A DNA stretch of 47,982 nucleotides from Clostridia bacterium. Its GTDB lineage: Bacteria > Bacillota > Clostridia > Oscillospirales > Acutalibacteraceae. Positions within the stretch are counted from its first letter, which is position 1, and every line of letters begins with the position of its first letter. Under the pieces are notes generated by a model that was not told the DNA's origin, did no database searches, and worked only from the letters and a program-made list of their open reading frames with translations. This document shows positions 1-47,982 of the stretch, piece by piece. The position numbers and the translations under genes are program-made. Where the stretch lies: positions 1 through 47,982 of the forward strand of contig JAFQKX010000008.1 in NCBI GenBank assembly GCA_017414705.1, in the 5' to 3' direction.

Positions 1-461
1 CTGCCGGCGCCGTCGGCGTCGTGCGTCGCGATCCCATGGCAATGCTGCCCTTCTGCGGCTATCACATGGGCGACTACTTCAAGCATTGGCTTGAAATGGG
101 CAAGAAATTGGGCGACAAGGCTCCCAAGATCTTCAACGTCAACTGGTTCCGCACCGACGATGAAGGCAACTTCATCTGGCCGGGCTTCGGCGACAATATG
201 CGCGTGCTCAACTGGATCATCGACCGTTGCGAAGGCAAGGCTGATGCCAAAGAGACTGCCATCGGCTACGTGCCCCGTCCCGAGGACATCGACCTGACCG
301 ATCTGGATATGGATATCGAGACCCTCAAGAGCATTCTGGACGTTGACAGCGACGTTTGGACCAAAGAGGCTGCCGAGATCGAAGAGCATTACAAGAAGTT
401 TGGCGACAAGCTGCCTGCCGAGCTGCGTGCTCAGCTCGAAACCCTCAAGAGCAAGCTGTAA
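1..461 (+). CDS. pckG: Phosphoenolpyruvate carboxykinase (GTP), C-terminal fragment; the 5' end lies outside the window
   Basis: Frame 3 is open from the window edge to TAA 459-461. The translated tail (..KIFNVNWFRTDDEGNFIWPGFGDNMRVLNWIIDRCEG..GYVPRPEDIDLTDLD..) matches, from memory, the conserved C-terminal region of GTP-dependent PEPCK. A hairpin terminator follows. Confidence 0.85.
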   Translation, partial: AGAVGVVRRDPMAMLPFCGYHMGDYFKHWLEMGKKLGDKAPKIFNVNWFRTDDEGNFIWPGFGDNMRVLNWIIDRCEGKADAKETAIGYVPRPEDIDLTDLDMDIETLKSILDVDSDVWTKEAAEIEEHYKKFGDKLPAELRAQLETLKSKL

Positions 462-475
462 ACCCATAAACGGAA

Positions 476-511
476 AGGACACTATCTCATGTGCAGATAG
501 TGTCCTTTTAT
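476..511 (+). terminator. Rho-independent terminator of pckG
   Basis: Stem AGGACACTATCT (476-487) pairs with AGATAGTGTCCT (495-506) around a 7-nt loop, followed by TTTTAT. Confidence 0.75.
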
Positions 512-532
512 AATACGGTTTAAGGGGAAACG

Positions 533-546
533 GTCATTGTTTTGTT
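533..546. repeat. Left copy of the 14-bp direct repeat GTCATTGTTTTGTT bracketing the low-GC XRE/DUF4234 cassette
   Basis: It is an exact 14/14 match to 1388-1401 in the same orientation and overlaps the stop codon of the XRE gene (534-536). Confidence 0.6.
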
Positions 547-776
547 AATTCTTCAAGGGAGATTTGAAAGATCTTTGAAAATGCAATCAGTTCAATGTCA
601 GTAACAAATCTTTTTCCGCATTCAATTCGTTGTATTGCGTTTTTATCAATATCAATGCCAACCAATTGCATCCGATCTGCGAGTTCGCGCTGTGAAATTT
701 TTAAATTTGATCTCAAAATTGATATATTTTTACCGCAAATGTTATTTTTGCCGTCAAAACTTTTGTTAATAAACAT
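534..776 (-). CDS. XRE-family helix-turn-helix transcriptional regulator (80 aa)
   Basis: ATG at 776 has AAGGAGA 7 nt upstream; the longer track start at 815 has no RBS. The segment ..ISQRELADRMQLVGIDIDKNAIQRIECGKR.. is a typical HTH_3/XRE motif. Confidence 0.85.
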   Translation of the reverse strand: MFINKSFDGKNNICGKNISILRSNLKISQRELADRMQLVGIDIDKNAIQRIECGKRFVTDIELIAFSKIFQISLEELTKQ

Positions 777-791
777 AAAATTTCTCCTTTT

Positions 792-864
792 TTGACATTT
801 AGTACTTGTCAACAATGAAATTGTATGCTATAATGTGTCTCAAAATGACATCTATTGAATGTCA
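792..864. promoter_or_regulatory. Divergent promoter/operator region between the XRE gene and the DUF4234 gene
   Basis: Plus-strand promoter: TTGTCA (806-811), 17-nt spacer, TGcTATAAT (826-834). Two related inverted repeats are present: TTGACA-N9-TGTCAA (792-812, overlapping the -35) and TGACAT-N7-ATGTCA (846-864, between the -10 and the RBS). Confidence 0.5.
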
Positions 865-886
865 AAATTTAGGAGGAATATGAAAG

Positions 887-1318
887 ATGGAAACAATGAT
901 TCAACAGACGGCTGCTCCCGTTGGGCAACTGAAAACAAACAGAGGGTTACTGAAATTCATTTTACTCAGTATTGTGACTTTTGGAATCTACGCTCTCGTA
1001 TTTTATTCGTCAATTTCCAATGATATCAATATCGTTGCGAGCAGATACGATGGCAAGAAAACAATGCATTATTGCCTGCTTTGTTTTTTGGTTTCCCCCA
1101 TTACTTTTGGCATTGCCGGTATCGTTTGGATGCATAAAATTTCAAACAGGATCGGAAACGAACTCAAAAGAAGAGAGGTCGGGTATTCCTTTTGTGCAGC
1201 TGATTACTGGTTGTGGGGTGTTCTGGGATCGTTGATCTTTGTAGGACCTTTTGTGTATTTACATAAGCTTTCCAAGGCAATGAATTTGCTTTGCGAGGAT
1301 TATAATGCAAAAGGCTGA
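887..1318 (+). CDS. DUF4234-like small integral membrane protein (143 aa)
   Basis: AGGAGG at 871-876 lies 10 nt before the ATG. There are hydrophobic helices with the TFGIY / ITFGIAGIVW signature I associate with DUF4234. A hairpin terminator follows. Confidence 0.75.
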   Translation: METMIQQTAAPVGQLKTNRGLLKFILLSIVTFGIYALVFYSSISNDINIVASRYDGKKTMHYCLLCFLVSPITFGIAGIVWMHKISNRIGNELKRREVGYSFCAADYWLWGVLGSLIFVGPFVYLHKLSKAMNLLCEDYNAKG

Positions 1319-1350
1319 CCTTCAGTATTAAACTGAATCAAAATAACGTT

Positions 1351-1382
1351 GCCCAACCGCTTGATTAGGAGGTTGGGCTTTT
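1351..1382 (+). terminator. Rho-independent terminator of the DUF4234 gene
   Basis: Stem GCCCAACC (1351-1358) pairs with GGTTGGGC (1371-1378), followed by TTTT. Confidence 0.65.
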
Positions 1383-1387
1383 GATAT

Positions 1388-1401
1388 GTCATTGTTTTGT
1401 T
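1388..1401. repeat. Right copy of the 14-bp direct repeat GTCATTGTTTTGTT
   Basis: It is an exact match to 533-546 and lies just outside the cassette terminator, before the GC-rich core resumes. Confidence 0.6.
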
Positions 1402-1417
1402 GTGCAAATCATTTTAT

Positions 1418-1456
1418 AAAAAACACCGGACTCCGATCGGAGCCCGGTGTTTTTTT
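1418..1456. terminator. Bidirectional intrinsic terminator, serving the minus-strand tiny ORF
   Basis: A-run 1418-1423, then stem CACCGGaCTCCG / CGGAGcCCGGTG (1424-1449), then T-run 1450-1456. Confidence 0.7.
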
Positions 1457-1468
1457 GAGGGATGGTGC

Positions 1469-1597
1469 TTAGCAACCGCAACCGCAGTTGTCGTTGTTGT
1501 TGCAGCCGCAGCTGTTGTTGCCACCGCAGCAGAACAGGATGAGGATCAGGATGATGATCCAGGTACAGCCGTTGTTGTTGAACAGATTAGAACACAT
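1469..1597 (-). CDS. Tiny Cys/Asn/Gly-rich single-pass membrane protein (42 aa), YjcZ-like sporulation-type peptide; absent from the supplied ORF track because it is under 60 aa
   Basis: Hand translation of the minus strand gives MCSNLFNNNGCTWIIILILILFCCGGNNSCGCNNNDNCGCGC*. GGGAGGG lies 8 nt upstream of ATG 1597, the stop is TAA at 1469-1471, and a terminator follows immediately downstream. The plus-strand 113-aa ORF across it is its poly-V/A antisense shadow. Confidence 0.6.
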   Translation of the reverse strand: MCSNLFNNNGCTWIIILILILFCCGGNNSCGCNNNDNCGCGC

Positions 1598-1662
1598 TCT
1601 CGATTCCCTCCCTTCAGCCTTCAATACCATCCTATGCCAAGGGGAGGGGAGTGTGATAAAAT

Positions 1663-2640
1663 TTATCGGTGTGCCGTTTCGGCGGTGACTGCAGCGGGAC
1701 GCACGGGCTGCTTTTTGCCGCCGGTCTGTTTTTCCTGATGCTCAATGGCGGGCACGCCGAACTTGACGGCGTGCTGCACCATTTGTGCGTAAAACGAGCG
1801 CTCGTGCATGACCTCGCCGTCCAGCGTGTAGGCAAAGCGCTCATCCAAGCCTTCCACCTGAATGCTCTTGCAACGGCGGTACAGCATAATGTCCTTGAGC
1901 TTGGGATCGTCCAAATGCTCGCCGCGCACGTATTTGCCGATCAGCGAAACAAAGCGCAGCCGCGAAATGGGCTTGACCAGACAAACGTCCATCTGTCCGT
2001 CGTCGTTTCTCGAGCGCGGCGCGCAACGGAATGAGCCGCCCACGTATTGTCCGTTGGCAACCGTGCACAGCAGACAGTCGCCCTCGTAAAACAGCTCGCC
2101 GTCGCAGACGACACGAACGGGAGTGCGCATGGAATTGATCAGGGATTTCAAAATCCCCACCGTATATGCGTTCTTACCGCCAATCAATGGTTTATGGCGT
2201 AGCTTTCCCATGGTATCGGCAACCGCCGCCTCAAAGCCAAAATTGAGCACGTTGAGCGAAAAACGCTCGCCCACTTGAATCAGGTCCACCGGCACGTCCT
2301 TGCTTTCCAACAGCGCAGGCAGACGGCGGAAATAATCCGCCTTGCCGTAATACTTGACGAAATCATTGCCGCTGCCCGACGGATAGCAGGAAAAGGACGC
2401 GTTGGAGCAGCCGTAGGTGCCCACCGCCACCTCCTGCAGGGTGCCGTCACCGCCGCAGGCGTAAAACCGCATCGGCTCACCGCTTTGGCAGCGTTCTTTG
2501 ATGTACCGCACCGCGTCCATTGGCGCGGTGGTGGTGTACAGCTCCCAATCGTAGGAGGTGTTGCACAGAGCAGTGCGCAGAACATCCTCTACACCGCGTG
2601 CGCCGCCCGCTACGGGATTGATGATAAAAATATGTTTCAT
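1663..2640 (-). CDS. Diacylglycerol/lipid kinase family protein (YegS/BmrU type)
   Basis: The start is taken at ATG 2640 (MKHIFIINPVAGG..). It carries the GGDGT motif (ACGGDGTLQEV) and SGSGNDF, which are hallmarks of the DAGK catalytic domain. Confidence 0.85.
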   Translation of the reverse strand: MKHIFIINPVAGGARGVEDVLRTALCNTSYDWELYTTTAPMDAVRYIKERCQSGEPMRFYACGGDGTLQEVAVGTYGCSNASFSCYPSGSGNDFVKYYGKADYFRRLPALLESKDVPVDLIQVGERFSLNVLNFGFEAAVADTMGKLRHKPLIGGKNAYTVGILKSLINSMRTPVRVVCDGELFYEGDCLLCTVANGQYVGGSFRCAPRSRNDDGQMDVCLVKPISRLRFVSLIGKYVRGEHLDDPKLKDIMLYRRCKSIQVEGLDERFAYTLDGEVMHERSFYAQMVQHAVKFGVPAIEHQEKQTGGKKQPVRPAAVTAETAHR

Positions 2641-2783
2641 AAAAGCTCCGTTTTCCGTTGCGGTTCCAGCACCGAAACGGGAGTATTTTTTACCGTTTTT
2701 TTCTATTGTAACACATCTTTTCCGCCTTGGCAAGTATTGCGCGGATTTTTCGCGGAAAAGATGACAAAAATGCCACTTTTTCC

Positions 2784-2812
2784 TTTACTTTATTATACTT
2801 TTATAGTATAAT
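2784..2812 (+). promoter_or_regulatory. Putative sigma-A promoter of the ABC operon
   Basis: TTTACT (2784-2789), 17-nt spacer, TATAAT (2807-2812), about 75 nt upstream of ATG 2890 (RBS GGGAGGA). Confidence 0.45.
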
Positions 2813-2889
2813 AAAAGCGTCTATAATCTAGGGTAAAATTTACTCTGCTTTGCGGCAAACCAACCTGAAATCGGGAGGAAATAAACAGT

Positions 2890-3912
2890 ATGATTGAAGT
2901 CAAAAATCTGGTCAAGGATTACGGTGGACATCTGGCGGTCAAAAATGCCAGCTTCACCATCCGTGACGGCGAGATCGTCGGATTCCTCGGCCCCAACGGC
3001 GCGGGCAAATCCACCACCATGAATATTCTCACCGGCTACCTGTCGGCAACCTCCGGCAGCGTTTCGGTGGACGGATACGACATCGTGGAATATCCGCACG
3101 AAGCCAAAAAACGCATCGGCTATCTGCCGGAATTACCCCCGCTGTACACCGATATGACGGTGGGAGAGTATCTTAACTTCTGCTACGACCTCAAAAAGGT
3201 CACGCTGCCGCGCAAGCCGCATTTGGAGGAGATCTGCCGTCTGGTGCGCATTGACAACGTCTATAAGCGCCAGATCAAAAACCTCTCCAAGGGTTACCGT
3301 CAGCGCGTGGGCATTGCGCAGGCACTCATCGGCAACCCCGACGTGCTGATTTTGGACGAGCCGACGGTCGGTCTGGACCCCGTGCAGATCATCGAGATCC
3401 GCAACCTCATTGCTCAGTTGGGCAAAAATCACACCGTCATTTTGTCCTCGCACATTTTGTCCGAGATCCAGGCGGTGTGTGAGCGCATTATCATCATTAA
3501 TAAAGGCGTTATCGTTGCCGACGGTATGGCGAGCGAGCTGTCACATTCGCTGTCGCAGGATCACTCCCTGACCGCACGCATCGAGGGTCCCAAGGCAGAG
3601 GTCATGAAGCTGATTGCCTCCATCCGCGGCGTCGACACCGTCACCGCCACCGGTGCCAAAGACGGCAAAGCATTGGAATACCGCATTCTGCCGCTTGACG
3701 GCGTTGATATCAGAAAGGCGTTGTTTGACCGCCTTGCCGACCGTCATTGGCCGCTGATCGCCCTGAGTTCCAACGAGCTGACGCTGGAAGAAATTTTCGT
3801 GCGTCTGGCATCGGATGAAAATACCGAGTTTGTTCTCAAAATGCAGGAAAAGAAAGAAGCCGAGCAGAATGAGGCAGACGCAGACCAAACAGAAACGGAG
3901 GAGAACAACTGA
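2890..3912 (+). CDS. ABC transporter ATP-binding protein (ABC-2/GldA-like)
   Basis: Walker A GPNGAGKST, signature LSKGYRQRV, Walker B VLILDEPT and H-loop SSHIL are all present, with an acidic C-terminal tail. Confidence 0.92.
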   Translation: MIEVKNLVKDYGGHLAVKNASFTIRDGEIVGFLGPNGAGKSTTMNILTGYLSATSGSVSVDGYDIVEYPHEAKKRIGYLPELPPLYTDMTVGEYLNFCYDLKKVTLPRKPHLEEICRLVRIDNVYKRQIKNLSKGYRQRVGIAQALIGNPDVLILDEPTVGLDPVQIIEIRNLIAQLGKNHTVILSSHILSEIQAVCERIIIINKGVIVADGMASELSHSLSQDHSLTARIEGPKAEVMKLIASIRGVDTVTATGAKDGKALEYRILPLDGVDIRKALFDRLADRHWPLIALSSNELTLEEIFVRLASDENTEFVLKMQEKKEAEQNEADADQTETEENN

Positions 3913-4613
3913 TGAGAGCCATCTTCAAACGCGAAATGCGTTCCTACTTCACCTCTCCCATCGGGTACGTGGTGGTGATTGCCTTTTGGCTTTTTGTTTC
4001 CATGCTGTTTTATATGATGTTTTCATCGGGCGCTGCACAGATCGGGGATATCTTCGGCTCCGCCTTCTCGGTGGTGCTGATCCTCATCCCGCTGCTGACC
4101 ATGCGCAGCTTCTCGGAGGAACGCAGACAAAAGACCGATCAGCTGTATATGACGGCACCGGTTCGCCTGACTGCGGTGGTGCTGGGTAAATTTTTTGCCG
4201 CCCTGACCGTGTTTGCCATTTGTCTGTCTATCACGGTGGTATTTATGCTCATCTTCTGCCTGTACATTACGCCCGATTGGCTGGTGTATCTGGGCAACGT
4301 GGTCGGCATGCTGCTGCTGGGCTCCTGCTTCATTGCCGTGGGCATCTTCATTTCGGTGCTGACCGAAAGTCAGATCGTTTCCGCCATCGGCTCCTTCTCC
4401 GTTGCGTTGGTGCTGATGCTGCTCGATTACGTGACCTCGTTGGTCGGCATTGAGCTTTTGCAGAAGGCCGCTGCGTGGGTCTCCTTCTCGGAGCGTTACA
4501 ATTCATTCACCACAGGTACCTTTGATTGGGCCAACGTCATTTTCTTCTTGAGCCTGACCGCCGTGTTCCTGTTCCTGTCGGTGCGCCGACTCGACCGCAG
4601 ACGCTGGGCATAA
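3912..4613 (+). CDS. ABC-2 family transporter permease (GldF-like)
   Basis: The start overlaps the upstream stop by 1 nt (TGATG). The protein has about 6 hydrophobic helices and a length (233 aa) and N-terminus (FKREMRSYFTSPIGYV) typical of ABC-2 permeases. Confidence 0.85.
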   Translation: MRAIFKREMRSYFTSPIGYVVVIAFWLFVSMLFYMMFSSGAAQIGDIFGSAFSVVLILIPLLTMRSFSEERRQKTDQLYMTAPVRLTAVVLGKFFAALTVFAICLSITVVFMLIFCLYITPDWLVYLGNVVGMLLLGSCFIAVGIFISVLTESQIVSAIGSFSVALVLMLLDYVTSLVGIELLQKAAAWVSFSERYNSFTTGTFDWANVIFFLSLTAVFLFLSVRRLDRRRWA

Positions 4614-4627
4614 GGAGGTCAAAAGCG

Positions 4628-6316
4628 ATGAAAGAACAAATCAAAGCCAACGCGTTCACCGCGTTTCTCAAAAAACTGGTGCGCCCGCAAATGCGCCGCA
4701 AGCTGTATTCCTCGCTCATCACGGTAGCCGTCATCGTGGGCTTGGTGCTGGTCAACGTGGCCGCCACCGCCCTGGCAGAGCGTTACCCCATCACGCTGGA
4801 CCTGACGGCCGACGGCGATTACTCGCTGACCACGCTGAAAAGTGAGCACGAGGATTTCATTCGCGGCATCCAATACGATGTCAAGATCACCATGTGTATG
4901 AACGAGGGTGATCTGAACAGCGGACTGTATTCCTATTACCTGCAGAATCTTTACAGCTATGAGGATTCCACCAACGGAAAATATTACGAGCAGATGGTGG
5001 CACTCATCAAGCAGTATCCCAAGCTCAACCCCCATATCTCGGTGCGGTTTTTGTCTCCGCTGGAGACCGCCTTCACCGAAGTTACGCAGACCTATCCCAA
5101 CGAGGAGTTTCAGTACGGCGACGTGCTGTTGGAATGCTCCTTTGAAAACAAAGAGGATAAGGAGATCAACCGCTATCGTATCCTGAACGTGGACGATCTG
5201 TATAAAGCAGAGGACCAGAGCGGCGGTATGTACGAGATGTATTACGGCTATACCGTTTACACCGTCAACGGCTCTACGCTGGAGCCTTCCGTCACACAGG
5301 CGCTCTATGCCGTCACGCAGGAGGCAAGTCTGCAGGGTCTGGTCTATACCGGCAAAAACTGCGACGCCAGCGAAGCGCTCGTCAAGCTGCTCGAGCGTAA
5401 CAACTACGAATTTTCCGGCATTTCCAATCTCTTGACCGAAACCATTGCCGAGGACGTGCAGTTCCTGATCATCAACGCACCCGAGTCGGATTTCACCAAC
5501 GAAGAGATCGCCACCATTCAGAAATTTATGGAATCGGATGAGGAAAAACGCCAAAAAACGCTGGTCTATATTCCGCACGAGAGCATCGTGCTGGAAAATA
5601 TGGAAGCCTTTTTGGAGGAGTGGGACATCCAACTCTCCGATGCCTTGATCTATGCGGACGATGATCAGTATTATTCCAACTTCGAGGCGGCATACGGCTC
5701 CGACTTTGCGCACCTGATGCCGTTTATCACGGCCAGCAACGAGGGCTCGGTCTACGACGTTGCGGTAGATGCCAACGATACCTTTGCCCCCAGCTATTAC
5801 CGTGCCATCAACGCCAATAAGACTTCTGAGGAAGATGAAAGCATCGTCTCCATGCTCAAGTACAAGGGCGAGGTGGTCGGCAAGCCGGTCTCCGAGATCT
5901 CCTCGGATTCCGATTGGAAGCCGGGCGAGGGCGAGCATTATACCAATCCCGCCGCCGTCTGTGTTGCCACCGAGTACAAGGCCACCAACGCTACGCTGGA
6001 GCAGGAATCCATCTATATGTATTCCACCGTGCTGTGCATCGGCTCACAGACCTTCGTTTCGGACGCGGCATTGACCTCTACGGCGTATGCCAACGGGGAC
6101 TATACCGTCAAGCTGTTCAATAATCTGGCAGCCATGGACGAGAGCGATATCCCTGATATCACCTTCTCCACCAAGGTCATCAAGACCGATAGCTTTGCCG
6201 ATGAGCTGTCCGATTCGATTGCACCCTCCGTGGTCAGCACCATCTTCTTTATCATCGTACCCTTGGCATTGATCATCACCTGCGTGGTGGTCTGTGTGTG
6301 GAGGAAGCGCAGATGA
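4628..6316 (+). CDS. GldG-family ABC-transporter auxiliary protein (ABC_transp_aux-like)
   Basis: The start is taken at ATG 4628 (AAGGAGG 4611-4618). It has an N-terminal TM helix, then ..RYPITLDLTADGDYSLT.., a large extracytoplasmic domain and a C-terminal TM anchor ending WRKRR. Confidence 0.75.
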   Translation: MKEQIKANAFTAFLKKLVRPQMRRKLYSSLITVAVIVGLVLVNVAATALAERYPITLDLTADGDYSLTTLKSEHEDFIRGIQYDVKITMCMNEGDLNSGLYSYYLQNLYSYEDSTNGKYYEQMVALIKQYPKLNPHISVRFLSPLETAFTEVTQTYPNEEFQYGDVLLECSFENKEDKEINRYRILNVDDLYKAEDQSGGMYEMYYGYTVYTVNGSTLEPSVTQALYAVTQEASLQGLVYTGKNCDASEALVKLLERNNYEFSGISNLLTETIAEDVQFLIINAPESDFTNEEIATIQKFMESDEEKRQKTLVYIPHESIVLENMEAFLEEWDIQLSDALIYADDDQYYSNFEAAYGSDFAHLMPFITASNEGSVYDVAVDANDTFAPSYYRAINANKTSEEDESIVSMLKYKGEVVGKPVSEISSDSDWKPGEGEHYTNPAAVCVATEYKATNATLEQESIYMYSTVLCIGSQTFVSDAALTSTAYANGDYTVKLFNNLAAMDESDIPDITFSTKVIKTDSFADELSDSIAPSVVSTIFFIIVPLALIITCVVVCVWRKRR

Positions 6317-8022
6317 GTGAAAAGGATCTCAATCAAACCGAACTGCAGCGGGAGCAGGAGGCTGCCGTAGAGCAGCCTGCCGCTCCCAGCATTTTCGATA
6401 AGCCTCAACGCATCGAGAAAAAGGTGCGCAAAAAATGGAACAAGGGTTTGGTCGCTATCATTGCGGTGGTGCTGGTCGCCGCCATTGCGGTCGGCACGGT
6501 TATGACTACGCGTTATCTCGACAAGACCGACCCTGCCAACAATAGCTCCAACACCTCCTCCGAACCTTCAAGCTTCGAGCTGACGCTGCTGGACTATAGC
6601 GGGTATCTGGATACGCTTGACGAGGTCAAGGAGCTTGGACGCGGCGGCGTGGAAAAGATCGTGCTCAACAATGCCGAGGGCGAGTTGACCTTCAAGCAGA
6701 TCATGAATCAGGTCACCACCACCGACGACAACGGCAAGACCACCGTCAAGGACACGGTCGCTTGGCTGATCGACGGCTACACCGGCATCAATTGGGATGA
6801 CGATTCGGTTTTGGGTCTGGTGGGCAACGCCCTCAAGGTCACCGCCATCATGCAGATTGAAGCCGAAGCCAAGGATCTTGCCTCCTACGGCCTTGCCGAC
6901 GGTGAGGATCAGGCAACCATCCGCGTAGAATTCAAGGATAAGACCTCCTACACCGTGCACGTCGGTAATTGGTCGGCAGACAAATCCGGACGCTATATCC
7001 GTTTGGATGACAGCAAGGACGTTTATCTGTCGGGCTATACGCTGGGCGATTATGCCGGCCGCGAGATGAAGAATTTCGTCTCGGTCGAGGCTCTTGGTGC
7101 CTACGAATCCACCGGCACCGATTCGGATTATTTTTCCGACGGAACCCTGATGTTCTTCGACGCTATTCTGATGGGCGGACGCCATTTCGGCGATATTTTG
7201 CTGGAATTCTATCCGTCGGATCAGACCGTCACCTACACCTATTACAAGCTGAGCACCTGGCAGCTCAACGGCAAGGGAAATCAGGTCAAGAGCTTTGAGA
7301 TGCCCACCAACGACGACCGCGTCTCTTCGGTCTTCAGTATGATCGTCAACGGCTTCTCAGCCAAGGACATTTACGGCTTCTATCCCGATAAACAGATGCT
7401 GGATGAGTATGGTCTGGACGTGACGCTGTTTGATATCATCTACAAGATCAACGGGGTCAATTACCGGATTCAGATCGGTGACAAGCAGGAGGACGGATTG
7501 TATCCCGTGCGTCTCAACGAGACCCCCGTCATTTACGCCTGCGAAGGCTCGGTCTTCCCGTTCTTAAACTACAGCAATACCGACTATTACCGCAATCAGC
7601 TGTATCTGTGTAACATCGACGAGATTCAGTCGGTGCGCGTGCAGCGCGGCGATCTGGATGCCACCTTCGTCCTCACCCACACCGTCAAGAAGGACAATGA
7701 GGACGACAAGGATCAGACGGCAGCGCTCAGCAACGGAAAAGCGGTGGACATCGCGTTGTTCCGCACCTTCCTGAGTGAATTTATGAAAACGCAGCCCATC
7801 AACTATCTGGACGATGCGTTTGAATCCCTTGGCAAGGCCGATATGACCATCACCATTACCTACGTGGACAAAAAGCTTTCCAAGGACGTCATCACCATGA
7901 CCAAATATTCCGACCGACGCTACGTTTACCGCACCAACGGCGGCGGTGACGTGCTCATCAAGTCGGATACCGTAGAGCAGATCTATCAGCAAGCACTTGC
8001 GGCGTATCGGTCCGCCAAGTGA
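6313..8022 (+). CDS. DUF4340-like membrane-anchored protein
   Basis: ATG 6313 overlaps the upstream stop (ATGA), with GGAGGAAG 5 nt upstream. It has an N-terminal TM helix and a long extracytoplasmic region. Family assignment rests on position and architecture (downstream of GldG-like) and was not searched. Confidence 0.65.
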   Translation: MSEKDLNQTELQREQEAAVEQPAAPSIFDKPQRIEKKVRKKWNKGLVAIIAVVLVAAIAVGTVMTTRYLDKTDPANNSSNTSSEPSSFELTLLDYSGYLDTLDEVKELGRGGVEKIVLNNAEGELTFKQIMNQVTTTDDNGKTTVKDTVAWLIDGYTGINWDDDSVLGLVGNALKVTAIMQIEAEAKDLASYGLADGEDQATIRVEFKDKTSYTVHVGNWSADKSGRYIRLDDSKDVYLSGYTLGDYAGREMKNFVSVEALGAYESTGTDSDYFSDGTLMFFDAILMGGRHFGDILLEFYPSDQTVTYTYYKLSTWQLNGKGNQVKSFEMPTNDDRVSSVFSMIVNGFSAKDIYGFYPDKQMLDEYGLDVTLFDIIYKINGVNYRIQIGDKQEDGLYPVRLNETPVIYACEGSVFPFLNYSNTDYYRNQLYLCNIDEIQSVRVQRGDLDATFVLTHTVKKDNEDDKDQTAALSNGKAVDIALFRTFLSEFMKTQPINYLDDAFESLGKADMTITITYVDKKLSKDVITMTKYSDRRYVYRTNGGGDVLIKSDTVEQIYQQALAAYRSAK

Positions 8023-8035
8023 GAAAGGATGCAAC

Positions 8036-8851
8036 ATGGATATCGTAAAATGCCCCAATTCCGAATGTAATGCAGAGCAGGCCATCTGGATCGACCGTGA
8101 CGGTGACGTAGCCTGCGCCTTCTGCGGCACCAAGATCACCGAGCTGCCCGAGGGAGTCGACCTTGACTCCTATCGCAAGCAGGCGCAGGACCGACTGCTC
8201 GATCAGCCGATCGCCGCTGCCTATGACGACGCAGCGCCCGTCGCTGCCCCCGAGGGCAAGGGAGACGCCGTCTGTGCCGATTTCTCCTTGGAATACGCGC
8301 AGGTCGAGCAGGCACTCTACAAGGCAGATCGCATCAATCCGAGTAAATCCCGTCAGATCATCTTCACCGTTCTTTTGGCGTTGATGTTCTGCTTGGAGGT
8401 CTATCAGATCATCACACAGCTGACCGCTCAGGAGGAGCAGCCGTTTCCTACCATGCCGGTCATTCTGATGATTATGATTGCCTTTATGATCCCTTACCTT
8501 TGGATCTCCCCCAAAAAGCAGTTAAAAAAATACATTGAATCCATTGCCGACGGCACGGTGCTCAATACCATCGTATTTGAGGATCTGCTGCGGATCAAAG
8601 CGGAAAACAGCGACAAATCCACCAAGGTCAAGCTGGACGGTCAAAGCGCCGAGCTCATCGAGACCGAGGATCTGCTGCTGCTTTCGGTCAAGGAGACCGG
8701 CAGCCTTGTCGTGCTGCCGAAATCCGCCTTCGGCGAGCAGCTGGAGACCGTGCGCGAGCGTCTGAAGGCAGGTACTACGCCCTACGTCCCCTTGGCAGAG
8801 CGAAAAGCCAAAAAGTCGCAGCCCGCTTCGGCAGAATCCAATCAACAATAA
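8036..8851 (+). CDS. Zinc-ribbon plus two-TM plus YcxB-like (bPH-type) domain protein
   Basis: ATG 8036 has GAAAGGA 6 nt upstream. The N-terminus has CPNSEC..17..CAFC. Two TM helices follow (IIFTVLLALMFCLEVY, VILMIMIAFMIPYLWI). The C-terminus ..LLLLSVKETGSLVVLPKSAF.. resembles YcxB-like domains. Confidence 0.6.
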   Translation: MDIVKCPNSECNAEQAIWIDRDGDVACAFCGTKITELPEGVDLDSYRKQAQDRLLDQPIAAAYDDAAPVAAPEGKGDAVCADFSLEYAQVEQALYKADRINPSKSRQIIFTVLLALMFCLEVYQIITQLTAQEEQPFPTMPVILMIMIAFMIPYLWISPKKQLKKYIESIADGTVLNTIVFEDLLRIKAENSDKSTKVKLDGQSAELIETEDLLLLSVKETGSLVVLPKSAFGEQLETVRERLKAGTTPYVPLAERKAKKSQPASAESNQQ

Positions 8852-8910
8852 TCCGCGCGTAACCTGCGCGACAATATGCTGAAAACAGCAAGATTGAGGA
8901 AGGTAAAACC

Positions 8911-11487
8911 ATGAGTGAAGAAATTACGGTCAACGGCAGTATGATTCCGGTCGAGATCGTCGACGAAATGCAAAAGGCGTATCTTGCCTATTCCATGTCG
9001 GTTATCGTCGGTCGTGCTCTGCCCGATGTGCGTGTCGGTCTCAAGCCCGTCCACCGCCGCATCCTTTACACAATGTATGAAAACTCGCTGTATCCCGATA
9101 AGCCCTACCGTAAGTGCGCCGATACCGTCGGTTCGGTGCTCGGACGCTATCATCCGCACGGCGACACATCGGTCTACGATGCCATGGTGCGTATGGCGCA
9201 GGATTTCTCGCTGCGTTACATGATGGTAGACGGCCACGGTAACTTCGGTTCCATCGACGGCTATCCCGCCGCTGCTTATCGATACACCGAGTCGCGTCTG
9301 TCCAAGCTGGCAATGGAAATGCTGCGCGATATCGACAAGGATACCGTGGAGTTCACCACCAACTACGACGACCGTCTCAAGGAGCCCACCGTTCTGCCCT
9401 CGCGCATTCCGTCCCTGCTGGTCAACGGCTCGCAGGGGATCGCGGTCGGTATGGCAACCAATATTCCCCCGCACAACCTCGGCGAGGTCATTGACGGCAT
9501 GTGCCATCTTATCGATCACCCCGACTGTGGCTTGGATGAGCTTTGCCAGCATATCAAGGGACCCGATTTCCCCACCGGCGGCGTCATTATGGGACTCAGC
9601 GGCATCCGCGCTGCCTATGCTACCGGCAAGGGTAAGATCGTAGTGCGCGGCAAGAGTGAGATCGAAGAATACCGCAACGGTGCCTACCGCATCACCATCA
9701 CCGAGATCCCCTATATGGTCAATAAGCAGGTGTTGGTCAAATCCATTGCCGATCTGGTCAAGGAAAAGCGCGTGGAAGGTATTGACGACGTGGTCGACCA
9801 TTCCAGCCGTGACGGTATGCGTATCGTCATCGAGCTGAAAAAGGACGTCAATCCGCAGGTGGTGCTCAATCAGCTGTATTCCTATACACAGCTGCAGTCC
9901 ACCTTCGGCGCCATTATGCTTGCCATCGTTGACGGTCAGCCCAAGGTGCTCACCCTCAAGGATATGCTGCAGCATTACATTGACTATCAGTGTGACGTCA
10001 TCGTGCGCCGTACCCGCCACGACCTCAAAAAAGCGCAGGAGCGCGCTCATATTCTGGAAGCACTCAAGACGGCGCTGGATTATATCGACGAGGTCATCAG
10101 TATCATCCGTTCCTCCAAGACCGTGCAGGAAAGCAAGCAGCGCTTGATGGAGCGCTTTGGGTTTGACGAGGAGCAGGCAAACGCCATCGTTCAGATGCGT
10201 TTGGCACAGCTGACCGGTTTGGAACGCAGCAAGATCGAGGACGAGCTCGGCGAGCTGCACGCCAAGATCGAGGAATACCGCCGCATTTTGGCTGACAGCA
10301 GTCTGGTGCTGGGGATCGTCAAGGACGAGGCGCTGACCGTTCGCGACCGTTTCAACGACGAACGTCGCACCGAGATCACCGCCGTCGGCGGTGAGGTAGA
10401 TATTGAAGACCTCATTCCCGTGGAGGAATGTGTCATTACTATGACCAATATGGGTTACGTCAAGCGCCTGCCCGCTTCGGAATTTTCGGTGCAGGGCAGA
10501 GGCGGACGCGGGATCAAGGGTATGTCCCGTCGCGATGACGACTTTGCCAACGAGATGTTCTCCTGCTCGTCACACGATATGATCCTCTTCTTCTCCACCC
10601 GCGGACGCGTTTACCGTCTCAAGGCGTATGAGATCCCCGAGGCATCCCGTACCGCAAAGGGTCTGAATATTATTAACCTCTTGCCCATTCAGTCGGATGA
10701 AAAGATCACCGCCATGATCCGCATCAAGGAATTTGACGAGGAAAGCTATCTGTGCATGGTCACCCGCAAGGGCCTGATCAAGCGCATCCGCTTGGATGAA
10801 TACAACACCGCGCGCAAGGGCGGTATCATCGCCTTGACGCTCAACGAGGACGACGAGCTCGGTTGGGTTAAACTGACCACCGGTCACGACAGTATGATCG
10901 TTGCCACCCGCAAGGGCCAGGCCATTCACTTCTCTGAAGAAGACGTGCGTCCCATGGGACGCACCGCCGCCGGCGTGCGCGCCATCAAGCTCAAGAATGA
11001 GGGCGACGAGGTCATCGGCATGGATGTCGTTACCGAGGACTGCGATATTCTCACCGTTACCGAGACCGGCTACGGACGCCGCTCCAAAATCGATGATTAC
11101 CGTCTGCAGACCCGCGGCGGTTCGGGTACCACCAACTACCGTACCGAGAAATTGGGCGACGTTGCTTCTATTCAGATGGTCAACGATGACGACGATATCA
11201 TTATGATCTCGCAGGAAGGCATCGTGATTCGTATTTGCGCTGCGCAGATCAGCTGCTTCAACCGTCCCGCCAAGGGCGTGCGCGTCATGCGTATGGGCGA
11301 GGGCGACAAGCTGGTCTCCTTCGCCAAGACGGCACACGAGGAGCCGAGCGACGATGAGACCGAAGAGGAGGGCGCAACTACTGCTCCCGAGACTGCTCAA
11401 GTTGCACCTGCCGCCGATGCCACCGTCGAGGCAGAGCAAATGGATGCTCTGCTGCAGGCAGCACAAAGCGAGCCGCAGGCAGAATAA
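8911..11487 (+). CDS. gyrA: DNA gyrase subunit A
   Basis: It has the QRDR-like [19 protein letters not shown], the catalytic-Tyr motif [11 protein letters not shown], the GyrA box [10 protein letters not shown] and an acidic C-terminal tail. No gyrB is present in the window. Confidence 0.95.
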
Positions 11488-11501
11488 TTTCCCAAATCAA
11501 A

Positions 11502-11535
11502 AAGAGTCTTTCCGTTTTGGAAAGACTCTTTTATT
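11502..11535 (+). terminator. Rho-independent terminator of gyrA
   Basis: Stem AAGAGTCTTTCC pairs with GGAAAGACTCTT around a 4-5 nt loop, followed by TTATT. Confidence 0.75.
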
Positions 11536-11546
11536 GGTTAAAGAAT

Positions 11547-11858
11547 ACCACCAGCTGTGCTGGTGGTTCCAAAAAGCTTTAGCTTTGCCCAGTCCCGCCG
11601 CAGCGGAAGCCTCCCCTGTGTAAGGGGAGGTGTCACGGCGTTAAGCCGTGACGGAGGGGTTGTACTCGTAGTGACAATCCCCCAGTCACCGCTGTGCGGT
11701 GACAGCCCCCTTTACACAAGGGGGCCTTGGTGCGCCTCTAACCGCATCTGCGGTGGCAGGGCGAGACACGCAAGCGAAAGAGAATTCGATGAGCCTATAG
11801 GCTCGGCTGGTAAAAGGCCCTAAGGGGGCCTGTGCATACCACCGGCACGGCCGGTGGT
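11547..11858. repeat. Composite multi-hairpin palindromic (REP/BIME- or MITE-like) intergenic element
   Basis: At least 10 GC-rich stem-loops fill the convergent gap. Near-identical terminal hairpins are ACCACCAGC-TGT-GCTGGTGGT (11547-11567) and ACCACCGGC-ACG-GCCGGTGGT (11838-11858). An internal block 11610-11652 is approximately reverse-complemented at 11685-11725. Confidence 0.6.
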
Positions 11859-11878
11859 TATGATTTTGAGTTGCGTAT

Positions 11879-12493
11879 TTATCGCAGGAGGCGATTGAGG
11901 ATGCGGGCAAATTCTGAATAATCGTTTAAATAAGCCTCGTCCAACGCCACCATAATAAAGATAAAGACAAAAAACGCAAGCGTGGCAACGCCGATCGCGC
12001 CAAGCACGATACCCGCCAAAGCAGTTCCTTTTCTGTTGGCGCGGTATCCGATGATCCCAAAGATCAACGCAAGGATGGAGCAGGGGAAGGGTGTGCAGGA
12101 GGTCAGACCCAAAATGCCGGTCACCAAGGCAGCCACCGACAATCCGTTTTTGGGCGGCTCCTGCTCAATGGGCATCATCTGGTACGGCATGGGTGCATAC
12201 GGATGATACTGTTGCGGCTGAGGGGTATATGCGGTGGGCTGATATCCTTGCGGATATTCCTGTGTATACGGCTGATATTGCGGCTGGGCGGGGGGATAGG
12301 GCTGCTGCATCGGTGGATAGTCCGGTGCCTGCGGTTGGTATCCCGCCTGCGACTCATACTGCGCAGCTTCGGCCTGCGGTGCAGAGGTCGGGATCACGGG
12401 AGGCTGCGGCGGTGCCTGCATCGGTGACTGTTCCACCGTGGGAGTAACCGTCTGCTCGGGTGTGATGGGGTTCGGATTATTTTGCTGATCCAT
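11879..12493 (-). CDS. DUF4190-like membrane protein with a Pro/Gln/Tyr-rich N-terminal region
   Basis: About 115 aa of PQY-rich low complexity is followed by two TM helices with GLSVAALVTGILGL..ILALIFGIIGY..GIVLGAIG, a pattern typical of DUF4190. Confidence 0.75.
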   Translation of the reverse strand: MDQQNNPNPITPEQTVTPTVEQSPMQAPPQPPVIPTSAPQAEAAQYESQAGYQPQAPDYPPMQQPYPPAQPQYQPYTQEYPQGYQPTAYTPQPQQYHPYAPMPYQMMPIEQEPPKNGLSVAALVTGILGLTSCTPFPCSILALIFGIIGYRANRKGTALAGIVLGAIGVATLAFFVFIFIMVALDEAYLNDYSEFARILNRLLR

Positions 12494-12611
12494 ATCAAAA
12501 AGCCTCCTCGCTTAAACTCTGTTTTCAGTATAACAAAAACGAGATTTGATTGCAACAAAAAATTATGTTTTTGTTTTTTCGAAAAAAGTCGAAAAAGGCA
12601 ATAAGAACCTC

Positions 12612-12640
12612 TTGCATCTATCCTGCTCTGACAGTATAAT
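12612..12640 (+). promoter_or_regulatory. Putative sigma-A promoter of the SGNH lipoprotein gene
   Basis: TTGCAT (12612-12617), 17-nt spacer, TATAAT (12635-12640). Confidence 0.5.
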
Positions 12641-12709
12641 AGAAGCAACGGATGATACGTCTTGTGCGCAGCAACGCTGCGCTGTATTTTTGAGGAAGGA
12701 GGAGCCGTG

Positions 12710-13732
12710 ATGCAAAAGCGTTTTTGTGCCGCCTTGTGCGGTTGCTTGGCGGTATTGCTGCTGAGTGCGGGCTGCTCGCGTAATTTCACCCCCAACGCCA
12801 CCTCATCGCAGGCCGATAGCAGTTCAGCTCCGACCTCTTCCGCAGTCTCCTCATCCTCTGCCGTGTCCTCGGGATATACCGTCTCTGAGTTGGAGCAGCA
12901 TTCGCAGGAGATCCAATACAAGCCGGTCTCGGGCGCGCAGTTCAAGGGATACGTTCCGGCACCCAAGGATTATTTCAAGGATGCTTTGTTTATCGGGGAT
13001 TCCCGTACCGTCGGATTGTATCAAAAATCCGATTTCAAAAGTCAGGCAGACGGATTTTGTAAAGTCAGTATGAGCGTTTACCGCCTCTTTTCCGATAGCA
13101 ACAAGGTCGCGATCGGCGATCTTGGCGAGGTCACGTTGGAAACGCTGCTGCACCAAAAAATCTACGGCAAGATCTATTTGATGCTCGGCATCAACGATAT
13201 CGGCTACGGCGCCGACAGTGTGGCCAAGCAGACCAAAAGCATCATCAAAAAGCTGCGTCAGCTGCAGCCAAGAGCCATTATTTACCTGCAGGCCAATCTG
13301 CACGTCACGCAAGAAAAATCCGACTCGCACGCCGTCTTCAATAACACTAATCTCAATCAGCTCAATGAACAACTCAAGAGCTACGCCGACAACCTGCACG
13401 TATTTTATTTGGACGTCAATCCCGTGTTTGACGACGAAAACGGTGCCCTGCGCAGCGGCTATTCCGGCGATGGGATCCATGTCGGCGGCGCGCAGTACGC
13501 CAAATGGGCAAGGTGGATCAGTCAAAACACCGTGCCGCTTGAGCGTACCTTTGATCTGGAGTACCGCCCCGGCGCGGAATACGATCCGGATTTCTGGCAG
13601 ACCTACATTCAACAGATCAAGCAGCTGCAGCAGGAATCCTCCGCGCCCGATGTGTCGCAGCCGACTGAGCCTGATGCGTCGCAGCCTGCGACCTCCTCCG
13701 TATCAAGTGAGCCTGCAGCCTCGCAAACTTAA
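12710..13732 (+). CDS. SGNH/GDSL hydrolase-family lipoprotein
   Basis: ATG 12710 follows AGGAAGGAGGAG. The lipobox is LLLSAGC. SGNH blocks are FIGDSRTVG, GINDIG and GDGIHV. Ser/Pro-rich linkers sit at both ends. Confidence 0.85.
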   Translation: MQKRFCAALCGCLAVLLLSAGCSRNFTPNATSSQADSSSAPTSSAVSSSSAVSSGYTVSELEQHSQEIQYKPVSGAQFKGYVPAPKDYFKDALFIGDSRTVGLYQKSDFKSQADGFCKVSMSVYRLFSDSNKVAIGDLGEVTLETLLHQKIYGKIYLMLGINDIGYGADSVAKQTKSIIKKLRQLQPRAIIYLQANLHVTQEKSDSHAVFNNTNLNQLNEQLKSYADNLHVFYLDVNPVFDDENGALRSGYSGDGIHVGGAQYAKWARWISQNTVPLERTFDLEYRPGAEYDPDFWQTYIQQIKQLQQESSAPDVSQPTEPDASQPATSSVSSEPAASQT

Positions 13733-13770
13733 AACTGCTTTCCGCACCGTATGCAGAAAGCAGTTTTTTT
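13731..13770. terminator. Shared bidirectional terminator for the convergent SGNH-lipoprotein and trmO genes
   Basis: A perfect 12-bp stem, AAAACTGCTTTC (13731-13742) with GAAAGCAGTTTT (13756-13767), is followed by a T-run. Both stop codons (13730-13732 and 13769-13771) lie in the flanks of the hairpin. Confidence 0.75.
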
Positions 13771-14461
13771 ATTCGGTAATATCACAGACTGTCAGCGTGT
13801 TATTTTCTACCCGAAAACGAATTTCAAAGCCGGCAAACCCAAAGCCGTACACACGCGCGGGATCATCGTGATAGGAGGGGCGCGGATCGCAGGCCAGCAC
13901 CTCCAGCAGTCCTGCACGCTTTTGCTGCGGCAACCGCTGCAGCAGCGCCTCATCGCATTGCACCGTCAGACGGTCGGTACTGTGCTGCTGTCCAAAGCCG
14001 CCACGCGCCTGCGGCATACAGTCGCAGTAGGGAATATAAGGCTTAATGTCGAGAATGGGGGTCTGATCCATCAGATCTGCTCCCGAAACCACCAGCACAG
14101 GGCCGAGGCGTTCATCCTGTCGGATCTCCTTGAGCTGCACGCAGGAAAGCCCGATGGGATTGGGACGAAACGGCGAGCGCGTGGCAAATACCCCGCGGCG
14201 CTCATTTCCGCCAAGCTTGGGCGGACGCACGGTAGCACTCCACTCCTCGCGTGCCGATTCGGAAAATTCCCAAATTAACCATAGGTGAGAAAATTCTTCT
14301 ATTCCGCGCAGCGCGTCGGGATTGCGAAACGGCGGTTCAAACACGATCTCAGCAGTCAGCTCCTGCAGCAAGGCGCTTTGTCGCGGGATCCCGAATTTGG
14401 TGGAAAAATCCGTGTGCGCGCGGGCAATCATATGTAAGGAGGAAGGCTTATTGTTGGTCAT
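13769..14461 (-). CDS. trmO: tRNA (N6-threonylcarbamoyladenosine(37)-N6)-methyltransferase TrmO (YaeB/TsaA family)
   Basis: It has the conserved FSHLWLIW, GVFATRSPFRPNPIGLS and TPILDIKPY motifs of the TsaA/YaeB family. Confidence 0.85.
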   Translation of the reverse strand: MTNNKPSSLHMIARAHTDFSTKFGIPRQSALLQELTAEIVFEPPFRNPDALRGIEEFSHLWLIWEFSESAREEWSATVRPPKLGGNERRGVFATRSPFRPNPIGLSCVQLKEIRQDERLGPVLVVSGADLMDQTPILDIKPYIPYCDCMPQARGGFGQQHSTDRLTVQCDEALLQRLPQQKRAGLLEVLACDPRPSYHDDPARVYGFGFAGFEIRFRVENNTLTVCDITE

Positions 14462-15413
14462 ACAAGCCCTCCATAGGGGTCACGGCAAGTGCCACCCAAC
14501 CGTTTTCATACAATCGCTCCACCACACGCAGTTTTCCGTCTAATGCGTCCAGAATGTCCTGTTCGCGGGTATCTACAATGCCGGACAGCAGCAGGACCCC
14601 GTCCTGCTTGAGCGCCGAGGGGATCTCGGGTAATAATTGCAGCAAAATATCCGCCACGATATTGGCAGCAACCAGATCGTATTTGCCTTGCGCCTGCTCG
14701 GTCAACGAGCCGCAGAAGCAGTCGTAGCGATCTTGTACGCCGTTGACGCGAGCATTCTCGGCGGAGATCCTGACGGCAGACGGATCAATGTCAATACCGT
14801 GCGCCGTATCGGCACCCAGCAGCAACGAGGCAATGGCCAAAATCCCGCTGCCGCAGCCTACGTCCAGCATACGGCACCCTTGCTTTGTGTACCGCTCGAT
14901 CAGCTTGAGGCACAGACGGGTGGTCTCGTGTGCACCGGTGCCAAACACGGCACCCGGCTCAATGGACAGCACCACGCGATCGGTCGCGGGGATCTCCTCC
15001 CAAAGCGGACGGATCAGCAGATGCTCACCCAGCTCCAGACAATGAAAATACTGCTTCCAATGATTGGCCCAGTCCTCCTGCTTGCACAATGAAGTGTTAC
15101 AGGAAAAGGGGATTCCCGCCGCCGTCAACCGCTCCGACACAAAGGAGATGGCTTCTGCGATCGGGGTATGCTCGGGTAAATACAAATGCACGATCGCCTT
15201 GCTGCGATCCTTGCTGCGCAGGGCATCGTCAATGAGATTATCGTGCGTGATCGCCTGCACATCCTCCTCCAAAAATCGGTAGTCCTCCAGATAAATTCCG
15301 TACGGCACCACCATGGTGGCAATATCGGCGGCCTCGTCGGCAAACTGTGCGTCTACCGTGATGCTCAGCTCCTGAAAATCCTCGGTGGGGAAGGTGAATT
15401 GTTCTTCGGTCAT
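14448..15413 (-). CDS. prmA: Ribosomal protein L11 methyltransferase
   Basis: It has W..HWKQYF, GxAFGTGxHETT (GAVFGTGAHETT) and the SAM motif LDVGCGSGILAIA, and overlaps trmO by 14 nt. Confidence 0.9.
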   Translation of the reverse strand: MTEEQFTFPTEDFQELSITVDAQFADEAADIATMVVPYGIYLEDYRFLEEDVQAITHDNLIDDALRSKDRSKAIVHLYLPEHTPIAEAISFVSERLTAAGIPFSCNTSLCKQEDWANHWKQYFHCLELGEHLLIRPLWEEIPATDRVVLSIEPGAVFGTGAHETTRLCLKLIERYTKQGCRMLDVGCGSGILAIASLLLGADTAHGIDIDPSAVRISAENARVNGVQDRYDCFCGSLTEQAQGKYDLVAANIVADILLQLLPEIPSALKQDGVLLLSGIVDTREQDILDALDGKLRVVERLYENGWVALAVTPMEGLYDQQ

Positions 15414-15484
15414 AGTGATTCGCTCCGTTTTTCTGTGATTCTTTAAAAAGTTTACCTTTTTTCATGGAAAATGTCAATTCCCGA

Positions 15485-15513
15485 TTGCACAAACTCGAAA
15501 GATATTGTACAAT
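15485..15513 (+). promoter_or_regulatory. Putative sigma-A promoter of the lipoprotein-MBOAT-DHHW operon
   Basis: TTGCAC (15485-15490), 17-nt spacer, TACAAT (15508-15513). Confidence 0.45.
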
Positions 15514-15559
15514 AAAAAAGTAATTTTGACACCAATTTACCTTTCAAAGGGGAATGTTT

Positions 15560-16081
15560 ATGAAAAACCGTATTTTTTCTCGTTTGTTTTGCCTGCTGCT
15601 CATCCCGGTGCTGTTGGTGACCGCAGGATGCTCCTCGTCGGGCTCTTCGTCCGAATCCTCGCAGTCCAAGCAGCCGATCGAGTTGTCGGCGTTTATGGAT
15701 GCCATGCTGGCGGCTGATAATACCCTGCCGGAAATGGATCGCTATTCCTCGGAGGATGAGGAAGCAGAAACCTTCTATTCTATGGTCTGCGGTCTGGAAT
15801 ATGATAAGGTAGACGGTTATCAATATGCTTGTTCGGTCAACTTTAAACTGGCGGACGAAATCTCTGTTACTCGTCTCAAATCGGTTAACGATGCTGCCGC
15901 TGCTGAAGAGTCTATCCGTCAGCATCTGCTTGTTCGCCAGGGACAGTATGAAAACTATGCACCCGAACAGGTGCCGCGTGTCAAAAAGGCTGTTGTGTTT
16001 ACCCACGGTGTGTATGTCGTTCTGATCGTCAGTGATCAGGCCGCTGCCGTCAAACAGGCGTTTGAAAATTTGATCGGCTGA
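15560..16081 (+). CDS. Secreted lipoprotein, DUF4358-like
   Basis: ATG 15560 is preferred because GGGGA lies 6 nt upstream; the track start at 15554 abuts the RBS. The lipobox is LVTAGC. The family guess is from memory of the ..YENYAPEQ..VVFTHGVYVVLIVS.. pattern. Confidence 0.7.
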   Translation: MKNRIFSRLFCLLLIPVLLVTAGCSSSGSSSESSQSKQPIELSAFMDAMLAADNTLPEMDRYSSEDEEAETFYSMVCGLEYDKVDGYQYACSVNFKLADEISVTRLKSVNDAAAAEESIRQHLLVRQGQYENYAPEQVPRVKKAVVFTHGVYVVLIVSDQAAAVKQAFENLIG

Positions 16082-16097
16082 TCGGAGTTTATCACGT

Positions 16098-17495
16098 ATG
16101 GTTTTCAGTAGTACGGAGTTTTTGTGTGCCTTCTTGCCGGCGGTGCTGTTGTTGTATTACCTCTGCCCGCGCAAGCTGCGCAACACCCTGCTGTTTGTCG
16201 CAAGTCTGCTCTTCTATGCTTACGGCGAATGGCGGTATATTTTCATCATGCTGTTTTCCACCTTTTTTGATTACGCCAACGGACTGCTCATCGAGCGGTT
16301 TCGAAAAAAGGGGAAAACGGCTCTTTGCCGTTTGGTGCTCATCCTTTCGTTGGTGATCAACCTCGGCATTCTTTGCTTTTTCAAATATACCGACTTTGTG
16401 CTGACCAACCTCAATGCAGTCGGCCTTTCGGTCTCGCTGCTCAATATCGCCCTGCCGCTCGGCATTTCCTTTTACACCTTCCAGACGCTGTCTTACACGA
16501 TTGACGTCTATCGCGGCAACGTGCCCGCGCAGCATAACGTGATTGATTTCGGGATGTACATCAGTATGTTCCCACAGCTTATCGCAGGCCCCATCGTGCG
16601 CTACAGCGATATTCAACACGAGGTTAAGGATCGCCGCGAGGCTCCCGAGCAGATCACACGCGGCATCGTCCGCTTCGTGCTCGGCTTGGGCAAAAAGGTC
16701 TTGCTGGCAAATTTTGCGGGTGCGCTCTGGGAAGAGATCGCCGCAGGTCAGCTGACCGTCACCGCAGCGTGGATCGGTGCGTTGGCGTATGCCATGCATA
16801 TCTATTTCGATTTTTCGGGATATTCCGATATGGCCATCGGTCTTGGTGGAATGCTGGGCTTCCGATTTCCGGAAAATTTCCGCTACCCGTACGTCTGCAA
16901 TTCCATTACCGATTTTTGGCGGCGGTGGCACATCACGTTGTCTACCTGGTTTCGCGAGTATCTGTATATCCCGCTTGGCGGTAACCGAAAAGGTCTGCCG
17001 CGACAGATCCTCAATCTGCTCATCATTTGGTTTTTGACCGGACTGTGGCACGGAGCAGGCTGGAATTTTATCGCCTGGGGCTTGTATTATTTCGTCTTCC
17101 TCGCCCTCGAAAAACTGTTTTTGTTGCGGTTGATGCAAAAATTGCCGCGTTTCGTGCAGCATATCTACGCACTTGCCGTAGTATTGGTGGGGTGGATGCT
17201 GTTTGCAGCACCCTCTCTGTCGCAGGCAGGCACTTATATCGCCGCTATGTTCGGTGCCGCACCCCTGACCTCGCAGCTGTCAGCGTATTATCTGTATACC
17301 AATTCGCTGATGCTGGTTACCATGCTGATCGGCTGCACGCCGCTGCCCAAACAGATTGCCCAAAGACTGCTCGCGCGCTGCAAAGAAAGCATCGCGTTTT
17401 GGATCTGTGCCGCCGTCACGGCGTTACTGCTGACGGTCTGCGTCATTTTCGTCGTCAGCTCGGGCTATAATCCGTTTTTGTATTTTCGCTTTTAG
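16098..17495 (+). CDS. MBOAT-family membrane O-acyltransferase (AlgI/DltB/PatA-like)
   Basis: It is polytopic, with the conserved FWRRWHITLSTWFREYLYIPLGGNR block containing the catalytic His, and an N-terminus MVFSSTEFL.. typical of AlgI-like proteins. Confidence 0.9.
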   Translation: MVFSSTEFLCAFLPAVLLLYYLCPRKLRNTLLFVASLLFYAYGEWRYIFIMLFSTFFDYANGLLIERFRKKGKTALCRLVLILSLVINLGILCFFKYTDFVLTNLNAVGLSVSLLNIALPLGISFYTFQTLSYTIDVYRGNVPAQHNVIDFGMYISMFPQLIAGPIVRYSDIQHEVKDRREAPEQITRGIVRFVLGLGKKVLLANFAGALWEEIAAGQLTVTAAWIGALAYAMHIYFDFSGYSDMAIGLGGMLGFRFPENFRYPYVCNSITDFWRRWHITLSTWFREYLYIPLGGNRKGLPRQILNLLIIWFLTGLWHGAGWNFIAWGLYYFVFLALEKLFLLRLMQKLPRFVQHIYALAVVLVGWMLFAAPSLSQAGTYIAAMFGAAPLTSQLSAYYLYTNSLMLVTMLIGCTPLPKQIAQRLLARCKESIAFWICAAVTALLLTVCVIFVVSSGYNPFLYFRF

Positions 17496-17507
17496 GAGGA
17501 GTAAGGG

Positions 17508-18608
17508 ATGAAACAGCTTCGCATTGCCGCAATCGCCCTGTTCCTCTGCATCTTGCTGACGCTGGGCGTGCTGACCGCCGCATTGCCGCAAGAAACCTAC
17601 AGTCCGCAGGAAAATCGCTACCTCACGACCTTTCCTGCCTTTTCCTGGGCAGGGCTCAACGACGGTACCTATCAAAACGATATCACCGATGCCATGAACG
17701 ATCAGTTCCCCCTGCGCAGTCAGTCGGTTGCTGCCGCCACCGCTATCCGAAAAGCACTCGGCGCACGGGACATCGGCGGCGTCTATTTGGGAAAAGACGG
17801 CTATTATTTTGAAAAAAAGCAGAACAAGGACATTTCTCAACAGCAGTTTCAAACCAACCTGCGCCTGATCGAGCGCTATGCCGCACAAGGCAGACAAACC
17901 TCGGTCATGCTGGTGCCGGATGCCGGCATCGTGCTGCAGGAATACCTTCCCGCCTGCGCGCAAATGTATGACGCCGATGCCCTGTATCAGACGGCACAGG
18001 AAAAATTGACGGTCGATCGGGTGGACGTCCTGCCTGCCTTGCAAAAGGTCGGCGCGTCAGCATATTACAAGACCGACCACCATTGGACCTCGCGCGGTGC
18101 CTACGCTGCCCTGCAGGTGTTTCTCAATCAGAAAAATATTACATCGCCCGATTACGAGCAGGCAGGCTTCCAAACGGCGAGCAGCGATTTTTACGGTACG
18201 CTGTATTCCAAGGTTCTGGATGCCTCGGCCAAGCCCGATACCGTTGACTATCTGCCCACTATGCAAGCTACGGTGACGTTGGACGGCAAGGCAGGGGAGC
18301 TGTATAAGCAAGCAGCGCTGCAACAAAAGGATCAATATCAGTTCTTCTTGGGCGGCAACTGCGGCTTGACGGAGCTGAACGGGGGATGTAAAAACGGCAA
18401 AACGATCCTGCTGATCAAGGATTCCTTTGCCAACTGCTTTGCTCCGCTGCTGACGCCGTATTATGAAACGGTGCTGATGGTCGACCTGCGCTACTACGGC
18501 GGATCGGTCAAGACCTTGGTGGCAGAGCGGCAGGTGGACGAGACGCTGTTTTTGTTCTCCTTGAGCTCCTTCGCCGCCGAGCCCACGCTGAGCAAGATCT
18601 TACTGTAA
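17508..18608 (+). CDS. DHHW-family protein (AlgJ/AlgX/PatB-like SGNH partner of MBOAT)
   Basis: It has an N-terminal signal anchor and the literal DHHW motif (YYKTDHHWTSRGAY), starts 12 nt after the MBOAT stop, and has RBS AGGAGGAG. Confidence 0.85.
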   Translation: MKQLRIAAIALFLCILLTLGVLTAALPQETYSPQENRYLTTFPAFSWAGLNDGTYQNDITDAMNDQFPLRSQSVAAATAIRKALGARDIGGVYLGKDGYYFEKKQNKDISQQQFQTNLRLIERYAAQGRQTSVMLVPDAGIVLQEYLPACAQMYDADALYQTAQEKLTVDRVDVLPALQKVGASAYYKTDHHWTSRGAYAALQVFLNQKNITSPDYEQAGFQTASSDFYGTLYSKVLDASAKPDTVDYLPTMQATVTLDGKAGELYKQAALQQKDQYQFFLGGNCGLTELNGGCKNGKTILLIKDSFANCFAPLLTPYYETVLMVDLRYYGGSVKTLVAERQVDETLFLFSLSSFAAEPTLSKILL

Positions 18609-18614
18609 GATTCG

Positions 18615-18650
18615 AAATCCGTTCCTTTTGGAGCGGATTTTTGCTTTTTT
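18615..18650 (+). terminator. Rho-independent terminator of the MBOAT-DHHW operon
   Basis: Stem AAATCCGTTCC (18615-18625) pairs with GGAGCGGATTT (18630-18640) around loop TTTT, followed by TTTGCTTTTTT. Confidence 0.75.
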
Positions 18651-18713
18651 GAGGGTGATCGTGGAGAAAATCGGCATAAAATACCCTGAAAAACGGAAAA
18701 AAGTGGAAAAAAC

Positions 18714-18742
18714 TTGCGTTTTTGTATTTTAGTGAGTATAAT
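18714..18742 (+). promoter_or_regulatory. Putative sigma-A promoter of the YD-repeat-like gene
   Basis: TTGCGT (18714-18719), 17-nt spacer, TATAAT (18737-18742). It lies downstream of the track start at 18722, which argues for a later start codon. Confidence 0.5.
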
Positions 18743-18778
18743 GAAGAAGCATCCCTGTTTCAGAAAGGAGAATGTGCC

Positions 18779-19702
18779 GTGCGGATGTTACCCTCCGATC
18801 GTCAGGAATATCAGCGTTGTGCCGTTTGGGGCAGCGTGTTCCTGATCTCGAGCCTGCTGATCTTCGGCGGCGTTTACAGCCGATACCATTACCGTTTTGA
18901 CGCTGCACCACCCGTTTTTTCGGATTCTCCCTTCGTGCAGGATCAGGATACTGCAAACCGTTACGATGACAAGGGACGCCTGACGCGCTCCGGAATCTAC
19001 GAGCAGGATCTGAGCGGACACCAGGTGTTGCGCGGCTATTATCATTATTCCTATCGCTTGACCGCCGAGCAAAAGGAAAACGGTGTTGTGCGTACCGCCG
19101 TGTTGAAGGACCTCAACGGCCTGCAATATGCGGTTGCCGATTATTATTCCGATGCCGTTTTGTTGGAATACCACGACGAGCAGGGCGTGCCGACCCGCTT
19201 GATGACCTACGATGCCAAGCTGCAGACGCTGCAGGAACGGCAGGATTATATTTACGACAAGAACGGCGTACTCACGCAGATCGTCTACCGTAACGGTCAG
19301 CTGCAGATCAGCAGCCGCGTGTGCTATGAATACAACGCTGATATGACCTTGAGTACCTGTACCGTCTACGATGGCAGCGGCGTGGAGATTTCCTCGGAGG
19401 CCTATTTTTACAACGAAGGAAACTGCACCCTCAAGCGCACCTACGGCAGAGGGCATATGGCCATCGGCTATGTTACCTTGGCATACCGTGCTGACGGAGC
19501 CTTGCTGCAGGAGGGCCATTACCGCGCGGATTCCACACTGTTGTTCACATTGAAATATTTGTTTGACGAGAACGGAGCCCCCATCGGAGAAAGCAGAAAA
19601 TATGACGCTGCAGGGCAGCCCATGGGCTGGGTCGAGGAGCCGCAGACCGAAGCGGAATCCTCACAGCAGCAAGCCTCCTCTCAAACGCAATCGACACAGT
19701 AA
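18779..19702 (+). CDS. Membrane-anchored protein with YD/RHS-like repeats (hypothetical)
   Basis: GTG 18779 lies 8 nt after AAAGGAG; the alternative is ATG 18785. There is one N-terminal TM helix and repeated YxYDxxGxL-type units (RYDDKGRLT, YIYDKNGVLT, YLFDENGAPI, KYDAAGQPMG). Confidence 0.6.
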   Translation: MRMLPSDRQEYQRCAVWGSVFLISSLLIFGGVYSRYHYRFDAAPPVFSDSPFVQDQDTANRYDDKGRLTRSGIYEQDLSGHQVLRGYYHYSYRLTAEQKENGVVRTAVLKDLNGLQYAVADYYSDAVLLEYHDEQGVPTRLMTYDAKLQTLQERQDYIYDKNGVLTQIVYRNGQLQISSRVCYEYNADMTLSTCTVYDGSGVEISSEAYFYNEGNCTLKRTYGRGHMAIGYVTLAYRADGALLQEGHYRADSTLLFTLKYLFDENGAPIGESRKYDAAGQPMGWVEEPQTEAESSQQQASSQTQSTQ

Positions 19703-19715
19703 CCGATCGTTGCAT

Positions 19716-19752
19716 AAAGAAAAGATCCCGTATATACTACGGGATCTTTTTG
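19716..19752. terminator. Bidirectional terminator between the YD-like gene and secF
   Basis: A perfect 12-bp stem, AAAGATCCCGTA (19721-19732) with TACGGGATCTTT (19738-19749), has an A-rich left flank and a T-run on the right. Confidence 0.75.
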
Positions 19753-19762
19753 TTTATTATTA

Positions 19763-20776
19763 TTATTTACGCTTTGCTTTGGCCTTTGCTTTTTTGGCTT
19801 TGGATTTAGCAGCCTTTTTGGCAGCACGCTTTGCACGGCGTTCCTTGCGCTTGGTGTCGGGATCGCCGGTCTTTTCTCTCCACCATACCCACAGCGGAGA
19901 AGCCAGGAACACGGAGGAGAAGCAGCCTGCCACAACACCCACTGCCATAGGCAGAACGAAACTGAGGATGGAGGTCACGCCGCCCACCCAGGCAACCACG
20001 CACACCGCAACCAGCGACAGGAAGGTGCAAAGAGAGGTGTACAGGTTTCTGGTGAAGGTCTGATTGACGCTGATATTGACAACCTCGGCAATGCCCTTTT
20101 CGTCACCGTACAGACGCTCGTTTTCGCGGATACGGTCGTAGATCACGATGGTGCCGTTGAGCGAGTAACCGAACAGCGTCAACACTACGGCGATGAAGTT
20201 GTCATCCAGCGGGAAGCGGAAGAGGACGTAAACGAAGTAGGCGATGAGAATATCGTGTACCAATGCAAGCAGCGAGAAGGCAGCTGCCGAAACGCCGCCC
20301 AGATGGCGGAAGCGGAAACCAACGTAGATGGTTACGAAGATAGCCCCCAGAATGGCAGCGAACAGACACTTGATAAAGAAGCCCTTACCGACCGTGGCAT
20401 CCACGCTGTTGGAGGAGACCTTTTCGGTCTTGTTATCGGCAAACTGCTTGGACATTTCTTTGTCCAAAGCCTTCATCGTTTCGGTGCTGACGGATTTGTT
20501 ACCCGCCAAGGTGATGTTGACCAGCTTGGTCTCACCCGAGAAGTCACTGGACAGATTGACCGAAACTTTACCGTTTAAGGCTTTTTGTGCCACGTCGGCA
20601 ACCTTGTCCTGATCAATGGTTCCGCTATAGGAATAGGAGATCATGGTACCGCCCTTGAAGTTGATATCCAATTGGGTACCGAAGATCACGTTGCAAACGA
20701 TACCTGCCAGCATTACGCAACCGGCGATGATGAGTGCGATTTTGCGGAACTTGATGAAATCAAATAACTTTTTCAT
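19763..20776 (-). CDS. secF: Protein translocase subunit SecF, with a Lys/Ala-rich C-terminal tail
   Basis: It has a typical SecF N-terminus (FDFIKFRKIALIIAG..INFKGGT) and 6 TM helices. The start overlaps the secD stop (ATGA). Confidence 0.9.
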   Translation of the reverse strand: MKKLFDFIKFRKIALIIAGCVMLAGIVCNVIFGTQLDINFKGGTMISYSYSGTIDQDKVADVAQKALNGKVSVNLSSDFSGETKLVNITLAGNKSVSTETMKALDKEMSKQFADNKTEKVSSNSVDATVGKGFFIKCLFAAILGAIFVTIYVGFRFRHLGGVSAAAFSLLALVHDILIAYFVYVLFRFPLDDNFIAVVLTLFGYSLNGTIVIYDRIRENERLYGDEKGIAEVVNISVNQTFTRNLYTSLCTFLSLVAVCVVAWVGGVTSILSFVLPMAVGVVAGCFSSVFLASPLWVWWREKTGDPDTKRKERRAKRAAKKAAKSKAKKAKAKAKRK

Positions 20777-22188
20777 TTGCTCGCACCTCCGTAAAGCCAG
20801 GTTTTACGCAAGCACTTGAAGCGGGAAGCGCTGCGCGTCATGAGTTTGGAAGTCCAAACACCGCAGACGAAGTTGAACACGATACCGATCAGCAGCGTGT
20901 AGCCGAAGGAGTAGATCGAACCGGTGATGGAATTGGAAATGGCAAATCCGGGGATCAGACCGATGGAGTGGTTGTACAGCCACATGAACACCCACAGGAT
21001 CTTGGCCCAGAAGCCGTTGGAGGGCCCGAAGATACCCATCAGGATGATGGCAACGATCATGGTGGTGACGTTACCGTCCAAAATCGCGGTGAAGGACTGG
21101 CTGAAGCCTTCCTTGATAGCACCGTCGATGGTCTTGCCCTTGGCCAGCTCCTCGCGGATGCGCTCGTTGGTGATGACGTTGGCGTCCACACCCATACCGA
21201 TGGACAGGATGATACCCGTGATACCGGGGATGGTCAGCGTGAAGCTGTCAAACGGACTCAAGAAGCCGGAGGTGCAGGCGATGATACCTGCAATCTGACC
21301 CAGCAGGGAGATGCAGGCCACCAAACCGGGCAGGCGATAGCGGATGATCAGCAAAATGCAGATGACCGCAAACGCGATGATACCTGCCAGCAGCATGACC
21401 TCGAGAGATTTCTCACCCAATGTGGGGTTGATGATACGCAGCTTGGTGTCGTCAACCGAAAGCTTGAACGGCAGGGTACCGGCATTGATCTGATTGGCAA
21501 GCGTTGCAGCACTCTCAGAGGTGAAGGAGCCGGAGATGAAGGCGCGGCCGTCGGTCAAAGCTTCCTGCACCGTTGCGTTGGAGAGCATGGTCTCGTCCAT
21601 CCAGATGGAGATGTTCTGCCCGACCAGACGCGAGGTAGCATCGGCAAATTTCTTTTTACCGGCAGAGGTCAAGATCAGCGAAACGCCGTACTGCTGATCC
21701 TCCTGATTGTACTGTGCCTCGGCGGATTTAACGTCGGCAGAGCCCTGCAGGATGATCTTCTTCTCGTCGTAGCTTTCGCCTTCCACAAACTTGACGATGG
21801 CCTGTGCGCCCAATTCCTCAATGGCGGCGGCAGGGTCGTAATCTGCTTCATCCGATTGCCACGGGAAACGGACGATGATCTGATTGGCATCGTTGTCGGT
21901 GTAGACCTCGTAGTCGGTGATGTTTTGTCCGACCAAACGCAGCTTAAGCACCGATTCCGCAGCCGTCATCATATCGTCGGTGATTGCGGAGCCGTCCTTG
22001 TTCTCGGGTGCAAACACTGCTTCCACACCGCCGCGGATATCAATACCCCAGCGGATGTCGTTGGCACCTTTGAAGTAGACCGTTTCCTTATCGCCGTACC
22101 AGTTGCTCACACCGAAGAATGCCAGATAGGCAAACACAAAAATGAGCACAACGACGATCGTGAAAACGATTTTTCTTGTTTTCTTCAT
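20773..22188 (-). CDS. secD: Protein translocase subunit SecD
   Basis: It has an N-terminal TM helix, a periplasmic-type domain with GIDIRGG, and a C-terminal 5-TM bundle (..GMGVDANVITNERIREE..). Confidence 0.9.
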   Translation of the reverse strand: MKKTRKIVFTIVVVLIFVFAYLAFFGVSNWYGDKETVYFKGANDIRWGIDIRGGVEAVFAPENKDGSAITDDMMTAAESVLKLRLVGQNITDYEVYTDNDANQIIVRFPWQSDEADYDPAAAIEELGAQAIVKFVEGESYDEKKIILQGSADVKSAEAQYNQEDQQYGVSLILTSAGKKKFADATSRLVGQNISIWMDETMLSNATVQEALTDGRAFISGSFTSESAATLANQINAGTLPFKLSVDDTKLRIINPTLGEKSLEVMLLAGIIAFAVICILLIIRYRLPGLVACISLLGQIAGIIACTSGFLSPFDSFTLTIPGITGIILSIGMGVDANVITNERIREELAKGKTIDGAIKEGFSQSFTAILDGNVTTMIVAIILMGIFGPSNGFWAKILWVFMWLYNHSIGLIPGFAISNSITGSIYSFGYTLLIGIVFNFVCGVWTSKLMTRSASRFKCLRKTWLYGGASK

Positions 22189-22242
22189 CGTGAGTCCTCC
22201 AATTTGTAAAAATTAGAAAATACATTAGAATATAATGTATCA

Positions 22243-22271
22243 ATTATACTGTATCGGGGCAAAAAAGTCAA
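22243..22271 (-). promoter_or_regulatory. Putative sigma-A promoter of secDF
   Basis: On the minus strand: TTGACT (22271-22266, overlapping the aminotransferase TGA stop), 17-nt spacer, TATAAT (22248-22243). A perfect 8-bp inverted repeat ATACATTA-N5-TAATGTAT at 22220-22240 lies in the leader. Confidence 0.5.
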
Positions 22272-23545
22272 TCTTGCGCCAAACGTTTTTCCAGCGCAGC
22301 CAATCGTACCGCCACCGTAAACAACGCCATAGCCTGCTTGAGCTCCGCAATGGCGGGGAAGGTGGGGGCGAGGCGGATGTTACGATCCTCGGGATCGTTT
22401 CCGTAGGGGAAGGTAGCACCTGCACCGGTCAGCGTTACACCGGCCTGCTTGCACAGCTCTACCACGCGCTTGGCACAGCCCTCGGTCACGTCTACGCTGA
22501 TGAAGTATCCGCCCTGCGGATCGCTCCAGGTTGCCGTACCGGTATCGGCAAGGTCGTGCTGCAGCAGCTGCAATACCGCATCAAATCGCGGGCGCAGGAT
22601 CTCGGCCATCTTTTCCATATGGGCGTTGATGCCGTCCAGATCCTTAAAGTAGCGCATATGGCGCAGCTGATTGACCTTGTCGGGGCCGATGGTCTGAATC
22701 ATTACGCGTTTTTTGATCAGATCGTAGTTGTACGAGCCGACCGCCATAGCGGCAATGCCCGCGCCGGGGAAGCTGATCTTGGAGGTCGAGGTAAACTCAA
22801 ACACCAAATGCTCGTTGTCATATTGCTTGCAAAGCTCGAAAATGTTGGCAAGCCTGGCATGATCCTTTTTGAGATGATGCAGACAATAAGAATTATCCCA
22901 AAAGATGCGGAAATCCTTTGCCGCCGGCTTGAGCGCTGCAAAGCGGCGTACCGTTTCATCCGAATAGGTATAGCCCTGCGGGTTGGAATACATCGGCACG
23001 CACCAAATGCCCTTGACCAGCGGATCCTGCACCCATTTCTCCACCACTTCCATAGCGGGACCTTGTTGGGTCATGGGAACGGGGATCATGGTAATGCCGA
23101 AATATTCGCAGATGGCGAAATGGCGGTCATATCCGGGCACGGGACAGAGAAATTTGATCTCGCCCTGTTGCCCCCAGGGAGCCTGCCCGAAGCCGGACAC
23201 CATACCCTGACACACAGCGTCAAACATCAGATTCAACGAGGAATTGTTACCCAGGATCACGCGGTCGGCGTCCACGCCCATGATCTCGCCGAACAAGCGG
23301 CGCATTTCGGGCAGTCCGTCAAACAGACCGGAGTTTCGCACGTCCATTCCGTTTTCACTGCGTGCATCGTCCGCAGCACGCAGCGCGTCCAGCAGCGGAG
23401 CACTCAGCTCGATCTGCTCGGCGCCCGGCTTGCCGCGCGACATATCCAGTTTCAGCCCTTGTGCTGCAAAGGAATCGTACGCGACCTTCAGCGCATCGTA
23501 TTCCCGTTGCAGTTCTTCCCGACTGAGAGAAGAATAGTTAGCCAT
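22268..23545 (-). CDS. Class I/II PLP-dependent aminotransferase (AspC-like, DMSRGKP-type family)
   Basis: RBS AGGAGGG. The N-terminus reads ..LKLDMSRGKPGAEQIELS.. and the PLP-lysine context is TSTSKISFPGAG. The protein is 425 aa. Confidence 0.8.
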   Translation of the reverse strand: MANYSSLSREELQREYDALKVAYDSFAAQGLKLDMSRGKPGAEQIELSAPLLDALRAADDARSENGMDVRNSGLFDGLPEMRRLFGEIMGVDADRVILGNNSSLNLMFDAVCQGMVSGFGQAPWGQQGEIKFLCPVPGYDRHFAICEYFGITMIPVPMTQQGPAMEVVEKWVQDPLVKGIWCVPMYSNPQGYTYSDETVRRFAALKPAAKDFRIFWDNSYCLHHLKKDHARLANIFELCKQYDNEHLVFEFTSTSKISFPGAGIAAMAVGSYNYDLIKKRVMIQTIGPDKVNQLRHMRYFKDLDGINAHMEKMAEILRPRFDAVLQLLQHDLADTGTATWSDPQGGYFISVDVTEGCAKRVVELCKQAGVTLTGAGATFPYGNDPEDRNIRLAPTFPAIAELKQAMALFTVAVRLAALEKRLAQD

Positions 23546-23589
23546 AGAAAAGCCCTCCTGTGGGGATCAGAATTGTCGTAGCGTATCTG

Positions 23590-23627
23590 CCGTAAAAAAC
23601 GGAGGAAGCGTCCTCCGTTTTTTACGG
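23590..23627. terminator. Bidirectional terminator downstream of the PrsA/SurA-like lipoprotein gene
   Basis: A 17-bp perfect stem, CCGTAAAAAACGGAGGA with TCCTCCGTTTTTTACGG around loop AGCG, embeds the A6/T6 tracts. Confidence 0.8.
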
Positions 23628-23647
23628 CTGAATGACTGCCCTGGAAC

Positions 23648-24835
23648 TCAGGACTCTTTGATCTTTTTGGGACTGTAGTACTTGACCAAAGACTCGTCGA
23701 TGTCAGCCTTGAGCTTGGCGATCTCGGTCTCCAGCTTCTTTTCAAACGCTTCGTCCTTGAGATCGTGCAATACGGTCAAGCGATAATCGTCCTTGTAATG
23801 CTCGTAATCCTTGGCGGGATCGCGCAGCAATGCCACAATATACTGCTTGTTGGTGTCGTCCTTATACACGGCAGCCTTGTCGCGTTCCTTGACGTCCTTG
23901 AGCAATGCGTACATTCCGCTGGTATCGTCGGCGGTCACGACAACGGCGTCGGGATACACGGCGGGATTCTTTTCCTCGGAGGAGGTCACACCTGAGGAGG
24001 TAGCGGCAGAGCCGGTGGATGCGGCCGAAGAATCAGCAGCAGAAGAGCCTGCAGAGGATGCACCCGACGAAGTGCCGGAGGAGGTAGAGGACGAGGTATC
24101 GTTTTTCTTTTGCTCCTCTTCAAATTTCTCGCCGGCTTCCTTGACGGTCATTTCGCCGTCGTTGATCTTTTCTACCAAAGCATCCAGAGATTTCTTGATC
24201 TCGGTGATCTTGGCTGCAGCCAGATCCTTGCTGTCGTCATCGGTCAGCGAGGCGGTGAAGTATTCGATCAGCAGATACTTTTCGATAAAGGTGGTCTTGA
24301 TGGTATCGGCTGAGACTGCCTCGGGACCCTTTTCACCGTAGAAATACTCAAAAACGACCTGCTCCTTGAACAGCGTCTCGTAGTATTTGGTGAAGGTGCT
24401 GCGGCTGACGCCGTTTGCTTCATAATATGCGCCGTAGCCGTAAGAATCCCAATACATGGAAACGTACTGATCCACCGATGCGGCATAATCGCCCAGCTTG
24501 AGCTTGTTTTTGGCAAAGGTATTTTCTACCCAAGCATGCTCACGGCAGTTGTCCTCCGCCTTTTCGCGGATCCAGGTGATGGCGTCCTTGTCATCCAACT
24601 TGAGCTTGAGATAGCCCGCCAGATCCTCGGGAGCCTTTTCGCCCTCCTTCAGACCCTCGTCAATGCCGGATCTGAATTGATCCGTGGCATTCATCATATA
24701 CATCAGGTACAGACCGGAAGAAATCTCGACGCCGTCGATGGTCATCACGACTTCATCCTTCTGGTGACAGGCAGCCAGCGTCAGTATCATGCACGCGGCA
24801 AGCACTGCAGCAAAAATTCGTTTTGCAAAGGTCAT
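23648..24835 (-). CDS. Lipoprotein, SurA-N/PrsA-like chaperone candidate without an obvious parvulin domain
   Basis: The start is taken at ATG 24835 (MTFAKRIF..LTLAAC lipobox). The N-terminal ..MTIDGVEISSGLYLMYM.. resembles the PrsA/SurA N-domain. There is an internal Ser/Thr/Ala low-complexity stretch. The function call is weak. Confidence 0.6.
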   Translation of the reverse strand: MTFAKRIFAAVLAACMILTLAACHQKDEVVMTIDGVEISSGLYLMYMMNATDQFRSGIDEGLKEGEKAPEDLAGYLKLKLDDKDAITWIREKAEDNCREHAWVENTFAKNKLKLGDYAASVDQYVSMYWDSYGYGAYYEANGVSRSTFTKYYETLFKEQVVFEYFYGEKGPEAVSADTIKTTFIEKYLLIEYFTASLTDDDSKDLAAAKITEIKKSLDALVEKINDGEMTVKEAGEKFEEEQKKNDTSSSTSSGTSSGASSAGSSAADSSAASTGSAATSSGVTSSEEKNPAVYPDAVVVTADDTSGMYALLKDVKERDKAAVYKDDTNKQYIVALLRDPAKDYEHYKDDYRLTVLHDLKDEAFEKKLETEIAKLKADIDESLVKYYSPKKIKES

Positions 24836-25002
24836 GGTAAAAAGCATCCTTTCTTTTCCAACATTCGGAAACACAAAAGTAATTATACACGAAATTTTCA
24901 TAAAAGTCTATAGTTTTATGACAAAAAAGAAAACATTCTCCGTCAAAATTCAGGTGTGGGAGAGAAATGTCACGGGTTTGCGCCATTTTTTACGCAGAGC
25001 CC

Positions 25003-25031
25003 TTGCAAGCTGCTACAAAAAATGATAAAAT
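25003..25031 (+). promoter_or_regulatory. Putative sigma-A promoter of the Zn-ribbon/TPM/SPFH operon
   Basis: TTGCAA (25003-25008), 17-nt spacer, TGaTAAAAT extended -10 (25023-25031). Confidence 0.5.
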
Positions 25032-25067
25032 AAAACAAATCATTCGAGAAAAAAGGGGGTCGGACAG

Positions 25068-26147
25068 ATGCAAACGCTCAATTACAAATGCCCCAATTGC
25101 GGCGCAACGCTTCCGTATCACGGCGAGAGCGGGCAGATGCGCTGCGAGTACTGCGACAGCGAGTTTGATCCCGAAGCCCTGAGACAGTACGACGAGGTGC
25201 TTAAGGCACAGACCGAGGAGCCTGACCAACCGATCTGGGAGGAGTATCAAAACGAGGGCTGGCAGGATGAAAATATGGGAATTTTCGTCTGTCGCTCCTG
25301 CGGTGCCGAGGTGGTGGCAGAGGAAACGACGGCCGCCACGTCCTGCCCCTATTGCGGCAGCACAACCGTACTGTCCTCCCGACTCACCGGCGTTTTCAAG
25401 CCCGATCTGGTGGTGCCCTTTGCGGTGGGCAGAGATGCCGCTAAGCAGGCCCTGCAAAAATTTTGCAAGGGAAAGCTGCTGTTGTCCAAAAGCTTTTTGA
25501 ACGAGACCGTCATTGACAAGATTGCGGGAATGTACGTGCCGTTTTGGTTGTACGACTGTGACGTCAGCGCAGACATCAATTACCGCGCTACGCGGGTACA
25601 TTCCTACCGCTCGGGTGAGTATCAGGTCACCAAGACCAGTCATTATCTCGTGCGGCGTGCAGGTGATTTTTCGGTGCAGCGTCTGCCGGTCGACGGCTCG
25701 CAAAAGATGGCGGACGCCTATATGGAGGCCATTGAGCCGTATGATTACAGTAAGGCGGTCGACTTCACCTCAACGTATCTGTCGGGCTATACCGCCGACA
25801 AATACGACGTGGATGCCGAAGCCTCCAAGCCCCGCGCCAATGAGCGTATCACCACCAGCGCGCAGCAGTTATTGCGCAATACCGTCATCGGCTACGCTAC
25901 CGTCGTGCCGTCGGGGCAACGCATCGACCTGCGTCACGGCAGCATCCGATACGCGCTCATGCCGGTGTGGCTGCTCAATACCACCTATCGTGGCAAGACG
26001 TATACCTTTGCCATGAACGGACAGACCGGGAAATTCGTCGGTAACCTGCCGGTGTCACCCGCCCGTGCGGTGACCTTATTCGGCATCTGCGCTGTCGCAG
26101 GCGGCATCATCGCCGCCCTGATCGCCCTGTTGGGTCGATTTATGTAA
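25068..26147 (+). CDS. Double zinc-ribbon membrane protein (YdjG-like)
   Basis: Two CxxC..CxxC ribbons (CPNCG..CEYCD and CRSCG..CPYCG) are followed by a large soluble domain and a C-terminal TM helix (LFGICAVAGGIIAALIALLG). Confidence 0.7.
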   Translation: MQTLNYKCPNCGATLPYHGESGQMRCEYCDSEFDPEALRQYDEVLKAQTEEPDQPIWEEYQNEGWQDENMGIFVCRSCGAEVVAEETTAATSCPYCGSTTVLSSRLTGVFKPDLVVPFAVGRDAAKQALQKFCKGKLLLSKSFLNETVIDKIAGMYVPFWLYDCDVSADINYRATRVHSYRSGEYQVTKTSHYLVRRAGDFSVQRLPVDGSQKMADAYMEAIEPYDYSKAVDFTSTYLSGYTADKYDVDAEASKPRANERITTSAQQLLRNTVIGYATVVPSGQRIDLRHGSIRYALMPVWLLNTTYRGKTYTFAMNGQTGKFVGNLPVSPARAVTLFGICAVAGGIIAALIALLGRFM

Positions 26148-26159
26148 GGGGGCGGCGGT

Positions 26160-26960
26160 ATGAAACGAATGTTATCCCGCGTCTGCCTGCTGCTGTGCAC
26201 GCTGCTGCTGATGACGGTGTTTACGGTCGGCGTCTGTGCGCAAGGTGACTACATTGACGACCAAGCAGACCTGATATCCGACACCGTCGAGCAAACACTT
26301 GACCTGCACGCGCAGCGCATTCGAACGGAATACGGCTACGAGATCGGCATCGTGACGCGCAACGACCTGGCGGGACTGCTGATTGAGGACTACGCCGACA
26401 ATTATTATGAAAACGGCTATTATGCATGGAATGCGGTGTTTCTGTTTGTCGATATGGGCTCCCGAGAGACCTGGATTCTGACCAACGGCGATGCGGACAT
26501 CCTGTTTGACGACGGCGACGGTCTGGAAAAGCTGTTCGACAGCTTTTCCGATGACCTGCGCAACGGACAATATGAGCAGGCGTTTTCGGCTTATTATAAT
26601 GAGATCGACACAGCGCTGGCGCTTGACCGTGACGGGCAGAGCTATTCCGACGGCTACGTCACCGAGCACGAAACCGATTACGGGAGCAGAGCCCCGACCA
26701 AATTGGCAACCTATATCGCCATCGGTGTCGGCGTCGGACTTGTGATCGCAGGTATTATTTTTGCAGTATGTCTGTTTGGTATGAAGACGGCGCGCTCCAA
26801 AGCGGCGGCAGGGGAGTACGTCAAGCCCGGCAGCTTTGCGCTGACACACAGCAGCGATCTGTATTTGTACACCACGACCACACGCGTGCGCATCCAATCC
26901 AATTCCGGCTCGTCCGGGAGATCGGGAGGCTCGCGCGGTGGCGGCGGACGAAGCTTTTAA
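26160..26960 (+). CDS. TPM-domain membrane protein (YgcG/YdjH-like)
   Basis: It has a signal peptide, a TPM-like start (YIDDQADLISDTVEQTL..), a TM helix (YIAIGVGVGLVIAGIIFAVCLF) and a Gly/Ser/Arg tail (SGSSGRSGGSRGGGGRSF). Confidence 0.8.
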   Translation: MKRMLSRVCLLLCTLLLMTVFTVGVCAQGDYIDDQADLISDTVEQTLDLHAQRIRTEYGYEIGIVTRNDLAGLLIEDYADNYYENGYYAWNAVFLFVDMGSRETWILTNGDADILFDDGDGLEKLFDSFSDDLRNGQYEQAFSAYYNEIDTALALDRDGQSYSDGYVTEHETDYGSRAPTKLATYIAIGVGVGLVIAGIIFAVCLFGMKTARSKAAAGEYVKPGSFALTHSSDLYLYTTTTRVRIQSNSGSSGRSGGSRGGGGRSF

Positions 26961-26993
26961 ACGATATATTATATTGTAAAGGAGAACAGTATT

Positions 26994-28280
26994 ATGGGAC
27001 TTATTAAAGCAGGAATCGGTGCCTTGGGCGGCACGTTGGCAGACCAGTGGAAGGAATATTTTTATTGCGATGCTCTGGCGGCAGATGTGCTGGCCGCCAA
27101 GGGCCGCAAACGCACCTCCTCGCGTTCCTCCAACACCAAAGCAGAGGATAATATCATTTCCAACGGTGCCGTCATTGCGGTCAACGAGGGTCAGTGTATG
27201 ATGATCGTTGAGCAGGGCAAGATCGTGGAATTTTCCGCCGAGGCAGGCGAATTCCGTTGGGATTCCTCCACCGAGCCAAGCGTTTTTGCGGGCAGTTTGG
27301 GCAACAGTATTTTGGAAACCTTCAAGACGCTGGGACGCCGTTTTGCCTTCGGTGGTGATACCGGCAAGGATCAGCGTGTCTATTACTTCAACCTCAAGGA
27401 GATCGTCGGCAATAAATACGGCACGGCGACCCCCGTTCCTTTCCGTGTGGTGGACTGCAATATCGGTCTGGACGTGGATATCGCCATTCGCTGCAACGGT
27501 GAGTATTCCTACAAGCTGACCGACCCGATGCGCTTCTTTGTCAACGTGTGCGGTAACGTCAGCGACGTTTATACGCGTGCTGCGCTGGACAGTCAGCTCA
27601 AGAGTGAGCTGCTGACGGCACTGCAGCCCGCCTTTGCCCGCATTGGTGCAACCGGCGTGCGTTATTCCGCCTTGCCGGCACATACTCACGAAATCGCCGA
27701 TGCCCTCAATCAGGAGCTCAGCCGGAAATGGGGAGAGCTGCGCGGCATCTGCATTGCTTCCTTCGGCATCAACTCGGTCTCGGCATCTCCCGAGGACGAG
27801 GAAATGATCAAGAACCTGCAAAAGACCGCCGTTATGCGGGATCCCTCCATGGCAGCTGCAACCTTGACCACTGCGCAGGCAGAAGCCATGAAGGCGGCTG
27901 CCTCCAATCAAAGCGGTGCCATGAATGGCTTCATCGGTATGGGCTTTGCGCAGCAGGCAGGCGGTGTTGATGCAGGTGCTCTGTATCAGATGGCGGGACA
28001 GCAAAAGCCTGCGACCGACGCGGCAGGCTGGGTCTGCGCCTGCGGTGCCCAAAACGACGGCAAGTTCTGCAGCGAGTGCGGCAAAGCCAAGCCCGCCGAC
28101 GATGTATGGCAGTGCGCCTGCGGCGCCACCAACCGCAGCAAATTCTGCAGTGAATGCGGTAAGGCAAGACCCACGGGCTTCCGCTGCGATCAGTGCGGTT
28201 GGACGCCTGCCGAGGGGGAGCAACCACCCAAGTTTTGCCCCGAGTGTGGTGACCGCTTTGACCAAAACGACAAGGCTTAA
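26994..28280 (+). CDS. SPFH/Band-7-like protein (YdjI / virion-core-protein-like) with three C-terminal zinc ribbons
   Basis: RBS AAGGAGA. The N-terminus MGLIKAGIGALGGTLADQWKEYF and the body are typical of the YdjI-type SPFH family. The C-terminus has WVCACGAQNDGKFCSECGKAKP, WQCACGATNRSKFCSECGKARP and FRCDQCG..KFCPECGDRF. Confidence 0.8.
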   Translation: MGLIKAGIGALGGTLADQWKEYFYCDALAADVLAAKGRKRTSSRSSNTKAEDNIISNGAVIAVNEGQCMMIVEQGKIVEFSAEAGEFRWDSSTEPSVFAGSLGNSILETFKTLGRRFAFGGDTGKDQRVYYFNLKEIVGNKYGTATPVPFRVVDCNIGLDVDIAIRCNGEYSYKLTDPMRFFVNVCGNVSDVYTRAALDSQLKSELLTALQPAFARIGATGVRYSALPAHTHEIADALNQELSRKWGELRGICIASFGINSVSASPEDEEMIKNLQKTAVMRDPSMAAATLTTAQAEAMKAAASNQSGAMNGFIGMGFAQQAGGVDAGALYQMAGQQKPATDAAGWVCACGAQNDGKFCSECGKAKPADDVWQCACGATNRSKFCSECGKARPTGFRCDQCGWTPAEGEQPPKFCPECGDRFDQNDKA

Positions 28281-28325
28281 TTGAGTTTTCCAAAGCCTCA
28301 AAGCAACCGGAACGTATCGATAACG

Positions 28326-28369
28326 AAACCCCTTACGGCAGAATAGAAATGCTGCCATAAGGGGTTTTT
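28326..28369. terminator. Terminator between the SPFH gene and ypeB
   Basis: A 16-bp stem with one mismatch, AAACCCCTTACGGCAG with CTGCCATAAGGGGTTT, is followed by TTTTT. Confidence 0.75.
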
Positions 28370-28384
28370 ATGCTTCGTTTTTAT

Positions 28385-29740
28385 TTAGGACCGTGTGTCC
28401 TGTTGGATGACGATGCGTTTTTCCAACAATCCGTCGTCGGTAAAGTAAACCGTCACGGTTTCACCGTTGCTGCCCTCGCAGGTCATTTCCCAGCATAGCT
28501 CTTCGCTTGCGGAATTTGGCAGCGTGGTCAGCCGTGCATTGCGCAGCGTCAGCAGGGAAGACAGCTTTTTGGCAACGTCGTACGCCGTGTGCTTGGCGGC
28601 GGAAAATCCGTGTTGACGGTGGTTGAGCAGGTAATCGCTGCTTTCTAAGCCTAAAATCTCGCCGTCATCCATAGCAACCGCCACCTCGATGGCATCGGCG
28701 TACACCAAGACGCCGTCCTGCTCGGAATAAAACTGCACCACGCAGATCCCGTCGGCGGTGCTTGCGTGTGAAAATTTCGCATCCTCAAATCCGCAGCGCG
28801 TCAGAAAGGCTTCTGCCTTTTGCCGTGCGCCGCCTTCGCTCAGACGGCTCTCGGTAGTGACGGAGCGATTTTTGAGCAGCGACACCGCATAGCCGCCCCG
28901 CTTGGAAATCGCAATACTGAAGCCGTCTCCGATGAAACGGTATGCCTCGATCACGCCGAATGCGTCTCCGTCATCGGTCAATGCGGCCGCGTCTTTGTTG
29001 AGTAACGCAGCGGCTTTTTGACGCGCCTGCTGCCGCGTGATCTCTTGTGCGCTCTGCAGCAGTTCAGAGGTGCGGGTGCGGTAATGGTCGGAGTAGAGAC
29101 CGTCGTAGGTCATGCTGTCGTAATCGGTCATGGCTTGCTCTAATTTTTGAATCGAGGTATAGAACGAAGCGTTTTGTCCCTGCGATCCGTATAAAATATC
29201 GTCATTTTCCAATTCCCAGATGCCGGTGTCATTCATCTGATCGCGCAGTTGACCGACCTGTACCGACAAAAGCTCTGCGATCTCGGATAATTTTTGCATG
29301 GCGGTGCGGTCTTGTTCGGTCAGGGAGTAGCCCTGCGATGCCTTGCGTCCCAGCGCCAGCATATATTCCGACGCCTGCGCCAAATACAGCTCCGTGTTTT
29401 CCAGCGTGGTGTAGCCCACCGGCAGCTGAGCCAGACAGGAACGGGCGTATCCGCCCGCTTCGTATACCTGGGCCGAAAGAGTTTCCAACCCGTACGCTGT
29501 CCCTGCATAGAGGCTCTTTTTGAGCGCCTCGTCCATGGATTGCAGATGCGCTGACAGATCGTACAACGCGCTCTCGCAGGTGTAACGCACCTGCGCCTTG
29601 TAACGGTTGGCATCGCGGTATTGCAAAACACCCCAAACACCCAGAAGCACGATGAGTGCCGCAGTAAATACGGCGGTCAGGAGCAGAATTTTTTTGGTAC
29701 CATAATGCTTTGAAAACGTAATGCTCTTCATAGTAATCAT
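28385..29740 (-). CDS. ypeB: Germination protein YpeB
   Basis: It is 451 aa with an N-terminal TM helix, a long helical region, and C-terminal PepSY-like repeats. The architecture and length are those of YpeB. An alternative start is ATG 29731. Confidence 0.75.
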   Translation of the reverse strand: MITMKSITFSKHYGTKKILLLTAVFTAALIVLLGVWGVLQYRDANRYKAQVRYTCESALYDLSAHLQSMDEALKKSLYAGTAYGLETLSAQVYEAGGYARSCLAQLPVGYTTLENTELYLAQASEYMLALGRKASQGYSLTEQDRTAMQKLSEIAELLSVQVGQLRDQMNDTGIWELENDDILYGSQGQNASFYTSIQKLEQAMTDYDSMTYDGLYSDHYRTRTSELLQSAQEITRQQARQKAAALLNKDAAALTDDGDAFGVIEAYRFIGDGFSIAISKRGGYAVSLLKNRSVTTESRLSEGGARQKAEAFLTRCGFEDAKFSHASTADGICVVQFYSEQDGVLVYADAIEVAVAMDDGEILGLESSDYLLNHRQHGFSAAKHTAYDVAKKLSSLLTLRNARLTTLPNSASEELCWEMTCEGSNGETVTVYFTDDGLLEKRIVIQQDTRS

Positions 29741-29796
29741 TCACCCGCCGTTATTGTGCCCCGGTCGCATCAAAAATATCCAAATTTTTTGGAGAG

Positions 29797-29833
29797 TAAA
29801 AAACAGACCCGCAGTGCGAACACTGCGGGTCTT
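29797..29833 (-). terminator. Rho-independent terminator of nifJ/PFOR
   Basis: On the minus strand, stem AGACCCGCAGTG pairs with CACTGCGGGTCT around loop TTCG, followed by GTTTTTT. Confidence 0.8.
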
Positions 29834-29849
29834 TGTATATGAGAACCGA

Positions 29850-32800
29850 TTATTTGGAGTACAGCTCTGCAGTCTTGAGCAGGTGGGTGTACTTGTCTTT
29901 TGCATCGGCCTGAGCTTTGGCAAACAGCTCTTCTGCGCGATCCGGGAAGGCTCTCATCAGCGAGGAGTAACGAACCTCGTTCTTGATGAATTCCAGATAA
30001 TCGCCGGTGGGCTCTTTGCTGTCGAGCGAGAACGGATTTTCCTTTCTCGGGTCGAAGCGGAAATTGTGCCAGTAGCCGGCAGCAACTGCCAATTTCTCTT
30101 CGGTCATGCTCACACCCATGCCGCCCTTGATACCGTGGTTGATACAGGGAGCATAGCAGATAACGATGGAGGGACCGTTGTAGCTTTCAGCCTCGGTCAT
30201 GGCCTTGATGCACTGATTGTAGTCAGCACCCATGGCGACCTGAGCAACGTACACGTAACCGTAGCTCATAGCGATCGCGGCAAGGTCTTTCTTCTTGACG
30301 CTCTTACCGGCAGCAGCGAACTGTGCGATAGCGCCGGTCGGGGTAGCCTTGGAGGACTGTCCGCCGGTGTTGGAGTAAACCTCGGTGTCAAAGACCAGAA
30401 TGTTGACATCCTGATTCTGAGCCAGAACGTGGTCCACACCGCCGAAGCCGATGTCGTATGCCCAGCCGTCGCCGCCCAGGATCCAAACCGACTTCTTGGC
30501 AAGGTAATCGCTATCGGTCATGATGTCGTCGGCAGCAGCCTTGGCATCACCGCTGAGCTTGGCGCCCTTGATGGCAGCCGTCAGAGCCTTGGCAGCCTCT
30601 GCGTTCTCAGCACCGTTTTCGAAGGTGGAGATCCACTTGGCAGCGGCTTCCTTGACGTCGCCGTCAGCGTTGTCGACCAGCACCTGAGCGTCGCCCAAGA
30701 GACGGTTGCGGATGGCCTTGTTGGCAAGGTTCATACCAAAACCGAACTCGGCGTTGTCCTCAAACAGGGAGTTGGCCCATGCGGGACCGCGGCCCTCTTT
30801 GTTGGTGGTGTACGGAGTGGAGGGTGCGGAGCCGCCCCAGATGGAGGAGCAGCCGGTGGCGTTGGCAATGTACATACGATCACCAAACAGCTGGGTCACC
30901 AGCTTGGCATACGGAGTTTCGCCGCAGCCTGCGCAAGCGCCGGAGAACTCGAGCAGCGGCTGTTTGAACTGGCTGCCCTTGACGGTCTCGGGCTTGAACT
31001 TGGCAGCAACCTCTGCCTTTTCGGGCAGGGTGATGGCATAGTCAAAGTTCTTCTGCTCATCCAACTTGGTCTCGATGGGCTCCATAACCAGAGCCTTTTC
31101 ACCCTTGAAGCCCGGGCAGACGTTGGCGCAAGAGCCGCAGCCGGTGCAGTCCAGAGTGGAGATGACGATGGCGAACTTCATGCCGGGCAGACCGGTCATA
31201 TCCTTCATCTGCATACCGGCGGGAGCGTTTTTGGCTTCCTCTTCGGTCAGAGCAACGGGACGGATGACGGCGTGCGGGCAAACGTAGGAGCAGAAGGAGC
31301 ACTGGATACATTTGTCGGGATTCCAAGCGGGAACGTCCACGGCAATACCGCGCTTCTCGAAAGCGGAGGAGCCCAGCGGGAAGGTGCCGTCCTCGGCGCC
31401 TGCAAAGGCGGAAACCGGCAGCTTGTCACCCTGCTGTGCGTTGATGGGACGCTGAATGTTGTTGATGTAATCCACCAACACCTTGTTGTCGCCGGTGGCG
31501 GGAGCAACGGCAACCTCGCCGGTAGCCTTAGCCCAATCAGCGGGGACGTTGACCTTACGGAAGCCGTTGATACCGCGCTCGATCGCAGCGTGGTTCATAG
31601 CAACGATCTTTTCACCCTTCTTGGCGTAGGAGCGGGTTGCAGCATCCTTCATCAACTGAACAGCCTTGTCGGCAGGGATGATCTTGGACAGAGCAAAGAA
31701 GGCAGCCTGCAGGATGGTGTTGGTGCGTCCGCCCAGACCGATCTCCTTGGCAATGTGAGTTGCGTCGATGACGTAGAAGTTGATCTTGTTCTTTGCAATG
31801 TACTGCTTCATGGAAGCGGGCAGGTGAGCACCCAGCTCTTCATCGCTCCAAGAGCAGTTGAGCAGGAAGGTGCCGCCGACCTTGATGTCCTGAACCATCT
31901 CATACTTATCAACGTAGGAGGGGTTGTGGCAGGCAACGAAGTCTGCCTGATTGATGAGGTAGGTGGACTTGATGGGCTTCTTACCGAAACGCAGGTGAGA
32001 AACGGTGATACCGCCGCTCTTCTTGGAGTCGTAGGAGAAGTAGCCCTGTGCGTACATGTCGGTGTTGTCACCGATGATCTTGATGGAGTTCTTGTTGGCG
32101 CCGACGGTACCGTCCGAGCCCAGACCCCAGAACTTGCAGCTGGTGGTACCCTTGGGAGTGGTGTCGGGATTGACCTTGACCTTCAGGGACAGCTTGGTGA
32201 CGTCGTCTTCGATACCGATGGTGAAGGTCTTCTTGCTCTTGGCAGCCTTCAGGTTGTCGTACACGGCGATGATCTGGCCGGGAGTGGTATCCTTGGAGCC
32301 CAGACCGTAACGGCCGGTGCAAACGGGGATATCAGCAAACTTGCTGTCCTTGAGAGCGGCAAGAACGTCCAGATACAGAGGCTCACCGATGGAGCCGGGC
32401 TCCTTGGTGCGGTCCAGAACGGCGATCTTCTTGACGGTCTTGGGCAGAGCAGCCAACAGATGCTTGGCCGAGAACGGACGGTACAGATGAACCTTGACCA
32501 GACCGACCTTGTTGCCGGCAGCGTTGAGGTAATCAACCGTCTCTTCGATGGTGTCGCAGCCCGAACCCATGGCGATGATGACGTACTCAGCATCCTTTGC
32601 GCCATAGTAGTTGAACAGCTTGTACTTGGTGCCGAGCTTTGCGTTGACCTGAGCCATGTAATCCTCGACAACGCCCACGATGTTCTCATAGTAGGGGTTG
32701 GCGGCTTCCTTGGCCTGGAAGAAGATGTCGGGGTTCTGAGCAGTACCTCTCTGAACGGGATGCTCAGGGTTCAAAGAACGGCGGCGGAATGCGTTGACTG

Positions 32801-33404
32801 CATCGCGATCGAGCATTTCATCCAGATCCTTATAATCCCAAACGGCAACCTTTTGGATCTCGTGGGAGGTACGGAAACCGTCGAAGTAGTGAATGAAGGG
32901 GACGCGGCCCTTAATGGCAGCCAAGTGAGCAACGGCACCCAGGTCCATGACCTCCTGCGGGTTGTTGGAGCACAGCATGGCGCAGCCGGTCTGACGGCAG
33001 GCATAAATGTCGGAGTGATCGCCGAAGATCGACAAAGCGTGACCGGCGATGGCACGGGCAGAAACGTTGATTACGCCCGGCAGCAATTCACCGGCGATCT
33101 TGTACAGGTTGGGGATCATCAGAAGAAGACCCTGAGAAGCGGTGTAGGTGGTGGTCAGAGCACCGGCAGCCAAAGAGCCGTGCACCGCACCGGCGGCACC
33201 TGCCTCAGACTGCATCTCGGAAACCATGACCGGTTGACCGAACAGGTTCTTGGCACCATTGGCAGCCATCTTGTCCGTTTCTTCTGCCATGTTCGACGAC
33301 GGCGTGATCGGGTAGATCGCAGCCACGTCGGTAAAGGCATACGAAACGGTTGCGGCGGCAGTATTGCCGTCCATCGTTTTCATTTTTCTTGCCATTTTTA
33401 CCAT
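29850..33404 (-). CDS. nifJ: Pyruvate:ferredoxin (flavodoxin) oxidoreductase
   Basis: It is a 1184-aa single-chain PFOR. The N-terminus is MKTMDGNTAAATVSYAFTDVAAIYPITPSS. There are two CxxCxxCxxxCP motifs (CIQCSFCSYVCP, CTGCGSCANVCP) and the TPP motif GGDGWAYDIGFGG. An alternative start is 33395. Confidence 0.95.
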   Translation of the reverse strand: MVKMARKMKTMDGNTAAATVSYAFTDVAAIYPITPSSNMAEETDKMAANGAKNLFGQPVMVSEMQSEAGAAGAVHGSLAAGALTTTYTASQGLLLMIPNLYKIAGELLPGVINVSARAIAGHALSIFGDHSDIYACRQTGCAMLCSNNPQEVMDLGAVAHLAAIKGRVPFIHYFDGFRTSHEIQKVAVWDYKDLDEMLDRDAVNAFRRRSLNPEHPVQRGTAQNPDIFFQAKEAANPYYENIVGVVEDYMAQVNAKLGTKYKLFNYYGAKDAEYVIIAMGSGCDTIEETVDYLNAAGNKVGLVKVHLYRPFSAKHLLAALPKTVKKIAVLDRTKEPGSIGEPLYLDVLAALKDSKFADIPVCTGRYGLGSKDTTPGQIIAVYDNLKAAKSKKTFTIGIEDDVTKLSLKVKVNPDTTPKGTTSCKFWGLGSDGTVGANKNSIKIIGDNTDMYAQGYFSYDSKKSGGITVSHLRFGKKPIKSTYLINQADFVACHNPSYVDKYEMVQDIKVGGTFLLNCSWSDEELGAHLPASMKQYIAKNKINFYVIDATHIAKEIGLGGRTNTILQAAFFALSKIIPADKAVQLMKDAATRSYAKKGEKIVAMNHAAIERGINGFRKVNVPADWAKATGEVAVAPATGDNKVLVDYINNIQRPINAQQGDKLPVSAFAGAEDGTFPLGSSAFEKRGIAVDVPAWNPDKCIQCSFCSYVCPHAVIRPVALTEEEAKNAPAGMQMKDMTGLPGMKFAIVISTLDCTGCGSCANVCPGFKGEKALVMEPIETKLDEQKNFDYAITLPEKAEVAAKFKPETVKGSQFKQPLLEFSGACAGCGETPYAKLVTQLFGDRMYIANATGCSSIWGGSAPSTPYTTNKEGRGPAWANSLFEDNAEFGFGMNLANKAIRNRLLGDAQVLVDNADGDVKEAAAKWISTFENGAENAEAAKALTAAIKGAKLSGDAKAAADDIMTDSDYLAKKSVWILGGDGWAYDIGFGGVDHVLAQNQDVNILVFDTEVYSNTGGQSSKATPTGAIAQFAAAGKSVKKKDLAAIAMSYGYVYVAQVAMGADYNQCIKAMTEAESYNGPSIVICYAPCINHGIKGGMGVSMTEEKLAVAAGYWHNFRFDPRKENPFSLDSKEPTGDYLEFIKNEVRYSSLMRAFPDRAEELFAKAQADAKDKYTHLLKTAELYSK

Positions 33405-33507
33405 CCATTCTGCCTCTGCACAGGCACGTATTTGATTTTGTTCTCGCGGTGCAGTGTTTTTGCGAAAACAATGAACTGAAAAATATACGGGACAAAGCCC
33501 ACCGGTT

Positions 33508-33536
33508 ATTTTACCAAATTTTCATTCATATGTAAA
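33508..33536 (-). promoter_or_regulatory. Putative sigma-A promoter of nifJ
   Basis: On the minus strand: TTTACA (33536-33531), 17-nt spacer, TAAAAT (33513-33508), giving a leader of about 100 nt. Confidence 0.45.
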
Positions 33537-33744
33537 TACAGAAAATCAAAATACTTAAAAATTTTTGTAGAAAAATCAAATGTTTTTTTGCTTTTTTTGG
33601 GCATTTTTCAAAAAAAGGCAAAAAAAGAGCAAAAAACAGAAAATCCGACCGGATTGATCTTTACATTACATAAGTGTAATTCAAAGGGCGCTTAAAAATT
33701 TTTTTGACAAAATACGATTTAGGGGTAGAAAAATGAAAAAAATA

Positions 33745-33753
33745 TGGTATAAT
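33745..33753 (+). promoter_or_regulatory. Extended -10 element (TGgTATAAT) upstream of the LtaS-family gene
   Basis: TGgTATAAT at 33745-33753 has only a weak -35. It lies downstream of the track start at 33733, which supports ATG 33799 as the real start. Confidence 0.4.
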
Positions 33754-33798
33754 CAAAGGTACTTGCGAAAATTTTGTCAAAACAGAGGAGAACGATCT

Positions 33799-36171
33799 AT
33801 GTCTGTAAAGCGGTTTGAAAGTGACCGTGTCATTTTTCTTGATGACGAAAATGAAGTGCAGGAAATCGTATATCAGAAATCAAAACGAAGAGGCCCCGTC
33901 CTCTCCTTTTTGATCGAGCATTATCTGGGTGGCCAACAGCGCAAAGGCGCATTCGTATGGAACGCCGCTTTTTTTGTGTTGTCGGTCATGTTTTTGGAGA
34001 TCTGCATGCAGCTGGTCAGCTTTGGTGAACTGACCGGTGATATCGTGTATCCTATTTTGTTTTCGATTCCCACCGGTATTCTGCTGTCCTTCTTCACCGG
34101 GTTTTTCAATCCCAAGGTCAACGGCATCATCAGCATGGTGCTGACCTTCTTGGTGTGTCTGTACTTTAATATCCAACTGGTATATCAGAGTATTTTCGGC
34201 GACTTTTTGGCATTGGCCGATATGAGTAACGGCGCCGACGCCATTGAAAATTTCTGGGCACAGATGCTGCACGGTATTTGGGAAGCAAAGTGGGAGATTC
34301 TGCTGCTGTTCATTCCCTTCTTTGCCACCATTGCCATCGCCATCTTTAAGCCCATTCGCTTCACCAAAACCTCTTGGATCACCAAGGGTATCAACTTTGC
34401 CGGGCTGTGTGTGCTGCACGTTGTTTGCCTTTTGGCGCTGCTCGTCGGCGGAAAAGGTCCATACACGCCGTGGGACTGCTATACCAACCCCAACACCGCT
34501 ACCAATAACAGTATCGCCGTGCTGGGTGTGCTGACCACCGCGCGTTTGGAGGTACAGACCGTCACGCTGGGACTGTCGGTCACCAATCCCGACGATCTGG
34601 TGCATATCGACGACTCTCATCTGCTGGGCGATCTCGTACAGACCTCTCCCGAGGTCGATACCTCGCCCAACGTCATGGATATCGATTTTGATAAGCTTGC
34701 AGCCGAGGAGACCAATAAGTCCCTCAAGGAAATGCACGAGTATTTCGCGGCACAGACCCCCTCCAGAAAAAATGAATACACCGGCTATTTTGAGGGCTAC
34801 AACCTCATTACCTTCTGCGCCGAGTCCTTCTCCTCGCGTATGATCAATCCGGTGCTGACCCCCACGCTTTATAAGCTTTCGACCGAAGGCTTCGTTTTTA
34901 ACAACTTCTACAACAGCTATCATTCCAACACCACCAACGGCGAATATACCTTTAATATGGGCATTTTCCCCGATCTGTCACGCAGCAAGGCAAACGGCTC
35001 CTTCCGCAAATCTGCCAATAACTACGTGCCGTTCTGCTTGGGCAATATGTTCAAGACCGTCGGTGTGCAGCCGTATGCCTATCACAACTATTACGGTACC
35101 TATTACACTCGCTACCTCTCTCACCCCAATATGGGTTATAAATTCAAAACGCCGGGTGCAGGTCTGAATATCCGCGTGCAGTGGCCCTCCTCCGACCTTG
35201 CCATGATGGAAAAGTCGATCAAGGATTATCTGTCCGCCGATCAGCAGTTCATGGCGTATTATATGACCTTCAGCGGACATTATCAGTACACCTGGAACAA
35301 CCCCATGGCTGCAAAGAACCGCAAGGAGATCAACGAATACTGCAAGGAAAACAACCTTAAGTACAGCGAGACGGTCAAGGCCTTCTTGGCCTGCAACCTG
35401 GAGCTGGAAAAGGCGCTGACCTACCTGATGGAGCAGCTGGAAGAGGCAGGCGTGGCCGAAAAGACGGTCATCGTATTGACCAACGACCACTATCCGTACG
35501 GCCTTAACTCCACGCAGTACAACGAGCTGGCGGGCGAGAAGATCGACACCACCTTTGAGAAATACAAGAACAGCTTTATTTGCTGGAACGGCGGTATGAG
35601 CGAGCCGGTCGTGGTCGATACGCCATGCTGCACCATTGATATTCTGCCCACCCTTCTCAACCTCTTTGGCTTTGAGTACGATTCCCGTCTGCTTATGGGC
35701 CGTGACGTGCTGGATCCCAATTCCTTCCACGTTGCCATTCTCAGCAACCAGAGCTGGATCACCGACAAAGCGAAGTTTGACGCCTCGCGTAACAAGCTGA
35801 CCGTCATCAAAGAAGGAGATGAGACGGTTACCGACGAATATGTACAGGCCATCCAATCGCTGGTCAAAAATAAATTCACCATGTCCACCAAGATCCTCAA
35901 CAAGAACTATTACAAGATCGTGGTGCCCAAGTCGGCTTCGGTGGTGGCTCCTTCCGATAAAAACAATCAAACGGTCACTCCGCAAAAGCCGAACAATACA
36001 ACGAAGCCCAATAACAACAATACGCAAAGCTCGTCGGTCTCGCAGGGTTCATCCGAACCGCCGAGCAGCTCCGAAAATCATGGTGCATCCAGCGAGCCGG
36101 CGACGCCCGGTCAGCCGACTGTATCACAGACCCAGAGCACACCTGCCGGTTTCGAAGACGAACAAGAGTAA
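33799..36171 (+). CDS. LTA synthase-family sulfatase (LtaS/phosphoglycerol-transferase-like), polytopic N-terminus
   Basis: ATG 33799 lies 8 nt after GAGGAG. About 5 TM helices are followed by a sulfatase-type domain (..ITFCAESFSS.., ..HSNTTNGEYTF.., ..LTNDHYPYG..). The C-terminus is a Ser/Asn/Pro-rich tail. Confidence 0.8.
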   Translation: MSVKRFESDRVIFLDDENEVQEIVYQKSKRRGPVLSFLIEHYLGGQQRKGAFVWNAAFFVLSVMFLEICMQLVSFGELTGDIVYPILFSIPTGILLSFFTGFFNPKVNGIISMVLTFLVCLYFNIQLVYQSIFGDFLALADMSNGADAIENFWAQMLHGIWEAKWEILLLFIPFFATIAIAIFKPIRFTKTSWITKGINFAGLCVLHVVCLLALLVGGKGPYTPWDCYTNPNTATNNSIAVLGVLTTARLEVQTVTLGLSVTNPDDLVHIDDSHLLGDLVQTSPEVDTSPNVMDIDFDKLAAEETNKSLKEMHEYFAAQTPSRKNEYTGYFEGYNLITFCAESFSSRMINPVLTPTLYKLSTEGFVFNNFYNSYHSNTTNGEYTFNMGIFPDLSRSKANGSFRKSANNYVPFCLGNMFKTVGVQPYAYHNYYGTYYTRYLSHPNMGYKFKTPGAGLNIRVQWPSSDLAMMEKSIKDYLSADQQFMAYYMTFSGHYQYTWNNPMAAKNRKEINEYCKENNLKYSETVKAFLACNLELEKALTYLMEQLEEAGVAEKTVIVLTNDHYPYGLNSTQYNELAGEKIDTTFEKYKNSFICWNGGMSEPVVVDTPCCTIDILPTLLNLFGFEYDSRLLMGRDVLDPNSFHVAILSNQSWITDKAKFDASRNKLTVIKEGDETVTDEYVQAIQSLVKNKFTMSTKILNKNYYKIVVPKSASVVAPSDKNNQTVTPQKPNNTTKPNNNNTQSSSVSQGSSEPPSSSENHGASSEPATPGQPTVSQTQSTPAGFEDEQE

Positions 36172-36179
36172 AAATTTCC

Positions 36180-36220
36180 CCATCGGTTTTCAAAATCCTG
36201 AAAACCGATGGATTTTTTTC
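36180..36220 (+). terminator. Rho-independent terminator of the LtaS-family gene
   Basis: Stem CCATCGGTTTTC (36180-36191) pairs with GAAAACCGATGG (36200-36211), followed by ATTTTTTT. Confidence 0.8.
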
Positions 36221-36229
36221 GCTTTCTTA

Positions 36230-36280
36230 TTTACAAACGCCGTTATTTTCGGTATAATAAAAGAAACAATTCTATTGTTG
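36230..36280 (+). promoter_or_regulatory. Promoter plus candidate operator of the hydrogenase regulatory module
   Basis: TTTACA (36230-36235), 17-nt spacer, TATAAT (36253-36258). The palindrome AACAAT-TCT-ATTGTT (36265-36279) sits at or just after the predicted transcription start. Confidence 0.5.
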
Positions 36281-36298
36281 AACGGAGAATGGATGATT

Positions 36299-36655
36299 AT
36301 GAAGATATCGAAGGTTGCTCAATTGCTCAATGCGCAGGTCATCTGCGGAGAAGAATTGCTCGACAACGAGGTGGAGACCGCCTGCGGTGCCGATATGATG
36401 AGTGACGTGCTGGCGTTTGTAAAGGATCGCGCGCTGCTGCTGACCGGTCTGGTCAATCCGCAGGTGGTGCGCACCGCCGAAATGATGGACATTCGCTGCA
36501 TCGCCTTTGTGCGCGGCAAGCAGCCCAATGATATGATCATTGAGCTGGCAAAGGAGTTGTCCATCGTGCTGCTGACCACCGAGGAACGCTTGTACGCCGC
36601 CTGCGGTATTTTGTACAGCGCGGGACTCAATCCCGACGGAGGAATCAGATCATGA
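36299..36655 (+). CDS. DRTGG-domain protein
   Basis: ATG 36299 lies 10 nt after ACGGAGA. The segment ..ACGADMMSDVLAFVKDRALLLTGLVNPQVVRTAEMMDIRCIAFVRGKQP.. is the DRTGG pattern. The upstream part of the 278-aa track ORF is an out-of-frame overlap with the preceding gene. Confidence 0.75.
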   Translation: MKISKVAQLLNAQVICGEELLDNEVETACGADMMSDVLAFVKDRALLLTGLVNPQVVRTAEMMDIRCIAFVRGKQPNDMIIELAKELSIVLLTTEERLYAACGILYSAGLNPDGGIRS

Positions 36656-37086
36656 GTGAGCCGTTGCGTTATACCTATCCCGTCAACGGCGATGATTTTA
36701 TGTCGGCGGGCGGTGTTTCCGCCGTGGTCAAAAAGACCTTGCGCGAGCTTGGCTTTGACAAGGATATCATCCGCCGCACCGCCATCGCTATGTACGAGGG
36801 CGAGATCAATATGGTCATCCACGCCAACGGAGGCGTGGTAGACGTCGAGATCTATCCTGACCGTATCGAGGTCGCGCTCAAGGATACCGGACCGGGTATT
36901 GCCGACGTGGAGCTGGCCATGTCCGACGGTTATTCTACTGCGCCCGACAATGTACGAAGCTTGGGCTTTGGCGCAGGAATGGGCCTGCCCAATATCAAAA
37001 AATATTCCGATGAGATGCGCATCGAAACCCAGGTCGGGGTGGGCACCACCGTCTATCTGACCATCTACACCAAGCCCAAGGCTTGA
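36652..37086 (+). CDS. Anti-sigma-factor-type GHKL ATPase / Ser-protein-kinase-like protein (SpoIIAB/RsbW-like)
   Basis: It has an ATGA overlap with the DRTGG gene. The protein is 144 aa with E..NMVIHA (N-box-like), DTGPGI (G1) and GFGAGMGLPN (G2). Confidence 0.7.
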   Translation: MSEPLRYTYPVNGDDFMSAGGVSAVVKKTLRELGFDKDIIRRTAIAMYEGEINMVIHANGGVVDVEIYPDRIEVALKDTGPGIADVELAMSDGYSTAPDNVRSLGFGAGMGLPNIKKYSDEMRIETQVGVGTTVYLTIYTKPKA

Positions 37087-37124
37087 CCGTATCCATTTCA
37101 TTATTTCAGACAGGAGTGATCCCC

Positions 37125-38444
37125 ATGGAGCAAAATACGTTTCATTCCGTCACCCTGATGCCGGACGCCTGCAAGGGCTGTATCAGCTGTATGAAACGCT
37201 GCCCCACCGAAGCCATTCGCGTGCGCGGCGGCAAGGCTACCATCATTTCCGAGCGCTGTATTGATTGCGGCGAGTGCATTCGTATTTGCCCCTCGCACGC
37301 CAAGCGCGCCGTCACCGACGGCTATGAGCAGTTAGAACGCTTTCGTTGGAAGATCGCGCTGCCCGCGCCCTCCTTCTACGGTCAGTTCAGCGGCATCGAC
37401 GATATCAATTATATTTTGACCGGACTCAAGCACATCGGCTTTGACGATGTGTTCGAGGTCTCGCGCGCTGCCGAGATCGTCAGCCTGTTCTCGCGCAAGT
37501 CGCTTGCCATGCTTAAGGATACCATGACCGGTCCCGTCATCAGCTCGGCGTGTCCCGCCGTGGTGCGCCTGATCAAGATCCGCTTTCCGGCCTTGTGTGC
37601 CAACGTGTTGCCCATCAACGAGCCCATCCATATTGCCGCCCAACTTGCCAAGCAGGAGGCGATGCAAAAAACGGGACTCAAGGAAGAGGAGATCGGTGTT
37701 TTCTTCATCACGCCTTGCCCTGCCAAGGTGACCTCTGCCAAGTATCCCGTCGGCTCAGAACGAACGTATATCGATGGCACCCTTTCCGCCACCGATACAT
37801 ATATGAAAATGCTCTCGGCACTCAAAAACATCAAGGAGCCCGAAAATTTGATGGAATCCGGCATCGTCGGCATCAATTGGGCCAACAGCGGCGGTGAAGC
37901 TGCGGGACTGTTGTTCGATAACTATATCTCTGCCGACGGCATCGAAAACGTTATCAAGGTGCTGGAGGAGGTCGAGGACGAAAAGCTCAACGATATCGAC
38001 TTCGTCGAGCTCAACGCCTGCCCGGGCGGCTGCGTGGGCGGTGTGCTGAATGTCGCCAACGGCTACGTAGCGCGTGCGCGCATCAAGACGCTGCGCAAGT
38101 ACCTGCCGCTGACCAAATCCAAGCCGGTCGAGCAGGAGGAGCAGAACGCTATCCTATTCTGGGAAAACAATCTGGAATATCAGGCAATCTATAAATTGGA
38201 TGATGATATGGCGGTCGCCATGGATAAAATGAAGCAGATCGATCAGATCAAAAACTCTCTGCCGGGGCTGGATTGCGGCTCCTGCGGCGCGCCTACCTGC
38301 CACGCCTTTGCCGAGGATGTGGTGTGCGGACTTGCCAATGAGCACGACTGCATCATCCGTCTGCGTGATCGTATGAGCAAGAGTGCGCCCGAAGTCATTC
38401 CCGCACCCTTCCGTACCAATGAAAAGGAGTCTGAAAAGCAATGA
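37125..38444 (+). CDS. [FeFe]-hydrogenase-like protein with altered H-cluster motifs (putative sensory/regulatory paralogue)
   Basis: ATG 37125 lies 8 nt after AGGAG. It has two CxxCxxCxxxCP motifs. The H-domain motifs are SSACPAV, TPCPAKVTS and ELNACPGGCVGGVLN. There is an extra C-terminal LDCGSCGAPTCHAF motif. Confidence 0.8.
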   Translation: MEQNTFHSVTLMPDACKGCISCMKRCPTEAIRVRGGKATIISERCIDCGECIRICPSHAKRAVTDGYEQLERFRWKIALPAPSFYGQFSGIDDINYILTGLKHIGFDDVFEVSRAAEIVSLFSRKSLAMLKDTMTGPVISSACPAVVRLIKIRFPALCANVLPINEPIHIAAQLAKQEAMQKTGLKEEEIGVFFITPCPAKVTSAKYPVGSERTYIDGTLSATDTYMKMLSALKNIKEPENLMESGIVGINWANSGGEAAGLLFDNYISADGIENVIKVLEEVEDEKLNDIDFVELNACPGGCVGGVLNVANGYVARARIKTLRKYLPLTKSKPVEQEEQNAILFWENNLEYQAIYKLDDDMAVAMDKMKQIDQIKNSLPGLDCGSCGAPTCHAFAEDVVCGLANEHDCIIRLRDRMSKSAPEVIPAPFRTNEKESEKQ

Positions 38445-38773
38445 CCGACCGAGATCTGGCAAAAGCACTGAATCTGACCGTCTTTCACGAGGGAGAGTCA
38501 CGCGAGGTCTGCACCGGCTATTGCGGCGATCTGCTCAGCTGGGTCATGGGCCGCGCCCCCGTGGAAAGTGCTTGGTTTACCGTAATGAACAACAATAACG
38601 TGGCTGCAGTAGCGGTTCTGCGCGAGATGGCCTGCGTCATTCTCACGCAAGGAGTGCAGCCGGATGCCATGCTGCTGGCGCGGATGAAAAGTGAGGACAT
38701 CTCTCTGTACGGCAGTGCCGAGGACGCCTATACCTTGGCGGTCAAGACCGGCACGCTGCTGGCAGAGGCATGA
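38441..38773 (+). CDS. DRTGG-domain protein (second copy)
   Basis: It has an ATGA overlap with the upstream gene. The segment ..YCGDLLSWVMGRAPVESAWFTVMNNNNVAAVAVLREMACVILTQGVQP.. is DRTGG-like. Confidence 0.65.
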   Translation: MTDRDLAKALNLTVFHEGESREVCTGYCGDLLSWVMGRAPVESAWFTVMNNNNVAAVAVLREMACVILTQGVQPDAMLLARMKSEDISLYGSAEDAYTLAVKTGTLLAEA

Positions 38774-38820
38774 TGCTTCCAATACAGTAATAAACTTGTA
38801 ACGAAAGGGCAGGTGAGGAT

Positions 38821-39543
38821 ATGGACGGAATTTATTACGATTTCCATATGCACTCCTGCCTTTCTCCGTGCTCCTCGGACGATATGACCCCCAACGATCT
38901 GGTGGGTATGGCTATGCTGGGCGGCTTGAACGCCATCGCATTGACCGACCATAATTCCTGCCGCAACGTGCCGGCGGCTGCCATTGCTGCCGAGCGGGCA
39001 GGGCTGATCTTTGTGCCGGGTATGGAATTGGAGACCTCGGAGGCCATTCACGTGGTCTGTTTATTCCGCGAGGTCGCACAGGCAATGGCTTTTTCCGACG
39101 AGGTCTACGCTGCGCTGCCGCCCATCAAAAACCGGCCCGAGATCTACGGTAATCAGCTGATCCTCAATGAGCTTGACGAGGAGATCGGCAGGGAAGAGTA
39201 TCTGCTGGTCAACTCAACTGCGATTGGGTTGTATGATGTCCCGCCCCTGTGTAAGCAATACGGCGGCATTGCCATTCTCGCTCATATTGACCGTCATTCC
39301 AACGGCGTATTGGGAATTTTGGGCGATATCACCCCCGATATGGGATATCACCTTGCCGAGGTTTCTCAAAATGCATCGGCAGCAGACTATGCGGCACGAT
39401 TTCCTTTTTTGCACTTTATCAGTGACTCGGATTCGCACGATCTGCTGAGCATCGCAGAGCCGTCAGAACGCAATTTTTTACAGGGGAATTTTCATTCTGC
39501 GGCAGACGTTGTCGATTCTTTGGAAAAATTGTTATTTTTATGA
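38821..39543 (+). CDS. PHP-domain phosphoesterase
   Basis: It has the N-terminal YYDFHMHSCLSPCS and ..IALTDHNS.. and ..AHIDR.. His/Asp metal motifs characteristic of PHP. Confidence 0.8.
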   Translation: MDGIYYDFHMHSCLSPCSSDDMTPNDLVGMAMLGGLNAIALTDHNSCRNVPAAAIAAERAGLIFVPGMELETSEAIHVVCLFREVAQAMAFSDEVYAALPPIKNRPEIYGNQLILNELDEEIGREEYLLVNSTAIGLYDVPPLCKQYGGIAILAHIDRHSNGVLGILGDITPDMGYHLAEVSQNASAADYAARFPFLHFISDSDSHDLLSIAEPSERNFLQGNFHSAADVVDSLEKLLFL

Positions 39544-39583
39544 CAAAAAAATTGATTTTGCTATAGAAATATCAAAACAAATA

Positions 39584-39623
39584 TGTTATAATGCACTCTG
39601 GATGCGAGCGCATCCTATTGTTG
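39584..39623 (+). promoter_or_regulatory. Internal promoter and leader elements upstream of hydC
   Basis: The extended -10 is TGtTATAAT (39584-39592). The palindrome GGATGCG-AG-CGCATCC is at 39600-39615. The 9-mer CTATTGTTG (39615-39623) is also present at 36272-36280. Confidence 0.4.
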
Positions 39624-39648
39624 TGTAATTTTTAAGGAGGTTTCAATA

Positions 39649-40146
39649 ATGAAAAACAAGCTTGAAACGATCCCTTTTAAGGACACTCCCGAGCAAAAGG
39701 CACAGCTTGAACAGATCATCCAGGATTACAAGGATGTTCCCGGCGCTTTGGTTCAGGTCCTCAAAAAGGCACAGGAAGTATACGGATATCTGCCGCTTGA
39801 GGTGCAGATCACGGTGGCGGAAGGCCTCGGGATCTCTCTGGAGGAGGTCTACGGTGTTGTGACTTTCTATTCCTTCTTCTCCATCAACCCCAAGGGACAG
39901 TACGAGATCTCGGTGTGTCTGGGTACCGCTTGCTACGTCAAGGGTGCCGGCGACGTTATCAACAAGATCTCCGACGTGTTGGGAATCAAGGATGGCGGTT
40001 GCACGCCCGACGGTAAGTTCTCTCTGCGCGCCTGCCGTTGCATCGGCGCTTGCGGTCTGGCTCCCGTTCTGACCATCAACGATGATGTTTACGGCCGTCT
40101 GACCACCGATGAGACCGTCAAGGTCTTGCAGAAATACATGGCCTGA
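39649..40146 (+). CDS. hydC: NuoE-like [2Fe-2S] subunit of NAD(H)-linked [FeFe] hydrogenase (HydC)
   Basis: RBS AAGGAGG. Cys motifs CLGTAC and CRCIGACGLAP are typical of NuoE/HydC thioredoxin-like 2Fe-2S proteins. Confidence 0.9.
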   Translation: MKNKLETIPFKDTPEQKAQLEQIIQDYKDVPGALVQVLKKAQEVYGYLPLEVQITVAEGLGISLEEVYGVVTFYSFFSINPKGQYEISVCLGTACYVKGAGDVINKISDVLGIKDGGCTPDGKFSLRACRCIGACGLAPVLTINDDVYGRLTTDETVKVLQKYMA

Positions 40147-40151
40147 TCTTT

Positions 40152-40697
40152 ATGCAGGAACTTTCCCTTAATATTCTCGACGTTGCACAGAACTCGGTTC
40201 GTGCAGGGGCTACTCTGATTGAGATCAGTACGCTGGAGAGCACGGCGGACCACCGCCTGACGGTCACCATTGCCGACAACGGCTGCGGAATGACCGAGCA
40301 GCAGGTGCAGCAGGTCACCGACCCGTTCTTTACCTCCCGCACCACCCGCAAGGTGGGACTCGGGGTGCCGCTCTTCAAAATGATGAGTGAGCTGACCGGC
40401 GGCTCCTTTCAAATCACCTCTCAGGTGGGGCAGGGGACCACGGTGCAGGCCGTCTTTTGTACCGACAGCATCGACTGTCTGCCGCTCGGGAATATGACCG
40501 ATACCATCTTCTCCTTGGTCACTATGAATTGCACCATCGATTTTGTTTATCGTGATCGCTTGGATGAGCGGGAATTCGTATTCGATACCCGCGAGATCCG
40601 TGAGATCTTGGGCGAAGTTCCCTTCAATACTCCCGAAATCGCAACGTTTTTGCGGGAGTATCTTCAAGAAAATTCAATTCGTATCCATGACAACTGA
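40152..40697 (+). CDS. Stand-alone histidine-kinase-like (GHKL) ATPase-domain protein
   Basis: It has an N-box (LNILDVAQNSVRA), G1 (DNGCGM) and G2 (GLGVPLF) and no DHp, sensor or TM region. It sits between hydC and the ferredoxin/hydB genes. Confidence 0.75.
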   Translation: MQELSLNILDVAQNSVRAGATLIEISTLESTADHRLTVTIADNGCGMTEQQVQQVTDPFFTSRTTRKVGLGVPLFKMMSELTGGSFQITSQVGQGTTVQAVFCTDSIDCLPLGNMTDTIFSLVTMNCTIDFVYRDRLDEREFVFDTREIREILGEVPFNTPEIATFLREYLQENSIRIHDN

Positions 40698-40713
40698 AAG
40701 GAATGACTATCAG

Positions 40714-41085
40714 ATGAAAACATTGGAAGAACTCAAGGCTTTGAAAGCAAAGGCTCTGCAAAACATGGGTATCCGTGACGATCAGGCCGCTACCACCCGT
40801 ATCGTGGTAGGTATGGCAACCTGCGGCATCGCCGCCGGTGCCAGACCCGTCCTGACCGCCTTTACCGAAGAGGTTGCCAAGCGTCAGCTGCAGGATGTCG
40901 CCGTCTCTCAGACCGGCTGCATCGGCATCTGCCAGTATGAACCGGTGGTCGAGGTTTTCCGCACCGGCGAAGAAAAGGTCACCTACGTTAAAATGACCGC
41001 CGATAAGGTCGCCCGCATCGTCGCTGAGCATATCGTCAACGGCAACGTTGTCACCGAATACACCATTGGTGCCTGCACCAAATAA
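40714..41085 (+). CDS. Thioredoxin-like (2Fe-2S) ferredoxin-domain protein
   Basis: ATG 40714 lies after the upstream stop at 40695-40697, with AAAGGA 11 nt upstream. Motifs are ..VGMATCGIAAG.. and ..GCIGICQYEP... Confidence 0.8.
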   Translation: MKTLEELKALKAKALQNMGIRDDQAATTRIVVGMATCGIAAGARPVLTAFTEEVAKRQLQDVAVSQTGCIGICQYEPVVEVFRTGEEKVTYVKMTADKVARIVAEHIVNGNVVTEYTIGACTK

Positions 41086-41102
41086 TCAAGGAGGAAAAAC
41101 GC

Positions 41103-42893
41103 ATGTATCGTGCTCATGTATTAGTTTGCGGCGGTACCGGATGTACGTCCTCCGGCAGCGCCAAGATCATTACCGCGTTTGAAAGCGAACTCGAGCAAGC
41201 CAATCTCGGTAATGAAGTCAAGGTCATCCGCACCGGCTGTTTCGGTCTGTGCGCCGAAGGCCCCATCGTTATCGTCTATCCCGAAGGCTGCTTCTATTCC
41301 CGCGTTCAGCCCGAGGACGTCGCTGAGATCGTTGCCGAGCATTTGGTCAAGGGCCGTCCCGTCAAGCGTCTTCTGTACAAAGAGACGGTTGTGGATGAAA
41401 CCACTATCAAATCGCTCAACCACACCGGCTTCTATGAGAAGCAGCATCGTGTTGCCCTCAAGAACTGCGGTGTTATCGACCCCGAAAATATCGAAGAATA
41501 TATTGCCTACGACGGTTATCAGGCATTGGCAAAGTGCTTGACCGAGTACACCCCCGAGCAGGTCATCCAGATCATCAAGGATTCCGGTCTGCGCGGACGC
41601 GGCGGCGCAGGCTTCCCCACCGGTCTCAAGTGGTCCTTTGCGGCTGCCAATAAGGCCGATCAGAAGTATGTCTGCTGCAACGCCGACGAAGGCGACCCCG
41701 GTGCATTTATGGACCGTTCCATTTTGGAAGGCGACCCCCACGCACTGCTTGAGGCTATGGCCATTGCCGGCTATGCCATCGGTGCTACCAAGGGTTACGT
41801 TTACATCCGTGCCGAGTATCCCATCGCTGTCAAGCGTTTGGAGATCGCCATTGCACAGGCAAAAGAATACGGCTTGATGGGCAAGAACATTTTGTCCTCC
41901 GGCTTTGACTTTGATCTGGAGATCCGTCTGGGCGCAGGCGCCTTCGTCTGCGGCGAAGAGACTGCTCTGATGACCTCCATCGAAGGTAAGCGCGGCGAGC
42001 CCAGACCCAGACCTCCGTTCCCCGCAGTCAAGGGTCTGTTCCAAAAGCCCACCGTTCTCAACAACGTTGAGACCTACGCCAACATCGCCCAGATCATCCT
42101 GAACGGTCCCGAATGGTTCACCGCTATGGGTACCGAGAAGAGCAAGGGCACCAAGGTGTTCGCGCTCGGCGGCAAGATCAACAACACCGGCCTTGTCGAG
42201 GTTCCTATGGGGACCACCCTGCGTGAGGTCGTTGAAGACATCGGCGGCGGCATTCCCAATGGCAAAAAGTTCAAGGCTGCTCAGACCGGCGGTCCTTCCG
42301 GCGGTTGTATCCCTGCGCACCTCATTGATACTCCCATCGACTATGACAACCTGCTCGCCATCGGCTCCATGATGGGCTCCGGCGGTCTGATCGTTATGGA
42401 CGAGGATAACTGTATGGTCGACATCGCCAAGTTCTTCTTGGAGTTCACCGTCGAAGAATCCTGCGGTAAGTGCACTCCCTGCCGTATCGGTACCAAGCGT
42501 CTGTACGAGATGCTCGAGAAGATCACCAAGGGCGAAGGCACGCTGGAAGACCTCGACAAGATGGAAGCTCTGTGCTACTACATCAAAGAGAACTCCCTGT
42601 GCGGCTTGGGTCAGACGGCTCCCAACCCCGTTCTGTCCACCCTGCGCTACTTCCGCGATGAGTACGTTGCTCACGTCGTGGACAAGAAGTGCCCCGCAGG
42701 CGTTTGTAAGGATCTGTTGCAGTACTCCATCATCGAGGACAAGTGCAAGGGCTGTACCGCTTGTGCCAGAAAGTGCCCCGTGGGTGCGATCTCCGGCTCT
42801 GTCAAGAATCCTCACGTCATTGATACTGCAAAATGTATCAAGTGCGGCGCTTGTATCGAAACCTGCAAGTTCGACGCCATCATTCGTAAATAA
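41103..42893 (+). CDS. hydB: NuoF-like flavoprotein subunit of NAD(H)-linked [FeFe] hydrogenase (HydB)
   Basis: It has an N-terminal 2Fe-2S (VCGGTGC..CFGLCAEGP), an FMN site GRGGAGFPTGLKW, CNADEGDPGAF, ESCGKCTPCRIG and two C-terminal 4Fe-4S motifs. Confidence 0.93.
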   Translation: MYRAHVLVCGGTGCTSSGSAKIITAFESELEQANLGNEVKVIRTGCFGLCAEGPIVIVYPEGCFYSRVQPEDVAEIVAEHLVKGRPVKRLLYKETVVDETTIKSLNHTGFYEKQHRVALKNCGVIDPENIEEYIAYDGYQALAKCLTEYTPEQVIQIIKDSGLRGRGGAGFPTGLKWSFAAANKADQKYVCCNADEGDPGAFMDRSILEGDPHALLEAMAIAGYAIGATKGYVYIRAEYPIAVKRLEIAIAQAKEYGLMGKNILSSGFDFDLEIRLGAGAFVCGEETALMTSIEGKRGEPRPRPPFPAVKGLFQKPTVLNNVETYANIAQIILNGPEWFTAMGTEKSKGTKVFALGGKINNTGLVEVPMGTTLREVVEDIGGGIPNGKKFKAAQTGGPSGGCIPAHLIDTPIDYDNLLAIGSMMGSGGLIVMDEDNCMVDIAKFFLEFTVEESCGKCTPCRIGTKRLYEMLEKITKGEGTLEDLDKMEALCYYIKENSLCGLGQTAPNPVLSTLRYFRDEYVAHVVDKKCPAGVCKDLLQYSIIEDKCKGCTACARKCPVGAISGSVKNPHVIDTAKCIKCGACIETCKFDAIIRK

Positions 42894-42907
42894 GGAGGTA
42901 CGCAACT

Positions 42908-44659
42908 ATGGAAAACATGCTTAATATCAAAATTAACGGCAAAGATTATTCCGTACCCGCGGGTACCACCATTCTCGATGCCTGCCGTATGAACGGTATC
43001 TATATTCCCACGCTGTGCTACCTCAAGGACATCAACGCCATCGGCGCTTGCCGTATCTGCGTGGTCGAGGTCAAGGGCGCCAGAAGCCTGGTTGCCGCCT
43101 GCGTGTATCCCATCGACCGCGAGGGAACCGAGATCTTCACCAATTCTCCCGCCGTCATCAAATCCAGAAAGACCACCTTGGAGCTCATCCTCTCCAACCA
43201 CGAGAGAAAGTGCCTGTCCTGCGTGCGTTCCACCAACTGCGAGCTGCAGAAGCTCTGCAACGAGTACGGTGTAGACGAGTCCATGTTCGAAGGCGCAAAA
43301 ACTCCGTCCGAGATCGATGACTCCGCCATCCATATGTATCGCGACAACAGCAAGTGCATTCTCTGCCGCCGCTGCGTCGCCGCTTGCCAGAATCAGGATG
43401 TCGCCGTCATCGGTGCCAACGAGCGTGGCTTTGCCACCAACATCGGCAGTGCCTTCCAGGCAGGTCTGGGCGACGTTGCCTGCATCAACTGCGGACAGTG
43501 CATCAGCGTCTGTCCCGTCGGCGCTCTGTCCGAAAAGGACGAGACCGATAAGGTCTTTGCAGCGCTCAACGATCCCACTAAGCACGTCATCGTGCAGACC
43601 GCTCCCTCGGTGCGTGTCGGCTTGGGTGAAGAGTTCGGTATGCCCATGGGCACCATCGTCACCGGCAAAATGGTCACCGCACTCAAGATGCTCGGCTTCG
43701 ACGGCGTGTTCGATACCAACTTCTCTGCTGACCTCACCATCATGGAAGAGGCCACCGAGTTCTTGGATCGTTACACCAAGAAAGAGAATCTGCCGCTCAT
43801 CACCTCCTGCTCGCCCGGATGGGTCAAATATTGCGAGCATTACTTCCCCGATATGATTCCCAATCTGTCCTCCTGCAAATCTCCGCAGGGAATGTTCGGC
43901 GCCGTCGCCAAGACCTATTATGCCGAAAAGATGGGTATCGATCCCAAGGATATCTTCGTCGTCAGCGTTATGCCCTGTACCGCCAAGAAGTTCGAGGCTT
44001 CCCGCCACGAGCAGGCAGCGGTCAAGGGTCTTCCCGACATTGACGTTGCCATCACCGTGCGTGAGCTTGCCCGTATGATCAAAAAGTCCGGCCTGCTCTT
44101 CACCGAGCTGCCCGACTCCGAGTTTGATTCTCCGTTCGGACTTGCTTCCGGTGCCGGTACCATCTTCGGTGCCACCGGCGGTGTTATGGAAGCTGCTCTG
44201 CGTACCGCCCATGCCGTCCTCACCGGCGAAGAACTGGAAGGCAAGGCTATGGAGCTCACCGCAGTTCGCGGCGTCGAGGGTGTCAAGGAAGCTACCTTCA
44301 ACATTGCCGGCAACGAGATCCGCGTGGCAGTTGCCTCCGGTCTGGCCAACGCCAGAAAAGTCCTCGAGATGGTCAAGAACGGCGAAAAGCAGTTCGACTT
44401 CATCGAGATCATGGCTTGCCCCGGCGGCTGTGTCAACGGCGGCGGTCAGCCCATCGTTCCCTCCGCTGTGCGTAACGTTGTGGATATCCGCAAGGTCCGC
44501 GCCGCAGCCCTGTATCAAGACGATGAAAATCTGCCGGTTCGTAAGTCCCATCAGAACCCCGACATCACCCGCATCTATGACGAGTATTTCGGAAAGCCGG
44601 GCAGCCACAAGGCGCACGACATTCTGCATACTACCTATACTGCGCGTGTCAAGTATTAA
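42908..44659 (+). CDS. hydA: [FeFe] hydrogenase catalytic subunit, multimeric NuoG-like (group A3-type) HydA
   Basis: It has an N-terminal 2Fe-2S plus accessory FeS Cys motifs and H-cluster motifs ITSCSPGW, MPCTAKKFE and EIMACPGGCVNGGGQP. RBS AAGGAGG. Confidence 0.93.
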   Translation: MENMLNIKINGKDYSVPAGTTILDACRMNGIYIPTLCYLKDINAIGACRICVVEVKGARSLVAACVYPIDREGTEIFTNSPAVIKSRKTTLELILSNHERKCLSCVRSTNCELQKLCNEYGVDESMFEGAKTPSEIDDSAIHMYRDNSKCILCRRCVAACQNQDVAVIGANERGFATNIGSAFQAGLGDVACINCGQCISVCPVGALSEKDETDKVFAALNDPTKHVIVQTAPSVRVGLGEEFGMPMGTIVTGKMVTALKMLGFDGVFDTNFSADLTIMEEATEFLDRYTKKENLPLITSCSPGWVKYCEHYFPDMIPNLSSCKSPQGMFGAVAKTYYAEKMGIDPKDIFVVSVMPCTAKKFEASRHEQAAVKGLPDIDVAITVRELARMIKKSGLLFTELPDSEFDSPFGLASGAGTIFGATGGVMEAALRTAHAVLTGEELEGKAMELTAVRGVEGVKEATFNIAGNEIRVAVASGLANARKVLEMVKNGEKQFDFIEIMACPGGCVNGGGQPIVPSAVRNVVDIRKVRAAALYQDDENLPVRKSHQNPDITRIYDEYFGKPGSHKAHDILHTTYTARVKY

Positions 44660-44663
44660 AGCC

Positions 44664-44701
44664 AAATCGGGATCATCCTCGGATGATCCCGATTTTTTTT
44701 G
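44664..44701 (+). terminator. Rho-independent terminator of the hydrogenase operon
   Basis: Stem AAATCGGGATCATCC pairs with GGATGATCCCGATTT, followed by an 8-T run. Confidence 0.85.
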
Positions 44702-44791
44702 CTTTTTTGCAAAAAAAGACTGTACATTTTGTAAACTTAATGCTATAATAATGACCGTTGGGCGTAAAGATGCCTGATTTTCAGAAGAGGT

Positions 44792-44867
44792 GCTACTGTG
44801 GCTCAGTTGGTAGAGCAGCTGATTCGTAATCAGCAGGTCGCCGGTTCGAGTCCGGCCAGTAGCTCCA
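44792..44867 (+). tRNA. tRNA-Thr (anticodon CGT), with encoded CCA
   Basis: Hand-folded cloverleaf: acceptor GCTACTG/CAGTAGC, D stem GCTC/GAGC, anticodon stem GCTGA/TCAGC with loop TTCGTAA, T stem GCCGG/CCGGC with loop TTCGAGT, discriminator T plus CCA. Confidence 0.92.
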
Positions 44868-44980
44868 GAAGAAAAAACGTCCAGTTTTTTGGGCGTTTTT
44901 TTCATTTTTAAGCCGTTTTTTAGCCCAAAAATGGCTTTTTTTATGCCAAACGGGCAAGTTTGACTAAAAAACGCCCTTGA

Positions 44981-45047
44981 AACATAAAAATATACAAGTT
45001 TTAGCGCTAAAACGCTATTTTTAACATAAAAATATGCAACTTTGAGC
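44981..45047 (+). repeat. Two about 25-bp direct repeats (AACATAAAAATAT[A/G]CAA[G/C]TTT[T/G]AGC) 42 bp apart
   Basis: Copies at 44981-45005 and 45023-45047 are 22/25 identical. A perfect 16-bp palindrome GTTTTAGCGCTAAAAC (44998-45013) overlaps the first copy. Confidence 0.6.
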
Positions 45048-45076
45048 AAAAAATTATTTCAATACCGTAAAAAGTA

Positions 45077-45085
45077 TGGTATAAT
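45077..45085 (+). promoter_or_regulatory. Extended -10 (TGgTATAAT) upstream of the KilA-N gene
   Basis: TGGTATAAT at 45077-45085 lies about 25 nt before ATG 45110. Confidence 0.4.
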
Positions 45086-45109
45086 ACGAATATAAGCGAG
45101 GTGGAGCGT

Positions 45110-45802
45110 ATGGAAGAGTTTACAAAAGGTGTTGTAGAAGAATATATTGCGCATCAGCGTAGAGTTCTTAATAGTTTGTTAGATAGAGGTGTTTATACAC
45201 AAGAGGGGATAGAAGATCATATTCGTTGCCTTCGTGAAACCATTGAGGAAGACTTAGATTCTAATAAGGCATATGCCTTGCTCAAAATGGAGATGGACGT
45301 TAAGAAGGGTAGTAATGACGGAGAGAAGGAATATGTTTCGCTAACCCATATTGCAAGGATGAAGAATTTTGAAAACCCAAGTTATGTTATCCAATCTTGG
45401 CTTAGAGATCGTAACACACTCGATGTTCTTTATCTTTGGGAGATAGAGAATAATCCGAATTTTCGAAAGGATGGTTACGAGAGTATTATTAATAAACTTT
45501 CAAATCCTTCCTTTACGCTAACTGCAAAAATATGGAAAGAAGAAACCGGCGCCACTGGAATAGTATCCAAGCAGGGTAATGGTGGAGGCACCTTTGCCCA
45601 TGAGGATATAGCTATTGACTTCTATGCTTGGACTTTTCCGCAGAAACGATATCAGCTCGTTAAAATAATTTCCGGAAAGGCTGCATTTTTAGATCTGATA
45701 CACGAGGAATTAGAACAACAAAAAGAAAGATATAACAATATGACACTAAATGAGCTTTGCGCATCCCAAGGCATTACACTTGTAGATAAATTTGGAGAAT
45801 AA
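45110..45802 (+). CDS. KilA-N domain DNA-binding protein
   Basis: ATG 45110 follows GAGGTGGAG. The segments ..SLTHIARMKNFENPSYVIQSWLRDRNTLDVLYLWEIENNPNF.. and ..GGGTFAHEDIAIDFYAW.. match my memory of the KilA-N family. Confidence 0.8.
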   Translation: MEEFTKGVVEEYIAHQRRVLNSLLDRGVYTQEGIEDHIRCLRETIEEDLDSNKAYALLKMEMDVKKGSNDGEKEYVSLTHIARMKNFENPSYVIQSWLRDRNTLDVLYLWEIENNPNFRKDGYESIINKLSNPSFTLTAKIWKEETGATGIVSKQGNGGGTFAHEDIAIDFYAWTFPQKRYQLVKIISGKAAFLDLIHEELEQQKERYNNMTLNELCASQGITLVDKFGE

Positions 45803-45831
45803 ATATATAGAAAAATCGTTATGAGATGAGA

Positions 45832-45860
45832 AAAGCAGCCAAATTTGGCTGCTTTTTTAG
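45832..45860. terminator. Terminator after the KilA-N gene
   Basis: Stem AAAGCAGCC pairs with GGCTGCTTT around loop AAATTT, followed by TTT. Confidence 0.7.
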
Positions 45861-45903
45861 TGCAATATGTATGGAGCATATATTGAGATGGCGATAATTA
45901 TAG

Positions 45904-46437
45904 TTAATGTTCAGGTATATCGTTTTTAAGAAAGTTTGATTGAGCAATATATGGTGATTCTATTCTTAATCCTTTGTGCTTAAGAACACGAAACTTAAAA
46001 TCTAATAATTCAGCCGGAACATAAAGCTCTTTTGCCATACTAAAAAATGATTTATCTTTATCATTAAGCAAATCAAGTATTTCTTCATCGGATATAATTA
46101 GTTCTGCCGCAAACAAATTGGCTTCATATTCTGTTGGTATTAGAGTATCAAAAAGTTCCAATTCCTGAAACCCGCGCATTGCTGCTAAGTTGCCGTGTAA
46201 AACGGCATGTCCGAGTTCATGCGCACAAAGAATCCGTCTGACAATTGTTCCTGAACGAGAATTTATAATAATATTCTTGATTCTCGATTGATAGAAATAG
46301 TAAGCTTTTAAAGCATTTCCAAGATCCTTGTAGTGGATATGCATATCCATATTTTTGCATATTTCAAAAGGATCTCGGGTATTAAATTTTCTTGTAATTC
46401 TATCCACTTTTTCGGGGATGAAATCAACATTTGACAT
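45904..46437 (-). CDS. ImmA/IrrE-family metallopeptidase
   Basis: ATG 46437 follows AAAGGAGAG. It has the HEXXH motif (CAHELGHAVLH) plus the downstream EYEANLFAAELI motif. Confidence 0.88.
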   Translation of the reverse strand: MSNVDFIPEKVDRITRKFNTRDPFEICKNMDMHIHYKDLGNALKAYYFYQSRIKNIIINSRSGTIVRRILCAHELGHAVLHGNLAAMRGFQELELFDTLIPTEYEANLFAAELIISDEEILDLLNDKDKSFFSMAKELYVPAELLDFKFRVLKHKGLRIESPYIAQSNFLKNDIPEH

Positions 46438-46541
46438 AAACTCTCTCCTTTCGCAAAATAACTGCAGGTATAACCCAACTCTTCCGAAGTTCACTTTGGC
46501 AATTTAGGAAGATGGCGATTATATTATACAGTATTTGTGTC

Positions 46542-46994
46542 CTATAAATCGGACTTGTGTTTGCGAACACGTTTTTTTGGAGAAAATTTATTTCGTGCTT
46601 CTTGCTTGGAATCTAAGTATACTTCCATAAGCGATTGAAAGAAAAGTTCTTTTGCTTCATCGTCAAGTTCTCCACCAGCAAACAGCGCAGAAGCGCGAGA
46701 CAATAGTTCGGTAGCTTCACGTGCTCCTTTGTGACCGTATTGATTTTTAGAGTTTGCTATGAAAATATCGTGGTCAATATTTTTATTTGGATCGGTTTCT
46801 TCTTCATCTAATAGGTAACTCACCGAAACATTTAATGCATCGGCTAATTTACGAAGATTATTGCTACGTGGGAGAATTCCCGTTTGTTCGTAAGTGTATA
46901 GCGAACGTTCAGAAATACCGGTTTTCTCAGAAAGTTCACTTTGGGATAAATTCAGAGATAAACGAACAGTTTTAAGTTTTTCACCAAATGTCAT
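46542..46994 (-). CDS. XRE-family HTH repressor (ImmR/phage-cI-like partner of ImmA)
   Basis: The N-terminus is MTFGEKLKTVRLSLNLSQSELSEKTGISERSLYTYEQ. It lies immediately upstream of, and co-oriented with, immA. Confidence 0.88.
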   Translation of the reverse strand: MTFGEKLKTVRLSLNLSQSELSEKTGISERSLYTYEQTGILPRSNNLRKLADALNVSVSYLLDEEETDPNKNIDHDIFIANSKNQYGHKGAREATELLSRASALFAGGELDDEAKELFFQSLMEVYLDSKQEARNKFSPKKRVRKHKSDL

Positions 46995-47019
46995 AATGCA
47001 CCTCTTTTTTTATTTGCAA

Positions 47020-47090
47020 AACTTCTGATTATCTATTGACAAACTTCGGGTTTTGCTGTATACTATATCTGCAATTAACTTCCGATTATC
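47020..47090 (+). promoter_or_regulatory. Divergent switch region: plus-strand promoter with three AACTTCnG repeat boxes
   Basis: TTGACA (47036-47041), 17-nt spacer, TATACT (47059-47064). The boxes are AACTTCTGATTATC 47020-47033, AACTTCGGGTTTTG 47042-47055 and AACTTCCGATTATC 47077-47090. Confidence 0.5.
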
Positions 47091-47155
47091 ATTTTAACAA
47101 AGAATATAAGTTCTGTCAAGTATTCTTTTGAAAATAATTAAATAAGGAGCGTAAA

Positions 47156-47353
47156 ATGGATAAAAACATATTTATGGCCAGTTGCCCTATATGTGGTCGG
47201 TCATTGTTTAAAGGCACACCTGATTCATATATTGAAGGCGGATGCCCAAAATGCAAGAACTATCTTAAGATTTCCTATACACCTAATGGGGTTCAATCTG
47301 TTGTTTGTGTCGTTAAAGATGAAAAAGAGAATATTTTAATGCCGAAGAGATAA
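47156..47353 (+). CDS. Small zinc-finger protein, Mu Com-like
   Basis: It is 65 aa. CPICGRSLFKG..14..CPKCKNYLKISY resembles the Com translational-activator zinc finger. RBS AAGGAG. Confidence 0.65.
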   Translation: MDKNIFMASCPICGRSLFKGTPDSYIEGGCPKCKNYLKISYTPNGVQSVVCVVKDEKENILMPKR

Positions 47354-47379
47354 GTTGGACTTGTTAAAGAATCAAGAGG

Positions 47380-47436
47380 AACCTGGCGAATCATTGTACA
47401 GAGTACATGGTTTGTCAGGTTTTTTATTTTTTTGTT
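47380..47436 (+). terminator. Imperfect long hairpin plus T-tract after the Com-like gene
   Basis: Outer stem AACCTG/CAGGTT and inner stem TGTAC/GTACA are followed by TTTTTTATTTTTTT. Confidence 0.5.
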
Positions 47437-47438
47437 TT

Positions 47439-47463
47439 AACCCTGACAGTAGTTGTCAGGGTT
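47439..47463 (+). promoter_or_regulatory. Perfect 10-bp inverted repeat upstream of the HTH gene (candidate operator)
   Basis: AACCCTGACA-GTAGT-TGTCAGGGTT lies about 40 nt before ATG 47501. The half-site TGTCAGG recurs at 47414-47420. Confidence 0.35.
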
Positions 47464-47500
47464 AAGTTTTAAACTGTGTTCAGGAAAGGAGGGAGTACGA

Positions 47501-47851
47501 ATGGGAACCGCCGAACGAAGGACAGAAATAATGCGTGTGCTGTGCCGGAGAAGACACGAAACAATTTCAAATTTAGCGGATGAGTTCGGTGTTTCCACAA
47601 GAACCATTTTGCGAGATATTGAAGTGCTTAGTGTCACAGAGCCTATCTATACACAGTGCGGTAGATATGGCGGTGGAGTTTATGTGACTGATGATTATTC
47701 TATGACACGAATGTATATGACCGAAAGAGAATTAAATCTATTACATAAATTATCCAAAATGGCAGATGAAAAGGCTACGTGTGAATTAAGCGTAGAAGAA
47801 AACAAATTGCTTAAATCTATTATCTCGCAGTATACAAAACAAAAAAATTGA
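47501..47851 (+). CDS. HTH-domain transcriptional regulator (DeoR/HTH_11-like N-terminus)
   Basis: ATG 47501 follows AGGAAAGGAGGGAG. The segment ..RRTEIMRVLCRRRHETISNLADEFGVSTRTILRDIEVL.. is a winged-HTH pattern. Confidence 0.75.
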   Translation: MGTAERRTEIMRVLCRRRHETISNLADEFGVSTRTILRDIEVLSVTEPIYTQCGRYGGGVYVTDDYSMTRMYMTERELNLLHKLSKMADEKATCELSVEENKLLKSIISQYTKQKN

Positions 47852-47864
47852 AAGGAAATTTAGT

Positions 47865-47982
47865 ATGAAAAAAAGAGAAAAAGAACTATTTAAAAGTTTG
47901 TGCAGTTTCAAGGAAAAGGAATTTGATGAAAGTTTGCTTGATGCTGCAACTCCCGCAGTGTTGGGACATTTGTTTTTTAATC
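47865..47982 (+). CDS. Hypothetical protein, N-terminal 39 aa only; it runs off the window
   Basis: ATG 47865 lies 13 nt after the HTH gene stop and the frame stays open to the edge (MKKREKELFKSLCSFKEKEFDESLLDAATPAVLGHLFFN..). No family can be assigned from this fragment. Confidence 0.5.
   Translation, partial: MKKREKELFKSLCSFKEKEFDESLLDAATPAVLGHLFFN

Follow-up and report, generated by a model that had tools for sequence, protein, structure and literature searches.

Group D (M2e) of the [FeFe]-hydrogenases is a named class that has been studied biochemically, with TamHydS of Thermoanaerobacter mathranii as its model enzyme (PMC8163306, PMC10407848, PMC13104023). The placement of group D genes upstream of the bifurcating HydABC and beside a kinase, together with the label "sensory", has already been published (PMC3561251, PMC3608648; PMC8163306); it has been described in papers since 2012, one of which credits a survey of 2010, and the group was classed as sensory because of its closeness to kinases and HydABC (PMC3561251). 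TamHydS is slow and CO-tolerant and has a relatively high affinity for H2, which induces a change in its secondary structure (PMC8163306; PMC13104023). H2 reduces its N-terminal clusters but elicits no response from the C-terminal one. Sensory [FeFe]-hydrogenases of group C (M2f), such as T. maritima HydS, R. albus HydS, and T. saccharolyticum HfsB, share with the HydA-like protein described here (HydS) an H-domain without the proton-relay Cys and a C-terminal four-Cys cluster motif; as for group D, their activity is low, a role in H2 sensing has been proposed, and their genes often lie next to those of other hydrogenases. Unlike HydS, they carry a PAS domain and are partnered by a PP2C-type Ser/Thr phosphatase, to which a kinase and Rex are added in some organisms, in place of the two DRTGG proteins, RsbW-like kinase, and PHP enzyme found here. 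Another slow, inhibitor-tolerant hydrogenase that serves to sense H2 and is coupled to a kinase is the regulatory [NiFe]-hydrogenase system HoxBC-HoxJ-HoxA of aerobic H2 oxidisers, taken by Land et al. as the conceptual model for TamHydS. However, its metal site and proteins are unrelated, and its output is a defined two-component pathway (the PAS-bearing histidine kinase HoxJ, and HoxA).

The window, a stretch of 47,982 nucleotides from a Clostridia bacterium, contains at 36293-39543 five co-directional genes encoding a DRTGG protein, a SpoIIAB/RsbW-type GHKL kinase, the HydA-like protein, a second DRTGG protein, and a PHP phosphoesterase (Table 1). They are preceded by a strong promoter-like site and followed by hydC-(GHKL2)-hydD-hydB-hydA. 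This layout had been proposed in a first-pass annotation and was confirmed. That annotation overlooked both the existence of group D (M2e) as a named class with TamHydS characterised (PMC8163306, PMC10407848, PMC13104023) and the earlier publication of the HydABC/kinase placement and the "sensory" label (PMC3561251, PMC3608648; PMC8163306).

Table 1. Features of the HydS module and of the adjoining hyd genes (positions in the window)
Feature	Position	Strand	Size or evidence
Terminator-like hairpin and T-run, 5' boundary of the module	36180..36211	+	13-bp stem, 6 GC pairs
P1, sigma-70-type promoter-like site (predicted, for the five-gene module)	36230..36258	+	TTTACA-17-TATAAT
DRTGG-1, single-domain DRTGG protein	36293/36299..36655	+	Pfam DRTGG 8.6e-8, above curated cut-off
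GHKL-1, SpoIIAB/RsbW-type serine-kinase/anti-sigma-like ATPase	36652..37086	+	144 aa
HydS, putative sensory [FeFe]-hydrogenase of group D (M2e)	37125..38444	+	439 aa
DRTGG-2, paralogue of DRTGG-1	38441..38773	+	110 aa; Pfam DRTGG 2.4e-4, below cut-off
PHP-family metal-dependent phosphoesterase	38821..39543	+	240 aa; Pfam PHP 2.1e-7
PHP-hydC spacer	39529..39592	+	weak Rex-like box and P2
hydC, NuoE-like [2Fe-2S] subunit	39649..40146	+	2Fe-2S_thioredx 1.6e-49
GHKL-2, histidine-kinase-type catalytic (CA) domain protein	40152..40697	+	HATPase_c 2.4e-16
hydD-like small [2Fe-2S] ferredoxin	40714..41085	+	NCBIfam 2Fe-2S ferredoxin 3.2e-13; weak 2Fe-2S_thioredx
hydB, NuoF-like FMN/NADH subunit	41103..42893	+	Complex1_51K 3.3e-47, NADH_4Fe-4S 3.9e-36
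hydA, catalytic group A [FeFe]-hydrogenase, bifurcating type	42908..44659	+	Fe_hyd_lg_C 1.7e-103, Fe_hyd_SSU
Strong intrinsic terminator of the hyd transcription unit	44664..44695	+	14-bp stem then T8

The hairpin at the 5' boundary closes an upstream sulfatase-family gene (33733-36171, Sulfatase domain) and is followed by P1, the best promoter-like match of the region (11/12 positions), in agreement with the promoter noted earlier; in relatives, k-mers resembling a -10 box are enriched ahead of DRTGG-1. The reported ATGA overlaps are real, each of 4 nt, and tie DRTGG-1 to GHKL-1 (36652) and HydS to DRTGG-2 (38441). A domain search found no HTH, sigma, receiver, or DHp domain in any of the ten genes, as the annotation had stated and in contrast to the Hox pathway.

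Comparison with related loci showed an unbroken five-gene order in 72 of the 75 species-level loci that could be evaluated, drawn from the 80 best-scoring loci, all of one clade (Oscillospiraceae, Ruminococcaceae, Acutalibacteraceae); because the same order recurs in this way, the arrangement is not due to chance, and the gene-order conservation that had been proposed as a check was found. Among relatives, DRTGG-2 and PHP were both missing from loci L019 and L084, and PHP alone from L046. Outside this clade, breadth was assessed from five loci inspected singly, and the identical ten-gene order was present in Thermoanaerobacter, Thermoanaerobacterium, Caldicellulosiruptor (C. bescii), and Coprothermobacter. 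The thermophile loci have an extra 263-aa ORF upstream that is absent from the window, and the host of the window, in contrast to that of TamHydS, has a mesophile-type genome (53% GC) with its nearest relatives in Oscillospiraceae, Ruminococcaceae, and Clostridia. The location directly upstream of hydCBA given by the first-pass annotation holds for the window and is common, but it is not obligatory in relatives, since, of 66 evaluable loci, 35 have the module co-directional with hydCBA and 11 have it divergent, while in 20 the two are unlinked. The cluster is a typical further example of an arrangement already known and deeply conserved, in which HydS and its four constant partners adjoin the main hydrogen-producing enzyme; the five genes are identified as the conserved accessory module of HydS. 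The conservation of this order, the ten-gene recurrence, the paralogy of the DRTGG proteins with their invariant Ser/Thr, a DRTGG-kinase fusion, and the affinities of the PHP enzyme are newly shown here. In the searchable open literature the DRTGG or PHP partners are not discussed, and no signalling mechanism was found for the DRTGG/GHKL/PHP combination, as had been supposed.

The predicted HydS protein matched the Pfam families Fe_hyd_lg_C (6.3e-31) and FeS PF04060 (1.3e-11) and two Fer4 motifs, with no PAS domain found in the same search. Its full-length identity to the rebuilt TamHydS sequence is approximately 54%. To HydA of the window it is 24% identical by BLASTP, and this alignment contained all the L1, L2, and L3 differences listed earlier (SSACPAV vs. 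TSCSPGW, TPCPAKV vs. MPCTAKK, and NACPGGCVGG vs. MACPGGCVNGGGQP). The H-cluster cysteines correspond to C143, C198, C299, and C303, with A142 at the position of CpI C299 and T196 at that of M353, which bears out the claimed replacement of the proton-relay Cys by Ala in a protein without PAS. The extra C-terminal Cys motif is likewise present, but it takes the fuller form Cx2Cx4Cx16C (C384, C387, C392, C409) rather than CxxCxxxxC. TamHydS shares this motif, the two N-terminal [4Fe-4S] motifs, the H-domain, the Ala, a hydroxyl-bearing residue at the position of M353, and the group-D proton-path residues (S255, E258, D271, E295 in HydS). Further residues discussed for TamHydS are matched by D383/C384, D408/C409, K37, and K60, and HydS retains every residue highlighted in the TamHydS studies. 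The two proteins differ in L2 (TPCPAK vs. SPCAAK) and L3 (NACPGGC vs. LACIGGC). The similarity to TamHydS supports the sensor-type assignment and places HydS in group D (M2e) as a putative sensory [FeFe]-hydrogenase, not as a new kind; by analogy, it is probably a slow, H2-sensing enzyme.

Alternatively, HydS may work as a hydrogenase of low flux, for catalysis or electron entry, or may sense the redox state of ferredoxin/NADH, with its partners involved in assembly, protection, or repair of HydABC instead of H2 signalling. TamHydS does catalyse reversible H+/H2 interconversion, the reduction of its N-terminal clusters by H2 means that electrons can leave the protein, and a 2024 Cell paper calls group D "functionally undefined", its sensing role being proposed only. 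However, low rates, a missing proton relay, and the 20 loci in which the module lacks adjacent hydABC argue against this reading, which we consider very improbable. The H-cluster maturation factors are HydE, HydF, and HydG, and no kinase-type ATPase or phosphoesterase is known to act as one.

The product of GHKL-1 showed Pfam matches above cut-off to HATPase_c_2 (7.3e-10) and HATPase_c (5.7e-10), its best NCBIfam matches were SpoIIAB and RsbW (both below their cut-offs), and its best solved structures were SpoIIAB 1til (2e-7) and RsbW 6m36. Residues E49/N53/H57 are conserved and align with the SpoIIAB N-box, and the conserved D78-x-GPGI, STAP lid, and GFGAGMGLPN motifs leave G1, lid, and G2 intact. 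As in the partner-switching modules SpoIIAB-SpoIIAA-SpoIIE and RsbW-RsbV-RsbU/P, a small HATPase_c_2 kinase, standing alone and bearing the N-box and ATP-lid motifs of SpoIIAB, adjoins small, translationally coupled, single-domain alpha/beta proteins and a hydrolase that could reverse a modification. The resemblance is one of functional analogy only, as the window has DRTGG instead of STAS, PHP instead of PP2C, no sigma factor, and a hydrogenase as input. One possibility is a true anti-sigma switch, in which GHKL-1 would sequester a sigma factor encoded elsewhere, a DRTGG protein would act as anti-anti-sigma factor, HydS and H2 would determine the binding partner of GHKL-1, and the output would be transcription of a hydrogen/redox regulon. 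SpoIIAB and RsbW, the closest characterised relatives of GHKL-1 and of the same size (~145 aa), are anti-sigma factors, and a module often unlinked from hydABC would suit a trans-acting transcriptional output. However, the partner-switch operons that are known mostly carry the gene for their own sigma factor, and such a gene is absent from the cluster and does not recur in 83 related loci. In addition, the sequences ahead of hydC in relatives have the appearance of sigma-70 promoters accompanied by Rex-like boxes, and this option appears unlikely.

DRTGG-1 (118-120 aa, starting at ATG 36293 or 36299 after a GGAGA ribosome-binding site at 36284-36288) is well conserved among relatives, with the motifs ACGxDMMSDVLA and LLTGLxNPQVVRTAEMMD. 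The comparison with DRTGG-2 by hhalign (98.5% probability of homology, E 3.9e-15, 104 columns) identifies the two as paralogues. Besides the start Met, S35, T49, and A60 (DRTGG-1 numbering) are the only residues that vary neither between the paralogues nor among five distant lineages; the shared D-L-L-S33 and T47 motifs of DRTGG-2 correspond to S35 and T49. In one protein (P0441), a DRTGG-1-like and a GHKL-1-like domain are naturally fused through a linker of ~25 aa. Elsewhere, as in Pta and CBS-pyrophosphatases, DRTGG domains sit in ligand-responsive regulatory regions, so the invariant Ser/Thr could bind a ligand instead of accepting phosphate.

In the PHP protein, all the metal-ligand positions (H9, H11, D43, H44, E69, H77, H155, D204, H206) are invariant, as is C17 of the HSCLSPC motif. 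Foldseek neighbours of its AF2 model (pLDDT 97.2) included TrpH-like 3o0f, RNase AM 7ug9 and 9etk, pAp phosphatase 2yb1, EndoQ 5zb8, and PolC/PolIII PHP domains, with no CpsB/YwqE-type protein phosphatase among the 33 matches at E <=0.001. The modelled enzyme therefore resembles nucleotide or nucleic-acid phosphoesterases and not known protein phosphatases, although TM-scores of only about 0.6 and identities of 16-20% mean that its substrate is not readable from the fold. These affinities raise the possibility that PHP either trims RNA or hydrolyses a nucleotide messenger, whether pAp-like, a dinucleotide, or of another kind, with the DRTGG proteins binding this ligand and HydS and GHKL-1 gating activity, so that control would operate via a small molecule or mRNA stability and not via protein phosphorylation. 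All significant structural neighbours act on nucleotides or nucleic acids, the best NCBIfam matches, although below cut-off, agree (nucleoside bisphosphate phosphatase, RNase RNM), and the ligand-regulated setting of DRTGG domains would fit. However, apart from the low TM-scores and identities, the module contains no cyclase or synthetase that would make a messenger, the intact kinase motifs of GHKL-1 would be left without an evident role, and a few relatives keep the other genes without PHP; we regard this explanation as distinctly unlikely.

Our best guess is a phosphorylation-based, partner-switch-like relay in which we infer every signalling step: the pairing of kinase and phosphorylated protein, the substrate of PHP, and the output. 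That the module is such an H2/redox-sensing relay, acting in trans on hydrogen metabolism, is a tentative reading, put at a little under an even chance. HydS would bind H2 at an intact H-cluster without the fast group-A proton path, and would thus turn over slowly and report the H2/redox state while carrying no flux. Its state could be passed by protein-protein contact to GHKL-1, which may form one unit with DRTGG-1, and one or both DRTGG paralogues would serve as phospho-acceptor or switch, with Ser35/Ser33 and Thr49/Thr47 as candidate sites. PHP, paired with DRTGG-2, would reset the system, and the output in trans would chiefly concern bifurcating HydABC, either the enzyme itself or a regulator encoded elsewhere. 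The slow turnover, H2 affinity, CO tolerance, and H2-induced structural change in this proposal are borrowed from the TamHydS literature. No gene for a transcription factor, a sigma factor, or a receiver recurs beside the module in the 83 loci, and this, together with the varied orientations relative to hydCBA, is counted in favour of a trans-acting output. Against the relay stand the departures from STAS, PP2C, and sigma-factor architecture, the relatives without PHP or without both DRTGG-2 and PHP, and the C-terminal cluster of TamHydS, whose lack of response to H2 removes one obvious relay. Partner-switch-like, post-translational control, as put forward in the first-pass annotation, was not established: two defining parts (STAS protein and PP2C phosphatase) are absent, the nearest structures of PHP act on nucleotides, RNA, or DNA and not on proteins, and hydCBA has its own promoter-like site, where Rex-like boxes are enriched in relatives.

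This predicted site, P2 (TAGAAA-17-(TG)TATAAT, 39564-39592), lies upstream of hydC, and hydCBA would be transcribed from it. The Rex-like box of the window (39529-39546) has three mismatches and alone is not significant; 16 of 46 relatives have a box with <=2 mismatches ahead of hydC, compared with 1.1% of background windows, and 11 of 46 have the half-site ATTGTTAA, compared with 3/415. The best solved structure for the hydA product was HydA1 7q4v (2.4e-215). GHKL-2 has a conserved C-terminal domain, keeps the N, G1, F, and G2 boxes without a DHp domain, and travels with hydCBA, clustering in 39 loci compared with 41 for hydC.

The five tightly packed, co-directional genes that the first-pass annotation had placed upstream of hydCBA were confirmed by gene calls and Pfam searches, the two ATGA start/stop overlaps, at 36652 and 38441, hold up, and the TTTACA-17-TATAAT site proposed as their promoter is a strong promoter-like match. 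The positions of these genes and signals are collected in the table below, and the identity of the parts is, in our judgment, very nearly certain. At 36267-36281, past the -10 element of this site (P1) and ahead of the DRTGG-1 ribosome-binding site, lies a perfect palindrome, AACAATTCTATTGTT; it is a possible operator, and no k-mer matching it is enriched in the relatives.

Genes and signals of the module and of the adjoining hydCBA unit
Feature	Coordinates	Strand	Match or remark
Terminator hairpin	36180-36211		5' of P1
P1, TTTACA-17-TATAAT	36230-36258		Strongest promoter-like match of the region, 11/12 positions
DRTGG-1	36293/36299-36655	+	Pfam DRTGG 8.6e-8, over the curated cut-off
GHKL-1, 144 aa	36652-37086	+	HATPase_c_2 7.3e-10; HATPase_c 5.7e-10
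HydS (HydA-like protein), 439 aa	37125-38444	+	Fe_hyd_lg_C 6.3e-31; two ferredoxin-type 4Fe-4S motifs; PF04060 'putative Fe-S cluster' 1.3e-11
DRTGG-2	38441-38773	+	Pfam DRTGG, weak, 2.4e-4
PHP phosphoesterase	38821-39543	+	Pfam PHP 2.1e-7
P2, TAGAAA-17-(TG)TATAAT	39564-39592		Extended -10 element; inside the 105-nt PHP-hydC spacer
hydC	39649-40146	+	
GHKL-2 (second GHKL protein)	40152-40697	+	
Small [2Fe-2S] ferredoxin	40714-41085	+	
hydB	41103-42893	+	
hydA	42908-44659	+	
Strong terminator, end of hyd unit	44664-44695		Directly 3' of hydA

The residues of HydS assign it to group D (subclass M2e) of the [FeFe]-hydrogenases, the class whose model enzyme is TamHydS of Thermoanaerobacter mathranii. 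Enzymes of this group are recognised by Ala in place of CpI C299 and by Ser or Thr in place of CpI M353 (PMC8163306, PMC10407848), and HydS has A142 at the first, proton-relay position (SSA142-C143-P) and the hydroxyl residue T196 at the second (IT196-P-C198), both of them unchanged throughout an alignment of twelve homologues. An alternative proton path is a further criterion for the group (PMC10407848); its TamHydS residues S249, E252, D265 and E289 correspond in a pairwise alignment to S255, E258, D271 and E295 of HydS, all four invariant among the twelve homologues. End to end, HydS is about 54% identical to TamHydS in a sequence rebuilt from machine-read coding DNA in the supplement of PMC13104023, which contains reading errors so that a few residues may be wrong; the residue numbers of the rebuilt sequence agree with the published C20, A137, S249, E252, D265, E289 and C379. 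Identity to the group A HydA of the window is 24% by BLASTP, and every difference in the L1, L2 and L3 motifs quoted in the earlier annotation is visible in that alignment.

The same alignment of twelve homologues covers the cofactor ligands. The N-terminal F-domain holds two [4Fe-4S] CxxCxxCxxxCP motifs (Pfam Fer4_10, Fer4_9 and Fer4 at residues 10-59), with C26, C45, C48, C51 and C55 invariant and C16, C19 and C22 at least 90% conserved, and the H-cluster cysteines C143, C198, C299 and C303 (CpI C300, C355, C499 and C503) align with the HydA motifs and are invariant. The C-terminal Cx2Cx4Cx16C motif (C384/C387/C392/C409), its flanking D383 and D408, and the lysines K37 and K60 near the N-terminal clusters are invariant as well; two lysines and two flanking aspartates in such positions have been discussed for TamHydS (PMC13104023). 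Since all cofactor ligands are invariant, a reading of HydS as a decayed pseudo-paralogue was rejected, and the protein is shown, as far as its ligands predict, to be a complete, cofactor-competent group D hydrogenase. Group C (M2f) sensory hydrogenases, in contrast, carry a C-terminal PAS domain and have a PP2C-type phosphatase partner, and the window locus has neither: Pfam found no PAS domain in HydS, which places it in group D rather than group C, and no PAS or PP2C/SpoIIE match in any of the ten window proteins. The family is large, with at least 8000 scored matches in each of two protein searches and a common architecture of approximately 410-475 aa; no structure of a group C or D enzyme has been solved.

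About the hydrogenase itself the window adds nothing new. Carere et al. (2012) reported group D M2e genes adjoining bifurcating hydrogenases in C. bescii, C. saccharolyticus, C. thermocellum, C. phytofermentans, Caldanaerobacter and Thermoanaerobacter (PMC3561251), and Verbeke et al. (2013) the same arrangement in all Thermoanaerobacter strains, which they attribute to a 2010 survey by Calusinska et al. The first-pass annotation was thus accurate in its description and sensible in its reasoning, but unaware that the class had already been named, characterised and linked to HydABC. TamHydS combines relatively high H2 affinity, slow turnover and CO tolerance (PMC8163306), and its secondary structure shifts on H2 exposure (PMC13104023; PMC8163306). 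How its signal is transduced was raised as a question by Land et al. (PMC8163306); the 2026 TamHydS paper found that H2 does not reduce the C-terminal cluster and for that reason regards signalling through the redox state of this cluster as unlikely (PMC13104023), and a 2024 Cell paper still labels group D functionally undefined. We found no paper discussing DRTGG or PHP partners of group D hydrogenases and no mechanism for HydS via anti-sigma factors or phosphorylation; the sole mention of a PHP protein in a hydrogenase setting was a Rex-regulon table entry, Tsac_1856, 'PHP domain protein'.

The conservation of the five-gene module across loci is what is new here. From a scan with one genome per species the 80 best-scoring loci were taken (HydS identity 51-62%); the titles of their records mention Oscillospiraceae, Ruminococcaceae, Acutalibacteraceae, Ruminococcus and unclassified Clostridia, and Harryflintia, Acutalibacter and Caproiciproducens are included. 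By tblastn with the ten window proteins, the order DRTGG-1, GHKL-1, HydS, DRTGG-2, PHP, which the earlier annotation had described from a single stretch, is intact in 72 of the 75 loci with enough flank, the exceptions being L019, L046 and L048. The position of hydC-GHKL2-hydD-hydB-hydA relative to the module is variable: in counts that also take in L081-L083, it is co-directional downstream in 35 loci, divergent upstream in 11 and absent in 20, where absent means that none lies within at least 3 kb on either side. Adjacency to hydCBA is therefore common but not obligatory, and the five genes form a unit of their own. A sensory or regulatory role of the system seems to us reasonably probable; a non-sensory role for HydS, in catalysis or in the maintenance of HydABC, is an unlikely rival. 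The gap between PHP and hydC has a median of 284 nt in related loci (105 nt in the window), which is consistent with the window spacer having its own promoter-like site.

Outside the clade, the identical ten-gene order was found in Thermoanaerobacter, Caldicellulosiruptor bescii, Coprothermobacter and Thermoanaerobacterium. The hydrogenase, the SpoIIAB-like kinase, the DRTGG pair and the PHP enzyme are shown to be inherited together as a unit in several bacterial classes, which belong to no fewer than two phyla. A Peptococcaceae MAG keeps DRTGG, HATPase_c_2 and HydS alone (L084:7116-9329), DRTGG-2, PHP and hydABC being absent within 8 kb, which points to this trio as the core of the module. 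The flanks of that locus hold cheW upstream and a PAS-GGDEF gene downstream. When all ORFs of 83 loci were clustered, no recurrent transcription factor, sigma factor or receiver was found beside the module, and the sole recurrent extra neighbours, SerC/SerA-type housekeeping genes, occur in no more than 15 of the 83 loci. An ORF that matches no Pfam family and encodes about 263 aa lies directly upstream of DRTGG-1 in Thermoanaerobacter (L081:7412-8203) and Thermoanaerobacterium (L085:6405-7199) and is absent from the window and the other lineages inspected; it may be the 'AraC family regulator' named beside TamHydS by Land et al.

GHKL-1 scores 39.4 bits against HATPase_c_2 (Pfam cut-off 27.4), and the best matches among solved structures are SpoIIAB, an anti-sigma F factor (1til, 2e-7), and RsbW (6m36, 1.4e-3), both of equal size. 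Its E49/N53/H57 align with the N-box of SpoIIAB. Motifs conserved across a set of 66 sequences are D-x-GPGI, the STAP lid and GFGAGMGLPN, and these features show it to be a predicted ATP-competent SpoIIAB-like kinase. Because it scores far under the SpoIIAB and RsbW equivalog cut-offs of NCBIfam, it is a relative rather than an orthologue of these proteins. The two DRTGG proteins are paralogues (hhalign probability 98.5%, E 3.9e-15, 104 columns), and across both paralogues in the window and five distant lineages only Ser35, Thr49 and Ala60 (DRTGG-1 numbering) are invariant besides the start Met; Ser35 and Thr49 correspond to Ser33 and Thr47 of DRTGG-2. When 1.84 billion cluster representatives were searched exhaustively, 1377 relatives of DRTGG-1 came up at E <=0.001, among them P0441 (270 aa), a clean fusion of a DRTGG-1-like domain, in which the conserved Ser and Thr are retained, through a linker of about 25 aa to a GHKL-1-like HATPase_c_2 domain. 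This fusion and the 4-nt overlap of the two genes argue that DRTGG-1 and GHKL-1 would act as one unit. Two other apparent DRTGG fusions, P0420 (Peptidase_M3) and P0387 (ArgJ), were rejected, as each has a partial domain only and resembles a chimeric gene call. The AlphaFold2 model of DRTGG-1 from its single sequence (pLDDT 42) was unusable, and the sole relevant match in a sequence search of solved structures was AF_1212 (2ioj), a weak one (E 0.1).

The metal ligands of the PHP protein (H9, H11, D43, H44, E69, H77, H155, D204 and H206) are all invariant in 54 sequences and its AlphaFold2 model is of high confidence (pLDDT 97.2); the protein is shown to be, as predicted from these ligands, a metal-competent hydrolase. 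All 33 Foldseek matches to the model at E <=0.001 are nucleotide- or nucleic-acid-directed PHP enzymes (TM approximately 0.6, identity 16-20%), including TrpH-like BAD_1165, RNase AM, the pAp phosphatase Cv1693, endonuclease Q and the PHP domains of PolC/Pol III; protein-tyrosine phosphatases of the CpsB/YwqE type are absent from these 33, and a histidinol phosphatase matched at E 0.04 only. These neighbours favour a rival reading, in our judgment unlikely, in which the output of PHP is directed at a nucleotide or RNA rather than at a phosphoprotein. The NCBIfam scores against the TrpH, pAp-phosphatase and RNase AM equivalogs, at 32-47 bits, are far under the cut-offs of 350-400. Residues 12-21 form an unusual conserved motif, H-S-C-L-S-P-C-G-D-x-D (HSCLSPC), where TrpH-like enzymes have H-S-x-x-S-D-G; its Cys17 is invariant in the 54 sequences and Cys50 of the protein is at least 90% conserved, and the motif might provide an extra metal-binding or redox-sensitive site. 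In the second GHKL protein, GHKL-2, the catalytic domain is of histidine-kinase type and has N, G1, F and G2 boxes; a DHp/His domain is lacking, and a conserved domain of about 80 aa forms the C-terminal part. Encoded between hydC and hydD, it travels with hydCBA, clustering in 39 related loci as compared with 41 for hydC, and it could be the point where the upstream module acts.

Comparison with partner-switching systems shows both likenesses and differences. The stand-alone HATPase_c_2 serine kinase or anti-sigma factor of such systems is matched by GHKL-1. Their STAS antagonist with a phosphorylatable Ser is replaced in the window by small DRTGG proteins, in which one Ser and one Thr are invariant, no STAS match being found, and a PHP enzyme stands in the place of their PP2C phosphatase. 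The resemblance of GHKL-1 to SpoIIAB and RsbW would also accommodate an unlikely rival, a genuine anti-sigma switch acting on a remote sigma factor; no sigma gene is present in the window cluster or recurs in the 83 loci. The system appears to work like a partner switch but lies outside that family, as it has no STAS domain, PP2C phosphatase or sigma factor. In the phospho-relay that we propose, HydS would report H2 or redox state through contact with the GHKL-1:DRTGG-1 unit, a DRTGG protein would be phosphorylated, PHP paired with DRTGG-2 would reverse the phosphorylation, and the output would be exerted in trans, its target being HydABC or a regulator encoded elsewhere. This specific relay is put forward tentatively. 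It is rather doubtful, at present, that DRTGG, the RsbW-like kinase and PHP represent an undescribed type of partner-switching phospho-relay, with DRTGG for STAS, PHP for PP2C and a group D hydrogenase sensing H2 as the input.

Fermentative anaerobes of gut, rumen and thermophilic habitats very commonly carry group D hydrogenases, which are proposed to let cells sense H2, the key intermediate of anaerobic food webs and methane formation. The remaining interest of the locus lies in their signalling route, a question of approximately fifteen years' standing. If such a new type of relay proved true, it would be the first molecular link between the sensing of H2 and the way in which Clostridia and related anaerobes control their fermentative hydrogen metabolism. 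Through the comparative work the partner set is fixed (a SpoIIAB-like kinase, a PHP enzyme and two DRTGG paralogues), Ser35/Thr49 of DRTGG-1 and Ser33/Thr47 of DRTGG-2 are put forward as candidate residues, and genetically tractable hosts with the identical cluster are identified (T. saccharolyticum, Thermoanaerobacter, C. bescii and C. thermocellum around Cthe_0335), which together make the signalling question directly testable.

The downstream genes have the Pfam architecture of HydABC (group A3), with a [2Fe-2S] and multi-[4Fe-4S] N-terminus and a small-subunit domain in HydA, a NuoF-like HydB and a NuoE-like HydC, and are accordingly predicted to encode an electron-bifurcating enzyme. The top solved structure for HydA is HydA1 (7q4v, 2.4e-215). 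The textbook L1 motif is TSCCPxW; the window HydA reads TSCSPGW near residue 300, the same as the solved HydA1 chain 7q4v, and 8a6t reads TSCCPSW. In 16 of 46 relatives the 260 nt preceding hydC hold Rex-like boxes with at most two mismatches; upstream of DRTGG-1 such boxes occur in 8 of 81, against a background of 1.1% of windows, and the half-site ATTGTTAA is likewise enriched in the relatives. Owing to the enrichment upstream of hydC, hydCBA looks to be Rex-controlled in many relatives, with Rex encoded elsewhere; the scanned ORFs of the window include no rex gene. A Rex operator in the window itself was rejected, since the best matches have three mismatches and five were found where 5.1 are expected by chance, so that only the enrichment in relatives is meaningful; the best site, TTGTTATTTTTATGACAA at 39529-39546, is not significant alone. 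The sensor module, from its plain sigma-70-type promoter, looks constitutively expressed.

A tRNA-Thr (44792-44867) follows directly past the hydA terminator, and after it a low-GC block (0.44), extending to 47982, encodes KilA-N, Peptidase_M78/ImmA-type, XRE-type HTH repressor and HTH_11 proteins. The stretch from 44792 resembles the remnant of a prophage, or a mobile element, that has inserted at the tRNA, and its HTH genes are outside the hydrogenase cluster. On the other side, about 3 kb upstream of the module, ORF translation points to a gene for a pyruvate:ferredoxin oxidoreductase of 1184 aa (29850-33404, minus strand), which would be the likely source of the reduced ferredoxin used by HydABC.
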